From contig CM119372.1 in the NCBI GenBank assembly GCA_051294905.1, positions 34,970,001 to 35,034,000 of the forward strand: a stretch of DNA of 64,000 bases, written 5' to 3'. Below, one piece after another: positions 1 through 64,000 of this stretch. Each line of letters begins with the position of its first letter. Position 1 is the stretch's first letter. The position numbers and the translations under genes are program-made. The notes beneath the pieces are model-generated. The model was not told where the DNA came from. It ran no database searches and worked only from the letters and a program-made list of their open reading frames with translations. This DNA comes from Botryllus schlosseri. Lineage: Eukaryota.

Positions 1-212
1 TTGTCAATATTAAAATACAAGTCGTCAGACCCTTTTGTTTAAACTATCATTTTGTAAACTGGTCATGCTAATCAATGCATTTGTCAATATTAAAATAAAA
101 GTCGTCAGTCCTTTTGTTTAAAGTATCATTTTGTAAACTGGTCATGCTAATCAACGCATTTGTCAATATTAAAATACTAGTCATTAGATCCTTTTGTTTT
201 AAGTATCATTTC
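1..212 (+). repeat. ~80-bp tandem repeat in left arm of element A
   Basis: TTGTCAATATTAAAATA recurs at 1, 81 and 160; a mirror array lies at ~15563-15810. Confidence 0.9.
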
Positions 213-835
213 AAATTGTAGAAATAGATTTGTTGTTGTCTATGTCATTCATACAAAATTACATTTCTGCGAGACCGAGGCAAAGTATTTTTTATCTGAA
301 TAACGCAATTCATTCATATTCGACTTGTGGTCTTAAATCACATTCGACAATTCATCACGAATGCGTTGCAACGAAGTTACGAAAAAGTCGCACAGCAAAA
401 TTTTCGAAAACTGTGTTATTACTATTTCCATTTGTGAATCTACCTAACACAATCGTGTATCGATGTTTCCAAGTACACCGCAGCGTAATAAACTCGCTAG
501 AGTTGTCAATGTAAAATTACGTATGTGTTCAAATTTCGTAAGGAAATATTCTTGATTAGGAATAATTCTATTACTCACCTCTGTCTGTATTACAGAATGC
601 GATAATGTGCTTACCAGCTAAGATTTTACAAATCGGTCAGTTGTAATCGCCATGGTCAAATGTAAAGCAACAATATCGTTAATGTTGAATTTACAGACCA
701 ACGCGAAATATATTTTAATAATTTTCGTTGGCAAGTCGTTATTGATACATTTAACAATCGGTTCAATATTTTATTATTAGAATGTGTGGTGAGAATTGAA
801 ACACTTACGTGCATTTCCGGGTTTCAAGATATCAC

Positions 836-1350
836 CAGGGCTGGGCAAAATCGAATACCTGAGTGATTCGAGTCTGAATCACGTAATATGCTTCGAGTCG
901 AGTCGAGTAATCGAGTATCACCAATTATGACGTCATAACAGAATGTATTACGTCAAAGTTCAAATATGCACCGTTTTTGCCAATACAAAGAATATAATGC
1001 AGTTTATCCATCTCGTAAAAGATACTTTGGTATTTAATCGACCATACCAATTTCATTCTACTTGGTGGAAATGTTGTGGGATTATCATGACTTCGTAAAT
1101 GCGCTACGTCCAGAAACCTTCGTAGGTTTGTACTATGTTTTGTAAGTTACAATACCGCCAATCAAGGTTTCAAGGCTTCAACAGTGAAAATTATAATCGA
1201 AACTAGAATTCTCGTTGATAAATTAACTTTCAGTGGCGAGGAGCGTATAATTTCATTACTCGAAAAAATCGTCTTTTACTACTCGACTCGAATCATTCAA
1301 ATTAATACTCGATTCAGATTCGAGTACTCGAATCATTGTGCCCAGCCCTA
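836..1350. mobile_element. hAT-type MITE
   Basis: TIRs CAGGGCTGGGCA / TGCCCAGCCCTA; 8-bp TSD GATATCAC (828-835, 1351-1358); empty site in the opposite arm (GTGATATC at 14941-14948); subterminal TCGAGT/ACTCGA motifs. Confidence 0.92.
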
Positions 1351-4300
1351 GATATCACACTATGCGAATTGACATACCGCCGCTTGATTATAGCTTAATC
1401 CGTTCGCACCATTTCAGAAACACTTTGATCATCGCAAAATAAATTTCGAAAATGTTTGTTACCGTTATCTTAGTTGGATAGACTTGAGTTATTTGTAGAA
1501 CACGTACTATCAAAGAAATCAGAAACACAACCTACGTAGAAATATGGTAAATGTGTTTGTTCATTAGTACTATTGATATAACTTTCTCCATTTCCATTTT
1601 GGTAAAGTAATTTTCACCACAACACTTAATCACTAAAAGATCTTACTTGTATGTGGTTGAATTGTAGACAACATCAGTCCTGACTTAGCAGTACAAGACC
1701 CCGGAAGTATCACTGAGCTGTCAACATAGCGCACATATTTGAATATATCACTTAGTAGATTAAAGCTAAAGCATCGATAGTAACAACCGACGTGATTATT
1801 ACTATTATTTATTTCGTAATCATTTCAAAAAAATTACACACACTGTATAATACATTGGTTGTTGTTTCGTGACATGAGAATAATCGGACCTCAACAAACT
1901 CAAGGTGTATTTTAGTCACTCGTCGCATTATGGGCATTTTCCAACATCGGCTCCGTCGTATGGATAGTTTTTCTAGATACAAATTATATTAGTGTCGCAG
2001 AAAACAATTTGGTGTAACAGAAAATAATTTTCACACGCTTGAAATATGAAACGATTGCGTCAGTCTTCATTCAATATTTTATTTGTGACATATATTTTGA
2101 AAATTGCCCCATTCGAATGTTGATCGAGGTTTATCACATCAAGCTTTCGTCGGTGAATTAAGATTACATCAAACCTACGAATCTGTAACTGTGTCGTTCA
2201 ACTAACTGAGCTGTAATCACAATTCGCTACCGTTTTCGTTTAGTGATTGGTGAACATACCATACGACAAACAGTCAATTCCGAAGTATTGCGTTGTTCCT
2301 AATTTCTATCGTCAATAGAAGTACATTTGTTTCGAATTTGTAACAATCACCTTTTTTACGATACGAAGAATTTTGAAAAATCTATGTTTAGAAGAATCGT
2401 TCATTTCGGGGTGGTTAAACATTCAACTGTGGCGGATACTAATTGTCACACTCAACTGTTTTTATACCAAATAGTTATTTAGGTCACAGCATCCATGGTA
2501 CAGAAAAATGTATGTCTCTCTAAGTAATTGAGAATACTCTTTAACAAAATACTACAAAACCGTCTCTAGATTGGTTATAGAGCTATACTCTGCAGACCCT
2601 TTCTTCATTCGCGATTAACAACTATCTTGTTCATATAAATAATATGTTCACTGTCCCGATAAAATCAAATAAACACTCTGTATAAGACACACAAATCCTG
2701 TCTGACAAATCCTGACAATAATACTTCATGCTAACGACAAGTATCTCGCGCAACCTGATGAGTTGGAAACACCTTATACCAATTAAAGACCCCATGATTT
2801 TACAAAATTCAGTTTTCGTGATGTAAAAAATTTCCATGAGGAATATTTTAAAGCATGATTTTAGTGTGGCTAAATTAATACCGACAACCATGATATGCTC
2901 TCCTCATGAAAATGTGGTGTTTCAGGTTCAGCGCGACGTGTAACATTCGTGAAAATATCGTCCTGAAATTTCCATTTCGCACTCACATCGGTATTGAAAC
3001 ATTTTTTGACAAAACAAATGTTTTCTACCACGTTATCGCGGCGTGTTTCGTAACACAAAACCATAGTCACTGGTTGACGGATCTGTCAATGTAATCGCAA
3101 TCATCTTGTTTCCCCTAGATAACAGTAGATATGTATTCGACCCATGCCTCACAAATCTGACACACAGAAAAGGCTACTTTATTAAAGAAAAGTGGATGGT
3201 TATCGAATGATTGTACTCACATCAATACAACCAGAAGACAGTTGCTTTTGAAAAATAGATATTCGGTGTCCTTTACGCACTCGCGCTTAATCGTATAGTA
3301 TGTTGTATTAATCGAGCTGTTGAATAACGTGAAAGTGTTTCTTGAGCGTCAAAGTCTCTTAAAACATACATTAAAGCGTCACAGTCACAACCTAATTGAG
3401 AATACGCGTCTATTTTCTGTGTTTTATCACAAGCTATCACGATATTGACTATTAGATTTTCTTCACCAACCTCGAAGCATATGTGAAATCTATCATTTTC
3501 ATCGAACACACAACTCAACAAGAGTATTTACTAGTTGCAACCAATATTCTGATTTTGTTGTACATATAGTTAATAATTATTATATTATTGATAATATTAT
3601 AAAATAAATATCATCGAGATCTGTTTGTGATTTTAGTGTGTATTGCGTACCCAGGAGCCCCATAATAAAATTAAACCGAATTGACATAATGCATAAAGAG
3701 TTGAAAGGTTTCGATTCGATTTACGTGTGATATTCGGTGGGGTTTCAAAAAACGAGTCATGCAACGACATTTCCGAAAAAGTCCATCTCTTTTGCGTTGC
3801 TCGAGACCGAACATGTAATATACACATTGGCATTTGGATAACGATCTTGTTTCATCATATGTGTGATATGTTCAGTGTTCGCGCCCTCGCGATGATGCAA
3901 ATTAATACTGTGTATGAGACGTGCAAATCTTTCTCACTCCTGATAGTGCACTAACGGCAACCATAGTCGGTGTGAAGCGACAGCGTTGAGCAAGTCCCAT
4001 GATTGTGCTAACCTTCTGTAGAGTCACATATTGCATTTCCATAAGTATATTTCAAAATACGATTTTCGTTTGGCGATCATAATCTTGTAACCATAAACAA
4101 CGGACAATTCGGTATTTTCGCATTGATTGCTGTCAGTTTCAGATTAATTATCCAACGAACAGTCACAAACAATATACACCAAATCGATTTCAGTATATTT
4201 GTGTAACCGCGTAGGCTATTTACTTGTTCTAGGGATCATCGCATCAGAATTATCGGCTACCAGCATGCAATAACAATGTGATGTTGTACACCGACATAAT

Positions 4301-5860
4301 ATTTTAGAAATATGGCGAATAATACAGGTTTCGATACGTTAATTATGTACTTGTTCGGATTTGTGCTTTGAATTTATTTCCCAGCATCAATATGTCTGAA
4401 GTAACAATTTTGTTATCTGGTTGATACTTGGGTAACGGTAACGATCTTCGAAAATGGATGAATTCATGCTCACCATCGTGCTAGCAATTCGGGTTGTATG
4501 CTTGTGAGTTTTCTGGGTAGCACTATGCAGATTATAGGTACAAGTAAATGATGTTTTATTCGCTATTGTTCAACGCATATCGATCAAATCATTCAAAATC
4601 GGATAACCAATATGAGAAAGTTTGTAAATATATTCACTCTGAATCGATAAACCAGAACTAATGATCAATATTCAAAATAAACATGTTCATTCATAACCCG
4701 TGTTTGCTTCCATGAAAAATACCAATGCATATACCTTCAAACATATCAATTTCTTCACGTTTTTTTAGAAGTATTTGTGTAAATGAGGCGTATGACATTA
4801 CATGCAATGTGTCGTTGTACAAATATTGAGAAATAATGCAGGTTTTGATCCATAGGTAACATTATCATAGCCGTTAATTTTGATACCAGTGATTTGGTAC
4901 ACCTTATTACACTACATATTAGTTTTGACGATCTTCAATCTTGCAACGAGAGATCAATAAAATCGACTTTGTTCAACGGAAGAGTTGGAGATCCAACGCG
5001 CAAACACTCGTGTATTCGTCTTTCTACAAGGTTAATCGATCAACTATACCGTTGATGCTATCGATACAATGAACAGCACAAAAGCGATATATTCAAAGTT
5101 AAATATTGGAACCAGGAACAACAATGTACCCCGATTTACGTTGAATATTCACAACACCGATGAATCGATGAAGACTGTTGTTAACCCCCGTAAGAGAGCG
5201 CTGTCTCCTAATTTCACACATTAATATGTGTTGTCAAAAGTCTTGGTCTAGCTGACCAGGCCACATTCCGAAACAGAACATCACCACCACATATCTATTG
5301 ATCGACGTTGATTTCAGTTGATTGTATCTACAGAGATCATGGCAATACGTATTTGCGTTTATAGATTTCTCTTGCCTCACACGATAGCGCTGAAACACAG
5401 GCATGATGTCCCGGTGCAGATCCTCAAATCGAGAAAGTATACCTTGGTGTTATTTGATTTGGATTTCACGCCCGATGAGCCTACCATTCGAGCTGTGCAT
5501 TGGGATGGCAATTCTATCGTCGAAGTCAACGGTAGAGAGATGTATCGATTCATCGGTGTTGTGAATATTCAACGAAAATCGGCCTACATTGTTGTTCATG
5601 GTTCCCATGTTTAACTTTGAATATATCGCTTTTGTGCTGTTCATTGTATCAATAGCATCAACGGTATAGTTGAACGAATAACCATGTAGTAAGACGAATA
5701 CACGAGTGCTTGCGCGTTGGATCGCCAACTCTTCCGTTGAACAAAGTCGATTTTATAGATCTCTCGTTGCAAGATTGGAGATCGTCAAAATTAATTTGTA
5801 ATATAATAAGGTGTACGAAATCACTGGTATCAAAATTAACGGCTATGATAATGTTACCTA

Positions 5861-6036
5861 TGTTACGTGGGTTATTGTATGTATTATGATGATGCTTCCC
5901 TGTAAAGTAGCAAGGTATGACGTCATGCCTTACCCAACTGTGCATGACCGCATCACTCGTGCTTGACCGCTTTATCATATATATCATCTCTGGTTGATGG
6001 CACATGGAAGCCATAATAAATGTACAGCAAGAAACA
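5861..6036 (+). repeat. 5' LTR
   Basis: Identical to 11465-11640; contains AATAAA near its 3' end. Confidence 0.97.
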
Positions 6037-6048
6037 TGGTGTCAGAAG
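6037..6048 (+). promoter_or_regulatory. Primer-binding site (tRNA-Leu type)
   Basis: TGGTGTCAGAAG immediately after the 5' LTR, complementary to a tRNA-Leu 3' end (...CTTCTGACACCA). Confidence 0.8.
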
Positions 6049-9000
6049 ATAACTGAACTCGCGAGCTCTAAATCTGTCATTAGCTCGGCATAAAGATTTA
6101 TCATCTTATCTAACTATATGGATCTCAGATATGTGATACCCCATCCGGGTCCTTTAACTGTCTCTGGTGATTTGGCCACCAACTGGAAGAACTGGAAGCG
6201 CCATTATGAGAATTATGAAGTGGCTACAAAACTCAATAAAGAGGAACATTCCATTCGTATTGCGGCTCTCAGAGCGGCTCTTGGAGTAGCTGGGTGTGAT
6301 GTCTATGATGGCATTACTTTATCAGAAGATGACGCCAAGAGTTACCCAGTCGTATTGAAGAAAATGGAGGAGCGCTGTGTTGGGAAGATCAACATTATAT
6401 ACGAGAGGTACTGTTTTTTCAGTCGTAGTCAAGCTTCAAATGAATCATTCAACACATACTACGAACAGCTGCGAAGGCTGATAAAAACCTGTGATTTTAA
6501 AACCTTGGAGGATGAGCTTCTCAGAGACAAAATTGTGTGTGGCATATCCGATGTTGTGCTGAGAAGAAAACTCCTACAAGAGACAGGACTTACATTGGAC
6601 TCCTGTATTTCGAGCTGCAGATTGTTTGAGTCAACTGCTCTGCAAATGGAAAAAATGACTCTAACGTCAGATGACGTTGCAATTCATGCGATACAAAATA
6701 AGTACAAGCAAAGGAAATGGCCTCCTGCTGAAAGGGGCTCTAAAATGAATCGAGGATATGATGGTAGTACACCTCAATCGGAAGAGCTCCCCAAAATCTG
6801 CAAGTTTTGTAGAAAGGTGCATGTTTTTGGTCGGCGATATTGCCCGGCTAACGGCAAAACTTGTTCACGCTGTAACGGAAAAGACCATTTTGCCGTGGCA
6901 TGTCAGGCAACTGTGATGATGATATCAGCTGATCGCATTGAGTCGGATGAAGAAGAGGATGACGAAGTTCTTTCGTTTGAACATGTGAGTGCTACGGAGG
7001 AATCCTATGTTAAGAAAATATTTGCTCTGTTATACCTGGTTAACATGTATGTAAAATTCCAAATTGATTGTGGCGCAACCGTAAATGTTCTTTCATGGCG
7101 AGATTACTTGAATGTAGCTGGTGACACAAAAATGCTCAACTTGAAACCTACTTCTATGAGACTGGTTGTATATAATAAGGAAGTGATAAGGCCTCTCGGA
7201 ATAACAACGTTGGAAATCACCAATAAAAAGAATGGTGAAAACTACTTGCTAGAATTTGTAGTGGTTGAGAAGCCGAACACTTCCATCATTGGTTCCGCCG
7301 ATGCTCAAAGGATGAAACTAATTACGATCAATTTTGAAAACATAATGATCGAGGAACCTTCAGTACAAGCTCTTACTGCGAAGGATCCTGAATTCGCCAA
7401 TTTTGCTACACTGGAGTTTGATCAAATATGTGAACAATTTTCGGATGTTTTCAATGGTACGGGAAGGCTAGAGGGTAAACTTCATCTGGAAATTGATGAC
7501 AGCACTATCAATCCTGTACAGATGCCTGTTCGCAAAATACCCCTGGCACTTGAAGCACAAGTGAAGGAGAAAATTGATAGTTTGGTTGATGCTGACATAA
7601 TAGCTCCCGTGGATTGCCATACTCCCTGGATATCTAATCTGGTCACTGTAAAAAAGCAATCTGGAGATATCCGCTTGTGCCTGGATCCCCTGGCGCTGAA
7701 CAAAGCTCTAAAACGCAACAATTATCCAATGCCGACAGTTGATGATGTGTTACCATATATGCACAATGCCAAAGTATTTACACTGTGTGATGTAAAAAAT
7801 GGATTTTGGCATGTAGAACTTGATGATACTAGTAGTTATCTAACTACATTCGGTACTCCATATGGTCGGCACAGATGGCTCCGACTGCCTTTCGGAATCA
7901 GCCCAGCACCGGAGGAGTTCATGAGAAGACTGAAGATAGCGCTGGACGGCCTGGAAGGAATCACGCCCGTCGCGGATGACATCTTGATTTATGGTGTGGG
8001 CGATACTGTTGAAGAGGCGACTATGGACAATAAGAAAAAGTTCTTTGAACTGTTGAAACGCTGTCAACAAACTGGTATTAAACTGAATAAAGCGAAACTA
8101 CGCTATCTGCAGACTGAAGTGCCCTACTTAGGCCATACCATCTCAAAAGATGGTCTAAAACCCTCATCGAGCAAAATTGAAGGCATCATAAAAATGCCCC
8201 CTCCAACGGATAAGCAGGGCGTCCAGAGAATTTAGCGATGACAAATTTTCTGCAGCGTTTTGCCCCTAAGCTTTCAGATATAACCGCTCCCATCCGCGAA
8301 CTCCTAAAAAAAGACAACGCGTTCATATGGGATCCAATCCTACATGGGACATGCTTTGAGAAAATAAAACAAACCTTGATCAACGCGCCAGTTTTACAAT
8401 ACTTCGACAAAAACGCACCTATGGTACTGCAATGTGATGCCAGTTCAAAGGGGCTAGGATGCTGTGTATTGCAAAACTCTCACCCTGTTGCCTATGCTTC
8501 ACGGGCGTTGACAACAACGGAGTGCAACTATGCACAAATCGAAAAAGAATTGCTTGCTATTCTCTTTGCCATGGAAAAATTTGAGTTATATGTCTATGGC
8601 AGATTTGTAACAGTAGAAAGCGATCACAAACCTCTGGAAGTGATCACAAAGAAAAGTCTGGTTAATGCACCAAAACGGTTACAGCGCATGTTACTTCAGC
8701 TCCAAAAGTATGACTTCGAGGTAATATACAAGCCTGGATCACAATTATTTGTGGCGGATACGTTGAGTCGTGCGTACATTCCGAAGTCACCCAAAGACGC
8801 AGAAACTGCTGATGTGTTTGATATCTTTCAACAGATTGCACATATCGACATGTTGAATGATATACCGGTATCAAGCTCCACGCTCGGCATGGTCAGCCAA
8901 GCAACAATCTCTGATTCTGTCATGAACACGTTAATCTCTTTTATAAAACATGGGTGGCCGAATGAAGCCAAGCTGGTACCCCAATCAATTCGAAATTTCT

Positions 9001-9470
9001 ACTGTTTTAAAGAGGAGTTGACATTTCAGGATCAAATCGTTCTGAAGGGTGATCGTATTGTCATACCGTCGTCCATAAAAGGCACTATTCTCAAGCGACT
9101 TCATGCCAGTCATGTTGGAATTCAAGGTTGTGTACGCCGGGCTTGTGAATGTTTGTATTGGCCCAACATGGTTAACGATATTACGGACTTCGTATCAAGC
9201 TGTTCCACATGTGGCTTACACCAACCCAACCAACAGAAGGAAAGTCTGATTTCACATCCGGTACCAGGACGTCCTTGGCAAATAATCAGTAGCGATTTAT
9301 GTGAATCTGACGGACAACATTATTTGATTACAGTTGATCACTACTCGGATTATTTTGAGGTAGATCGACTAACCTCACAGACTTCTACAGCAGTTATTCG
9401 CCGCTTAAAATCACATATGGCACGTCATGGAATCTGCGAGAAATTGATTACTGACAATGGTCCATGCTAT

Positions 9471-10708
9471 CAGGGCTTTGGAGCCGGAGCCGGAGCCCGG
9501 AGCCGGAGCCCCGGAGCCGTGCATTTTTACCGGAGCTGGAGCCGGAGCTCTACATTATATTTAGCTGGAGCCGGAGCCGGAGCTGGAGCCCGTTATTTGA
9601 GGAGTAGCTCCGGCTCCGACCTATTTCATAAGATGCTATTATATATGCAACAACCACATCTGCTGATTTATCATAATTGAACACCAGGCCTGAATTTTAA
9701 TGCTGTGCACAGCAATGGCATGGAGTAAATTGCGTTCTAGTGCAACTATGATGTTGTCGACAATTGACAAGTATTCAGTATGAAGTCACAAGCCGGCACG
9801 GCGGCACCTATATGTCTTTGTTGCTACATCGGATGTTACTGACGGCTGACGGACTCTAGATTACTATTGATAACTAACTTATTAGTAGATTAGCAATCTA
9901 TATAGACCAGGAATGGTCAACCTTTTCGGCTAAAGGGGCACATGCAATTGACGGACGAGTGCGCGGCCCACGAGCCACGCCAAGCGGGTAAAATTTTCTA
10001 AGTTTATAAATTAACTAGGTGAGTATTGCGGGTCTATTGTATACCACCCGCTAGGCTCAGTTTGCAAGGACACGACTATTCGGCGTCTGGACACATCGAT
10101 ATCGAAGGTCTCCGATAACTTGCGACAATCATTTTGTGCTTACATTTCACCGTCGACGATTTTATGCGAGCGCAAACGCGAAAAGACTTTCTTCCTTAAT
10201 TGCGAATACAGTTAGACTCAATCGGGTAAATTAGGCGTTTTTTTCATTTTCAGCAGGGGGTAGGCTATACCAAGCAAGAAATCGTGTGACAATTAAACAC
10301 GCGAAGCGTGAAGAAAAATTTCGCTAATATTTTAGTTTATTGTAATGTACGACGATTTACTGAAAATGTGACTGGACCCTGGATCTGCCAATGCGTCGGA
10401 ACTGATATTTTAGTCATCAACATCTCAAGTGTCGCAGCCAGAATTGTAATTTTTGGTTGGCATTGCAAGTTCACAATCTGAGCAATTCATTTTCGAGAAT
10501 ATAATAGGACATTACATCGCGGGCCACGCAAAACCCTCTCGCGGGCCACATTTGCGGGCCAACCCTGATATAGACAGGACCATTCGATAATTTCAGAGCC
10601 GGAGCCGGAACTGGAGCCGGAGCAGTGATTATAATGCGGCTCCGGAGCTGGAGCCGGAGCTAATGTATGATAGAAGAGAGCTCCGGAGCCGGCTGCTCCA
10701 AAGCCCTG
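9471..10708. mobile_element. hAT-type MITE with GGAGCC subterminal repeats, inserted in the integrase
   Basis: TIRs CAGGGCTTTGGAGC / GCTCCAAAGCCCTG; TSD CATGCTAT (9463-9470, 10709-10716). Confidence 0.95.
9908..10568. mobile_element. hAT-Charlie-like MITE nested in 9471-10708
   Basis: CAGG...CCTG ends with degenerate TIRs; GCGGGCC subterminal motifs; TSD ATATAGAC (9900-9907, 10569-10576). Confidence 0.88.
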
Positions 10709-11453
10709 CATGCTATGCTGCTCATGACTTCGAGGCATTTGCAAAGGAATATGAGTTTGAACATGTGACCAGCTCTCCAGGACACAGCCAATCGAACGGA
10801 AAGGCGGAATCAGCTGTCAAAATCTTCAAATCGTTACTTCGTAAAGCGACAACTGACAAAAAAGACATAAATATTGTACTGTTGGATTGGAGGAACACTC
10901 CAGGCGAGACTGTTCCTGGCTCTCCAGCACAGAGGCTATTTGGAAGACGCACCAAGACCTTGTTACCAATAGCAACTAAACTGCTTGAGCCGAAAATTGT
11001 TTCTGATGTCATTCCATCGCTTATGGATCGGAAAAGAAAACAGGCAAAGTATTACAATCGTGGTGTAAAAGACCTCGCCCTGTTGAGTCCTGGTCAACAG
11101 GTTCGATTCAAAAGGACAGAAAATGGCTTGTGGCTCGAAGCGGTGGTGATTAAGCAACTGAATGATCGATCGTACATTGTTAAGGCGACAGATGGAACGA
11201 TCTACCGACGCAACAGAAAGTTTATTCGAACTACTGTAACTCGCCCGCATGTTGCATTTGACTTCGACGACATTTCGATTGCCAGACCAGCAGTAGTGAA
11301 CAGCGACACTAATGGGTCGTTATCTGGTTCCAGTAGCAGCAGACCAAGCCGTACAGTAATTCGACCAGCATACTGGCAAGACTATGTTACAACTTGATTC
11401 GTAATTTATATCGTTAATCGGTTCGCTTCGTTTTCTATTATTTTGTGATGTTT

Positions 11454-11464
11454 TGAGAAGGGGA
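11454..11464 (+). promoter_or_regulatory. Polypurine tract
   Basis: GAGAAGGGGA directly before the 3' LTR. Confidence 0.85.
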
Positions 11465-11640
11465 TGTTACGTGGGTTATTGTATGTATTATGATGATGCT
11501 TCCCTGTAAAGTAGCAAGGTATGACGTCATGCCTTACCCAACTGTGCATGACCGCATCACTCGTGCTTGACCGCTTTATCATATATATCATCTCTGGTTG
11601 ATGGCACATGGAAGCCATAATAAATGTACAGCAAGAAACA
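11465..11640 (+). repeat. 3' LTR
   Basis: Identical to 5861-6036. Confidence 0.97.
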
Positions 11641-11990
11641 ACCTATGGATCAAAACCTGCATTATTTCTCAATATTTGTACAACGACACATTGCATGTAA
11701 TGTCATACGCCTCATTTACACAAATACTTGGTATGGCTAAGAAAACGTGAGTAAATTGATATGTTTGAAGGTATATGCATTGGTATTTTTCATGGAAGCA
11801 AACACGGGTTATGAATGAACATGTTTATTTTGAATATTGATCTTTAGTTCTGGTTTATCGATTCAGAGTGAATATATTTACAAACTTTCTCATATTGGTT
11901 ATCCGATTTTGAATGATTGTGATCGATATGCGTTGAACAATAGTGAATAACACATCATATACTTGATACCTATAATCTGTATAGTGCTAC

Positions 11991-12528
11991 CATAGTGTCC
12001 TATATGGTGTCGACACAGGCAAATCTCACGCCTCAGTGAAATTGTATCACGTCACAATTTCCATTTGCCTACAGGCAATTTGACAGTCATTTTTGACCGA
12101 CTTGCCGAGCATTAAATTTGGTGGAACGGGTATCAATCGAAAGCTGACTCTCCACTGATTACGAAAATATAAGTTTTATTCCGCTCGTGTCCCTGGAACT
12201 CCCACAATCAGCCTCGAATTTTTCATTGTTATGGAGATTGGCATTGACACGCAACAATGCTGTCTGGCGAAATGAGAGAGTAGCTCAGGACGTAACAATG
12301 CTGTCTGGCGAAACGAGAGAGAAAAAGAGCCAGACACCATTGTTGATTATATTTTCGTAATCAGTGGAGAGTCAGCTTTCGATTGATACCCGTTTTACCA
12401 AATTTAATGCTCGGCAAGCCGGTCAAAAATGACCGTCAAATTGCCTGTAGCCGAATGGAAATTGTGACGTGATACAGTTTCACTGAGGCGTGAGATTTGC
12501 CTGTGTCGACACCATATAGGACACTATG
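11991..12528. mobile_element. Foldback MITE, probably P superfamily
   Basis: ~180-bp TIRs starting CATAGTGTCCTATATGGTG; 7-bp TSD GTGCTAC (11984-11990, 12529-12535); empty site GTAGCAC at 4517-4523 in the other arm. Confidence 0.9.
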
Positions 12529-13682
12529 GTGCTACCAGGAAAACTCACAAGCATACAACCCGAATTGCTAGCACGATGGTGAGCATGAATTCATCCATTT
12601 TCGAAGATCGTTACCGTTACCCAAGTATCAACCTGGTTACAAAATTGTTACTTCAGACATATTGATGCTGGAAAATAAATTCAAAGCACGAATCCGAACA
12701 AGTACATGATCCACGTATAGAAACGTGTATTATTCGCCATATTTCTAAAACATTATGTCGGTGTACAACATCACATTGTTATTGCTTGCTGGTGACCGAT
12801 AATTCTGATGCGATGCTCCCTAGAACAACTAATAGACTATGTGGTTACACAAATGTACTGAAATCGATTTGGTGTATATTTTTTGGGACTGTTCCTTGGA
12901 TAATTAATCTGAAACTGACAGCAATCAATGCCAAAATACCGAATTGTCGGTTGTGTATGGTTACAAGAATATGATCGCCAAATGAAAATCGTATTTTGAA
13001 ATATGCTTATGGAAATGCAATATGTGACTCTACAGAAGGTTAGCACAATCGTGGGACTTGTTCACCGCTGTCGCTTCACACCGACTATGGTTGCCGTTAG
13101 TGCACTATCAGAAGTGAGAAAGATTTGCACGTCTCATACACAGTATTGATTTGCATCATCGCGAGGGCGCGAACACTGAACATATCATACATATGATGAA
13201 ACAAGATCGTTATCCAAATGCGAATGTGTATATTACACGTTCGGTCTCGAGCAACGCAAAAGAGGTGGACATTTTCGGAAATGTCGTTGCATGACTCGTT
13301 TTTTGAAACCCCACCGAATATCGCACGTAAATCGAATCGAAACGTTTCAACTCTTTATGCATTATGTCAATTCTGTTTAATTTTATTATGGGGCTGCTGG
13401 GTAAGCAATACACACTAAAATCACAAACAGATCTCGATGATATTTATTTTATAATATTATCAATAATATAATAATTATTAGCTATATGTACAACAAAATC
13501 AGAATATTGGTAGTAACTAGTAAATACTCTTGTTGAGTTGTGTGTTCGATGAAAATGATAGATTGCACATATGCTTCGAGGTTGGTGGAGAAAATCTAAT
13601 AGTCAATATCGTGATAGCTTGTGATAGAACACAGAAAATAGACGCGTGGTTTCAATTAGGTTGTGACTGTGACGCTTTAATG

Positions 13683-14918
13683 CAGAGGTCTCAAACTCAA
13701 ATGTGCTCGAGGGCCAATTTCCTAGTTTTGATAACGCCGCGGGCCGCAGCATCAATAATAGGGATATTCAATGTATAATTTCCAAGTAGGCCTTATTTGA
13801 CGGGAGCTTGCAGACGGGCATTCCACTAACATCGTGAAAATGTAATTTACTATTGTATTACTCAGGCTTTACACGGAAAAAAATCACATTTTCAAATATT
13901 TTAGTAAAATTATTTTTATGCCGGGCATAATTTGTTAATATAATGAGTTATATAGACATCAGGCGAGAGGGTGCATCATGACATCGTCAAACTGTCGGTT
14001 TATAATATTGCAGCTAGTGGACCTTTGACGTGCCACAATTTTATGTAGAATATTTTGAAATCTACTGAAGATTGATCTGATATCAGAGCAGTTGAGCGGT
14101 GTAGGCTAATCCTGGTTTTTATATAGTTGTGATAAGTAGGCTACTGTTACTGTCAATGCCTAAGTCAAATTAAATCAGCGTTAGATCTTGCCTCCTCGTG
14201 CTTCCAATAAGATTTCTCGTAGGTAGCCCCTCTTCATTTAAAACACAATTTCTGATGGTACCTATATTAAAAGCAGAAGGCCCATTCCCATAAAATCTAG
14301 CATAGCGCGAATACCATATTCCAGTTGAATAAATTGGCCCCTGTAATATAAATGTTCAATCGCCGATGAATTGATTGGTGTTACAGTTGTGGAGCGTAAT
14401 ATACTACCTATACTGCTAGCCAGATACCCTACGCAACGCAGGCTACGACCTTTTGATATTACACAGGGGTGGGCAACATACGGCCCGCGGGTAGGGTACG
14501 GATACGGATACGGATACGGATACGGTAGTGAGCAAGATGCCACACAAAAGATACGCATGTTTGATGGATGGTGTACAATCGAATGATAAATTTTTATGAC
14601 CCCGTAAAATTCGAAAGCGACAATATTTGATTATTTTTGCGCTATTGAATTCATTTCATTAATTTTCGTCGAATAATTATGCAGTATTATCAATTCGTTT
14701 CATTAATTATCGTCGAATAATCATGCAGTATATCATGCATATGTATCGAATTCATGTGCGGAACACTTCTTATCTATGGATTTGTACCTTGGTCATCATG
14801 ATTACTTGGCAACGGCAAATTTTTCCAGCAATTTACTAATCTAGTGTTTTTTCGCCAATCTAGTGTTTTTTCACGACATAATCTTGTGTTTTTCCTGGAA
14901 ACTAGAGTGGCAACACTG
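13683..14918. mobile_element. Mosaic of hAT fragments replacing ~2 kb of the right arm of element A
   Basis: Begins CAGAGGTCTCAAACT, has an internal CAGGGGTGGGCAAC end (~14464) and a (GGATAC)n run, and ends GTGGCAACACTG. Left-arm 1381-3368 has no counterpart here. Confidence 0.7.
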
Positions 14919-15562
14919 GCGGTATGTCAATTCGCATAGTGTGATATCTTAAAATCCGGAAATGCACGTAAGTGTTTCAATTCTCACCACACACTCTAAC
15001 AATAAAATATTGAACCGATTGTTAAATGTATCAATAACGACTCGCCAACGAAAATTATTAAAATATGTTTTGTGTTGGTCTGTAAATTCAACATTAACGA
15101 TATTGTTGCTTTACATTTGACCATGGCTATTACAACTGACCGATTTGTAAAATCTTAGCTGGTAAGCACATTATAGCATTCTATAATACAGACAGTGGTG
15201 AGTAATAGAAGAATTCCTAATCAAGAATATTTCATTACGAAATTCGAACACATACGTAATTTTCCATTGACAACTCTAGCGAGTTTAATACGCTGCGGTG
15301 TACTTGGAAACATCGATTCACGATTGTGTTAGGTAGATTCACAAATGGAGATGGTAATAACACACTGTTTTCAAAAATTTTGCTGTGCAACTTTCTCGTA
15401 ACTTCGTTACAACGCATTCGTGATGAATTGTCGAATGTGATTCAAGACCACAAGTCGAAGATGAATGATTTGCTTTATTCAGATTAGAAATACTTTGCCT
15501 CGGTCTCGCAGAAATGTAATTTTGTATGAATGACATAGACAACAACAAATCTATTTCTACAA

Positions 15563-15810
15563 TTTGAAATGATACTTTAAACAAAAGAGTCTGATGACTT
15601 GTATTTTAATATTGACAAATGCGTTGATTTGCATGTTCAGTTTACAAAATGATACTTTAAACAAAAGGGCCTGACGACTTGTATTTTGATATTGACAAAT
15701 ATATTGATTAGCATGACCAGTTTACAAAATGATACTTTAAACAAAAGGGTCTGACGACTTGTATTTTAATATTGACAAATGCATTGATTAGTATGACCAG
15801 TTTACAAAAT
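15563..15810 (-). repeat. ~80-bp tandem repeat, mirror of 1-212
   Basis: Three units of AAATGATACTTTAAACAAAAG...ATTGACAAAT. Confidence 0.9.
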
Positions 15811-17410
15811 CACGATAAGGTTTTTATTGTATGTGTGTTATCATCAAACAAATGTGTGATTTGATTCAAATCTTACGATTAGACGTTATTTTTCGCGGTT
15901 GGAATAAAACGAAAGTTCGTTGAAATAGCATACTTACGAGTTCAATATTATTCTCTATCGACGAATGCGAATAATCCAACAGTTACAAGCAGAATTTAAA
16001 AATTGATGCTGTTTTGTGGTTAACTCAAGTCAGGTTTGCGTTGATTTCAAGAATGATCATGACGAGTTAGCCGAATAAATTAGGTAATGTGGTAATAACT
16101 ATACCCGTAAGAGTTGCTGACATTCCGATATTTTTTACACTGTGATATACCTATTCACTTGCGATAAATTAATTCTCTTCTGCGATTGACCGGGTAATCA
16201 AATCTTGTGTACTCGAAACATAATATGTTTATGTCAAGTCGTAAAATAAAAAAGACCGGTCATATGAATACAACCAGGATGAATTATTCAAGTTTACAAG
16301 TTGTAGTGATATAATCGAGTAAGTCAAAATCGGATTTGTGACTTGTAAATGTTGTTTGTGAATAAGTCCTTTGAGTGTGGTAAGATATTAAAACGTCGGG
16401 ATGTACTAGCACTTTCATTTCCCTAAACTCAGTTGCAACAAAAAATAATTATAGACCAATGATAAAGTTGTAAGTTTCGACGTTCTGTTTCAAATCATTG
16501 TGTGAATAATCCGACAAACACGCCATATAAACATTCTTAATATTATTGATATAAGACATTACCATGTTTACAGACTTTGAATACTATTATCCTGATGTCA
16601 AGGCGGTAAATTAACATATTTGGATACAATTCAGCTTCACTTGTGTAGTGAGTTTGGTCGCGAAAAACATTAACTCACAAAGGATTAGAGTTGAAACATA
16701 AAGCACCATGTTGTTGGTGTTCGAATCTTGATGTCAAGGTGACAAATTTACGCGTTCCGATACGATTCAACTTCGGTTGTGCAGTGAGTGAGAGATCGCT
16801 ATGTCTGAAGCATTATCCTGTGAGCGACCGTAGGATTTTACAATTATTTCACACCTTTTTTGAATAAGCGTAAACTTCGCAAAGGATTAGGGTTAGAGCA
16901 GAAATAAGTGATATTTTCCTGTCGCTGCTGAATACTGAAAACTGAATACTGCTGAATGTAATAGCACTGACCGGACTAGTGTAATACTCGATACCATATT
17001 ACGATAAGTTCAGTATACTGTAGCGACACAAAACATCCAACCAGCTGTTTTCACGGGAAACAATTCAGGATGTGAGCGGACAGGATACCAGAGTCATTTG
17101 TCGCACGGAATATAGGTCGAGCGCGATCAAACATCTGTTTCAAAATCCGCTTGCGATGAAATGCACAACGCGCCGCGTTTCTGAATTTCCTGTGTTGGCT
17201 TATTTATTATATTTTGCGGAACGATATAGGACGCTTTTAGGGTATCCCACAGGTCAAAATGCAGCTTTTCTGATTTCCGATAGGCCGATTCTAGACCACC
17301 AGGCAGCTCAAAATGCAGCGTTTGTGACTTCCGAAATGCAGCTTTTCTGATTTCCGGTGTATTTGTTTATTTATTATATTAGCATATCACCACATGGTAC
17401 TTACGCTACT

Positions 17411-19134
17411 CTAGTCAACTCCGACCAGACAGGAACACCGAAGAGGAGATATTTCTCAACATGGCGCCTGTGCAACACCGAACTGTGGCTCACAAAACAC
17501 CTCTGCTGCGAAAGAAAAAAAGAAGAGACACAGATGGAGTAAAGAAGAGTATAAATAAATAATGAGATGTTACTTCTTAGCCAAACTTGAAAACTCGGCA
17601 GGAGTAACCGTAGTAACTTCTCAAAAATGGAAAGAGAGAACAAACAGCTCTCCAACCATGACTGCCAACACCCTGGCAAATATGAAACACTGTGTAATCA
17701 AAAACTTATCAGAAGAAGAACTCGCAGAAATTGAGATCGAAATTTGTAACGAAAACATAGTAAATTCTGAGGCACTAGAAAATCAATTCAGCCAAGATGA
17801 ACTGAATCCGCAACCGCTACTTGACATATAAGTAGAATTACAAAACGCCATGCGTGGCGAGATAGCGCAGTGGTATAATCCGCGGCAGCAACACCAATGG
17901 GTGCGGGTTCGAGTCCGACCGAGGTCGTCTTCAGAATCCCGATACCTTAGTGCTGGAGGTTTACCTAGGCTCCTCTTCGCCCCTTATCCGCGCAAGCGGT
18001 GTCTTACGAAAAGCCTAGAGGTGGGCTGTGCTTAAAGTCGGCAGTTACGGTACAGAATGAAGAATATCGGCCTGGTGTAAATTACCGTAGTAGTCGGCAA
18101 ACACCTTAAACACCACAAAACAGAAAAAAAAACATCGGACATCCGAATGAACCAACAACACTTAACGATAATGATATGGACACGGAATTAGAATTAGAAT
18201 TGGAGACCAAAAATCAAATCATCGACCGAATGAACTTCACATTGGATATAAATGACAGAGTGAATTTTCCTGACCTACAAATTACAAAGAAACTGAAAAC
18301 TGATATTGTAGCAGCGAACAAAATTTTGACAGAAACCATACTTGCTGCAATTCTAAATGAAAAACAAGGAGAAAGGCCACACTGTCTCTTGACAACAATC
18401 AACAACCTCATATACAGCACTGCAGCAGTTATCTAAGAAAGGCATTGCAAAATACCAAGTCCTGTCAACAAAAAAGGGAAGCCATACGACAGCTTGGCAA
18501 CGTAGAATTGAAAACAAGATCGAAAAACTAAGGTGTGATGTTGCGATACTCTAAGAAAATGTTTCCGGCAAATTAAAAAATAAAGTTAAACGAATAGATC
18601 TGGAGCACCAAACCAAACTGCAGTCAACATAATATGGGACAATGTTGTAAGAAGAATTAAAAATGAGAATATTAGCCGAAGCAACGATTGAAATGATATA
18701 AAAAACGAGAAACACAATACCGCCAAAACTTGTTATTTGCTCGCAATCCTGGCCAATTTTTCAGAATGATGAAACAGAAGTCAAACCACAAAATTATCAA
18801 CAGCACAATGCCAGCCACTGCAGATGTGGAATCATGGGAAAATATGGGAAACCAAAATATTGCACAACTCAAATGCAAATTGCATAAAAGACCTCCACAC
18901 TGACCACCTACAAACACCAGAACAACACTGGTCAAAAATCACAAAACAAGAAATCAAAGAGGCCCTAAAAAGTTCACTGAACTGGGAAGCAGCTGGTCCT
19001 GACCAGATCAAAAACTTTTGGCTAGAAAAACTAACTGCAACACATAAATACCTAGCGGCAACCTACAATGAGCTATTGTCCTCTACCAACTCGCACGAAA
19101 TCCCAGTCTGGTTCACATAAGGGATCACCTATCT
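17411..19134 (+). pseudogene. Decayed non-LTR retrotransposon (R4/Dong/NeSL-like), N-terminal region and start of RT
   Basis: Fragments RRHRWSKEEYK*IMRCYF, INNLIYSTAAV, AWQRRIENKI and ITKQEIKEALK..NWEAAGPDQIKNFWLEKL..IPVWFT*GITYL; many stops; cut at 19135 by a hAT end. Confidence 0.75.
17856..18110 (+). mobile_element. tRNA-derived SINE
   Basis: Pol III A box TAGCGCAGTGG (17863-17873) and B box GGTTCGAGTCC (17906-17916), followed by a non-tRNA body and A-rich tail; GC-rich island interrupting the LINE. 3' end approximate. Confidence 0.7.
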
Positions 19135-19260
19135 CAGGGGTGGGCAAACTACGGCCCGCGGGCCGCGTGCGGCCCGTAACACCGTTCTGTGCGGCCCGCG
19201 AGAATCTAGAGAAACTTATTAAAAATATTGATAAAATGTTTGTAAGGTAGGACTAGAATC
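19135..19260. mobile_element. hAT-Charlie-like terminal fragment
   Basis: CAGGGGTGGGCAAACTACGGCCCGCGGGCC; partner end not found. Confidence 0.6.
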
Positions 19261-19313
19261 TGTTTAAAATGAGGGAAATTACTGTCATATGAAGGCGAGG
19301 CATTCAATTACAG

Positions 19314-19707
19314 CAGTGATTCCCAACCTGTGGTACGCGTACCTCTATTGCTACGCGAATGTCTTCCAGGTGGTACGCGAGTAGATTCTGTATTTAACTG
19401 AGAAAACGCAACGACGCAACTCGGTAACTGTTGAGAGTGTTAATAATATAACAAGCATTAAATATATGTGTGCGATAATGGTTATTATGAGGAGTCAGAT
19501 ACCATAGTTCAGTTTCAACACCCCTAACCACTACAACATTTACATATCCTTGTACTTTTGTTACCAATTTTGTGGCGTGATTATGACGTCATAAATGTTG
19601 GAAACATTTTTGGACCGCCTTCGGCACGCGTAGCTTATGTAAGTGGTACGCGAGCACTGCATAAAACTCGAAATGGTTCGTGGGTGGAAAAAGGTTGGGA
19701 ACCACTG
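19314..19707. mobile_element. hAT-Charlie-like MITE
   Basis: TIRs CAGTGATTCCCAACC / GGTTGGGAACCACTG; TSD AATTACAG (19306-19313, 19708-19715); GGTACGCG motifs. Confidence 0.92.
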
Positions 19708-19804
19708 AATTACAGCATCCAAACAGAGTTCAGAAAAACGTGAGTTGAACTGGATATAAGTCTTTTACTACTTAAATATACCGCCAAATATTCCCAAACT
19801 CGTG

Positions 19805-20820
19805 TTTCAGCGAAATTATTCCACCGGTATCCTACGAAACGGGCCGAACTTTCCCGATACGTCAGCGTACAATGGAATCAAGTATCGTAGTTCTCAATAC
19901 AGGAGCCATATCGATGCAAGAGTCACGAGTCCGAAGAAAATGACTACATTGATGTAATTAATCCACACGAGTATTTTAAACCCCCACTGACATCATCGTA
20001 TCACGCTCGATCGATCACGGCTGATTTATGGCCAACACTTGCCAGCTCAATTATTCCGCGAGTAGCATGTGAAATTTAAAAAAATCCGGTTCCGGATAAG
20101 CGTAAATCCAAATGTAATCCAGTAAAAATCATCCAATGCGCTGAACTCCCATCCAAATTCACGCAGTATGCGAGCCCCGATTCGTCGGCGTACAATGGAA
20201 TCGAGTATCGTAGTTCTCGATACAGGAACCACATCGGTGCGAGAGTCACGAGTCACAAGAAAAATGACTACATTGATGTAATTAATACAAACGAGTATTT
20301 CAAACTCTGACTGACATCATCGCATCATGCTTGATCGACCACGGCTGATTCATGGACAATGGACATCATTTACCAGCGAAATTATTTGACGAGTAGCATG
20401 TAAAATCCACAAATCCGGGTCCGGATAAAAGTAAATCCTGAAGTAATCCAGTAAAGATCCTCCAATGCGTTGCTTTTCCATCCGAAATCACGCTCGTTTG
20501 TACCGTATACGAGGCTCACTCGATACAGGAACCACATCGATGGAAGAGTCACGAGTCAGAAGAAAATGACTATACTTTGATGAAATTACTCCAAACGCGT
20601 ATTTTAAACTCCGACTGATATCATTGCAACACGGTTGATCGAACACGGCTGATTCATGGGCATCACCTGCCAGCGAAATTATTTCGCGAGTAGCATGTAA
20701 AATCCAAAAATCCGGGTCCGGATAAACGTAAATCCGAAAGTAATCCAGTAAAGATCCTCCAATGCGTTGCTTTTCCATCCAAATTCACGCTCGTTTGTAC
20801 CGTATACGAGGCTCGCTGCT
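19805..20820. repeat. ~300-bp tandem repeat, about 3.5 units
   Basis: AATTATT..CGAGTAGCATG recurs at ~20049, ~20380 and ~20677 (partial at ~19814); GATACAGGAACCACATCG and GAGTCACGAGTC recur in each unit. Confidence 0.85.
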
Positions 20821-21029
20821 AGCACACACGCCATCCACTGTCCTAAGCTGCGGCAAGTAGCTTTGAACGTCGTCAACAACCGCTTGAAAATGGCGGCTAG
20901 CAAGTAGCAACAGCAATGGATTTATCTCAGCTTCTTTGTGATAATTAAAGCAGTTTTCAATCGAACCCCATATGGTTATTCGAAACTGTCTGCTTACAAT
21001 CATATCAATGTGATATACCATGAACTCAA

Positions 21030-22200
21030 TGACACAAACGAGTTTGATATTATAACGCGTGCACTACACAGATAGCTTGCAGTCACACTCGATTGAACAG
21101 GAAATCCTTGATCGAGAGATCCAAGAGAAATCATACGCCAGTTGAGTTTTAAAATATAAGCCGGAACAAGATGGTTTCATAATATCAAAGTTTTATATCC
21201 GCTCGTCTCTGCACCTGACTGACAGTGGGTTACGGTAGTAATTTTGGATGTAACCCTTAAAAATAGCCAACCGTCCCCCACCCCCATCGAAGAACGGCAA
21301 TTCAACCAAACGGGACTTTACATCGATTCGTGTGACCTTGACCATACGCTTGAAACAAAGCATAAGTTGTCATCATATACCCATCAGTCAATCAACCCGC
21401 CATTACACGCTGACACGCTGAGTCACGCCAGGCGAACTTTTCCGTTTCGTCAGGTTACACACCATAGAGATCCAGAAAGATGGGATGTCCTACGCGGAAA
21501 ATTACAGCAAAGAATACACTAACCTTGAGAATATTTGCCTGAAAATAAATTCGACTGAGTTTAATTCAAGGCAGACGAGTTTTGATTATACGCAGATAGC
21601 AGCCCTACTCAAGTGAACCGGAAAGCATTGATCGACATGATAGGACAGCCGAGTTTTAAATCGCCAGGCAGGAAAATTTCTAGCTTAGGAATCCACTCAT
21701 CGCCCGATAGGGAGTTACGTAATTTTGCAAGCAGCCTTGAAAATGATACCAGTGGAGCGTTCACTTCACAGATGTGATGATCAATGGGCAAATTTTCCCT
21801 CACCCCATCACATTCAAGAGAAATTGGATCAACCAACCCACGATTACATGCCGAGTCACAGCGGGAGAACTTTTTTGTTTCGTCGTAGTACACATCATAG
21901 AGATCCAGAAAGATTCGATGATCATACGTGGAAAATTACAGCAAAGAATACAATAACCTTGGGAATATTCGCCTGATAATAATGCTCTATTCATCGCAAG
22001 CCAGTTTTGATTACTTTATTCACCGCAAACCAGTTTTGATTACACGCAAATAGCAACCATACTCAATTGAACCAGAAATCGCGGTACGATAGGTCAGCCG
22101 AGTTTTGAAATCAACAGACAGGACAATTCAACAATCGACTCGTGGTCCAATAGCGAGTCACGCAATTTTACAGCCTCGAAAATGACGCCAGAAATACAAT
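21030..22200. repeat. Diverged ~450-550-bp tandem repeat, about 2.5 units
   Basis: AGTTT(T)GAT..ACGC..ATAGC at ~21040, ~21578 and ~22032; CATAGAGATCCAGAAAGAT..AAATTACAGCAAAGAATAC at ~21463 and ~21896. Confidence 0.7.
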
Positions 22201-22399
22201 TACACCAAACCAAACTCATTTGAATCGGAAATCAGCCCAGTCAGCCACATAATTTATCGATCAGATCGCTTGCAGCAATCGATCACGGGGGGAAGCACCC
22301 TCGACATTTCTGCAATACGCGTAAGCCCGTTATCCTTTGTTTCTTTATTATATTAGATAAATTAGTTTCTTTATTAAAAAAGCTTAAATGCGCTCATAT

Positions 22400-22723
22400 C
22401 GCTCTAATATATACTACTCGAGATTCGGCCAAAAATGAAAAAATCCGGCCCAACACGGTACGGTGGTTCCGTGAATTTATAAATATGGCTCGCTTATTTT
22501 CGCACTGGCTTGGCGGTTACTTGCGTGTGGTTGGTTGGTTATTACTAAGTTACAAACGTCATGCTTATCCATAAAGATTCTGGCCTTATCTAAAAAGTAC
22601 TGGTGCGGCTCGGATCCGGCTTCGGCCGTATCAGAAAAAGTAATGATCCGGCTCCGATCTGGTCCGGCCAAAATTGAAAAAATCCGGCCGGATATCCGGC
22701 TCTGGTCCATGCTCCGCACTACT
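22400..22723. mobile_element. hAT-type MITE fragment with CCGGA repeats
   Basis: Dense ATCCGG/CCGGAT motifs ending in ...GCTCCGCACTACTA; other end not identified. Confidence 0.45.
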
Positions 22724-23895
22724 AGACATAGACTGACATGGTGTTGTGCTTCACGTACCGCAATATCCTAACTGATTTGCGGCAACTGTAGGTACGGTAG
22801 AGCTATTGATTCCGGTTTGCTACTCGAAATGCTGAAATTGTCAAATAAAAGCGACAAAAAAGTTGTCAGAATGGAGAAACACGGTGTGTCACCAGCTGCG
22901 TACGCACAGCTTCAGTGTTGCCAGCCGATAACTACTGCTGTTCACATTCTTTCTCCATTCTTTGCAAGCTACTTGGCTGAAGCAAGACTGCGTGGGCATT
23001 GGTTCTTATATCAAGAAGCGTAGAATGAAGCAACACGGTATGTCACCAGCAGTGAACGCACAACTTTAGTGTTGCCAGCCAACAATTGCTGCAGTTGAAC
23101 GTTCTTCTTCATTCTGGGAAAGCTAATTAGTAAGGACAAACACTTTCTGGGAGAAGGCTGGAAAGCTAATTTCGTTGTACTGCAACAAATTTCATAATTT
23201 GTATCACAATGCATGATGTAGGCTAACTGCTGGAATTCTCGATACGTCCGAATTTCGTTCAAATGAAGTTTTGTCCTGTAAAAATTTGTCAGTTTTTAGA
23301 AAGTTTTTTCAGGCCGAACCACTTCGTAAGGAGTGACAGTTCCAACCAGAAATGAAGATAAGTAGTAGGCTACAACTCTAATATTATGTGCGAAAACGCC
23401 TGATTTACATACATGAGGTTTTTAAGTAAAAAAAATCGGTCTAATTATGAGGTATTACAAATTTGTGGACATGCGACTGTTGACACGTCACATTGCGCGA
23501 ATGTAGATGGAATTTATAGCTCAGTGCTCATGACTGATAGTCTTGATCATTATAGAATGCAACCGATATGTGTATTTTCATTGTTGTCATATACGCTTGC
23601 TAATAAGTACAACGTTACCAATACTATGGCAGAAGGAGGTCAAGATCACATCTGTAGTGTCGCTGCAACATTATCACCCGGTGCATGCAATAAGTAGGCT
23701 AATGTATGTGGTATTTGAGCGCAAACTACTTAAATTCATGATGATATTATCCATATAAAGCAGATATAAAATTATATTTAAATACAGCACATTTCGCTCC
23801 TTGTGTAAATATGATACCGAAAGATATCGAACAATTAATAGAATCCATAGTATCTTAAGAACTGGCCCCCGGTAACATCATCAAGCGTTTCTCAG

Positions 23896-24042
23896 GATCC
23901 ACAACTTTGGTTGAAGGTGGACATGTCAAACAGGAGTTTGCAAAGAGCTATGTTGGCGGCCTGGCTGGAGAACATTATCACTGGGGAAAGGTCGTTTACA
24001 ACATTACCAATATTGCAAGCGAAGCGAGTCCGGCAAAACAAG
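23896..24042 (+). CDS. Candidate upstream exon of the NLR gene (147 bp, phase 1-1)
   Basis: Acceptor TTTCTCAG and strong donor AAG|GTGAGT; open frame (G)STTLVEGGHVKQEFAKSYVGGLAGEHYHWGKVVYNITNIASEASPAKQ; phase matches the NACHT exon; lies in a non-TE island. Confidence 0.5.
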
Positions 24043-24610
24043 GTGAGTGTAACGCTTTTATATTCAATACGGTGTCCCAATTGAGGATAGTGACCTACTG
24101 GAAGGTAGGCTACGATTCAATACGAGACAGAACACATAATCAAGGCTCCGCTAGTAATAAGAATTTTGATAGTGTTGTGAAGCAGTGACCTGTTGCTACA
24201 TATAATGAGTGCAATGAAACCCACTAGCGTAGTCGACGTGACCTTTGGAATGATGTATCTGCTTATTAGTCGAGTAGGCCTGCCGGTTGCCCGATCGGTG
24301 TCGGATGATCGTGGCATACCACCCAGAGATTGGTCACGATCAGACCGACAACATTTCTGGTATGCACAATTTTAATGACGGCATGTTCACTGTTATTGCG
24401 AGAGACAAGTCTTTCGTTAATTTGAAAAGGTTGAAAAATTATTTCAACAATTATTTCATTGAGCATTCCCCATTTATATAAATCAGTAACAGTTAGTTTG
24501 AGACGACAGGAACATTTTCAGGTGGTCCACGGACCTATTTACAGTTTTGTACAGTAGCATGAATTCATCGTAGAATTGAATTGAAGGATCCTAAATATCA
24601 TCATGTAGAG

Positions 24611-25797
24611 CAGTGGTTCCCAACCTTTATCGACCCACGTACCATTTCGAGGCTTCATGCAGTGCTCGCGTACCACCTACATATGTTCCACAATTTTTGA
24701 TGTCATAATCGCATATTTGACCTATGCGAGGTGTAATCAAAAATTCTGTTAAACTAGGCATTATCAGCCAGGGTTGATGGAATGCATGGCATTGTTTATT
24801 CGATCACCACCAGTGACAAGGAGAACAACATAATGAAATTTAAGGCGATGGCTGCATTTGTTTATTTTTCACTAGCTGTTCGATGCGTGACTCACAGCAT
24901 AGTGTCCTATATGGTGTGGACACAGGCATATCTTTCTCGGCTCAGTGAAATTGGTCGTCGTCACACTTTCCATTTGATCAAAGGCAACTTTACGGTCATT
25001 TTTGAACGGCTTGCCGAGCGCTAAAATGGATAAAGCGGGTATCAATGGAAAGCTGCTGCTGTAGTGAACACGAAAATACAAATTTTAGTTTGCTCCTGGT
25101 CCCAGAACCCCCCAAAACCTGCCTCGAATTTTGCATTGTGATCGAGTTTCGAATTGTGACGCAGCAATGCTGCCTGGCTTTTTCTTTCTTAGCTTCACAC
25201 TCATTTTCCCAGACAGAATTGTTGTGTCAGAATGTTAAAGCTCGGTTACAATGCAAAATTCGAGGCTGGTTGTCGGGATTCCAGGACCAGGAACAGAATA
25301 AAATTTATATTTTCGTAACCAGTACAGAAACAGCTTTCCATTGATACCCGTTTTATCGAATTTAGCGCTCGACAAGCCGGTCAAAAATGGCCGTAAGGTT
25401 GCCTTTGTTGCCAAATAGAAAATGTGGCGGAAACTAATTTCACTGAGCTCTGAGATTTGCTTGTGTCCACACCATATAGGACACTACACTTTCGTCTTTG
25501 GTGTCTGGTCATCCTGGATTCATATGAGCTCCTCTTGCTCCCCAGTCCCGACAGGCAGGTCGGATGGATCAACAGAGAATAGACCGGTCTTGTAGGCACA
25601 ACATGTCACAGTGGTGAGAAAAAAAAACGTACCTTACCACGGACATACCATCCCACGACGACGACGGCTTTAAAAAACTCAAAATCAACCCCACCTGAAC
25701 TAAAAATCTCTTCATTGAAAAAAAATCTACTCGCGTACCACCTGGAAGACCTTCGCGTACCACTAGTGGTACGCGGACCACAGGTTGGGAACCACTG
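24611..25797. mobile_element. hAT-Charlie-like element carrying a nested foldback MITE
   Basis: TIRs CAGTGGTTCCCAACC / GGTTGGGAACCACTG; TSD ATGTAGAG (24603-24610, 25798-25805). Confidence 0.9.
24898..25486. mobile_element. Second, more diverged copy of the CATAGTGTCC foldback MITE family
   Basis: Same termini and long TIRs as 11991-12528; right end eroded and TSD not readable. Confidence 0.85.
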
Positions 25798-25808
25798 ATG
25801 TAGAGCAT

Positions 25809-26340
25809 CAGGGGTCATCAACGCTGGGCCCACGGGCTCCAGGTAGCCCGCGAGGACCAGATGAGTGGCCCGCAAGGCTGTCCTAAAATAGATCGAATTT
25901 TGATTTTTTGAAATTTGACACATAGCTTGTTTCTCTAACAGTCAACGCAGTTTAGTACCATGTTTCTAACTTTCAGTAATCGTTGCTGCTGTCAGGTTTA
26001 ATGATATTTCTCAAGTCTGGATACTGAAAGGTTGGAAATTGAAATTGTAACACTGCAAAATGAACTCCACCTCAAAGTCCACCAGGCTGCAGCAAACTTT
26101 TGGTCCCTTGATGGCCCGGAAAAGTACAGTGGTGCATGCGCAGCAGCTATGAAGGTTGCAAGCATGTTCGGTTCAACTTGTTGATGTGAATCAGCCTTTT
26201 CGGACATGAACTTCATCAAAAACAAATAAAGCACTCGCCTCACTTTGGCACATCTGGAACACTCACTCAGAGTCACGGTGTCAAGTCACATACCAGAGTT
26301 TAGAGCACTAGCATGCAATGCCAGGCTTACCACCGACTGA
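25809..26340 (+). pseudogene. hAT-Charlie element end plus transposase C-terminal (dimerisation) remnant
   Basis: CAGGGGTCATCAAC end; + strand reads FWSL..EKY..KVASMFGSTC*CESAFSDMNFIKNK*STRLTLAHLEHSLRV. Confidence 0.8.
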
Positions 26341-27309
26341 TATACATTCATGATTTCTTAGTAGCTGGTGACTCCTGCTGTATAGGCTATGATGCACTCG
26401 TGCATCTCATCAGCGTCCTGTGCTAGGGGTTTTAACTGCTTATAACTAGGCAAATTTTTTGACATGTCAAAAACATTCAAAATTAGTTCAAAATTGTAGC
26501 AAAACATTCAAAAAATGTCATTTCCTTTGTATCGTACATTTTGCACTGCCGGGAAAATTATCATTTGACATTCTATAGCTTATAGCCTACTTTATAGGCC
26601 TACCGTTGTAGAAGACCCATTGTCTGCTCATTGTGAATCATAAACATTCAAATGAAACATACAGGTTGACATGGTGTTATGCTCAAGGTATCACCATAGT
26701 TTTCACGGGGTTCTTTCAATGTAGTTCCAGCTTATAAGTGTCATATTCATTTTTCATTCATTAGCAATTTCATCATCCAAACTCTATCACAGGCCTCTAT
26801 CGCCTGTAACACGATGTTTGGTCATACCGAAGTGTCGAAATTCGCCACCGTAAATACTATAAATTCAAAAATGGTCGAAATTTCAATTTAAGATTGCACG
26901 GCCTTTACTGGCCGGAATTGACCCGAATTTGGTCTGTAGCGTATTTTTTAGGCAACCTGACAATTTCATCAATTAGCGAGTGAAATTTGAAAAAAAAAGT
27001 AATTTTTGAACAACCCTACTGAGCAGTCAACGCAATGACTTGGACTCTGACTCGAGTCATAATACCATGACTCGGAATCGACCCTCCGCTCAATGACTTG
27101 GACTGGGACTTGACTCGTTGGTGAACTAACAATGACTCGACTTGACTCGAGTCAAAACTATAAAAGTGAGATTGACTTGTGACTCGGAGCCTTGTGACTT
27201 GATTACAACCCCGCATTGTACATAATTGCAAGGGCGTGGCCAGGGTGTCTCGGGGGTCGTGTTTGAGACCTACTGTGCTAATGGTGGTACGGTAACCTCG
27301 AGCCATGAT

Positions 27310-29019
27310 CAATGTTCCCTCTAATTTTTCACGAGTCTGCGCAAACACACCAACTCACTGCGCAGGCCCATGGACAGCACTGCGCAACCAGGCCCCCATA
27401 GGGTGATAAATCAAGCTTATGGGGGGCTTCGCCCCCCAGACCCCCTTGTGCTAGACGCTTTTTGCCGATACTCGTCATCTAGATTGGTGTCCGTTTAGTG
27501 GGTGTGTCGCCTGATCGCGCACAGCGCGAGAATTTCTTATAATTCATGACATAGTCGGTATATTGCTATCAATTTTTATGCTTTGTGTTTTGTGCTTTTT
27601 ATGCTTTTATGTTTTGCCTTCATTAAAAGCGATCAGTATAAACAGTGACAAGCAGAACTAGCGAGTATTCTTTCAACGTTGGCCACACAGGCAAGCTGCT
27701 AGCCAAACACATGAAGCGACAAAAATGGACGCTTGTAACCGCAAGTACTATAGACACCGAATCGTAATTTTGCGCGACCATCTGTGAAATAACAATAAAT
27801 CCGTGAGCATGGGGACATATAGATTACTAGTAGACGTGCGTACCAGAGGTGTTCAGTAACGAAGTACTTCTACTTTTTGAAGTAGTTCAAGTAGATTTTT
27901 CCAACTCGCACTACCAATTAAGTAGTTATAATTTTATACTACTTTTACTTGACAGTTTTCAGTTTGTTAGGCAAAAATAGACGTGGAATAGCCTACCTAC
28001 TTATTTACTTGCGAAGCGCCTCTCCTACTTCTACTTGAGTAGAAATTCCGGCGTTACTTTTACTTCTATTCAAGTAGCGACGGTGACTCTTTGACCACCT
28101 CCGGTACGTACACGCACGAGGACACCCTTCAAATCAATACATGTGTCGATGTAGGCCTACAGCGTTAAAACACTTATGTGACGTCTTAATAACGTCAATG
28201 CACTCATTACAATCAGGACAAAATGATACGAATATGCAAGGCTGACTGAAGCAAGAACAGTATTAGCGTATGACCTTATCGACAGAAGATTCCCGTTCAA
28301 ACGAATCGAATAAAATCAAAATTTGGGCTGCTGGGAAGCTGATGTAATTCAACGCCTTACAGTGCGCAGTTGAAGCATTTCCCGATCAACGTTTGCAAGG
28401 GGATGGATTTTTTCAACAATATTGGAGCTTGTACTTGGATATTTTGCATATTAGCCTGTCTCACCATACTTGATCAGATTTGCATGATGTAAGTGATGAC
28501 TTCGAAAATTCACGGCATGTAATTGTACCGTAAATCTTATGCGATGTTTATGCCACGCGGAAAATATTATTCGTAAGTTTCTCGCAGACTAACTTCGAGC
28601 TAACCCATTGTTATTTATAACTTTGACAAACCATGTTATTTCGCCATTCTCAGAAAAGATTGCACTATTGAAAGGATATCAGTATCGCTCACGCGTACGA
28701 GACCATATACTAAAAGAAACTCTTTCGTGAGGCGCCCGTCATTGTAAATTATCAGTTCTTCGCAGAGCGCAATATTTACCTTTACGGGCCGCACTCGTAC
28801 TTCGGTTTCAGACTTCAGCGATAACACTATTTGCCCCTGGCAATGTTCCCTCTAATTTTTCACGAGTCTGCGCGCTTGCCCGGTCCTTTGTAGAACTGTG
28901 CGATTCGAGTAAAAAAAATCATCACTTCAGATTTCTTGTGCGCAGCTTAGATTTTGTGTGCGCAGAGACCGTTTCAGCAGTACGCATTTACGCACGTGCG
29001 CAGCTAAGAGGGAACATTG
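27310..29019. mobile_element. Composite hAT-type element with CAATGTTCCCTCTA TIRs
   Basis: TSD GCCATGAT (27302-27309, 29020-29027); a second left end at 28841. Confidence 0.88.
27844..28103. mobile_element. hAT MITE with TACTT/AAGTA repeats, nested
   Basis: Ends CAGAGGTG / CACCTCCG; TSD GTGCGTAC / GTACGTAC (7/8). Confidence 0.75.
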
Positions 29020-29794
29020 GCCATGATTAGTATTTAGCATTTCCAATACGTTGCAATCTTGTTCATCCTTATTTCAACAGGCCAAAGGTGGCTAACCTGC
29101 AGACTACGGTCGCATGTAGCCGTTGAACAATAATTATGCGGCCCAAATACACATAATTAAATTAGCGCGTGTTGGCGACAGTCAATATGCAATTTGAATT
29201 AACGAATTGGTTCTCCAATCTTCGAGGAATTTTAATTAAACTTGAAAATGTTATTCACGCCTGGCGCGATACAGTGTTACATGGATTTTTCGTTTTTAAT
29301 ATGATAGTATAGAATCTGAGCCCCATAGCTTAAATGCGAACTAGAAAGGAAAATGACGTACCCCATACACAAATGACAAGTATCGGAATCGTGTGCGCCT
29401 CACGAATGAAAGTTATTTTCGTACGTTTGGGCGATTGCAATAGATATTTCGATATCCCTATAATCCTGACGGGCGGTCAACATGAAACAAAGTGATTAAT
29501 AAAAACCGGGAAATGCATCATCATTAATTTTGTGCCAAAAAATTTCAAAGACTCCCCCTCCATCAGCTCTAGCGGTTAATCTAATCACGTGGGCTAAGAA
29601 TGGATAAATACTTGACAGTAATATATCAAAACACCATTAGTATCGACGAGATTAACTTTTCAGATGAAAACATTTATCGCGCTCTGCGCGACTAGAAAGA
29701 AAATCCAGATAACTTTTCTTAATATTTAAACTCGCTATTTTGGATAGTAATCCTGCGGATACTGATACAATTAAAAACTTTTATACGCGAGGTA

Positions 29795-30756
29795 GGGGAG
29801 ATGTGGTACCGATGGGTCACTGGGACCGAAAATACTTTGAAAATTCTCTATGGTAATTCCATGATTACACTCCGTGAACTTGTCTACAATTGCATGCAGG
29901 CAACATCTTTCCTCACATACAAAAAAATTCGACGTGGGGGAACTATGGGGTCTCTCACAGGTGCTTTTTGTTTTGGGGGGTGTAAACTAAATTTAGATCG
30001 ACATATACATTTTTCTTTGTAACCTTCAACACGAACAAACCAGCAATCATTTTTATTGTGAAGTCTAGGGCTTGTATCAGGCTATATAATGGAACCTATT
30101 ATTTTTTTCAGTACTTTCCTTGAGTGGAATTTTTTTCGATTCATGTACAAAATTAGTAGGGTGGGGACCGATGATACAATAGCCAAATCAAGCAAAATAA
30201 TCAAGCATACTAATCATGAAACAAATGAAACATGACTACGTACAGAAAATCTTTATGTAGTAATTGCATATGATGTTTTATCGCTATAACGAGGTCTTTG
30301 GAAGTCACACTGTCGATTTTCGGGCAATATGTATGTACCCTCAAATTTATAAGTCCGAGCCTAAATCGAAACGTGATTTTATGACAACATTTGAGTCAAT
30401 ATTTAATCTATATTTTGACTGTTGCGACCGAAAATTCTTCTTTGGCTTGCTGTAGCTTAGATTATAATACTGAGCAAGAAAAGTTGTCACATCTGAGTTT
30501 TTTAGGGTATATGTGTCATAGGTCCCCGGGTCGTGTGCCATTGGACCCACCGGGTGGGGACCGATGAAACGTTCGAGCAACAAATTTTAAACGTCCATAA
30601 ATATTTTTTGAAAAGACGGATATTAATGTATATGTGCGCGATAGGTAGAGCTTGTATCAAAGTGCTGAGCCAGCAAAAGATCTGCTGTTTTCGGCTGAAC
30701 ATTTTGGGGCCAGCGATCATTTTCCAATTTTTGATCCATCGGTACCACATCTCCCC
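29795..30756. mobile_element. Non-autonomous Tc1/mariner-pogo-type element
   Basis: TIR GGGGAGATGTGGTACCGATGG / CCATCGGTACCACATCTCCCC, flanked by TA on both sides. Confidence 0.8.
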
Positions 30757-30937
30757 TATATCTCAAGACATCAGTGATAGGACAGAACACGAACAGGGCA
30801 CTCCACGGTGCGGAGTTTTCGGTACCCAATTTAACATGAGTATAAGTACGGACGTGAATAATAAAATGCTCGAAAACCCCTGGATTAGGCTTATACGGAA
30901 TCAGTGTGTTATGTGGTCAGGGCTCAGCGGTGTACGA

Positions 30938-32348
30938 CAGACTTGTACAAACTAAACATTTAGTTAGTTGACGGTCAACTGACTAACAGTTTGTTGAGTA
31001 GTTCTAGTTGTAGTTGTAGTTGCGGATTTTGAAAATTCCGTAGTTCTAGTTCTAGTTGTATTTGCAGATTTTGAAAATTCAGTAGTTCTAGTTCTAGTTA
31101 TAGTTGCACATTTCAAAAAAATATTAGTTGCCGAACAACTAGAAAACACTTGTGTGTCCTGCCCTGCGCGATGAGAACTCTCCTCGCGTCACAAGTGAGG
31201 TTACTTAGGGTTACTAATGTGATCATGACAAAGTATCAAAGGCTCATTGTTGGATCATAGTCAATTCATTGATTATGCCGAGTTCACTGATAAATTTACA
31301 ACAATCGACAGTGCGCAGCGCACGCGATCTCCCGCTGAGGTTGTTTACTAATTGGAATGTGAACTAGTGATCTCCTGCTGTGCGATGGCGAGTATTATCT
31401 CGGAACTGAGCTGTCGCGTCTGTTAAATTTACGGTATTTGATTCGTGATGATGATGCCGACCACGCCTGCCCAGGCACAAAAAAAAGACGATCTGGATTC
31501 GCCCAAGGTATCTTTACAAAGGAAATTGCAGAAATTGCCTGGGTCGTCTCTTCCTGGCTCTCAAACGCACAAGAAACCGAGACTCTCACTCTGCAACTTT
31601 CCACCTCCAAGTCCGTGTCGTCCGCTTGAAGTTAAATCCGGCCCGTCTGAGGTTGTTTGTTTGTTTGTTCTGGGGTATTCATGGTGTTTGTCGACTACTA
31701 TGGTCATTTACACCAGGCCATCTGAGGTTAAAAAGTATGCCAGGGAACAGCGACTACTCCTGGGTCAGAATATGCTAAACTGTTGGCGGAATATGACCGA
31801 CTTGCCATAATTACGGAACTTGGCGAAAGATTTTCTTGGGATGACTGTAACATCTGCGCCCAGTGAAAGGGCTTTCTCGCATGCTGGGATTTTGTATTCC
31901 CCAAAGAGGGCAAAATTCAACGAAAAAACATTTTCGCGACTCATGCTGATTCGCTGCAATCAGCAACCGCTGCAGAAAATGGTTTGGTTTTGTTTATTCT
32001 GTACTGATTACAGAATAGTTCTGTCTGTCTGATTTTTCAGTATTTTCGTTGTACCGACGTTCATGTGGAAGGCTGGAACGCCGAATTCGAATAAAATAAA
32101 AATGAACGAGTTGATTGAGAATTAAATTTAGTTAGTTGTGTTTTAGTTAGTTAGTTGCCGATATTTAAATTTCGTTAGTTCTAGTTATAGTTCTAGTTGC
32201 GAGTTTCGAAAATTGAGTAGTTCTAGTTCAAGTTGCGGAATTTGAAAATTGGGTAGGTCTAGTTCTAGTTGCGAGTCTTAAAAATTGAGTAGTTCTAGTT
32301 ATAGTTCTAGTTGCGCTTTTTGAAAATTCAGTAGTTTGTACAAGTCTG
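30938..32348 (+). mobile_element. Internally deleted hAT element with TAGTTC repeats and a dimerisation-domain remnant
   Basis: TIRs CAGACTTGTACAAACTA / TAGTTTGTACAAGTCTG; TSD GTGTACGA; ~31720-31970 reads CWRN..LP*LRNLAKDFLGMTVTSAPSERAFSHAG. Confidence 0.92.
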
Positions 32349-32526
32349 GTGTACGAGTTTTGAGTAAACGTTAAAAGGGTGTACCACGGCGAAAAAGGTT
32401 GAAGAGCACTATTACACATAACCATATATTGGCTAAATGCCGGGGATGTGCGACATTTTGAAGCATACCGAAGTCAGTTGGAATGGATTCAAATATTAGG
32501 CCCGATTAATTTTGGAAAATGTATAT

Positions 32527-35229
32527 TAGGGTTGTTCAAAATTTGGAAAATGTTTGGAATTATGCGTGTCCATCGCTTATTCTGTAGATTATTGTTAAAA
32601 AACAATAATGGGCTTGAAAGAAGCTCGCAGGAAAGCCGCTAACATTTGTCTAAATGCGTTTGAAAGTCGTTGTTGAAGAGTGGGCGGGCAACCGACAGCA
32701 GAGGCGGGCAATCACGAAACCACGGTTCGTGCGATCACTTCAAAACTTGCACGAAAGATGGCGTGATCTGAAGAAGAATCCGAAACAGGAAAGTGATCCC
32801 AAGGGTAAGAGGAGAAAATTCACTGATAATTTGGACAAGCTGTGGGATATGGGAAGTAGAGAGGCCATAACAACAATAGAAAATGACATTTATCTATCAC
32901 ATGAAAGAATGCTTGAAGACAAGTTCAAGTTCTGACTATGATGCTGATGTTGGACTTGGCACCTCGACCCAATCCATTAAACTGATGGCACCTAAAAATA
33001 TTATGAAAAATACGCATGTGTCCCAAGCTCTGGATCGATTGCAAGTAACTGACAACGATCCAACGATGCTGATGGGAGCATTTATTAAGGCTTGTGGAGG
33101 AGATATAGCCATGTTCTCCCTGTCAAGATCTTCAACGAAGAGAGCCAGGGAAACAAATCGCCTGGAAATATCTCAGGACATTTTTGAAAAATTTGCCGAT
33201 AATAGACCACAGCATGTTGCCATTCATTGGGATGGAAAGCTCACAGAGGATAGATTAGGAAATCGATATGAAGCTTTGTCAATTGTTCTATCTTGTCAAA
33301 CTCAATACTCGGAAGGAAAACTACTTGGAATTCGGAAGATACAAAATGCGGCTGGTCGAACACAAGCTGAAACTACTTTCGACATAATTAAAAAGTGGGA
33401 TATACAAGATGCTGTAACAGCTTTGGTTTTTGACACCACAGCAAGCAACAGCGGCTGGAAGAAGGGTGCAGCGAAGATCCTTGATGACCTTCTAGGAAAG
33501 AAGGTTTTTTACCATGCGTGTCGGCACCATGTGTATGAGCTAGTGTAGTCAAAGTCGTCTGGAAATGTTTATTTGGAAAAGCAACAACCGGACCAGAGAA
33601 CACATGGTTTGCCCACCTTAAGAAGAGCTGGAGCAGTCTTGACAGAAAACAGCAATTCAAGACTCTGACTATTCCTATATGCTTTAAAGAACGAGCAGCA
33701 ATGACAGTTGAGAACTTCAAGCTACTACTCGCCAGAAAAGATTTCTTCACACGGGATGACTACAAACAATGTGTGACTAATGCTCTTGCTCTTCTCGGCG
33801 CAGATGGAGATATACATCATCACAAACCTGGTGCAACACACCATGCAAGGTGGATGGGCACAATTCTGTATGCTCAGAAGATGTTCATGTGGGCTGATCA
33901 GTTACATTACAAATCTGAAGAAGTGGAACTGCTGCATCGCTTCAATTTATTTTTAGTTGTCTTTTATATCCCTGCCTGGATTGCTTCCAGCATCGGTCGT
34001 GATGCAGCCGGTAATGACTTGAGATTCATCCAGGACATGTTGAGTTACAAGGAACATGATGACCAAGTTTGATGACCAAGCTTCCAAAGCTGCTTCACAA
34101 AAGCTTTTGAAGCATGACTGGTATATCGTGGAGGAAACCGCTGTATATGCCTTGTTTTCGCCGAGTGAAAGCAATGGAACCCGAGAAATTATGGCAAAGA
34201 CGCTCCTGCAGGTAGAGCTAACTCCAAGTTTCAGGAGAGGCCCGCCCTCGTTGAATGCAACTGTACACATCAACAAGGACACTACTTTGTCTGATTTTAT
34301 TGGGCCACAGTCGTGGTACATATTTGATGTTTTTGAATGCTCTGGGGCGTGGCTAGCTCAACCGGTTGATGTTTGGCACTTATCAGATTCCTACACCAGA
34401 ATGAGCTCCTACATCAGTGACAATGAACAACAAAGAGACAGTCTGCTTCAAACTGTGGAACGGCATAGGAAGACAGTTGGAGACAGCAGGAAGTCAACTC
34501 TAATCAAAAGCCTGTAATCTGCAACTTGTGCCTGACAATGCAACACTGATCTGCAACGTACTTTTTTTATTGTCTTTTGTAAATAGTGCTTTTCGCCTTC
34601 ATTCAATTGTGAATAAAAAGTGTAATATGCGTTCGTTTATGGGTGAGACGTCGACTAGTCATAACAAGTACTACTGAGATGTTGACTCCTGGTGGTAAAT
34701 TTTTGAGTTTCACTCACTGTCAGTAACTTTTGGAAAGGTTGAAGGTAGCAAGATGCATGCATCTAGTTTATTCGTATCTCAACTAGCGAGAGCACCTGTG
34801 CAATACATAGCACTTATACACATTCTGCAGTTGAATATTAACTTAGGCGGTTGCAATGTTGTACTATGGACTCTTGATGACAACATTAACAAAGGCAATA
34901 TATCATGTCTGTAATGCCACCAACAGAAACGACTGCACAACAGCACGCAAAAATCGTTACCAGCAGTGTTCACAAAGTCGGTCTTTCAGCCAATCATTAG
35001 CTTATTATTACCGGCTTCAACCAATCAGGATTAATGGCTTCTCTTTGCCCGCCCACTTCATCGATTCCCCGCCCACTCGCCGACGGCTACTTTCAAACGC
35101 ATTTAGACAAATATTACCGGCTTTCCTGCGAGCTTCTTTCAAGCACATTATTGTTTTTTAACAATAATCTACAGCATAAGCGATGGACACGCAGAATTCC
35201 GAACATTTTCCAAATTTTGAACAACCCTA
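32527..35229 (+). mobile_element. hATm-type DNA transposon
   Basis: ~140-bp TIRs starting TAGGGTTGTTCAAAATTTGG; TSD ATGTATAT (32519-32526, 35230-35237). Confidence 0.9.
32654..34517 (+). pseudogene. hATm-type DDE transposase with frameshifts and stops
   Basis: Motifs IHWDGK, VFDTTASNSG, ACRHHVYEL, RDDY, PGATHHARWM and HDWY spread over four ORF fragments. Confidence 0.85.
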
Positions 35230-35321
35230 ATGTATATACAGGATGTATATAAGGATTGTAAGCGTTTTTGTAAGTCGTTTTAACTACATCGACAACCTAA
35301 TAATTTATGGCACTATTTCAG

Positions 35322-36755
35322 AAAACACACTCAGACACATAGACGATACTTCATCAAGAGTACGAGATGATGTGAATGTTCACGAACTCATTGCTGTCGT
35401 TAACGGCAATACTTGGCGAGAAACAGAGCATGGCATTCTTGACGACTTCATATACGAAGATCTCAACGAACCGATATTCCAAGTTTTCCCGCAGATACGA
35501 AGGGTCAATGCTGGTGATTATTATAAAGGCCGTTATATTGAGCCTAATCAAGAAAGTGATTTTCACCTTAGACGTGAAGGTGGCAATGGATTTATCTCAT
35601 TTAAAGAGTTGACGGCCCTAATATTAAAGTGTTTGGAATTCGGATTGGAGGAACACAGTGAAGTCATCGCCATCGTAGCACCGATGGGGTTTGGTAAATC
35701 AACACTGATGCGAAGAATAGCCCGGAAAGCTTTTGCTAACTGGTCTACAAAGAAAAAATACGGTGAAAAGCCATTTAAAATTAAAATGATACATTACATC
35801 GACATGAATAGTATTCAAAACGACAAATCCGTAACACCTTCGCACTTACTATTCGGTGGGATTTTTAACAATGATACAAAGAGGGATCAAGTGTATGAAT
35901 GGTTGATGGAAAATCAAGAAGATGCCATATTAATTTTCGATGGGCTAGATCAAGCAAACTTGGATCTCCTTGGAATCAAAGAACGAAAAATCCGAGAGTT
36001 TGAAAGTGCGAGCACGTCGGCGATCCTGTACAACATCCTATCACGGCAAATCCTCCGCAATGTGAGTATCGTTGTATCTTCCCGCGAATTTGGAATTTCG
36101 GAGTTACCCGCAAAAGCACGACCACAAAATATCATCGTCCTTACCGGTCTCACAGAACAGGATGCTCAACGACTGTTCGTTAATCTCATTGGTACCAAAG
36201 GTGCAGATGTTTGGAGGGATGTTAGTCTCATGTCTCCTGAAGCGCTTCATTTCATGTCGATTCCACTTTGTCTTGTAGTAATTGCTGCTTTAACGGGAAA
36301 ACATATCGACGGAGCACCAAATACAGCTACAGAACTTTACTACGCGATCTTATCAACACTCATAGGTTTACGAAATGTAAGAAATCATAATGCAATTTTT
36401 ACTATAATCACCAAACTGAAACCTATGGCATATCAAGGCACGAGGGATGGACGAAATATGTTCAGCAAAGCAAATTTAGATGAATTCGATATATCCGAAG
36501 AAGAGGTGCACGATTTAATGATGAAAGTCCCGGGCGAAAATATTTTCAGCTACCATTTGACGGATGAGGACTTCACATATTCATTCTTTCAACGAGGCGT
36601 ACAAGAATTTCTTGCAGCGATTTTTGTGGCTGAAATGCAGTTCGAGGACTTCCGTCACTGCATTGACCGCGATCACTCAGAAGAACACTGGCCGCTGGTT
36701 CGCAGCTTTACTGCGGGGGTTGTGTTCATGCAATCGCCATCCAAGCTGCACACAA
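35322..36755 (+). CDS. NLR gene, NACHT exon (phase 1-1)
   Basis: Acceptor TATTTCAG and donor GTAAGT; Walker A APMGFGKST, Walker B ILIFDGLDQ, sensor-1 VVSSRE, MSIPL and winged-helix YSFFQRGVQEFLAA; no stops. Confidence 0.9.
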
Positions 36756-38079
36756 GTAAGTCTAAAAATATGAAGCTACTGTTTAATTTACGGTTTTTAG
36801 GAAGACCGGTACAACTCAAACCTGCTTATTTCTAGTTGAAAATACGACCACGGCAATTCTCTACAAAATGATATGTTGGGTTCGACTAAATCGTGCTCTG
36901 GATGAGATGCAGTGTGTTATGTTAACATTGACATAATATTTAATGCATTTGCAATGAGAATTCCCGGCAAAAGCATTTTCGCATATTATTTGGTGACATA
37001 TTTGACTAAGTCGTGTTGTCACGAATATAAATGACCATGAGTGTTTTGTCTTGTAGTTCTCAGCCAGTGTTACGCCAACCACTTGTGGTGCCCGGGATAT
37101 ATGCCGATCTGCGCAGGACACATTCTGCAACATTCTTTGAATTACAATTATAATAAAATCATTCCGTGTAGCGCTGTTAGGTCAATCAATTGCACGACTT
37201 TGCACAGTGGTTCTAAAACATTTTTAGACATGCCCCCTTTATGATGGTAAAAATTTTCGCGCCCATATTGCAACCAGAATGCTAGCAATCCCAACGAATA
37301 GTCTGATATGGCTTGGAAAGTTATGACTATCGATGAGAGAATTTTCTTAAATGAAATTCGGACTATACACAATGCAATAACTATGAATTAGAGGTAAATC
37401 GCGCCGAGCACGAAAAAAAAATTCAGGTGACCACAGCTTTGTGTCCCCCTTCAGGTGCTTTCACGACCCCAGTTTGAGAACCACTGTATTAGCACAATGG
37501 AGTTGATGGCCCAATTATTTGGATCATCGTCATCGATTGGTGAAAAGTGCCAGAAAATACATACATAAGTTATGTAACTGAATCAAACTGTTTTCGGTAA
37601 AGTGTAATTTTCGATAAATTAGGTTACTCATAGAATTGACCAATGGCGTTCGTCCCAAGATGGGGTACTTGTAAAGCACTAAGAACACACCCTGGGGCTG
37701 GCGATCTTTTGTGAAAATCTCGTCTCAATCGGGGGTAACACCACCATTAAGACGGTCTGCTATAGCGCTGTTGCCACGATGATTCACTATACATACATAG
37801 TTATGCGATGGATCTCCTTTTCTAACAGTTATAAATGAAAGTAATAAATTCGATACAGAGCCTTGTGCTGATTTCCTTGCGGAGCTGTATGAGACTAATA
37901 GGACTATATTAGACAGGGGTCCTAAATGAATTTTTGTATGTTGTACATCCGTTATCATATATTCGTTATCATACAATTCAACCATTGGATATACATCCTC
38001 TCAAACATTTAGTAAACACATTTTTTTCTGAATTGGATGTAATTTATTCTGTAAAATGATTTTGATTGTTGCCTGTCAG

Positions 38080-38396
38080 TCTCAGATCAAATGAAGAAGC
38101 AAGAACTGCTTGCTGGATATTTTCTTTCGCAACTTGAGAAGTACACCGGTGACGACAACAAGAACCGTCGTTTGGAATTATACACCGCTATTCATGAATC
38201 AAACAACGAGGATCTGATAAGAAATATATCCGTAATCGATGTATCTAATATTTCATTGAGTCGCCATGAAGCTCTTATCGTTGGATCACTGGCAGCAAGG
38301 AGCGGTGGCCTCAGATCTTTGAATTTACAATTCTGTCAGATTGAAGATAAAATAATAGAAATCCTCGGTCATTGTATCAAAGATCACCAAATACAT
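38080..38396 (+). CDS. NLR gene, post-NACHT/LRR exon
   Basis: Acceptor CTGTCAG (in-frame alternative at 38086), phase 1; donor GTAAGT, phase 0; LELYTAIHES, IDVSNISL and LRSLNLQFCQI (LRR). Confidence 0.8.
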
Positions 38397-38663
38397 GTAA
38401 GTCGAATTAGAAAACATTTCTATAGAAATGGAAACGTTGAAGCAAAACCTTAAGGACGCCTGAAAAAACTAACTATTTGCAGTATTCCATGTGGAAGAGG
38501 ACAGTACAATGCGTTTGATTATCAAATGTCATTTATTTCTATTTCGAAATAGTCTCGTCGCAATTTGTATATGGAGATGTATTTCAATTGAGCAATATAG
38601 TCGAAACCAAAATATTCTTAGCGTTCAATACCCGTAATGAAATCACGATATCACTTTGTGCAG

Positions 38664-38792
38664 GTTGAAAACCTGGATTTTCAGAACAATTCTATTACCG
38701 CCGAAGCATTACGCTCATTTCTTGGATATGGGAGAGATGAATCACTTCGCGCGTCTTTTGATTGGGGAGTGAGTGGCTATACTTGGACTTGA
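38664..38792 (+). CDS. NLR gene, further LRR exon (ends at donor 38769 or stop 38790-38792)
   Basis: Acceptor TTTGTGCAG, phase 0; VENLDFQNNSITAEALRSFL fits the LRR pattern. Confidence 0.65.
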   Translation, partial: VENLDFQNNSITAEALRSFLGYGRDESLRASFDWGVSGYTWT

Positions 38793-39025
38793 AAACCTTG
38801 TTCATTATATGATTGCCAGTAAATATCCCTTCAATCGATAAGTCGCATTTTAATTACTATTGTAGACGTGTTGCCAATAATATTCTAATTCAAATGTGGA
38901 AAGTGCATTTTCAAGAAAAGGTAAATCACTAGACAAGTCATACGATTGCAATACCACAAATTAAAACTCTACGGCAACTACCTAAAGTATTGGTAAAAAA
39001 AAATAATTTTAATTATACTGTAAAG

Positions 39026-39622
39026 CAGGGGTGGGAAATTATTTTCTTCGCGGGCCATATAAGTAACAGAGAATACGTTGGCGGGCCGAATCGAAATGTT
39101 TAGCTATATAGTCTTCAGCGTATTAATTTTATTTCTAAATTGAAAGCAGTGAATTACATTGTTTGTAAACGCTACCCAGTGGATGCGTTGATAAAGAAAA
39201 TGACGGTCATTTAAAAAAAATATTCTATTTATTTTCCGTCATAATTCAAAACAATTTTAAATATGATACATATAGAATTCTCTTTAATCCACGATATATA
39301 TATACGTATTTATCAGATTTGGTCAAGATCGGGGTACTCTTGTTGCCACATATTAACCGAAACGTCATTTTCAACGTCTCGGTATTTCGTGACGCGGTAA
39401 TGACCGACGCCGAAATGCGGATCTCTGTAAATTAAGCGTTTTTCGGGGAGAGGGGTAGGCCTACCCATATTTATATCAATGCATCTAACCACGAAAAATC
39501 GCGCAAAGCGCGAAGAAAATTTGAATGAAGTTTCATAAATATCTCAAAAAGACTCTATAATTTAAGTTCATTTGCAAAATAATTTGGCATTTGGCCCGCG
39601 TGCCGCACTTTGCCCAGGTCTG
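39026..39622. mobile_element. hAT-Charlie-like MITE
   Basis: CAGGGGTGGGAAA...TTTGCCCAGGTCTG; imperfect TSD CTGTAAAG / CTGTATAT. Confidence 0.65.
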
Positions 39623-40653
39623 CTGTATATTGTAGAGTAGTGAATCTTAACCTTGCCTCCAGCGCCCCCAAGGGGCGCTGACGATTTTGAAGGGGGCGGA
39701 AACGCTAAGGGAGCGATATGGGGGGCGGAAACGCTCAAAGGGCGATATGGGGGGCCTGGGCTGAGGGGGGCGCTGAAGAAAAATGGCTTGGCAGTATAGA
39801 TGATGTGATAGTAGGACATATCCTTAATGAGTATTCTGAGCAAATTAACATTCCACAAAACATGTCAAATCCCGAAAATTTTGGTTGCGCTACGCGACGA
39901 TGTTTGCTACAGATGTTTTTATAAATGTAGTGGTTTATTACAATTCATGTAAAACTAATTGCGCGTACTTTTAGGTCGCCAATTTCCCGTTAAAACGTTG
40001 CCGTCACGCTTGCTAGGGTTATTTTCAACATAATGTTTCGAATTAGGTATTATATCCCGCAGCGCACAGCGTGTGGAATTGGAAGAAGGGGGCACTGTGT
40101 ATCACTTTTGAGAGTGAGAGCCCCTTGTACATAAAATAAGTTTTGGAGCTTTGTGCACGAAATGAATAACTATATACATAGGCGCCGAGTTACGGGGTGG
40201 CGGGATGGCGCAGCCACCCCATGACACATTTATGGGGTGGCGGCCACCCCATAAATTAAGATTAGACGCCCGCCGTCTGCGATTTCAAATCATCAGCGCT
40301 GTCAATCAGCGAGTCCCTGATAGCGCGTAAATGCCAACTATCTACCATTAACCGATACGCGCGCGAATAATTGAATACGCAGTGTCGTCGTCGACGACGA
40401 ATTAGTGCTCAGAACGCCCCAATAAATTGTAATCCGTGATTAGTAATCAGACAATCGAAGCAACCTCGTTTACGACGTCGATTTCGACACGCTTACGCTG
40501 AGAAACACCATCGCTTGCGCTCTCGACCAGACGAGCGAATTCACGTTCTCCTCCTAATTAAATTGTATTTGCGCCCATAATCGTTTACAAAATAATTCTT
40601 TAATTGGAGGCTTGGGCTTGCAGCGTGAAATAGGACAGTGTGTTTGTGTAGCC

Positions 40654-42532
40654 CAGTGGTTCTTAACCTTGCCTCCAGCGCCCCCCAAGGGGCGCTGGCG
40701 ATTTTGAAGGGGGCGGGAACGCTCAGGGGGCGATATGGAGGGCGATGGGCTCAGGGGGGCGATATGGGGGGGGGGCGCTGGAGGAAAATGGCTTCCCAGT
40801 AGATGATGTGGTGGTAGGACATATCCTTAATGAGTATTCAGAGCAAATTAACACCGAAAACTTCGTTATATATAGCCTACAAAAGACATATAGGTTTGTC
40901 CATAGGCGCCTAAATGACTGGCACCGAATGTTCCTGTCTTGGCAATCTGAACCTCAGTAGACAAATTCCATCTGGAAGTGGCAGGGAAAAATTATATGCC
41001 AGTGAAGAAATACCAATTTGAAATCGTGTGCGTCTTTTAGTTTGGTACGAATGGGCGACAGAGATATATAGAACTAGATATCCCCGTTGGGCGATATCCC
41101 TGTTGGGCGATTCTACACTTTTTGATATAGCAGACAGGAAGTCACGAAATAACATCATGCAACGGGTCCGTCCGCCTGAATATGTTTAATTATTAGTTAC
41201 GGGCCCTACAGTTTCCAAGACACCTCACAATGTTCCCTCTACGTTTTGACGAGGCTGCGCACACTCAACAACTCACTGTGCAAACCCTTGGACAACAGTG
41301 CGTAACGACTAAAAAAATGTCATACCTTCGCATTTGTTGTGCGCAACGTAGATTTTCTGTGCGCAGAGACCGTGTCAGCACTGCGCACGTGCGCAGCTTA
41401 GAGGGAACATTGCACCTCACTCAGCTCTACCGGTAACTCTGGTAACGAGAGCAGAGAGGACAAGAAATTGATAACAATATATATGCAATTCCCGATCTTA
41501 TTGTACGATTTTATCATGAATTATGGAGAATTTTCGCACTTCCCCCTGGCTCGCTAAACAGTACTGCTATAATTTCGTGGCTTAAGCGAACAACGTGATG
41601 GGGGCGGTCGGTTTATCACCCTATGAGAGCCCAAGACCCAAGTTTTTTTCGGGGGCTCTGACGAAGTGCCGTTTCGTTCCTGCCAACGGGTATACGCCCG
41701 AAGATGTATAACTATATTATTGAGGGGTCCTGCCTTTTCAATCACACATCACTCAGCTCTACCGGTAAATCTGTTTACGTGAGCAGAGAGAGGATAAAAT
41801 TTGATATCAATATACATGCAATTCCCGATCATATTGACCAATTCAATCATTAATTATTGAAATTTTCGCGCCTCGCGCGTCTAGGCGAGAATAGCGAATA
41901 AATGGACACCCAACGTAAATGACTAGTATCAGTAAATAGCGGATAGTCGAATGAGGGTCTGGGGGCGAAGCCCCCCGGAAGATTGGTTTATCACCCTATG
42001 GGGGGCACAAGACCAACGTTTTTTTTGGTGGGGCTGACGAAATGCTGTTACGGCCCTGGTAACGAATTAATTGTTCCTACGCGCTCGTCCGAATATGTTT
42101 AATTAATAATTACGTGACCTTTATTTTCCAACACAACATCTCACTCAGCGCTACTGGTAAATCTGATTATATGGGCTGAGAGAATAAAAAGTTTATAGCG
42201 ACTTATATATGTAATTACCACCTATTCATTCATGCATTATAGAAAATTTTGGCACTCAGGGCGACCAGGCCACACAACCTTTGCTGACCATCGAAACCAC
42301 GCTACGGGGTTCTTGGGGGCAAAGCCTTCAGAAGTTTGGTTTATCACGCTATCGGTGCGCAAGGCAATCATTTTTAGGGGGGGGTGACGAAATGCTGTAA
42401 CGGCCCTCCCTCTTACTCATTGTCTTTATTACATTCCTAACAATATGAGTTTGGGGATGGGGGGGGGAGGGGCGCTGGAGCACGATAATTTTTGAAGCGG
42501 GGCGCTGGAGGAAAAAAGGTTAAGAACCACTG
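40654..42532 (+). mobile_element. hAT-Charlie-like non-autonomous element with internal tandem repeats
   Basis: TIRs CAGTGGTTCTTAACC / GGTTAAGAACCACTG; TSD GTGTAGCC. Confidence 0.93.
41228..41412. mobile_element. Short CAATGTTCCCTCTA MITE
   Basis: TIRs as at 27310; flanked by CACCTCA on both sides. Confidence 0.85.
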
Positions 42533-43077
42533 GTGTAGCCTATGCCTGCGAATTGAAAGTCATTCCTGCGCAAAGTGCGCACTGCGCATATTCATTACTC
42601 TAACATGGCTTAGCCGACTTATATCGGGAAACGCAACAATGCAGTTCAAACGTCGTTATAATGAGCAAACAATTGTCGCGATGTCAGACTTAAAACCCCA
42701 TTGTGCTGTACGCAAGTTGAGGAATTACTGATTAGATGCGCTCTTTCTCGTTTGCTATCATCTGTAGGCTACTAAAGGGTAGGCCACACGTACAATATTC
42801 ACTAGCGACGCTACTCGCAACAATCTCACTTTTTCACTAAGACGAGTGTTACGTCATGATGGAGTGGGAAAAGGTTGACTGAGTACAGTACGTCTTTATC
42901 GGAGCGAGAAACTGCGCTGGTACGGTACTAATTATAAAGCTTCAACATTGGACATCTTTCGAAAAGGTATTCTGCCGTAAAAGATATGATAGCTGACCGG
43001 AAGTCATGGTGGAAGTTGAAAACAACAATAAAATGTTATATGCACATTGCACCCACAGTCCATGGCATTACTGACAG

Positions 43078-44989
43078 CAGTGGCGGCTCGTGATAATATC
43101 GGGTGGTGAGGCAAGTTGCGTACGTGATTTTAATTGTCTAAATGACGTCACAATAGTGTATTCCGACGTGAAAATGTGTTGTCACACACAGTTTGTATGG
43201 GGTATATACATTAAGCATGGTAAACAAGACTTGTATTTCAAATTATTCGAAAGAAAATATCAAGTACAGTTGTTCATACCTGCATATTTTAACGTTTGTA
43301 TCAGCAGGCCTAAAGCGATTTTTCAACTATAGGAATTTTAAAAGTTCACTATTGGTTACTACTTCGGAAAAAGATGTATTAGAATATCAACAAGTCAACT
43401 CGAGCCGAGCAATGTCGACTATCGCGTAATATCGAGACACCGTTTGCAGTAGACCACATGCTTCAGATCACGATACGATACCCCATTTCGGTCGAACTAG
43501 AGACATTGTCCCCTGGCACCAGCAGTGTGAAAGTGTATAACATGGCGTCCTTATCCTCGCTTATACGTCAGCCTTTAATTTTTTATCGCAATACGTTGGG
43601 AAAAGGTAAGAGTGCGCTTTCCTCCCGTGTACGATTAGATCAATGGACAATTTCCAGGCGGATAAGAGCCGAATCTTGCTAAAAAACACTGAATTTTGCG
43701 TAAAATATATTGAGGAATAGGCTGATCAATTGATCAGCTGTTAGCCGTCATCGAAAACGAACTAGCTCACGCCTCACGCGCTTGACATCGGGTTGTCAGC
43801 AAATGGCTTGAAGGCCACAATTTCACGGTGACATTGGCATTGGAGAATATAAAATAAAGTAAATATTTGAATGCAAACCGAGAATCTTAGTAAACTGTTT
43901 CATGAGATCATCATCTCATCACCTATCTCAGTATGAAACACAGATAAAATTAGCACAGACCAACACCGGGTTTTGCGTGAAATCCGCAATGCAGTAGTCA
44001 GCGTTAGGCCAACCACACTCGACCTCGATAATGAAATTAATGCCCTAATCATTGAGTGTCAACCTCGGGACTTGGCACAGCGTTCGATACTGAAATCAAG
44101 ATATACCGTCCAAAAGCTCAAGACGGATATAGGTATGGAGCCTCGTTAAAATCGATACAGACCAATACCGGTATTGCGTAAAATCTGTTAGTGATAAATG
44201 GCGAGTCAGCTGTCACTCGACTTAGGAAACGAAATTACTCCCACATAGTTCAGTGATAAACTTTACACTTGGTACGGCGATCGATACTAACATTACATTC
44301 AACTATGCCAAATGTCATGAACGATCTCGGTATGGAACATCGTCAAAATCAATGGAGACCAATACCCGCTTTTGAGAAAAATCTGTTTGCGATACATGGC
44401 GGATCAGCACACAGTCAACTTTGGAAACGAAATTACTACCCTACACTTTGAGTAGCAACCCTGAAACTTGGAGCAGTGTTAAATACGACCTTCACGACAT
44501 AACATACTAAGTTTCAAGAATTATCATGGAGCGAAACATCGTCAAAATCGACCTATACCAACAAAGGTCGACTCAACGCATATGACGGTAACCGAGTTCA
44601 GATATAGACACGATTGTTACATCACACCTTAAGGGCACCAGGCAGGTTGCCCCACTTGCTCGGTAATTTTATGAATAGGAAAGAGTAGATCACCGTTTCT
44701 TTATTGTGCGCGGCTTTAAGAGAATAGACAGTGAAAGCTTGCTATGAGCGCTAATGGGGCAAGCCCCGGCTAGGCATTCACAAAGCGAAAACACAGAAGA
44801 GAAATCGATTTTCGCAGAGACTTCGCTAGGTATGGGCATTTACAAGCGAATGCACAAGAATAATGCGGGTTTCGCTGTGATTTCGGTATATATTGATTGT
44901 TGTGCATCTATAAATGGTAAATAATTGTTATTGAACCGAACTTTAGGTGGGGCAATGCCCCAGTTGCCCTATAGGACGAGCCGCCACTG
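43078..44989. mobile_element. hAT-type element
   Basis: TIRs CAGTGGCGGCTCGT / ACGAGCCGCCACTG; TSD ACTGACAG; ~200-bp internal repeats at ~43930-44570. Confidence 0.9.
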
Positions 44990-45422
44990 ACTGACAGCTA
45001 TTGGTAGAGGCAATACTTTCATTGTCAGTGGCATTCAGTAAATGAACACATATTTCAGCAGTCAAATGCGGTATCATAGTGGTTTATTTATCTGCGATTG
45101 ACTTGGTGTTAGTCAGTTGCGGACAGCTTTGCTTGATGACTAAAGTGAACACGATGTTCAAATCCGAAAATCGGCGTAATAAAATATCCAGTAGTAGCCC
45201 TGATCCCTTCATATCAAGCATGGGTTGGGTATCAGTGATAGTTTTCATCATGTTTTGTAATCTTCTCGTCCATCATTGCACGGCCCGTGTCTTTATCGTT
45301 TTATATACCTTGTGTTTTAATTTAAACATTTGAATTCTTGTGGTTGCAAGAGCCAGCATTTGCACCTATTTGAATATCATAAGATTCGTTTTTGTTATTA
45401 CAAATGCCATACAGGTCTATAT

Positions 45423-46565
45423 CAGGGTTGCCATACGTCCGGAATTTCCCGGACATGTCCGGAATTTCACTGTTGAAACTGCGTCCGGGAGGAATTTATA
45501 AAATATGCTTAAATGTCCGGAATTCTGAAGTAGGCTCATAATTTTTTCCTAAATCTATATAAACAATATTATTTTTGAGCAGATTCATGCTACATGAAAC
45601 TTTTCTTCGTGCTTCGCGCGATTTAGTATCACATATTTTGGTTTTCTTATGGGGACTACCACCCTAGCAAAAACTGTGATCAAAAATAAATAAAAATATA
45701 ACATTTATATACAGAAATAATTCCAATTTTAATCGCAATTACAAGATAACGGTATATTCATACAGTAGGTTTAGGCCGTTTGGATGCTTTATTCAGAGAT
45801 TGTGGTTTTAAACCTGGGGGTAGTTGGCCTTTATTCTGCGGTTCGCGAAGATGTTGAACGTAATCAAATCAGCTTCGAAAATAGGCCTTGGGTAAATCTG
45901 GGCAAATGTGCCCACCTTTAATTAGTAATCAGCTTATCAAATTTCGAGCTGGGCCACGGAACATCTTCAAATTGGAAATGGAGTCGCGACCATAAAAGGT
46001 CGGAAACCACCGGATGTGCGGTGTTTATATAGTTCAGTGGTGCAGGGCGCACAGGCATTAGGCTGATAAATAATCTTATCGGTGTGATATGAACGTTGCG
46101 TAACGATGTACTGTAGAATTGCGCTCCTTGCATTTTCGAAGTCATAATCCTCCACTAGCTCTATCGCTAACTCTGATCTCATGGGCGGAGAGAGGATCAA
46201 ATTATATAGTAATATATGGAAGGACCAATATTATTGACATGATACATTCGAATCATTTAACGACCAGATGCTTACAGAAGCCAGATGCATATGGTAAGCC
46301 CCCCGAAGTTGCATCGATTACCCTACGGTGATCCCAAGATCGGTGTCTATTTGGGCGGGACGGGCTGAAAAAAGGTGGCTTCGGCCCTGATTACAACTTA
46401 CAACCACATACTTCTGAGCCGGATCGTGACCACCTCTAGTCGATAGACAAAGCTTTACGAGTGTGACGTCATATTGATCGACATTTTGATCATGACTCAT
46501 TTTGAAATCCGCCAGTGGGCGCTAAAAGCGTCCGGAATTTGTGTTACAAAAATATGGTAACCCTA
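45423..46565. mobile_element. hAT (Blackjack-like) MITE
   Basis: TIRs CAGGGTTGCCATA / TATGGTAACCCTA; TSD GTCTATAT; TCCGGA motifs. Confidence 0.9.
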
Positions 46566-46576
46566 GTCTATATATG

Positions 46577-47600
46577 AGAGAGAGAGAGAGTCTTCATTTT
46601 TCATCAAACCAAAATACATAACACTCGGCAGTGGTGGTGGTACAGAAAATATGCATGCACAGTATTCGGTATTAGATAGGAATGATCGATAAGACCGTGA
46701 GGGTCATCTAGTCTGATCACACCAGCATCAAACAGGTACACTTGACTCTAAACAGTCTGGCTGTAAAAAAAGTTACAGTAGTTAAAAAAATAAAATAGAA
46801 GAAAAATTAAACGATGGTAGCAAATGATCAATGAAGCAATGTCTGGGCGAGGTAGGGCAATAGTGTTAGTGTTACGATAAGAGGTGATCAAGTAGGGCTT
46901 TTTTGAATCTATCATAAGGCAATTCACGGATATGTGTTGGTAATGCATTCCAAATGATAGGTCCCGAGTAGTCGATAGATCTCTTAGTTAGGTTGCTATT
47001 GGGTGGGGGTAAGTAGATATTTCCCTTTGACGAGGATCTCGTGTAATGGGAATGGACATTTTTAGCAGGTATGAAAAAGTCATCAAACACAGGAGGCAGA
47101 CTATTGGAAAAATATTTGTGAACAACTTTTGATACTTCGAAGCGATACAGCTCATCAACTCGCAAAATTCGATGCTTACGGTAGTAAGGCGATAAATTGG
47201 TACGTAAAGGTACAGATGAGATCAGCCGTATCGCACGATTTTGCAGGGTTCGAATTCTGCACAGAAATGTTTTGCATGCACTTCCCCATACTACGATTCC
47301 ATATTGCAGGTGAGAGTGGAAAAGAGAGAAATATATGGTTCGTAGTATTGATCTGGAAACCAAAGATTGCAGACGGGTCATTATTCCCACACACCGAGCT
47401 AGTTTTGATATTGTGCATTCAATATGCTGCTTCCAAGACATTTTAGCATCAATAGTGACATCGAGATATTTTGCTGAGTCACATATGGAGATTTGTTTAT
47501 GATTGATGTTCACAGTGAAACTATGATTGGCATTATTTAAAAGGAGCATCTCGGTCTTATCTGCATTCAAGCTTATGCTTATGCTACAATGTATCACATT
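46577..47600 (-). mobile_element. 5'-truncated LINE of the CR1/L2 group (Crack/Daphne-like), RT C-terminus and 3' UTR
   Basis: ORF 46872-47597 has LNADKTE, KYLDVTID..W..HI, YFSLFHSHLQYGIVVWG, LQNRAIR, HYTRS and GPIIWNALP; (TC)n tail at 46577-46590. Confidence 0.88.
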
Positions 47601-48444
47601 CTAGACTAGGTCCGTACACGGCGGAGGTCTCCGAACAACTGATTCATATTTCACAATAAGTTGTTTCTCGGCTGTGACGTAATACTGTCACAACAAGATT
47701 CACTAGCGAGCTCGCGAGTGAAACGCGTCGGTAGCGACTTCACTATCCACCTCGCTTGCGACCTAGCTAGCGCTCGCTAGTGAAGGAGTGGAGCAAAAAA
47801 AGAAGCGAAGTCGCTAGCGAATTTCGGTACCGTGTGGCCTGCCCTTAATTCTTGTCTGCTTTATACACTCGTATTCCCTCTGTGTCACTTGCCAGTGTTT
47901 AATTTGTTATTAATACTTCGCATTGTGCAGTGCACGGCGTTGGATTACGTTGTCAATTATTGATGCAACACGAGATTTTCGCGGGCGCTTATTCTGAATT
48001 TATTCAATTAGTTTGAACAGGAACCTTCTATGTTCCAATAAACTTCATTACTGGACGAGTGGACGGACTCTATCGAGCACAACTATGTCGCGGATCGAAT
48101 TTCAATCCTTTGGGATATGTATTTCTATTGATAAGGTCGCGACATGCGCCAATATTGCTCTTGCTGCAATAGCACATGGATAATTAAAAGCGCACCATTT
48201 TACGATCAAATTCGTATGGCTGATTGGGGCATACGTAAGCCGTAGACCCCGGGGCTGATATTAACCAGCGCGCTGTCGGCATGAAATCCCGAGGTGCGTA
48301 GCCAGGGAGTTATAACTAGAAATCCTGTCCTTTTGAAAAGCCAATTCACTAATTCGTATTATCGATGCTGCGTACTGCAAATTAGCGAGAATCATTTGTA
48401 TGCGAAATGGGTCATTGATATCTCATATCTCATGTCATGTGCAG

Positions 48445-49726
48445 TAGGGTTGGATTATCCGGATAACGGTTAACCGGTTAACCGGTTAACCGCATGTATT
48501 TTCACTATCTGATATCCGGATATTTTTCTGCCGGTTAACCGGATAAAAAAGAATCATTGCTAATGCATTTTACACGTTTTAGTAAGCTTCAATAAGTCGT
48601 ATTCAGTGTTGGCGCGGCCGATTAACGAGAAGCGTGTTGTCAATTAGCGAGATGCGTCTGTACACATTGCACAATGTAATGTGACGCGATCTCCTGCTGA
48701 GAAGATCGTTAAATTAGGTGATTGATTGCCGCGCGCTCGGCTATCGTCTCTGGCCTGATTTATCGCGTCTTCAACAAGCCGATAGTTCCACTGGATTGAA
48801 GAATCGCATCAGCAATAGGCCACGTGCAGTGTACACACTATTCCATCGCTGGCCTGCACAATCGCATCTTCATTGGCTTGGTGCTCACGATATTATCGTT
48901 GACCTACCTATCTGCAATAGGCCTACGAACGATATAATCGCTGGCCTAACCATCTCGGACCCAGCATGCATTGGCTCCTATCTCTCGATGGCTTGTTGAC
49001 GATATGCCGTTAAGTGTATTCTAATTAGTGATTCTCAGAGTGACACCGCGAAACTGAATGACACCGAATGTTCGCAAAATGTGCGTGCGTGCAAGCGTAA
49101 TTGATTTCCGCTGATGATTAATTCGAAAAAAAATCGATACCCCCTGATTTTATTTCAATCCCCCTACATTTTCGGCTGGCTGCGTGCCTGATCACGTGAA
49201 TTAGAGCGAGGTATCATGTCAGCATCAATTCCAGTATCAGCTAGTCGTCCTTCTAGTACTCCAAACCTAAACATAAGGATGGTCGAAAGGATGTAAAGCC
49301 GTTGAAGTTTACGGCGTACGACCTGCCGACCTTTTGACTCTCTACGAAGCGCTGCTTTCTATTCAGCCTACTTCTGTGGAAGCTGAAAAAGCATTCAATG
49401 AACGTGGACTCTTTGTTATAAAATTCCGGTCCCAGCTACAGGATCCCACAATTGATGCATCTATGCTTTATAAAGAGGGCATTGCAGAAGCAGTGAACAT
49501 TAAATTTGCGTGGTTTTTCTCGTATTCGCTCATACTGCGCGCGTAGGTAGGTACTCTACAATAACACTGTGTAATGATTTGGCCATCCGTTTTACATGCA
49601 GACCTAATGAAATCGATTGTCTCACTTAGCAGTTATTATCCGGTTAACCGGTTAGATAAATTCCAAAATATCCGGATATATCCGTTATCCGGATAGTGAA
49701 AATTATTGATATCCGAACTAACCCTA
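48445..49726 (+). mobile_element. Internally deleted hAT (Ac-like) element
   Basis: TAGGGTT...AACCCTA ends; CCGGTTAA/ATCCGG repeats; TSD ATGTGCAG / ATGTGCAC (7/8); dimerisation remnant LLSIQPTSVEAEKAF..KFRSQL..TIDA at ~49340-49460. Confidence 0.85.
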
Positions 49727-51829
49727 ATGTGCACTATCGTCGGTGGTTTGATTTAGTGCGTCCGCATGCAGGCCTGCTACCGTCGGCAGAAGCACTTTCG
49801 CCAAATAGTAACAATCTCCGAGTGTAATATTGTTTGTGTCTATGTAACTATTTGATGAAAACTTATGCCCGCGTCTGAAAAAATTGTGCTCGTTGCCATT
49901 GCCGAATCTGGGTATTTAGGTATGACTAGCGCATCCTGTAATTATAATTATTGCAGGTTTGCGGCATGTCGGTAATTTCGTTATCAGCGCAACCTCTGCG
50001 GCCGATTGTACAGCCCAATGAAATTGATCACTAGGCTACTATGTATTTCGCACAGCGTACTGATGCTGATTTCAGCAAACTATCGATCCATATTAGATGG
50101 GTAAATTCGACCTCATCGTTAGAAACGGTCGCGCGCTCTGGGTAACACCATCTCCTATCGCGATTTGACGACGAAATATACGTTCACCTTTTACAAATTA
50201 AAGTGCATTATTTACATCGATGAGGGCCGCAAGCCGCGTTTAAAATATTTTGTGAACCATTTTTGTGATAAATATTCTTGGAGCGTGACGTTGAACAGTG
50301 TTGTATTGTGAGTGCCCGCTAGTTGGAATTTACTGAAGTTCCCATAATGATAATCCTATTATGCTTTGCGAACGTATATAGGGAAATGCAGCAATGCAGT
50401 CGAAATCGATGTTTCAATCAGCAACCAATTGTCGCGATGCGAGCTACTCAATACTAAGTAAAAACTCATTGTGTTGGCGGTAAGGGATAATTACTTATTG
50501 GCGTTTGTAATATCATTCTTGTCTTTCTTTCGTGTTCCAGATTTGTCACGCCGTGTTACTGCTTAGTCCAGCGACGAATGCCAATCGCGCCCCCCGCGAT
50601 GACCTAATTTCGTAGTACAGCGGGAGATCGCGTCGCGTTGAATTGTGCGACATCCGTGCACAGACGAATCTCGCTAATTGGTCGCGGCCCCGCGCAAAAC
50701 TGACAATACGAGTTGTTGAATTGCATTACAACTGAAGATTAGCACCAGAATGGTCATTTCAAAATGACGAGGTTTTGCGTTTCAAAAGGAGGGGGTTTCG
50801 ACACCCTTCTTGCTACGCGCCTGCCGCCACCCCATGCAAAAATAAAAGTCGACGCCTATGACTATATATACTTGTATTTGAGAGCTACAATATTAAATCG
50901 TCATAATATTTCTTCATCGTATCATAAAGGATGATACTATCTAGTGTTACGGTTCACAACCTCACATGAACGTTACATAATATATGCTTAGTTTGGAATA
51001 CATTCATGTTAAAAATTAATAACTGGGTACAGTACTAAATTCAATGTGAGCAGATACATGCATCCCAATCTCAGTTGACTTACTCATTGTTACACAAACA
51101 CTAGGACAAAATCAAATACCATTAACTTCGCCGTATTGCCAGTCGCAGATATGAATTCAGGATGGCTCGAACCACAGAGTATGAGACCGTACCCGATTGT
51201 TGGTATAACAACCTTGATTTGACCCTGGATATACCACACACAATTATTGTATGATTTATTATAGTCTAATGGTCCTTGAGCGCGATTAAAGCGCGAAATA
51301 TTTCCAATACCAAAGTCTCGAAAAGACTGACTGCATTTTGACCTCTTACGAGGACCAATACTGCTGCAACCCAAACCCCAATCGGTGAGCTCGAAGGGTG
51401 CCCTAAATTATTTCGCTGAATGAACGTAAATTACACATGTTTTGACGACTCCCATCAGAAGAATACTCATAATTATAGAAAATAGAAATAGGCATTTCGG
51501 CGTCTGCCATCACCGCGCCACGATGCACGAAGACATATGGAGTTACGGTCAATATGGGACTCCGAGAAGTGTGTGAAAAAGATCGTCAGCGAGAAGACCT
51601 TAGCCGAAGAGGATTGCCCTTATGTTGACCGTAAACTTCGATGTATAAAAGTGTAATTGTCTATTGGTACTTAAGTCGCTCGTGCCGAATTACCATGTCG
51701 TCACAATCTGCACCCCACGGGACGAATAACATCCTTCAGAGAAAATTATATGCCAGTGCAGAAGTACTAATTTTGAATCGTGTGCTTACATTAGTTTAAT
51801 GCGTTAGTAGTTATTATAATCGCTCGTGG

Positions 51830-52110
51830 TGTGGCAGGGGTTCTTATGGGCCCGCTCGCATGCGGCTTCGAAAACTCGTGTTCGCACGGTAACCCTTTTG
51901 ACCCCCCTATCACTCGCACGCGGCTATTGCGTCTTATGGGCCCTCTCGCACGGTAACCCTTTACGGTATAGGAATCGCTTGCACGCGGCTTCGAAAGCCC
52001 GTGTTCGCGCGACCACCTTTCCCCTATCGCTCGCATTCGGCTATTGTGTCTTGAGGTCGCATGGTAAGCTTTCCAGGTATAGCACCCGCTCACACGCGGC
52101 TTCGTTGTAG
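51830..52110. repeat. GC-rich subterminal tandem repeat of element B (mirror at ~63265-63545)
   Basis: Repeated GCGGCTTCGAAAA..GTGTTCGC, GGTAACCCTTT and CCCCTATC.CTCGCA..CGGCTATTG. Confidence 0.85.
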
Positions 52111-53641
52111 GTATGTCGAACTTCGTATGGTGTTGAATATGTATGAAGTAGATTGATCACGTGATTTATCCTTAATGTTTATATTCCGAATTATTATATA
52201 TGACCGATTCGATTTAATCCTAACGTTTACGGTGATTGTGACATAATCTATCGTTATTCTTATGGGCGCGGCGGTGATTCGTACTTTCGGGTATAGGCTG
52301 CGGGCGGTATGTCATACTTTCAACAAAAATAGTGTGAAATAGTTTGCTAAATCTAGGAATCAGTCGCTTGGTGATATTTTGGTAATTAGTTTGCCACAGA
52401 GCCGGCGTAGACGGCGATTCGAATATCAACAATAACCACGCTCACAAAGTAACACTTCAAATAGGTGTGAAATATATTACAAACCCCGCGATCGCCGACA
52501 TGATAATGTCTCATACGTAGCCATCTTTCGTGACTTGGTGTTACAGGCATGCAGATCGCTCAGGCGGTGAAATTTTAGTAATCAGTTTGTCACAGAACTT
52601 GATTTCGCTGGTAAGATTTAATAAGTAACGAATAACAGAACCGTCGCAGACAGTGATTCGAATACCGACAAATTCTCACTTATTTCTGCTCTAACCCTAA
52701 TCCTTTGCGAAGTTAACTCTTATTCAAAAAGGTGTGAAATAATTTTTAAATCCTACGACCTCTCACATGGCAATGCTTCAGACATAGCGATCCCTCATGA
52801 TTTGGTGTTACAGACATACCGATCGCTCACAAGGTAATATTTCGATAATTAGTTTGGAACAGAGCCGTCGCAGACGGTGATTCAAAAACCAACAATTTGA
52901 CACATTCTGGTGGTCGCTATATGTTTTCACATCCTTGGAATAGTGGTCGAATTTAGTTGTGTGATAAGAATCATGAGAATATTCAATCAATGTGTTAATT
53001 TGTCAACTTGAAATGAAATTTACTACACAACTCAAGTTGATTCGTATCTTAATATGTTAATTCGGTAAAACTCTAATCATTTGAGAAATCCTTTTAACGC
53101 GATCTGTTGAATCGAACGTAACCTGAATATTACTGACGCCGACTTTCAGCCGCATCGGATTATTCACACATTCCGCGCCGCTGTTTTCACACCTATAGAA
53201 TCAATACCAACTAAGGGTGGAGGCCAATAAGCTGAGTAAAAACATCCTGGATTTTCGCTTAATCAGCGAGTTCCAAGATCTCCCGATTTAGAAGTAGATG
53301 ATCCGCACGCCAAAACATTGGATGTTCGTGCGAAGTTAGTTGATCTACAAATCCAGGATGTAGGACGCTTTTGCGTCAAAATGACGCAAATTGTAGTGAT
53401 CCGTGGAAGGTTGCCATGTCAACCCATCGACTTCGTAGTAAATATTGCTTTGGCAATGCTGATTGGAAATGTCGTCGATTTTGGTCGTGTCCTATGAATG
53501 CCGTCGTTTCCTAGGTGGACTCATGAAATTGACTTGAAGCCACTTTGCAGCTTTAATGCATATTACTCTGTAGTTTATTCACAGTTATAAGTTCTAAAGA
53601 CGGCATTGCAAACTGGTACTGTTGTTATTACTGTCTGTAGT

Positions 53642-54659
53642 ATGGATATTTTGGACATCGTAGATGGCAGTTCCAGTTCGGATGACGAGAATACAATTAT
53701 TGTGCCCAGGCATTACTTGGCAGACATATCGGACTCATTTGTAAAATAACCGGAAAAAGAATTCGTTGACCGCTACAGATTTTCCAAGGGAGCTACGGTA
53801 ATTCTATTGGACATGATTGAAGACAGCCCATGGTTGGATGTACGGTGCCAAGCTTTGCACCCCATGATGCAATTACTCTGTGCTCTCCGATTTTTTGCTA
53901 CGTTCATTTTTAACAAACAGATGCTGACTTGATTGGTGTAAGCCGGATAACTGCACGCCGAATCATCCACTGCATTTCTCGGGTATTATCAGAGAACAGA
54001 GAAAATTTATCCCACAATTGGATGATTCGTTACAAACAAAGAGTGATTTCTTTGACATAGGTGGAGTTCCAAATGTCATCGGTTGCATTGATGGTACCCA
54101 TATCCTAATAAAGTCCCCAGGTGGCTCTGTACCAGAAAAGTTTATCGTTGCAGGAAAGGATATTTTTCTTTGAACTGTCAAATGGAGTACAATGCCAAGA
54201 GAATACCGGTAGTGACTAATGCTGTTGTGAGATGGCAGGGAGTACTCATGACTCAAGAACTTTTTCAAACTCCAGATTAATATACGAGCTCGGCCAGAAA
54301 AAATACAATGGGATTTTGCTGGGAGACAGAGGCTATATGCTCTAAAAATGTACCTGATGACTCCATTAACAAATCCACAGGCTGCACAAGAAAAAAAATA
54401 CAGCTATATGCAATCAAAGACACGCGTGCTGATCGAGCAATGCTTTGGCATTCTCAAACACTGTTTCCAGATGTTGCTAATTCCTATGCGAATGCAAACC
54501 GAAAACACCACCCCGGCAATCATTGCGACAATATGTTTGCACAATTTTGCTACAAAAACCAATGAGCCAGTTCCTGATATTGCAGTTACTCCCGAGGAAG
54601 CTACGGATATAACATCTGAAGTTGGATACACTGACGCAATAGCCTATCTTGGAAAATAA
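53642..54659 (+). pseudogene. Harbinger (HARBI1-like) DDE transposase, degenerate
   Basis: EFVDRYRFSK, QLLCALRFFAT, VIGCIDGTHI, RKGYFSLNCQ, GSTHDSR, LLGDRGY, YLMTP and TRVLIEQCFGILK across frameshifts. Confidence 0.9.
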
Positions 54660-54991
54660 GATCAACACATATTTCTACTAATTATGTTTATTTTAAAATT
54701 TTAACGAACACAGTAAACCGTGTTGGTGTAAAAATAATAAAGGGAATGAAATGTGCATGACTTCGTGGAATGAAAGATTGAACTACAATTGCACTGTAGA
54801 TAATAAACAAAGAGCAGGTGTCCCATTATTTGTATTCAAATTGACAAATATTCATTGAAAAAATGTACCGAAATATTTGCACCGTCGACAATACCTATAA
54901 GGCGAGGAACACTTGGGCAGGCAGGCACAATGAAATATTATAAAGACGTGTTGCATTTCAAAAAATGTGCACCATCGATAATACCTATAAG

Positions 54992-55188
54992 CAATGTTCC
55001 CTCTAAGCTACTCACGTGCGTAAATGCGCAGCGCTGACATGGTCTCTGCGCACAGAAAATCCCAAGTTGCGCACGAAAAAATTCGAAGTGATGAATTTTT
55101 TTACAGACGTTTACGCACTGTTGTCCAAGAGTCTGCGTAGTGAGTTGCTGAGTGTGCGCAAACTCGTCGAAAATTAGAGGGAACATTG
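54992..55188. mobile_element. Short CAATGTTCCCTCTA MITE nested in the Harbinger
   Basis: TIRs present; TSD CCTATAAG / CCCATAAG (7/8). Confidence 0.85.
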
Positions 55189-55342
55189 CCCATAAGGCTA
55201 GAACCAGTTGGCAGGCAGGCACAATGAAATATTATGAAGAAACGTTGCTTTTCAGAAAATGCGTATTCGGCTATTTACATAACTTGACAGGAAGGCACAA
55301 TGAAATAAGTGAACAAAGAAATATTGCATTACAGATGTCACT

Positions 55343-57280
55343 AATTCCTCAATTGTCCAAGTTGTAATCTATATATTTCCATTTTTATCGCATGTTCTTC
55401 GATACGCATTTCGAATTCTTGCTTTCTGAAATATCTTTCTTCGTCTCTCATGTCTTTTCTTTCTTTGAGCTCCTCAATCTTGGAGACCATCAGTTCAATT
55501 CTCAGCTCATCGTTATTCTGAATTAAAAGAAGTTCATATTAACTCTGCGATGAGGTAGTAACCTATGATTAAACTAAAACTTGTATTAGGAAGCCAATCA
55601 CAGAGAAATCTTGGAAATTCTTCTTGCCTTGTTGGCTGATATTTTTTCCTCTAATGGTTGATATCAATACTCGGTCAGTCTCTAGTCATTAAAAACTTGT
55701 ATTCTGCAACCAGCTGATCACAAAGTGCAGAATTGGTAGTTGTCATTGTATTGTATTTGTATACTAGAGCCCGACTGATATTGTAGTTTTGGGCCGATAC
55801 CGACAAAACCAATATCTAACTCCTTCACCGATAACCACTATAGCCTATATTCAAATTGTGTGGAATAGCTTAAAATGCGCATTTGAAAAACTTCAGGGCA
55901 TCTATTTGAACAGCTTTACAGCCAATGCTATACTTGGAAATAAACCAGAAAGGCTGCATCAGGACACCTGTAAAGTGTAATATATGTGAAATATATCAAT
56001 ATTCTCAGTCTAGTGGTCAAAGATTATAGTTTATGGATTTCCTATCACCATGCTGTGACCTCACGAAAACTGCCCATATATATTCATTTCCAATTGCCGA
56101 TACCAATAATTCTTTTAAAGAGTGATATCGAGTCTATATTATCGGCAAACCGATATAATCGGTCAGGCTGCATTGTATACCATCTTATATCAATTGTTAC
56201 AGGATTGTAACTATGTGCATTGCACTGGTAATCAGCAATCTTTCGAACAGTCAAACACCATTTCCAACTCTGTCGTTCGCAGATACACTTCACTAGAAAA
56301 CTAAGTACAAAGTGGGAAATTTTTACATAACAATGGTTGAGGCAGTGGAGCAAAAGTTTGCCAAACTCTCCGAAACTGCGAGATTGTATATTTTAAAATA
56401 TCAACTCGACTTGAAATTCAAATGTGTATAAGCAACATACCAGGTGGCAGATCACTCATCTTTGTCACGCATGTTGACTGCGATTCCATGTAGCTTGTTT
56501 CTGAAAAAAATGTGAATGTTTCAGAAGGATTTGAGGCTATACGTATGTTTACACATGCACAATGCACAATTGCACATGCATATTTGCTAGTGATGGTGGA
56601 AAATACTGAAACTGATCATTTGACGAGTAGCAAAAAATCTCAATATAAAATCGCTGAATGCATGACAAGAACGTTTGATATCGTGAATGCATTCCCTTCA
56701 ATACACCACCGGGCAAGAATTCGATATAATATACATCTACACTCGTACAATTGATATGTTAGCAAAAAGTAGTGATGAAAATAACGAGAAGAGTTGCCTC
56801 TGACACGAACCAATCATCATCATGGGGAACACTTCTCGATGTGGTCAATGTATCGATCAAGTTCTCATTACTCTCTCGCAATATAACTTACATATGATTG
56901 ATTTTCTACAGTAACTACAGACAATACGGTGGAATCACTTTGTGTTGTTCAAGTGGCTGAACCTGTGCTGGTATGACAGCTATAACCAATAATTTACTCA
57001 AATGCGCCATATTATGGATATAATTAATGTCTACAAAGTTACCTTGAAATAAATAGCACCGTCACCGGGTCAGATACCATATCTTAAGTCACTCTTCCAA
57101 TGAAATGTTCTGAAAGACTTGTCATTTTCAGTTTTGTCACTTTTTCTTGTTTTGAAACAACCTTCAATTGCTGTTCTGTTCCTTTGCCATGTTTGGTGAT
57201 GTAGCATTTCACGGCTTGGTTGATTGTTTGCAATGCAAGAGAACGGCTAAACTCATTTATTACATAGTTTGTATGCAATT
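55343..57280 (-). pseudogene. Probable second Harbinger gene (Myb/SANT-like), degenerate and spliced
   Basis: Minus strand has a charged coiled-coil C-terminus (RDEERYFRKQEFEMRIEEHAIKMEIYRLQL, ~55343-55520) and GTEQQLK near 57170; convergent two-gene layout is typical of Harbingers. Confidence 0.45.
55765..56172. mobile_element. hAT MITE with CCGATA repeats nested in the Harbinger
   Basis: TAGAGCCCGACTGATAT...ATCGGTCAGGCTGCA; TSD TTGTATAC (55757-55764, 56173-56180). Confidence 0.8.
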
Positions 57281-60200
57281 ATCATAAATATTCTGTAATA
57301 ATATGATCATCAGTCAATAAGGAGAAGGACAATTGAGTACCGGTAACAAAATATCGCCAACATGCAATCTTCACTATCTTTATAACGAACCTCAGATAAT
57401 CAATTTCAATCTACAATGTCCTAACTATTACAAACCTCGTCAAATTTATATGCTTGTGTACCCTAATCCAGACTTTAATCCTGGTGGCGACCAGGATCAA
57501 GAAGCAGCAGTCTATACTCAGTCGATTATGGCAGAATCTTACTAATCTACCTTTCTGGTCCGCAGAAAATCCGGCAACGTGCAAAATCCCCAGATCTTTT
57601 ATTTGATCTATATTTTTGGCCTCCACCCTAACTCTAAAAGAATCAAGAATCACAAGTACGCACATTATACAGTATTGTATTTATCAACTTGAAATCAAGC
57701 TCTTAACAAAACCACGCATCTTATCACTTGCCAACGCTATCATGAAAAGCCTCGAATCCATAGTTATAAGAATGTTATAGTACGACGTCGTAATCCACTT
57801 GCGAGATGTTCTATAGGTAAATTCAGATCACCCAAAATGAAATATTTTGAGTTTGGTGTAGTGTGAATTGAAATAGGATTGACAAACATGACTGCCATCT
57901 TTTCCCAGTCCCATTTCGATGTTATACGCATATTGATTTGAAACAAGTAATGAAACATTACAACTCTACTCACGATCCGGCTTTCTGTTTGTCAAAGAGA
58001 CATTTTAACATCTTACCATACTCAAAAGAATTATTCACAACATTAACAAGTGTTTAAAATCTAGTTTTCACTTACTTGACTATATCACTACAACTCGCAA
58101 ACTTGAATTAATTCATCCTGATTGTATTCATATGACCGATAATTTTTATTCAACTGTAAAAGTCGTTACTAATCTATAACACAAAGTAATCAGTACTCGG
58201 TGCATACGACGAGATTTGAATACTAAGCCTATGATAGCAATTCGCGCAAGTGAATCTAAGACATCGGGCAGTGAGAAAATCTACACGGGGATGGTTATTA
58301 CCACATTGACTTACTACCTTATCCGACTTACTCATAGTAAAGTAGACACGATTTCGGTAATATACACAATCATTACAACTTTAAACTATATTAATCATTC
58401 TCGGTCGTATTCACATATCACAGACCTGTGTTTTTTATTCCTTCAGTAAAATGTAGTCGTATTAATTTGATGATAACGTGCACACGCAAGAAACAATACC
58501 GCGATTTTATAATTGATCACCTGACTTAAGGTACCAAAAAACATTACCGAGATTTTTATAAACTGGCCATATTACTCAACACATCTATCAATATCAGAGC
58601 ACAAGTCCAACACCAAAACAAAAGTACTTTTTAGTGTATTAAAAAACAAATCATTCGTCTTCAATTCGTGTTTTTTAGGATTTGTATTCAGAAATTTATT
58701 ACGAATGAGTTGTAACGAACTGACGAAAGAGTTGTAAAGCAAGCATTTTAGAAACAGCAGCATCATCATCATCATCTCGATTCGTGAATCTACCAAACAC
58801 AATCACGATCGATGTATTCAAATATATCACAGACGTATTACACTCTAGTAGAGTTGTCAACCTAAAAGTACACGCACACTCGATCCTCATTTTAACTGTG
58901 GGAGCGAAGTTTAGGAATCGCTTGCAATGACATATCCAACAACCCACACAAAACCTATTGTCGGAATCTGCGACATCGAATTGAAACATACGCACATTAC
59001 GCATTATGAAAATATCACTTTGGATATCGTAGTACCATTTTAAGTGTGGTAAGCTCTGTTTACACTCTCTATCGAACGTGTGAAATGTAAAACATTACGA
59101 GGTCACACTCTAAGACTTTGATCATCAAAAAGTGAATAGAAGTATCTTTACGGGATTGATTCTATTCAACCGGTCTTGGTTAATACAAAACTCATAACAA
59201 TAATAAACTCAAGTATGTGCTACACTGAAATCTAGAAAAACATGTTTGTATTGCTGTTCATAGTAGTGATATCGATTTGAACCTCTAGATAAATTGTCAT
59301 CATCTAACCAAACTAATGAAAATCGTCGTCAATTTGTATGATGTTCACTGAATGCATACTAGAACTATTTGTGCAACGCATACGATCAGAGAAATTGGAA
59401 GTTTTTCCATCGTCATTCGTCAAAGTAAATGTCGTCACAATACTCAGTCACTGAAAGACCATATACTTGTATGTGATTGAATCAGTGGTAATTACCTAGC
59501 TAAATCAAACCCCTAATAAATTTCACTCACTCATTGGATATTAAACAGCGTCGCCTAATCGGTGTGGATCGTTTTTCTAAATACAAATCATATCTGTTTA
59601 GCAGAAAACAATTTTCACTTACTCGGGTAATGAAACCAGTGTGCAATATCAATAAAAGATATTTTCCTCACACAAAAAACAATCAACTTCACTCAATATT
59701 CTCATAAAACGAAACTGTACAATGGCTTCATGTTTTTTGTATGACATGGAATTAATACCGATCGAAGTAACCGTATTGGAAATGACTTTCATACAAACAC
59801 ACTCTACAAGGTTAACATTCTCATCAATTCTATTGTGAACAATATATACTTCATGTGTTCTGGATTCATTTCGATATGGTTAAACATTCAACCTCGAAAG
59901 ATACGAATTGTCACACACTCAACTAATATCATACCAAATAGTTATTTACAACAACCAAGACACAGAAAATTTGTTTTGGCCGTTTCGATTTTTTTACTGG
60001 AGGTACTCATCACTTCGCTTAATACAATCTAGATTTAAACTCCATCGAACGTTTGGTGTCTATCGTTTTGCTGGATACGAATTATGTGAGTCTAACAGTA
60101 AACAATTTTTACTATCTTGGGTTATCAACTCAGTGTGTTAGCGGTCATTCAATATTTTTTAGTATCAGCTAGTTACTTTGTAGGATGCGAATGATCATCC

Positions 60201-63200
60201 TCACAACTCTTACAAAAGTACGAAGGATATTTACATCACACAAAGTAATCAACTTTACTCGATATCCTCACACTACGAAACTAAATGGTTGGTTAGACTC
60301 TACAAACTGTTTTTGATGTCACAAGAACTTTTTTACACGAATGGTCTCGCATCTAAATATTCAAATAATCCAACACACAACCATAGTACTTACAGAAATA
60401 TCATAGGCCTTGTAACAAAGTTGTATAAGTTGAATGTTTATCATAAGTCTTACACATTCATGATATCTGTCGAGTTCGACTTTTAGAAAATATTATATTG
60501 ATATCGATACATCTTTCAAAAACAAAAACTATGTTCACTGCTTGAGAGACCTATCAATGTCATCACAGTAATCTAGTTACGTCCACAAAAGAGTACATAT
60601 GTTTTCTAGTCACGGTCCTTACATCTTTCACACAAAACAATTTACTTGACTAACGAGAAGTGACGAGTTATCGAATGATTTTCCTTACACCAAAACAACT
60701 AGAAGGTGTAACCACATTAAAAACGTCGTTAACCTTTGTGTACCAGCTGTAAATCCCACAAGCAACAAGTTTCAAGAATCCAGTTATTAAAAAAAACGTT
60801 AAAGTGTTTCTCCTGCGCCAAGTCGTTATGTTGACGAAATCGTATATTGTAATATCATGATCGATTTGCATTCGTTGGTCACGAACTGTCACTACTCTAA
60901 ATAATTCTTTTTCACTCAAACACAAAAGTATACTTGTCACCATTCGTTTTCATCGAGCACGAGTTCAAGAAACTTACTTACTACGACATGAATTGTTATT
61001 TTTATGTTGTGTAAATAGGTAATAATTAATTTTAGTAACACTATATCAACGTCATCGAGTTGTGTGTATAGATGTACATGTGGTCTTGTGGTTCTAATCG
61101 AAGCATACAGCAGGGTCGAATGTGGAGTCTTCTCTATTGTACAGCAACTCGGTAATCGAAATGCATGCATTAACATTTGAACAACGATCTTGTTTCGTCA
61201 CGCGAAAAATATCTTCACTGTCGCGACACTCTGATACTCTGCACAAGATGTGTAAATCCTTTTCACACTCATAATAGTACACTAACGGGATACCGACATC
61301 AGGCGACAACGTTTAACAACATCACTGACACTGAACATACGATACAAGCGCAAAGTAGGCGTGGATGGTGCATTGGAATAAAAAACACAGGTCTGTGATA
61401 TGTGAATACGACCGAGAATGATTAATATAGTTTAAAGTTGTAATGATTGTGTATATTACCGAAATCGTGTCTACTTTGTGGTAATGTGGTAATAACAACC
61501 CCCGTGATGATTTTCTCACAGCCCGATGTCTTGGATTCACTTGCGCGAATTACTATCATAGGCTGAGTATTCAATTCTCGTCGTATGCACCGAGTAGCGA
61601 TTACTTTGTGTTATAGATTAGTAACGACTTTTACAGTTGAATAAAAATTATCGGTCATATGAATACAATCAGGATGAATTAATTCAAGTTTGCGAGTTGT
61701 AGTGATATAATCAAGTAAGTGAAAACTAGATTTTAAACACTTGTTAATGTTGTGAATAATTCTTTTGAGTATGGTAAGATGTTAAAATGTCTCTTTGACA
61801 AACAGAAAGCCGGATCGCGAATAGAGTTGTAATGTTTCATTACTTGTTTCAAATCAATATGCGTATAACATCGAAATGGGACTGGGGAAAGATGGTAGTC
61901 ATGTTTGTCAATCCTATTTCAATTCACAATACACCAAAGTCAAAATATTTCATTTTGGGTGATCTCAATTTACTTATAGAACATCTCGCAAGTGGATTAC
62001 GACGTCGTACTATAACCTTCTTAATAATATGGATTCGACGCTTTTCATGATAGCGTTGGCAAGTGATAAGATGCGTGGTTTTGTTGAGAGTTTGATTTCA
62101 AGTTGATAAATACAATACTGTATAATGTGCGTACTTGTGATTCTTGATTCTTTTAGGGTTAGTTGGTATTGATTCTATAGGTGTGAAAACAGCGGCGCGG
62201 AATGTGTGAACAATCCGATGCGGCTGAAAGTCGGCGTCAGTAATATTCAGGTTACGTTCGATTCAACAGATCGCGTTAAAAGGATTTCTCAAATGATTAG
62301 AGTTTTACCGAATTAACACATTAAGATACGAATCAAATTGAGTTGTGTAGTAAATTTCATTTCAAGTTGACAAATTAACACATTGATTGAATATTCTCAT
62401 GATTCTTATCACTTAACTAAAGTCGACCACTATTCCAAGGATATGAAAACATATAGCGACCACCAGAATGTGTCAAATTGTTGGTTTTTGAATCACCGTC
62501 TGCGACGGCTCCGTTCCAAACTAATTACCGAAATATTACCTTGTGAGCGATCGGTATGTCTGTAACACCAAATCATGAGGGATCGCTATGTCTGAAGCAT
62601 TACCATGTGAGAGGTCGTAGGATTTTAAAATTATTTCACACCTTTTTGAATAAGAGTTGACTTCGCAAAGGATTAGGGTTAGAGCAGAAATAAGTGAGAA
62701 TTTGTCGGTATTCGAATCACCGTCTGCGACGGTTCTGTTATTGGTTACTTTTCAAATCTTACCAGCGAAATCAAGTTCCGTGACAAACTGATTAGTAAAA
62801 TTTCACCGCCTGAGCGATCGGCATGCCTGTAACACCAAGTCACGAAAGATGGCTACGTATGTGACATTATCATGTCGGCGATCGCGGGGTTTGTAATATA
62901 TTTCACACCTATTTGAAGTGTTACTTTGTGAGCGTGGTTATTGTTGATATTCGAATCGCCGTCTACGCCGGCTCTGTGGCAAACTAATTACCAAAATATT
63001 ACCAAGCGACTGATTCCTAGATTTAGCAAACTATTTCACACCCTTTTTGTTGAAATTATGACATACCCCCCGCAGCCTATACCCGAAAGTACGAATCACC
63101 GCCGCGCCCATAAGAATAACGATATATTATGTCACAATCACCGTAAACGTTAGGATTAACTCGAATCGGTCATATATATTAATTTGGAATATACACATTA

Positions 63201-64000
63201 AGGATCAATCACGTGATCAATCTACTTGATACATATTCAACACCATACGAAGTTCGACATACCAACAACGAAGCCGCGTGGGAGCGGGTGCTATACCTGA
63301 AAGGGTTACCATGCGACCTCAAGACACAATAGCCGCATGCGAGCGATAGGGGGTCGAAAAAGGTGGTCCTTCGAACACGGGTTTTCGAAGCCACGTGCAA
63401 GCGATTCCTATACCGAAAAGGGTTACCGTGCGAGAGGGCCCATAAGACGCAATAGCCGCGTGCGAGTGATAGGGGGGTCAAAAGGGTTACCGTGCGAACA
63501 CGAGTTTTCGAAGCCGCGTGCGAGCGGGCCCATAAGAACCCCTGCCACACCACGAGCGATTATAATAACTACTTACGTTTATGCGTTTCACTATCTTTTG
63601 ACTATATAGCGGACAAGAGGTAACAAATTAACAACATGTAACGAATTTATTGTACCGACGGGCACGCCCGAATATGTTTGATTAATAATTACGCGGCCTT
63701 CATTTTCATATACAACAGCTCCCTCAGCGCTACTGGTAAATCTGATTACGTGAGTTGAGAGGATAAAAAGTTTATAGCGTCGTATATATGCAAATACCAG
63801 CGATTCATTCATGCATTATAGAAAATGTTGGCGCCTAGGGCGACCAGGTCACACAAACTTTGCTCACAATCGATATCACGGTCAGCGTTCTTGAGGGCGA
63901 AGCCCTCAGAAGTTTGATTTATCACGCTATCGGTGCGCAAGACAATCGTACTTCAGGGGGGCTGACGAAGTGCTATTACGGTCCTCCCTCTTACCCATTG

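Follow-up and report, generated by a model that had tools for sequence, protein, structure and literature searches.

How a mobile element could come to be a mirror image of itself is the question raised by the 64,000-nucleotide stretch of Botryllus schlosseri DNA analyzed here (the window). The first 17,410 positions hold a palindrome, element A, and a second element, B, lies at 51806..63573; a preliminary description made from the sequence had proposed that A is a snap-back derivative within the family of B, with one end and part of the core copied back on itself. We find that A is an old, decayed palindromic mobile element, riddled with insertions and related to B. It is, in our judgment, fairly probable that A represents a decayed copy, some 13 kb in its original length, of a multi-copy family of likely helper-dependent Maverick/Polinton satellites that stems from an ancestral copy-back event.

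Comparison of A with itself reveals five inverted pairs that flank a unique loop of 374 bp (5170..5543), namely 1-835 with 14941-15778 (94.3% identity), 1350-1381 with 14918-14949, 3369-4526 with 12526-13682 (95.1%), 4516-4857 with 11641-11991 (95.2%) and 4851-5169 with 5544-5862 (93.7%). The arms differ at 128 of 2,666 aligned bases (0-6.4% per segment), so that the 374-bp spacer and the inverted arms are borne out, but the earlier estimate of arms of at least 5.2 kb was too generous for what pairs today. The left arm (1..5169, plus strand) is predicted, from the mirroring of positions 1 and 15778, to extend beyond the window by about 1.6 kb on the upstream side, and the left end of A should lie there, outside the sequence analyzed. 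The right arm (5544..17410, minus strand) is interrupted by insertions and retains about 4.3 kb of native sequence; with the part that it has lost, the mirror of left-arm segment 1382..3368 (plus strand, homologous to the core of B), this arm amounts to about 6.3 kb, from which the original length of about 13 kb follows by arithmetic. An 80-bp tandem repeat in three copies (15567..15810) is mirrored at 1-211, and one related unit is present in B (58554-58607). The GC content of the loop is 0.44, compared to a maximum of 0.42 among 89 arm windows, and a search of the loop for residual inverted similarity found none. Beside the loop, a frame of 68 codons without an ATG is open in both arms (4849-5055, plus strand; 5658-5862, minus strand) and has no match in a Pfam search.

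The likely right terminus of A is the hexamer GCTACT at 17405..17410 (plus strand), identical to ACTACT in five of six positions and the sole near-match to the Maverick end motif at the compositional break of the element, where the AT-skew shifts from −0.16 to +0.34. The last 100 bp of A do not align with the end of B (46% of shuffles score equally high). To the right of A, the segment 17411-19300 is A-rich and contains decayed coding-like sequence without a Pfam match, which we take, from its motifs, to resemble a non-LTR retrotransposon.

Nested transposons occupy more than 8 kb of positions 1-17410. A MITE found only in the left arm (836..1350, 8-bp TSD GATATCAC) is presumably of the hAT type, to judge from TSD length and end motif; its family is extremely abundant in contigs and RNA reads (summed contig depth 10^4-10^6; in run X23, both strands are represented among the RNA reads). 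The right arm harbors a Gypsy-type LTR retrotransposon (5861..11640, plus strand, TSD ACCTA) with 176-bp LTRs that are 100% identical and with reverse transcriptase, RNase H and integrase zinc-binding domains. Despite the identity of the LTRs, its integrase is disrupted by another hAT-type MITE (9471..10708, 8-bp TSD CATGCTAT), such that three generations of insertions are nested. A palindromic MITE follows at 11991..12528 (7-bp TSD GTGCTAC), and a second one, 78-83% similar to it, lies at 24898-25486. The expected mirror site of 1382-3368 is occupied by a block (13684..14919) with what we assume to be hAT-like end motifs; it lacks a TSD, in contrast to all the other insertions in A, and about 2 kb of the right arm have been replaced by this hAT-like DNA. 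Farther along the window, we observed a DNA transposon-like element (32519-35237) whose TIRs measure 194 bp (89%) and whose coding region is broken (32880-34517), as well as a host frame of 534 codons (35231-36835); a NACHT domain (PF05729) is present in the two homologs of this frame. No Rfam matches were detected in the window.

The polarity of the palindrome can be read from a conserved gene of 91 codons (5339..5614, plus strand) that crosses one of its two borders. The ATG of this gene is located in the loop, whereas the stop, 71 bp into the arm, and the 23 codons before it belong to the right arm and are mirrored in the left arm at 5099..5170 (minus strand). A search of 1.84 billion proteins returned two matches, of which P0003 (91 amino acids) is 66% identical to the loop gene product (E = 2.5e-35) and P0004 was rejected as a tandem-repeat artefact. 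A second search, in which two of three candidates matched, added P0007 (90 amino acids, 60%). The starts and stops of all three sequences coincide, with a single gap. Both homologs were retrieved from assemblies of Logan and ENA as sequences devoid of genomic context, so that their location in palindromes is conjectural. The substitutions in the loop gene are conservative: the observed mean BLOSUM score was reached in 5 and 1 of 3000 neutral simulations, and none of 3000 both kept the frame open and reached that score. Identity to the two homologs is 43/68 and 39/68 in the loop part and 17/23 and 16/23 in the arm part. No usable match for the loop gene was obtained from PHROGs, the sequences of the PDB or the ESM Atlas, Pfam scans of the small open reading frames, including this one, yielded nothing, a weak search found no longer relatives, and neither the gene nor the TIR motif turned up in contigs of viral or metagenome origin. 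The predicted fold is a poor model (pLDDT 42.9). Because the gene spans the border between the loop and the right arm, and the left arm mirrors only its 3′ part, the loop and the right arm appear to form a continuous template. Judging from this arrangement of the sequence, the most likely position of the copying junction is 5169/5170, and the gene would identify the left arm as the copy, in keeping with what copy-back predicts.

The affiliation of the two elements is indicated by the ends of B, which starts with AGTAGT (51806), terminates with ACTACT (63568-63573) and is flanked by the TSD TGCGTT/TACGTT (identical in 5 of 6 positions). Its TIRs of about 2.2 kb show 3.2-3.3% mismatches and enclose a single-copy core (58442-61374) homologous to the arm of A; the left TIR carries a PIF/Harbinger-type insertion (53215..57628; TSD TAA; DDE_Tnp_4, E = 4.6e-7). 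The core holds an old direct duplication (71%; 59541-59643 and 60035-60137). According to PMC8097293, Mavericks are characterized by (AGT)2//(ACT)2 termini and a 6-bp TSD; termini of the type (AG)3//(CT)3 also count as Maverick ends. Measured against autonomous Mavericks/Polintons (PMC8097293, PMC6431247), B has the same ends and an imperfect TSD (5/6) of the same length, and A has one near-match to such an end (5/6); both likewise possess TIRs (about 2.2 kb in B, the arms in A) and fall in the size range of 10-20 kb. The elements differ from these autonomous forms in that the scanned parts of A and B contain no gene for pPolB, integrase, ATPase, protease or capsid, the inverted repeat makes up about 97% of the inferred native length of A, and one small, unrelated-looking gene occupies the center of A. 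In six-frame translations with stops read through as X, Pfam yielded nothing below E = 0.08 for A 1381-5543, A 15811-17410 and B 58442-61374; the scan took in a single open reading frame of A 1-1380 and, of B, the part between the TIRs. There is no long native open reading frame. Thus, the link of A to Mavericks rests on the ends of B, and A, by its gene content, does not appear to be an autonomous Maverick and looks helper-dependent.

The same observations bear on the view that a cut-and-paste transposon (FB, Galileo or Mutator-like), unrelated to Mavericks, gave rise to A and B as foldback-type derivatives. The long TIRs with internal repeats and the lack of any Maverick gene in the scanned parts would fit such an origin, but B has (AGT)2//(ACT)2 ends with a 6-bp TSD, FB, Galileo and Mutator elements make TSDs of 7-9 bp, and the scanned native parts contain no transposase remnant. 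We consider this origin improbable.

Comparison of A with B shows that the two belong together. The match that the preliminary description had placed at 343-530 and 58687-58875 was recovered as 349-520 with 58693-58871 (72.8%), the one at 1961-2010 and 59564-59614 as 1958-2010 with 59562-59614 (84.9%), and the one at 2400-2510 and 59865-59975 as 2400-2507 with 59865-59969 (76.4%). A weak block described near A 3050 exists as well, but it pairs A 3052 with B 60521, about 150 bp away from the position near 60370 given for it. The TIR blocks reported at A 16245-16395 and 16793-16910 were found again as 16245-16397 with 61640-61791 (82.7%) and 16789-16917 with 62576-62703 (89.9%). The latter is the best-conserved block and is likely to be cis-acting. 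A telomere-like TTAGGGTTAG motif is present inside it in both elements (16880-16912 and 62666-62698), and further diverged repeats of this block occur in B (52456-52596 and 52723-52863). Additional blocks pair 1580-1662 with 59399-59482, 3034-3640 with 60502-61082, 3825-3993 with 61168-61319 and, across the border between the TIR and the core of B, 15756-16397 with 58607-57999. Significance and co-linearity, on which the earlier proposal had staked its case, were both observed: the main blocks score 55-162 bits compared to a best score of 34 bits in 20 shuffles, and the six left-arm blocks are in co-linear order in a test that left out two weaker off-diagonal matches (1964-2125 with 60062-60199 and 2617-2724 with 61180-61280), which reflect internal repeats. 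The similarity is non-coding, with tblastx pieces that mostly carry stops and no prominent frame. Sequence of the B core does lie in the arms of A, as had been stated, but the blocks at 1961, 2400 and 3052-3237 are in the left arm only. The mirrored DNA also proved, as the proposal presupposed, to be element sequence rather than host genes, since it is homologous to B, an element with ends and a TSD of its own.

The kinship is distant. Identity between A and B is 60-76% over most core blocks (60-90% overall), whereas the arms within each element differ by 3-5%, so that A and B represent separate lineages. No counterpart of A 4000-5543 was found in B (scores of 47 and 43 compared to 40-58 for shuffles), and the 91-codon gene, when sought there, was absent. 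With this segment and the gene lacking from B, and a core that is 25-40% different, A did not derive from a B-like parent, and that part of the preliminary description has to be abandoned. Instead, B is likely to be a palindrome that has lost the loop and the inner right arm, and not the parental type of A. We read B as a product of loss because its core is non-coding, of the arm type and C-rich up to the junction, and because A itself shows a one-sided loss of 2 kb. The C-richness, which persists beyond the midpoint of the core and is arm-like, is a weak signal; a search of the ends of the B core for residual inverted similarity found none, and no microhomology is visible at the B junction. 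It is also possible that B is a member of a separate short-TIR family.

To assess how widespread this sequence is, contigs of three runs and the raw reads of one RNA run (4 of 24 runs) were mapped on 212-5600. All 30 bins of this region are covered by contigs of both X1 and X5, many divergent contigs extend over the arm and the loop in both runs, and the summed depth is in the hundreds, compared to 9-20 (X1) and mostly 31-92 (X5) per single listed contig. Although depth is no copy number, these values suggest that A belongs to a repeated family. The ratio of arm to loop depth, to which the same restriction applies, is about 2-3 in X5 and about 1-1.7 in X1; at single sites in X5, depth is 216 in the loop and 485 in the arm, a weak indication. 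Among the rows listed, no contig or joint bridges 5169/5170. In the RNA run, of which about 6% was read, depth is below 2 on the arms and the loop as opposed to 43-139 on the MITE. In addition, record 22 of X8, which bears the label of another organism, matches A 3377-4282 and 4814-5166; it contains a gap that is present in neither arm of A, and its match ends where the arm meets the loop, 43 letters short of the end of the record.

Some of these data would equally suit a one-off origin, in which A is a de novo snap-back of a non-palindromic member with a short TIR and a longer core, the layout of B being ancestral. The polarity of the gene is what copy-back predicts under this scenario too, identical arms at insertion would also fit, and both the depth ratio near 1 in X1 and the X8 record, ending at 5166 with further letters beyond, agree with a single arm plus loop. 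However, B lacks 1.5 kb of A together with the gene, so that the parent cannot have been B-like, and in X5 the depth of the loop falls below that of the arm, if weakly. We regard a one-off origin as unlikely.

The differences between the arms can be polarized by the contigs. Of the variant sites, 40 are listed and another 591 lie outside the listing; among the 40, 17 fall in the paired part, and at 13 of these the right arm has the letter of the contigs; of the remaining four, two have a private letter common to both arms and at two all differ. The differences are thus mostly private to one arm, which implies that the arms were alike at insertion and then drifted, and suggests little sign of later homogenization in A. 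With 5% divergence and insertions confined to one arm or the other, the arms look like two haplotypes from a polymorphic animal, as would be expected if the palindrome were an inverted duplication of the chromosome or a mis-join of haplotypes centered in an old repeat, in which two alleles or copies meet head to head; furthermore, the upstream flank lies beyond the window and the left junction is unbridged among the rows listed. Nevertheless, the mirrored DNA all belongs to the element, its unpaired outer part (15811-17410) matches the TIR of B and ends at a Maverick-like motif, and the TIRs of B diverge to a similar extent (3%) within one TSD-flanked element. Such a duplication or mis-join is accordingly highly improbable.

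Several known systems resemble A, as a copy-back satellite, in part. Kapitonov and Jurka (2006) reportedly described non-autonomous Polinton derivatives that have internal deletions and ordinary TIRs and require a helper. These combine Maverick ends with the absence of replication genes, as observed here, and B looks like them; A differs in that its palindrome spans the whole element and holds a conserved gene. Palindromic hairpin and inverted-dimer derivatives with a short unique center also arise from a protein-primed replicon, the yeast linear plasmid pGKL1. Such a palindrome is similar to A but is an extrachromosomal laboratory product that is not known to integrate. Asymmetric snapback genomes of AAV (PMC8235507) are by-products, heterogeneous in form, of a parent that is known, and replicate only with helper functions; end joining is proposed as their origin. 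As proposed for A, an end and a partial genome are copied back, around a loop that is single-stranded in AAV (PMC8235507), whereas A is integrated, has non-coding arms and appears to be repeated in the genome. By the standard of snapback genomes, A presents an end and adjacent sequence in inverted duplication around a loop; its sole parent candidate, B, lacks A 4000-5543 and is not a co-linear, full-length parent. What persists of the earlier snap-back proposal is, then, the shared family, the head-to-head shape and the polarity of the gene, but not a short-TIR parent of the B type. We found no whole-element palindromic Maverick in the literature searched, which excluded Repbase and subscription journals: the portion consulted of PMC4028283 contains nothing on palindromes, PMC12448946 concerns chromosomal palindromes with multiple genes, distinct from A, and large inverted repeats have 0 occurrences in a Botryllus genome paper.

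Taken as a whole, the proposed history would run as follows. An ancestral copy-back would have turned round at 5169/5170, so that one end and about 6.3 kb were copied onto the other side. Template switching may have brought this about, and the turnaround point may vary among members of the family. The protein-primed polymerase of a helper might then replicate the palindromes from their Maverick-type ends, and the helper integrase might insert them; the replication of Mavericks/Polintons has itself been deduced largely by analogy with adenovirus and linear plasmids. Folding of the displaced strand into a long hairpin could keep the arms identical, such that A would have been inserted with identical arms that drifted afterwards. 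Integrated palindromes may subsequently lose one side, as proposed on the basis of the 2-kb loss in the right arm of A, and B would be a likely product of such loss. A broader generalization is tentative and, we believe, somewhat doubtful: A could exemplify a class of snap-back Maverick satellites that have turned into stable, self-propagating genome parasites and possess their own gene, maintained by selection, in which repeated copy-back shifts the border between arm and loop, in A into the 23 final codons of the gene, and one-sided loss gives rise to TIR elements of ordinary appearance like B.

Strand displacement followed by fold-back would be expected to yield just such an element, palindromic throughout and with Maverick-type ends. 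The A copy itself is old and broken; a gene that lies across one junction tells the template arm from the copy, so that mapping the turnaround across copies provides a direct test. The pair of A and B further cautions that such elements may owe the length of their TIRs to later loss and not to their origin. If the broader generalization above holds, snap-back satellites would be fossil evidence of strand displacement and hairpin intermediates in the replication of Mavericks.

Follow-up and report, generated by a model that had tools for sequence, protein, structure and literature searches.

Mavericks, or Polintons, reportedly described by Kapitonov and Jurka (2006), are thought to be protein-primed, capsid-packaged viruses. 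To our knowledge, neither protein priming nor packaging has been directly observed for animal Mavericks. Hairpin or palindromic deletion derivatives of a protein-primed replicon were reportedly described for the yeast linear plasmids pGKL1/2 by Kikuchi et al. in 1985. Among vertebrate Mavericks, the commonest end type is (AGT)2//(ACT)2 with a 6-bp target site duplication (TSD), and terminal inverted repeats (TIRs) are reported at 46-1447 bp (Barreat and Katzourakis 2021, PMC8097293). Helper-dependent adenovirus genomes without genes enter the capsid as direct and inverted dimers when they fall below ~75% of wild-type length (PMC4189039).

Here, the window (64,000 bp of Botryllus schlosseri contig CM119372.1) contains an insertion, termed element B, which we consider, with a probability of about 0.85, to be an aged and damaged member of a high-copy, gene-less, palindromic, non-autonomous Maverick/Polinton family. 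With Mavericks it shares the end motif, the 6-bp TSD, terminal inverted repeats, and the terminal and subterminal sequence of a copy in the same genome. Unlike Mavericks, the family is gene-less, its 5.6-6.9-kb arms make up ~90% or more of an element, and it is represented by about 1000 terminus pairs genome-wide, with element B surviving as a truncated relic. The features of the locus, in window positions, are as follows.

51800-51805, no strand: left TSD copy, TGCGTT; one TACGTT or TGCGTT stands here at paralogous empty sites.
51806-51826, + strand: terminal 21-nt signature AGTAGT-N7-ATCGCTCG with the (AGT)2 end motif; the identical 21-mer stands at the right end.
51806-53214, + strand: outer part of the left arm, with patchy homology to the first ~880 bp of a copy encoding PolB and integrase.
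53215-57628, + strand: decayed PIF/Harbinger (TAA TSD, DDE_Tnp_4) nested in the left arm and separate from the Maverick-type element.
57629-58441, + strand: inner part of the left arm with its mirror partner retained; blocks I2 and I4 are 96-100% complementary to 61375-62162.
58442-61345, + strand: so-called core, a continuation of the left arm whose mirror partner was deleted; found in collinear order inside the arms of complete palindromes.
61346-61374, no strand: deletion breakpoint with 29 bp of junction or filler sequence, spanned among 40 scored matches by the window's own copy alone.
61375-63573, - strand: 2.2-kb right arm, mirroring 51806-53214 together with 57629-58441.
63574-63579, no strand: right TSD copy, TACGTT, one transition from the left copy.

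The sequence AGTAGTTATTATAATCGCTCG begins at 51806 and its reverse complement finishes at 63573, giving termini of AGTAGT...ACTACT, i.e., the (AGT)2//(ACT)2 type. The ends recognised in the earlier note are real, but its limits of 51800-63579 included both flanking hexamers, and the element itself occupies 51806-63573. That the element is a true insertion into a host repeat, as had been proposed, was confirmed by paralogous loci of this repeat, which represent empty sites with one hexamer where element B has two. Both flanks were contiguous in eight of the 11 paralogous loci compared, and seven of these eight had exactly one TACGTT/TGCGTT-like hexamer between the flanks, the eighth being slightly divergent; the remaining three lacked the right flank or had it displaced. 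The host-repeat paralogues begin near CAGTGGTTCTTAACC.

The Harbinger is bounded by terminal repeats GGGTGGAGGCCAA...TTGGCCTCCACCC and by a TAA duplication at 53212-53214 and 57629-57631, and a Pfam scan of two of its ORFs identified a DDE_Tnp_4 fragment (E 4.6e-7) in broken frames. Without it, element B measured about 7.35 kb, in agreement with the ~7.3 kb estimated previously, and the ~4.4 kb of inverted repeat noticed there corresponds to two arms of about 2.2 kb each. These arms are 95-97% identical (96-100% in ungapped blocks; 95.1% over 2229 columns by gapped BLAST). The GC-rich and ~230-bp modules claimed for the TIRs were found, although both these and the terminal repeats must be called degenerate because Tandem Repeats Finder reports none: the terminal ~300 bp have a GC content of 49-53%, compared to 31-44% in the rest of the element, degenerate 52-64/111-bp repeats lie in this GC-richer terminal part (51853-52104), and three modules spaced 224-267 bp apart (52395-52903) share 67-83% identity. 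The largest ORF of element B is at most 146 aa, and ten ORFs from its arms and so-called core had no Pfam match above cut-off. By these ORF and Pfam tests the element has no Maverick genes of its own (PolB, integrase, packaging ATPase, protease or capsid proteins), so that we class it only as non-autonomous. Neither an Rfam nor a tRNA scan of 51000-64000 gave a match.

The 2.9-kb core described in the earlier note indeed has no long ORF (the longest stop-to-stop ORF within 58442-61374 is 131 aa), but it is not a core: it is left-arm interior that has lost its mirror. Genome searches, in which the best 40 candidates were scored each, found the segment as +/- inverted pairs in at least nine other copies, and 38 of the 39 other scored matches ended at 61340-61353, nearly all at 61345, with the remaining one beginning at 61375; it is among these matches that the junction is unique. 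Similarly, the 2.2-kb TIRs are present, but they are remnants of arms that reach 5.6-6.9 kb in complete relatives, and the loop sequence of complete palindromes is absent from element B. Element B is thus an aged, centrally deleted member of the palindromic family. A contig 13 copy (13.9 kb, with the exact 21-nt terminus of element B) was considered as a template for mapping the deletion and was rejected, being internally only 75-86% like element B.

Complete relatives are near-perfect palindromes of 13-15 kb, with arms of 5.6-6.9 kb around loops of 0.2-1.1 kb. Within each of five complete palindromes the arms are 98.9-99.9% identical, while different copies share only 74-87% identity, and three of the five have homologous loops of ~0.9 kb. 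Near-identical arms within diverged copies, together with a homologous loop, indicate that the architecture was inherited and that the two arms evolve together. All eight copies examined had AGTAGT ends and a 6-bp TSD (perfect in six, with one mismatch in two). A further copy, on contig 9 (7.489-7.506 Mb; L031-L032), is rearranged, with arms 74-86% alike in pieces, and was left out of the TSD and arm-identity counts. Genome-wide, the terminus pattern AGTAGT-N7-ATCGNTCG occurred 992 times in forward and 979 times in reverse orientation, compared to 4 and 11 times for a reversed control, which rules out chance; these counts correspond to about 985 terminus pairs. On one contig, 23 of 36 adjacent +/- terminus pairs were 12.5-15.5 kb apart (median 13.9 kb), and paired copies with the 21-nt terminus of element B measured 13.7-14.6 kb (five pairs) or 8.6 kb (one pair). 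The 48 ORFs of four complete palindromes had no Pfam match above cut-off and no transposase domain. No published description of palindromic non-autonomous Mavericks was found among the titles, abstracts and passages of the open literature searched.

The proposal that element B is a non-autonomous satellite of a Maverick was supported by a search for larger copies with the same ends. One such copy, C1:5923771-5942033 (18,263 bp), is flanked by a GCCGAG/GCCGAG duplication; its TIRs are 442 bp long, and its AGTAGT ends carry the same ATCGNTCG signature. Its 1214-aa ORF matched DNA_pol_B_2 (E 5.5e-8), i.e., protein-primed PolB, and a 359-aa ORF matched rve (2.7e-16) and Chromo, i.e., an integrase. 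The clusters nearest to its 432-aa ORF include the double-jelly-roll domain PF21738, which we regard as a lead only. The first ~880-975 bp of this autonomous copy were matched by all palindromes and by element B, in the latter patchily and as far as position 882. Positions 799-975 have no partner at the copy's own right end and were matched in both arms of three palindromes (C1a, C3 and C2b). As a sign that both halves may derive from one and the same end of a helper genome, these matches cover about 80-180 bp at 69-80% identity with a single helper copy. Of each 5.6-6.9-kb arm, only about 1 kb is similar to the single autonomous copy compared. A tblastn search with the ORFs of this copy gave matches to TIR pseudo-frames only. 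Element B thus carries the termini and subterminal sequence of PolB- and integrase-encoding Mavericks of the same genome, on which, judging from these shared sequences and from numerous insertions that each have a TSD of their own, the family most likely depends for copying and insertion.

Following this reasoning, replication would be carried out by the protein-primed polymerase of the helper, beginning at the AGT repeat of either end, and insertion by its retroviral-type integrase, whose 6-bp staggered cut would produce the TSD. By analogy with helper-dependent adenovirus dimers, we infer that in the palindrome a satellite genome has been dimerized in inverted left-end/left-end orientation, presumably by copy-back. 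Adenovirus dimers and palindromes alike are gene-less linear genomes that retain ends and cis signals and use a helper with protein-primed replication (for the palindromes, by inference), and in both the inverted dimers lie near ~75% or more of helper length, here 13.9 compared to 18.3 kb. The adenovirus dimers are laboratory products in virions, whereas the palindromes are integrated, inherited and diversified, and known from chromosomal sequence alone. The pGKL1/2 derivatives are reportedly alike in that one end of a protein-primed replicon was inverted and duplicated by copy-back, but those are said to be cytoplasmic plasmids whereas the family of element B is integrated. Snap-back (panhandle) pairing during replication, as for adenovirus ITRs, may keep the arms alike, although gene conversion in place could have the same effect. 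The length of the palindromes, about 76-77% of the helper's as calculated from 36 pairs on a single contig and the measured length of one helper (18.3 kb), may reflect a capsid-filling limit. More tentatively, the ~1000 palindromes might be natural inverted-dimer satellites of an active polintovirus, in which a ~6.5-kb gene-less left-end replicon would have been copied back, its symmetry kept by panhandle-type pairing at every round of protein-primed replication and its size selected by capsid filling near three quarters of helper length.

After insertion of element B, its arms would have drifted 3-5% apart (seven copies underlie the relation of arm divergence to age), one TSD base mutated and the Harbinger entered the left arm. 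A deletion of ~6.5 kb would then have taken the centre of symmetry: ~4 kb from the inner side of the right arm, the innermost stretch of the left arm and the loop between them.

An alternative order of events, in which element B represents an ancestral or alternative form, a monomer with a genuine unique core between TIRs of 2.2 kb, and the full palindromes arose later, is unlikely. Element B has more diverged arms than any other copy seen, and is hence old, and the closest match to the core (91%, contig 9) has no mirror partner among the scored matches. However, the core segment lies in both arms of the other copies mentioned above, collinear with arm interiors, the junction is spanned by no other scored copy, pairs with the 21-nt terminus are mostly of full palindrome length, and a homologous loop in three diverged palindromes indicates that the palindromic form is itself old. 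It is harder still to believe that the assembler partly collapsed a complete palindrome at this locus. Palindromes are difficult to assemble, and no public contig bridging the junction was present among the records listed (three runs, mostly short repeat unitigs), but the 3-5% difference between the arms and the presence of the Harbinger in the left arm only make them distinguishable, and they were assembled separately. In addition, five other palindromes, with arms of 99+% identity, came out intact in the assembly of this genome, and depth in the best DNA run was non-zero across the 61342-61375 bin. One RNA run had 0 reads on the window, which says nothing for or against expression.

Long arms of internal repeats and the lack of genes would also fit a foldback-type cut-and-paste transposon (Drosophila FB, Galileo, or a MULE or P derivative) mobilized by an unrelated DDE transposase and resembling Mavericks at its ends by chance, as would the bulk of the arm, which has no similarity to the autonomous Maverick compared. 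P and FB/MULE elements have TSDs of 7-9 bp, and membership of the foldback, P (Galileo) or MULE group would call for a TSD of 7-10 bp and a cognate DDE transposase partner. The 6-bp TSD and AGTAGT ends in all eight copies argue against a MULE, P or hAT alternative, and the 21-nt signature at the termini and the subterminal homology over ~0.9 kb, both shared with a PolB/rve-integrase element, together with the absence of a transposase-like ORF among the 48 ORFs of four complete palindromes, make this explanation very improbable. FB and Galileo (P superfamily; PMC3573991) do have long repetitive inverted arms, little or no coding sequence and many defective copies in common with the family studied here, but the latter is set apart by its 6-bp TSD, its AGTAGT ends common to a PolB/integrase element and the lack of a transposase partner in our searches.

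Under the preferred Maverick reading, the palindromic family provides testable predictions on protein priming and packaging by Mavericks, drawn from a large, young family that has kept Maverick ends alone, takes the form of an inverted dimer and measures ~3/4 of helper length. If the inverted-dimer satellite reading is true, these palindromes would be the first genomic footprint of adenovirus-like replication and DNA packaging by Mavericks, and the host genome would contain more satellite than helper DNA. Extrapolated from a sample of 36 pairs to about 985 terminus pairs, the family may amount to on the order of 2% of the 495-Mb genome. At ~2% it would be a major genome component, one that routine annotation of repeats could break up or wrongly assign to foldback DNA. 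Element B itself illustrates a path of decay for such elements, in which the arms diverge, another transposon inserts and the centre of symmetry is lost.

PolB is also encoded elsewhere in this genome. A PF03175 profile search of the genome gave no matches, a false negative given the results of the ORF scan and protein search, and 33 of the 38 PolB matches scored, out of 437 candidates, contained no internal stop. Termini matching the pattern flank one of four PolB loci within the listed part of contig 1, which suggests that most Maverick lineages here have other subterminal sequences.

Element B occupies positions 51806-63573 of the window, starting with AGTAGTTATTATAATCGCTCG and ending with the exact reverse complement of that start. 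The earlier note had placed it at 51800-63579; the insertion and its ends were recovered, and the wider range had taken in the flanking hexamers TGCGTT and TACGTT. Four inverted blocks were returned by an inverted-repeat search, which sum to arms of ~2.2 kb each, and a gapped alignment of arm against arm gave 95.1% identity over 2229 columns, bearing out the 2.2-kb inverted arms described previously. The left arm is interrupted by a decayed PIF/Harbinger element with 13-bp terminal inverted repeats (GGGTGGAGGCCAA...TTGGCCTCCACCC) and a transposase fragment (E 4.6e-7) in a broken frame; after its removal, element B measures ~7.35 kb.

Features of element B (window coordinates)
51802-52020 with 63359-63577: arm pair, inverted, 219 nt, 96% identity (inverted-repeat search)
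52021-53214 with 62159-63352: arm pair, inverted, 1194 nt, 97% identity (inverted-repeat search)
53215-57628: decayed PIF/Harbinger in the left arm, with terminal repeats, TAA duplication and DDE_Tnp_4 fragment
57628-58307 with 61483-62162: arm pair, inverted, 680 nt, 96% identity (inverted-repeat search)
58339-58441 with 61375-61477: arm pair, inverted, 103 nt, 100% identity (inverted-repeat search)

The outermost ~300 bp of element B are GC-richer and built of degenerate 52-64/111-bp repeats, and three modules with a spacing of 224-267 bp and 67-83% identity follow inward of these (52395-52903). The GC-rich and ~230-bp modules noted earlier are thus both present, as degenerate repeats, and neither set was reported by Tandem Repeats Finder. 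No open reading frame (ORF) exceeded 146 aa in element B or 131 aa in the 2.9-kb segment between the preserved arm parts (58442-61374), in line with the earlier statement that this "core" has no long ORF. A Pfam scan of 10 ORFs from arms and core returned nothing above cut-off, and no Rfam families or tRNAs were found in the element. GC skew across 57300-63300 was steadily negative in the left-arm interior and positive in the right arm, a mirror image that is expected of a palindrome and indicates that the arm sequence itself is strand-asymmetric.

Paralogous loci show that element B inserted here and duplicated 6 bp of target sequence. Its left flank is part of a very abundant repeat (4434 first-look candidates), and both window flanks adjoin in eight of 11 paralogous host-repeat loci examined, the right flank being missing or displaced in three. 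Between the flanks, a single TACGTT or TGCGTT-like hexamer was found in seven of the eight contiguous loci, which confirms the insertion into a repeat copy proposed before. Because these empty sites carry one hexamer, the G/A mismatch between the two duplication copies in the window is a later mutation. The host repeat (51300-51805, 63574-64000) is non-coding here, and its paralogues begin near CAGTGGTTCTTAACC.

The first 599 bp of element B gave 62 matches in the B. schlosseri genome among 2394 candidates, and the terminus pattern AGTAGT-N7-ATCGNTCG occurred 992 times in forward and 979 times in reverse orientation (4 and 11 times for a reversed control); family counts of this kind derive from the best-scored or listed candidates and are lower bounds. 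Pairing was scored on the first 100 listed termini, which all lie on contig 1: neighbouring +/- termini formed 36 pairs, and 28 termini had no partner. Median pair spacing was 13.9 kb (n=36), with 5/36 pairs under 12.5 kb, 23/36 at 12.5-15.5 kb, 6/36 at 16.5-19 kb and 2/36 over 19 kb. Eight copies were read besides element B, five of which are complete palindromes; a sixth is the host of a nested one of these, a seventh carries genes (see below), and the eighth, a rearranged copy on contig 9 at 7.49 Mb, was left out of the counts. On contig 9 (C9:508498-532163, loci L037-L039), a complete 14-kb palindrome sits near the centre of an older one.

Palindromic copies read (C, contig; size; arms; loop; duplication)
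C3:3874609-3887574: 12,966 bp; arms 6.4 kb, 98.9%; loop 233 bp; AACACG/AACACA
C2:21469843-21482181: 12,339 bp; arms 5.6 kb, 99.9%; loop 1137 bp; CACACA/CACACA
Nested copy on contig 9: 13,993 bp; arms ~6.5 kb, 99.8%; loop 888 bp; CACGAC/CACGAC
C1:144232-158972: 14,741 bp; arms 6.9 kb, 99.7%; loop 955 bp; CTTGTT/CTTGTT
C13:10747041-10760931: 13,891 bp; arms 6.5 kb, 99.6%; loop 964 bp; AACGCA/AACGCA
Outer copy on contig 9, host of the nested copy: element B's own 21-nt terminus; arms ~98% alike; GTCGCC/GTCGCC

No ORF longer than 202 aa was present in the palindromes read, and 48 ORFs (75 aa or longer) taken from four of these copies gave no Pfam match above cut-off. At the arm/loop boundary of C1:144232-158972, a 135-aa ORF (L040:6821-7225, + strand) resembled zf-C3HC4_3 (RING-finger) below cut-off (E 0.0048). 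Its cysteine-rich C-terminal stretch recurs in an ORF within the loop of the contig 3 copy, and no comparable ORF of at least 90 aa was listed for the contig 13 copy; element B no longer has a loop. Separately, the terminal region recurs four times on one strand of contig 7, at intervals of 5.5-8 kb, and then once in the reverse orientation (C7:18001041-18039984, loci L005 and L007-L010); the arrangement resembles a local tandem array or a group of partial family copies.

Comparison with these palindromes changed the reading of the 2.9-kb segment, which had been taken for a core. Its segments are collinear with arm-interior sequence of complete palindromes, where they occur in both arms, and a genome search with it recovered +/- inverted pairs in nine or more other copies among 40 scored. 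With a probe over the boundary between core and right arm, 38 of the 39 other scored matches ended at 61340-61353, nearly all at 61345, and one began at 61375; among scored matches, only the window's own copy crossed the boundary. No counterpart of the loop or the innermost 300 bp of arm sequence of other copies was found in element B. Copies that share its 21-nt terminus (at most one mismatch) and pair do so at 13.7-14.6 kb (five pairs) or 8.6 kb (one pair). On the simplest reading, a ~14-kb palindrome would first have inserted at this site and later have suffered a deletion of ~6.5 kb that took out the loop together with the innermost part of the left arm and ~4 kb from the inner side of the right arm. 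What remains would be ~5.1 kb of left arm and 2.2 kb of right arm, with a 29-bp filler between them (61346-61374). Long palindromes usually become stable by losing their centre of symmetry.

A larger, gene-bearing copy with the same ends, for which the earlier note had suggested a search, was found at C1:5923771-5942033. It spans 18,263 bp with AGTAGTGTAGTAGATCGCTCG at start and end, is flanked by a perfect GCCGAG duplication, and has 442-bp terminal inverted repeats (TIRs) of 99.5% identity as well as a further inverted block at 603-798. Its 1214-aa ORF matched DNA_pol_B_2 above cut-off (E 5.5e-8) and its 359-aa ORF matched rve (E 2.7e-16) and Chromo. The 432-aa ORF is a lead for a capsid protein, its nearest protein-atlas clusters having PF21738 (double-jelly-roll) in 14-30% of members. 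When the polymerase (PolB) was compared with the genome, the best 38 of 437 candidates scored were 92-95% identical over the aligned part, 33 of them without an internal stop. A six-frame family search of the genome for PF03175 gave no match, and absence of the family was rejected, as the PolB ORF passes the PF03175 cut-off and 38 PolB loci match it; the null is therefore a false negative, and the six-frame search is insensitive to this polymerase.

The similarity of element B and the palindromes to this copy is confined to its first ~880-975 bp and last ~600 bp, and tblastn with its ORFs against them returned only spurious frames inside the TIR. Positions 799-975 of the gene-bearing copy have no counterpart at its own right end, yet occur in both arms of the palindromes, which hints at palindromes formed by head-to-head joining of two left ends, as judged from this short stretch and one helper copy. 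For vertebrate Mavericks, Barreat and Katzourakis (2021, PMC8097293) give 5'-(AGT)2//(ACT)2-3' with a 6-bp duplication as the commonest end type, and TIRs of 46-1447 bp. Since element B has the cis-acting features of Mavericks/Polintons and lacks the coding ones, we file it as a non-autonomous member; the shared ends, 6-bp duplications and subterminal match to a PolB/integrase copy support the satellite first suggested. An identity as a foldback, P or MULE element was rejected on the 6-bp length of the duplication and the lack of any transposase partner among the sequences searched. The searchable literature, which excludes Repbase and subscription journals, yielded no account of non-autonomous Mavericks with a palindromic structure.

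Arm identity is 98.9-99.9% within one copy versus 74-87% between copies, and the ~0.9-kb loops of three diverged copies are homologous and begin and end at matching points, suggesting that copies inherit the palindromic form and that their two arms undergo concerted evolution. Nine of the 100 contig 1 termini listed start with (AGT)3 instead of (AGT)2, and the subsequent N7 positions consist largely of degenerate AGT/TAG-like triplets. Adenovirus replication starts by jumping-back. We propose, from sequence, replication and insertion by the helper's polymerase and integrase: the protein-primed polymerase would start at the AGT repeat of either end, with slippage in an adenovirus-type start yielding the (AGT)2/(AGT)3 variation; the displaced strand would snap back on itself, making the arms alike as with adenovirus ITRs; and the integrase would insert the palindromic product with a 6-bp stagger. 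Helper-dependent adenovirus genomes under about 75% of wild-type length are described as rearranging, a 15-kb vector being packaged as direct and inverted dimers (PMC4189039). The median of 13.9 kb is 0.76 of the 18.3-kb helper copy, near that ~75% limit, and by analogy a capsid-filling constraint would be an attractive explanation of why the elements take a dimer form and fall within a narrow range of sizes.

Arm divergence rises together with other signs of age (n=7 copies), which is suggestive of arms that were identical at insertion and drifted apart later.

Arm divergence and other signs of age
Four copies: 0.1-0.4%; duplications perfect
Contig 3 copy: 1.1%; duplication mismatched
Outer contig 9 copy: ~2%; nested insertion
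Element B: 3-5%; duplication mismatched, Harbinger nested, deletion
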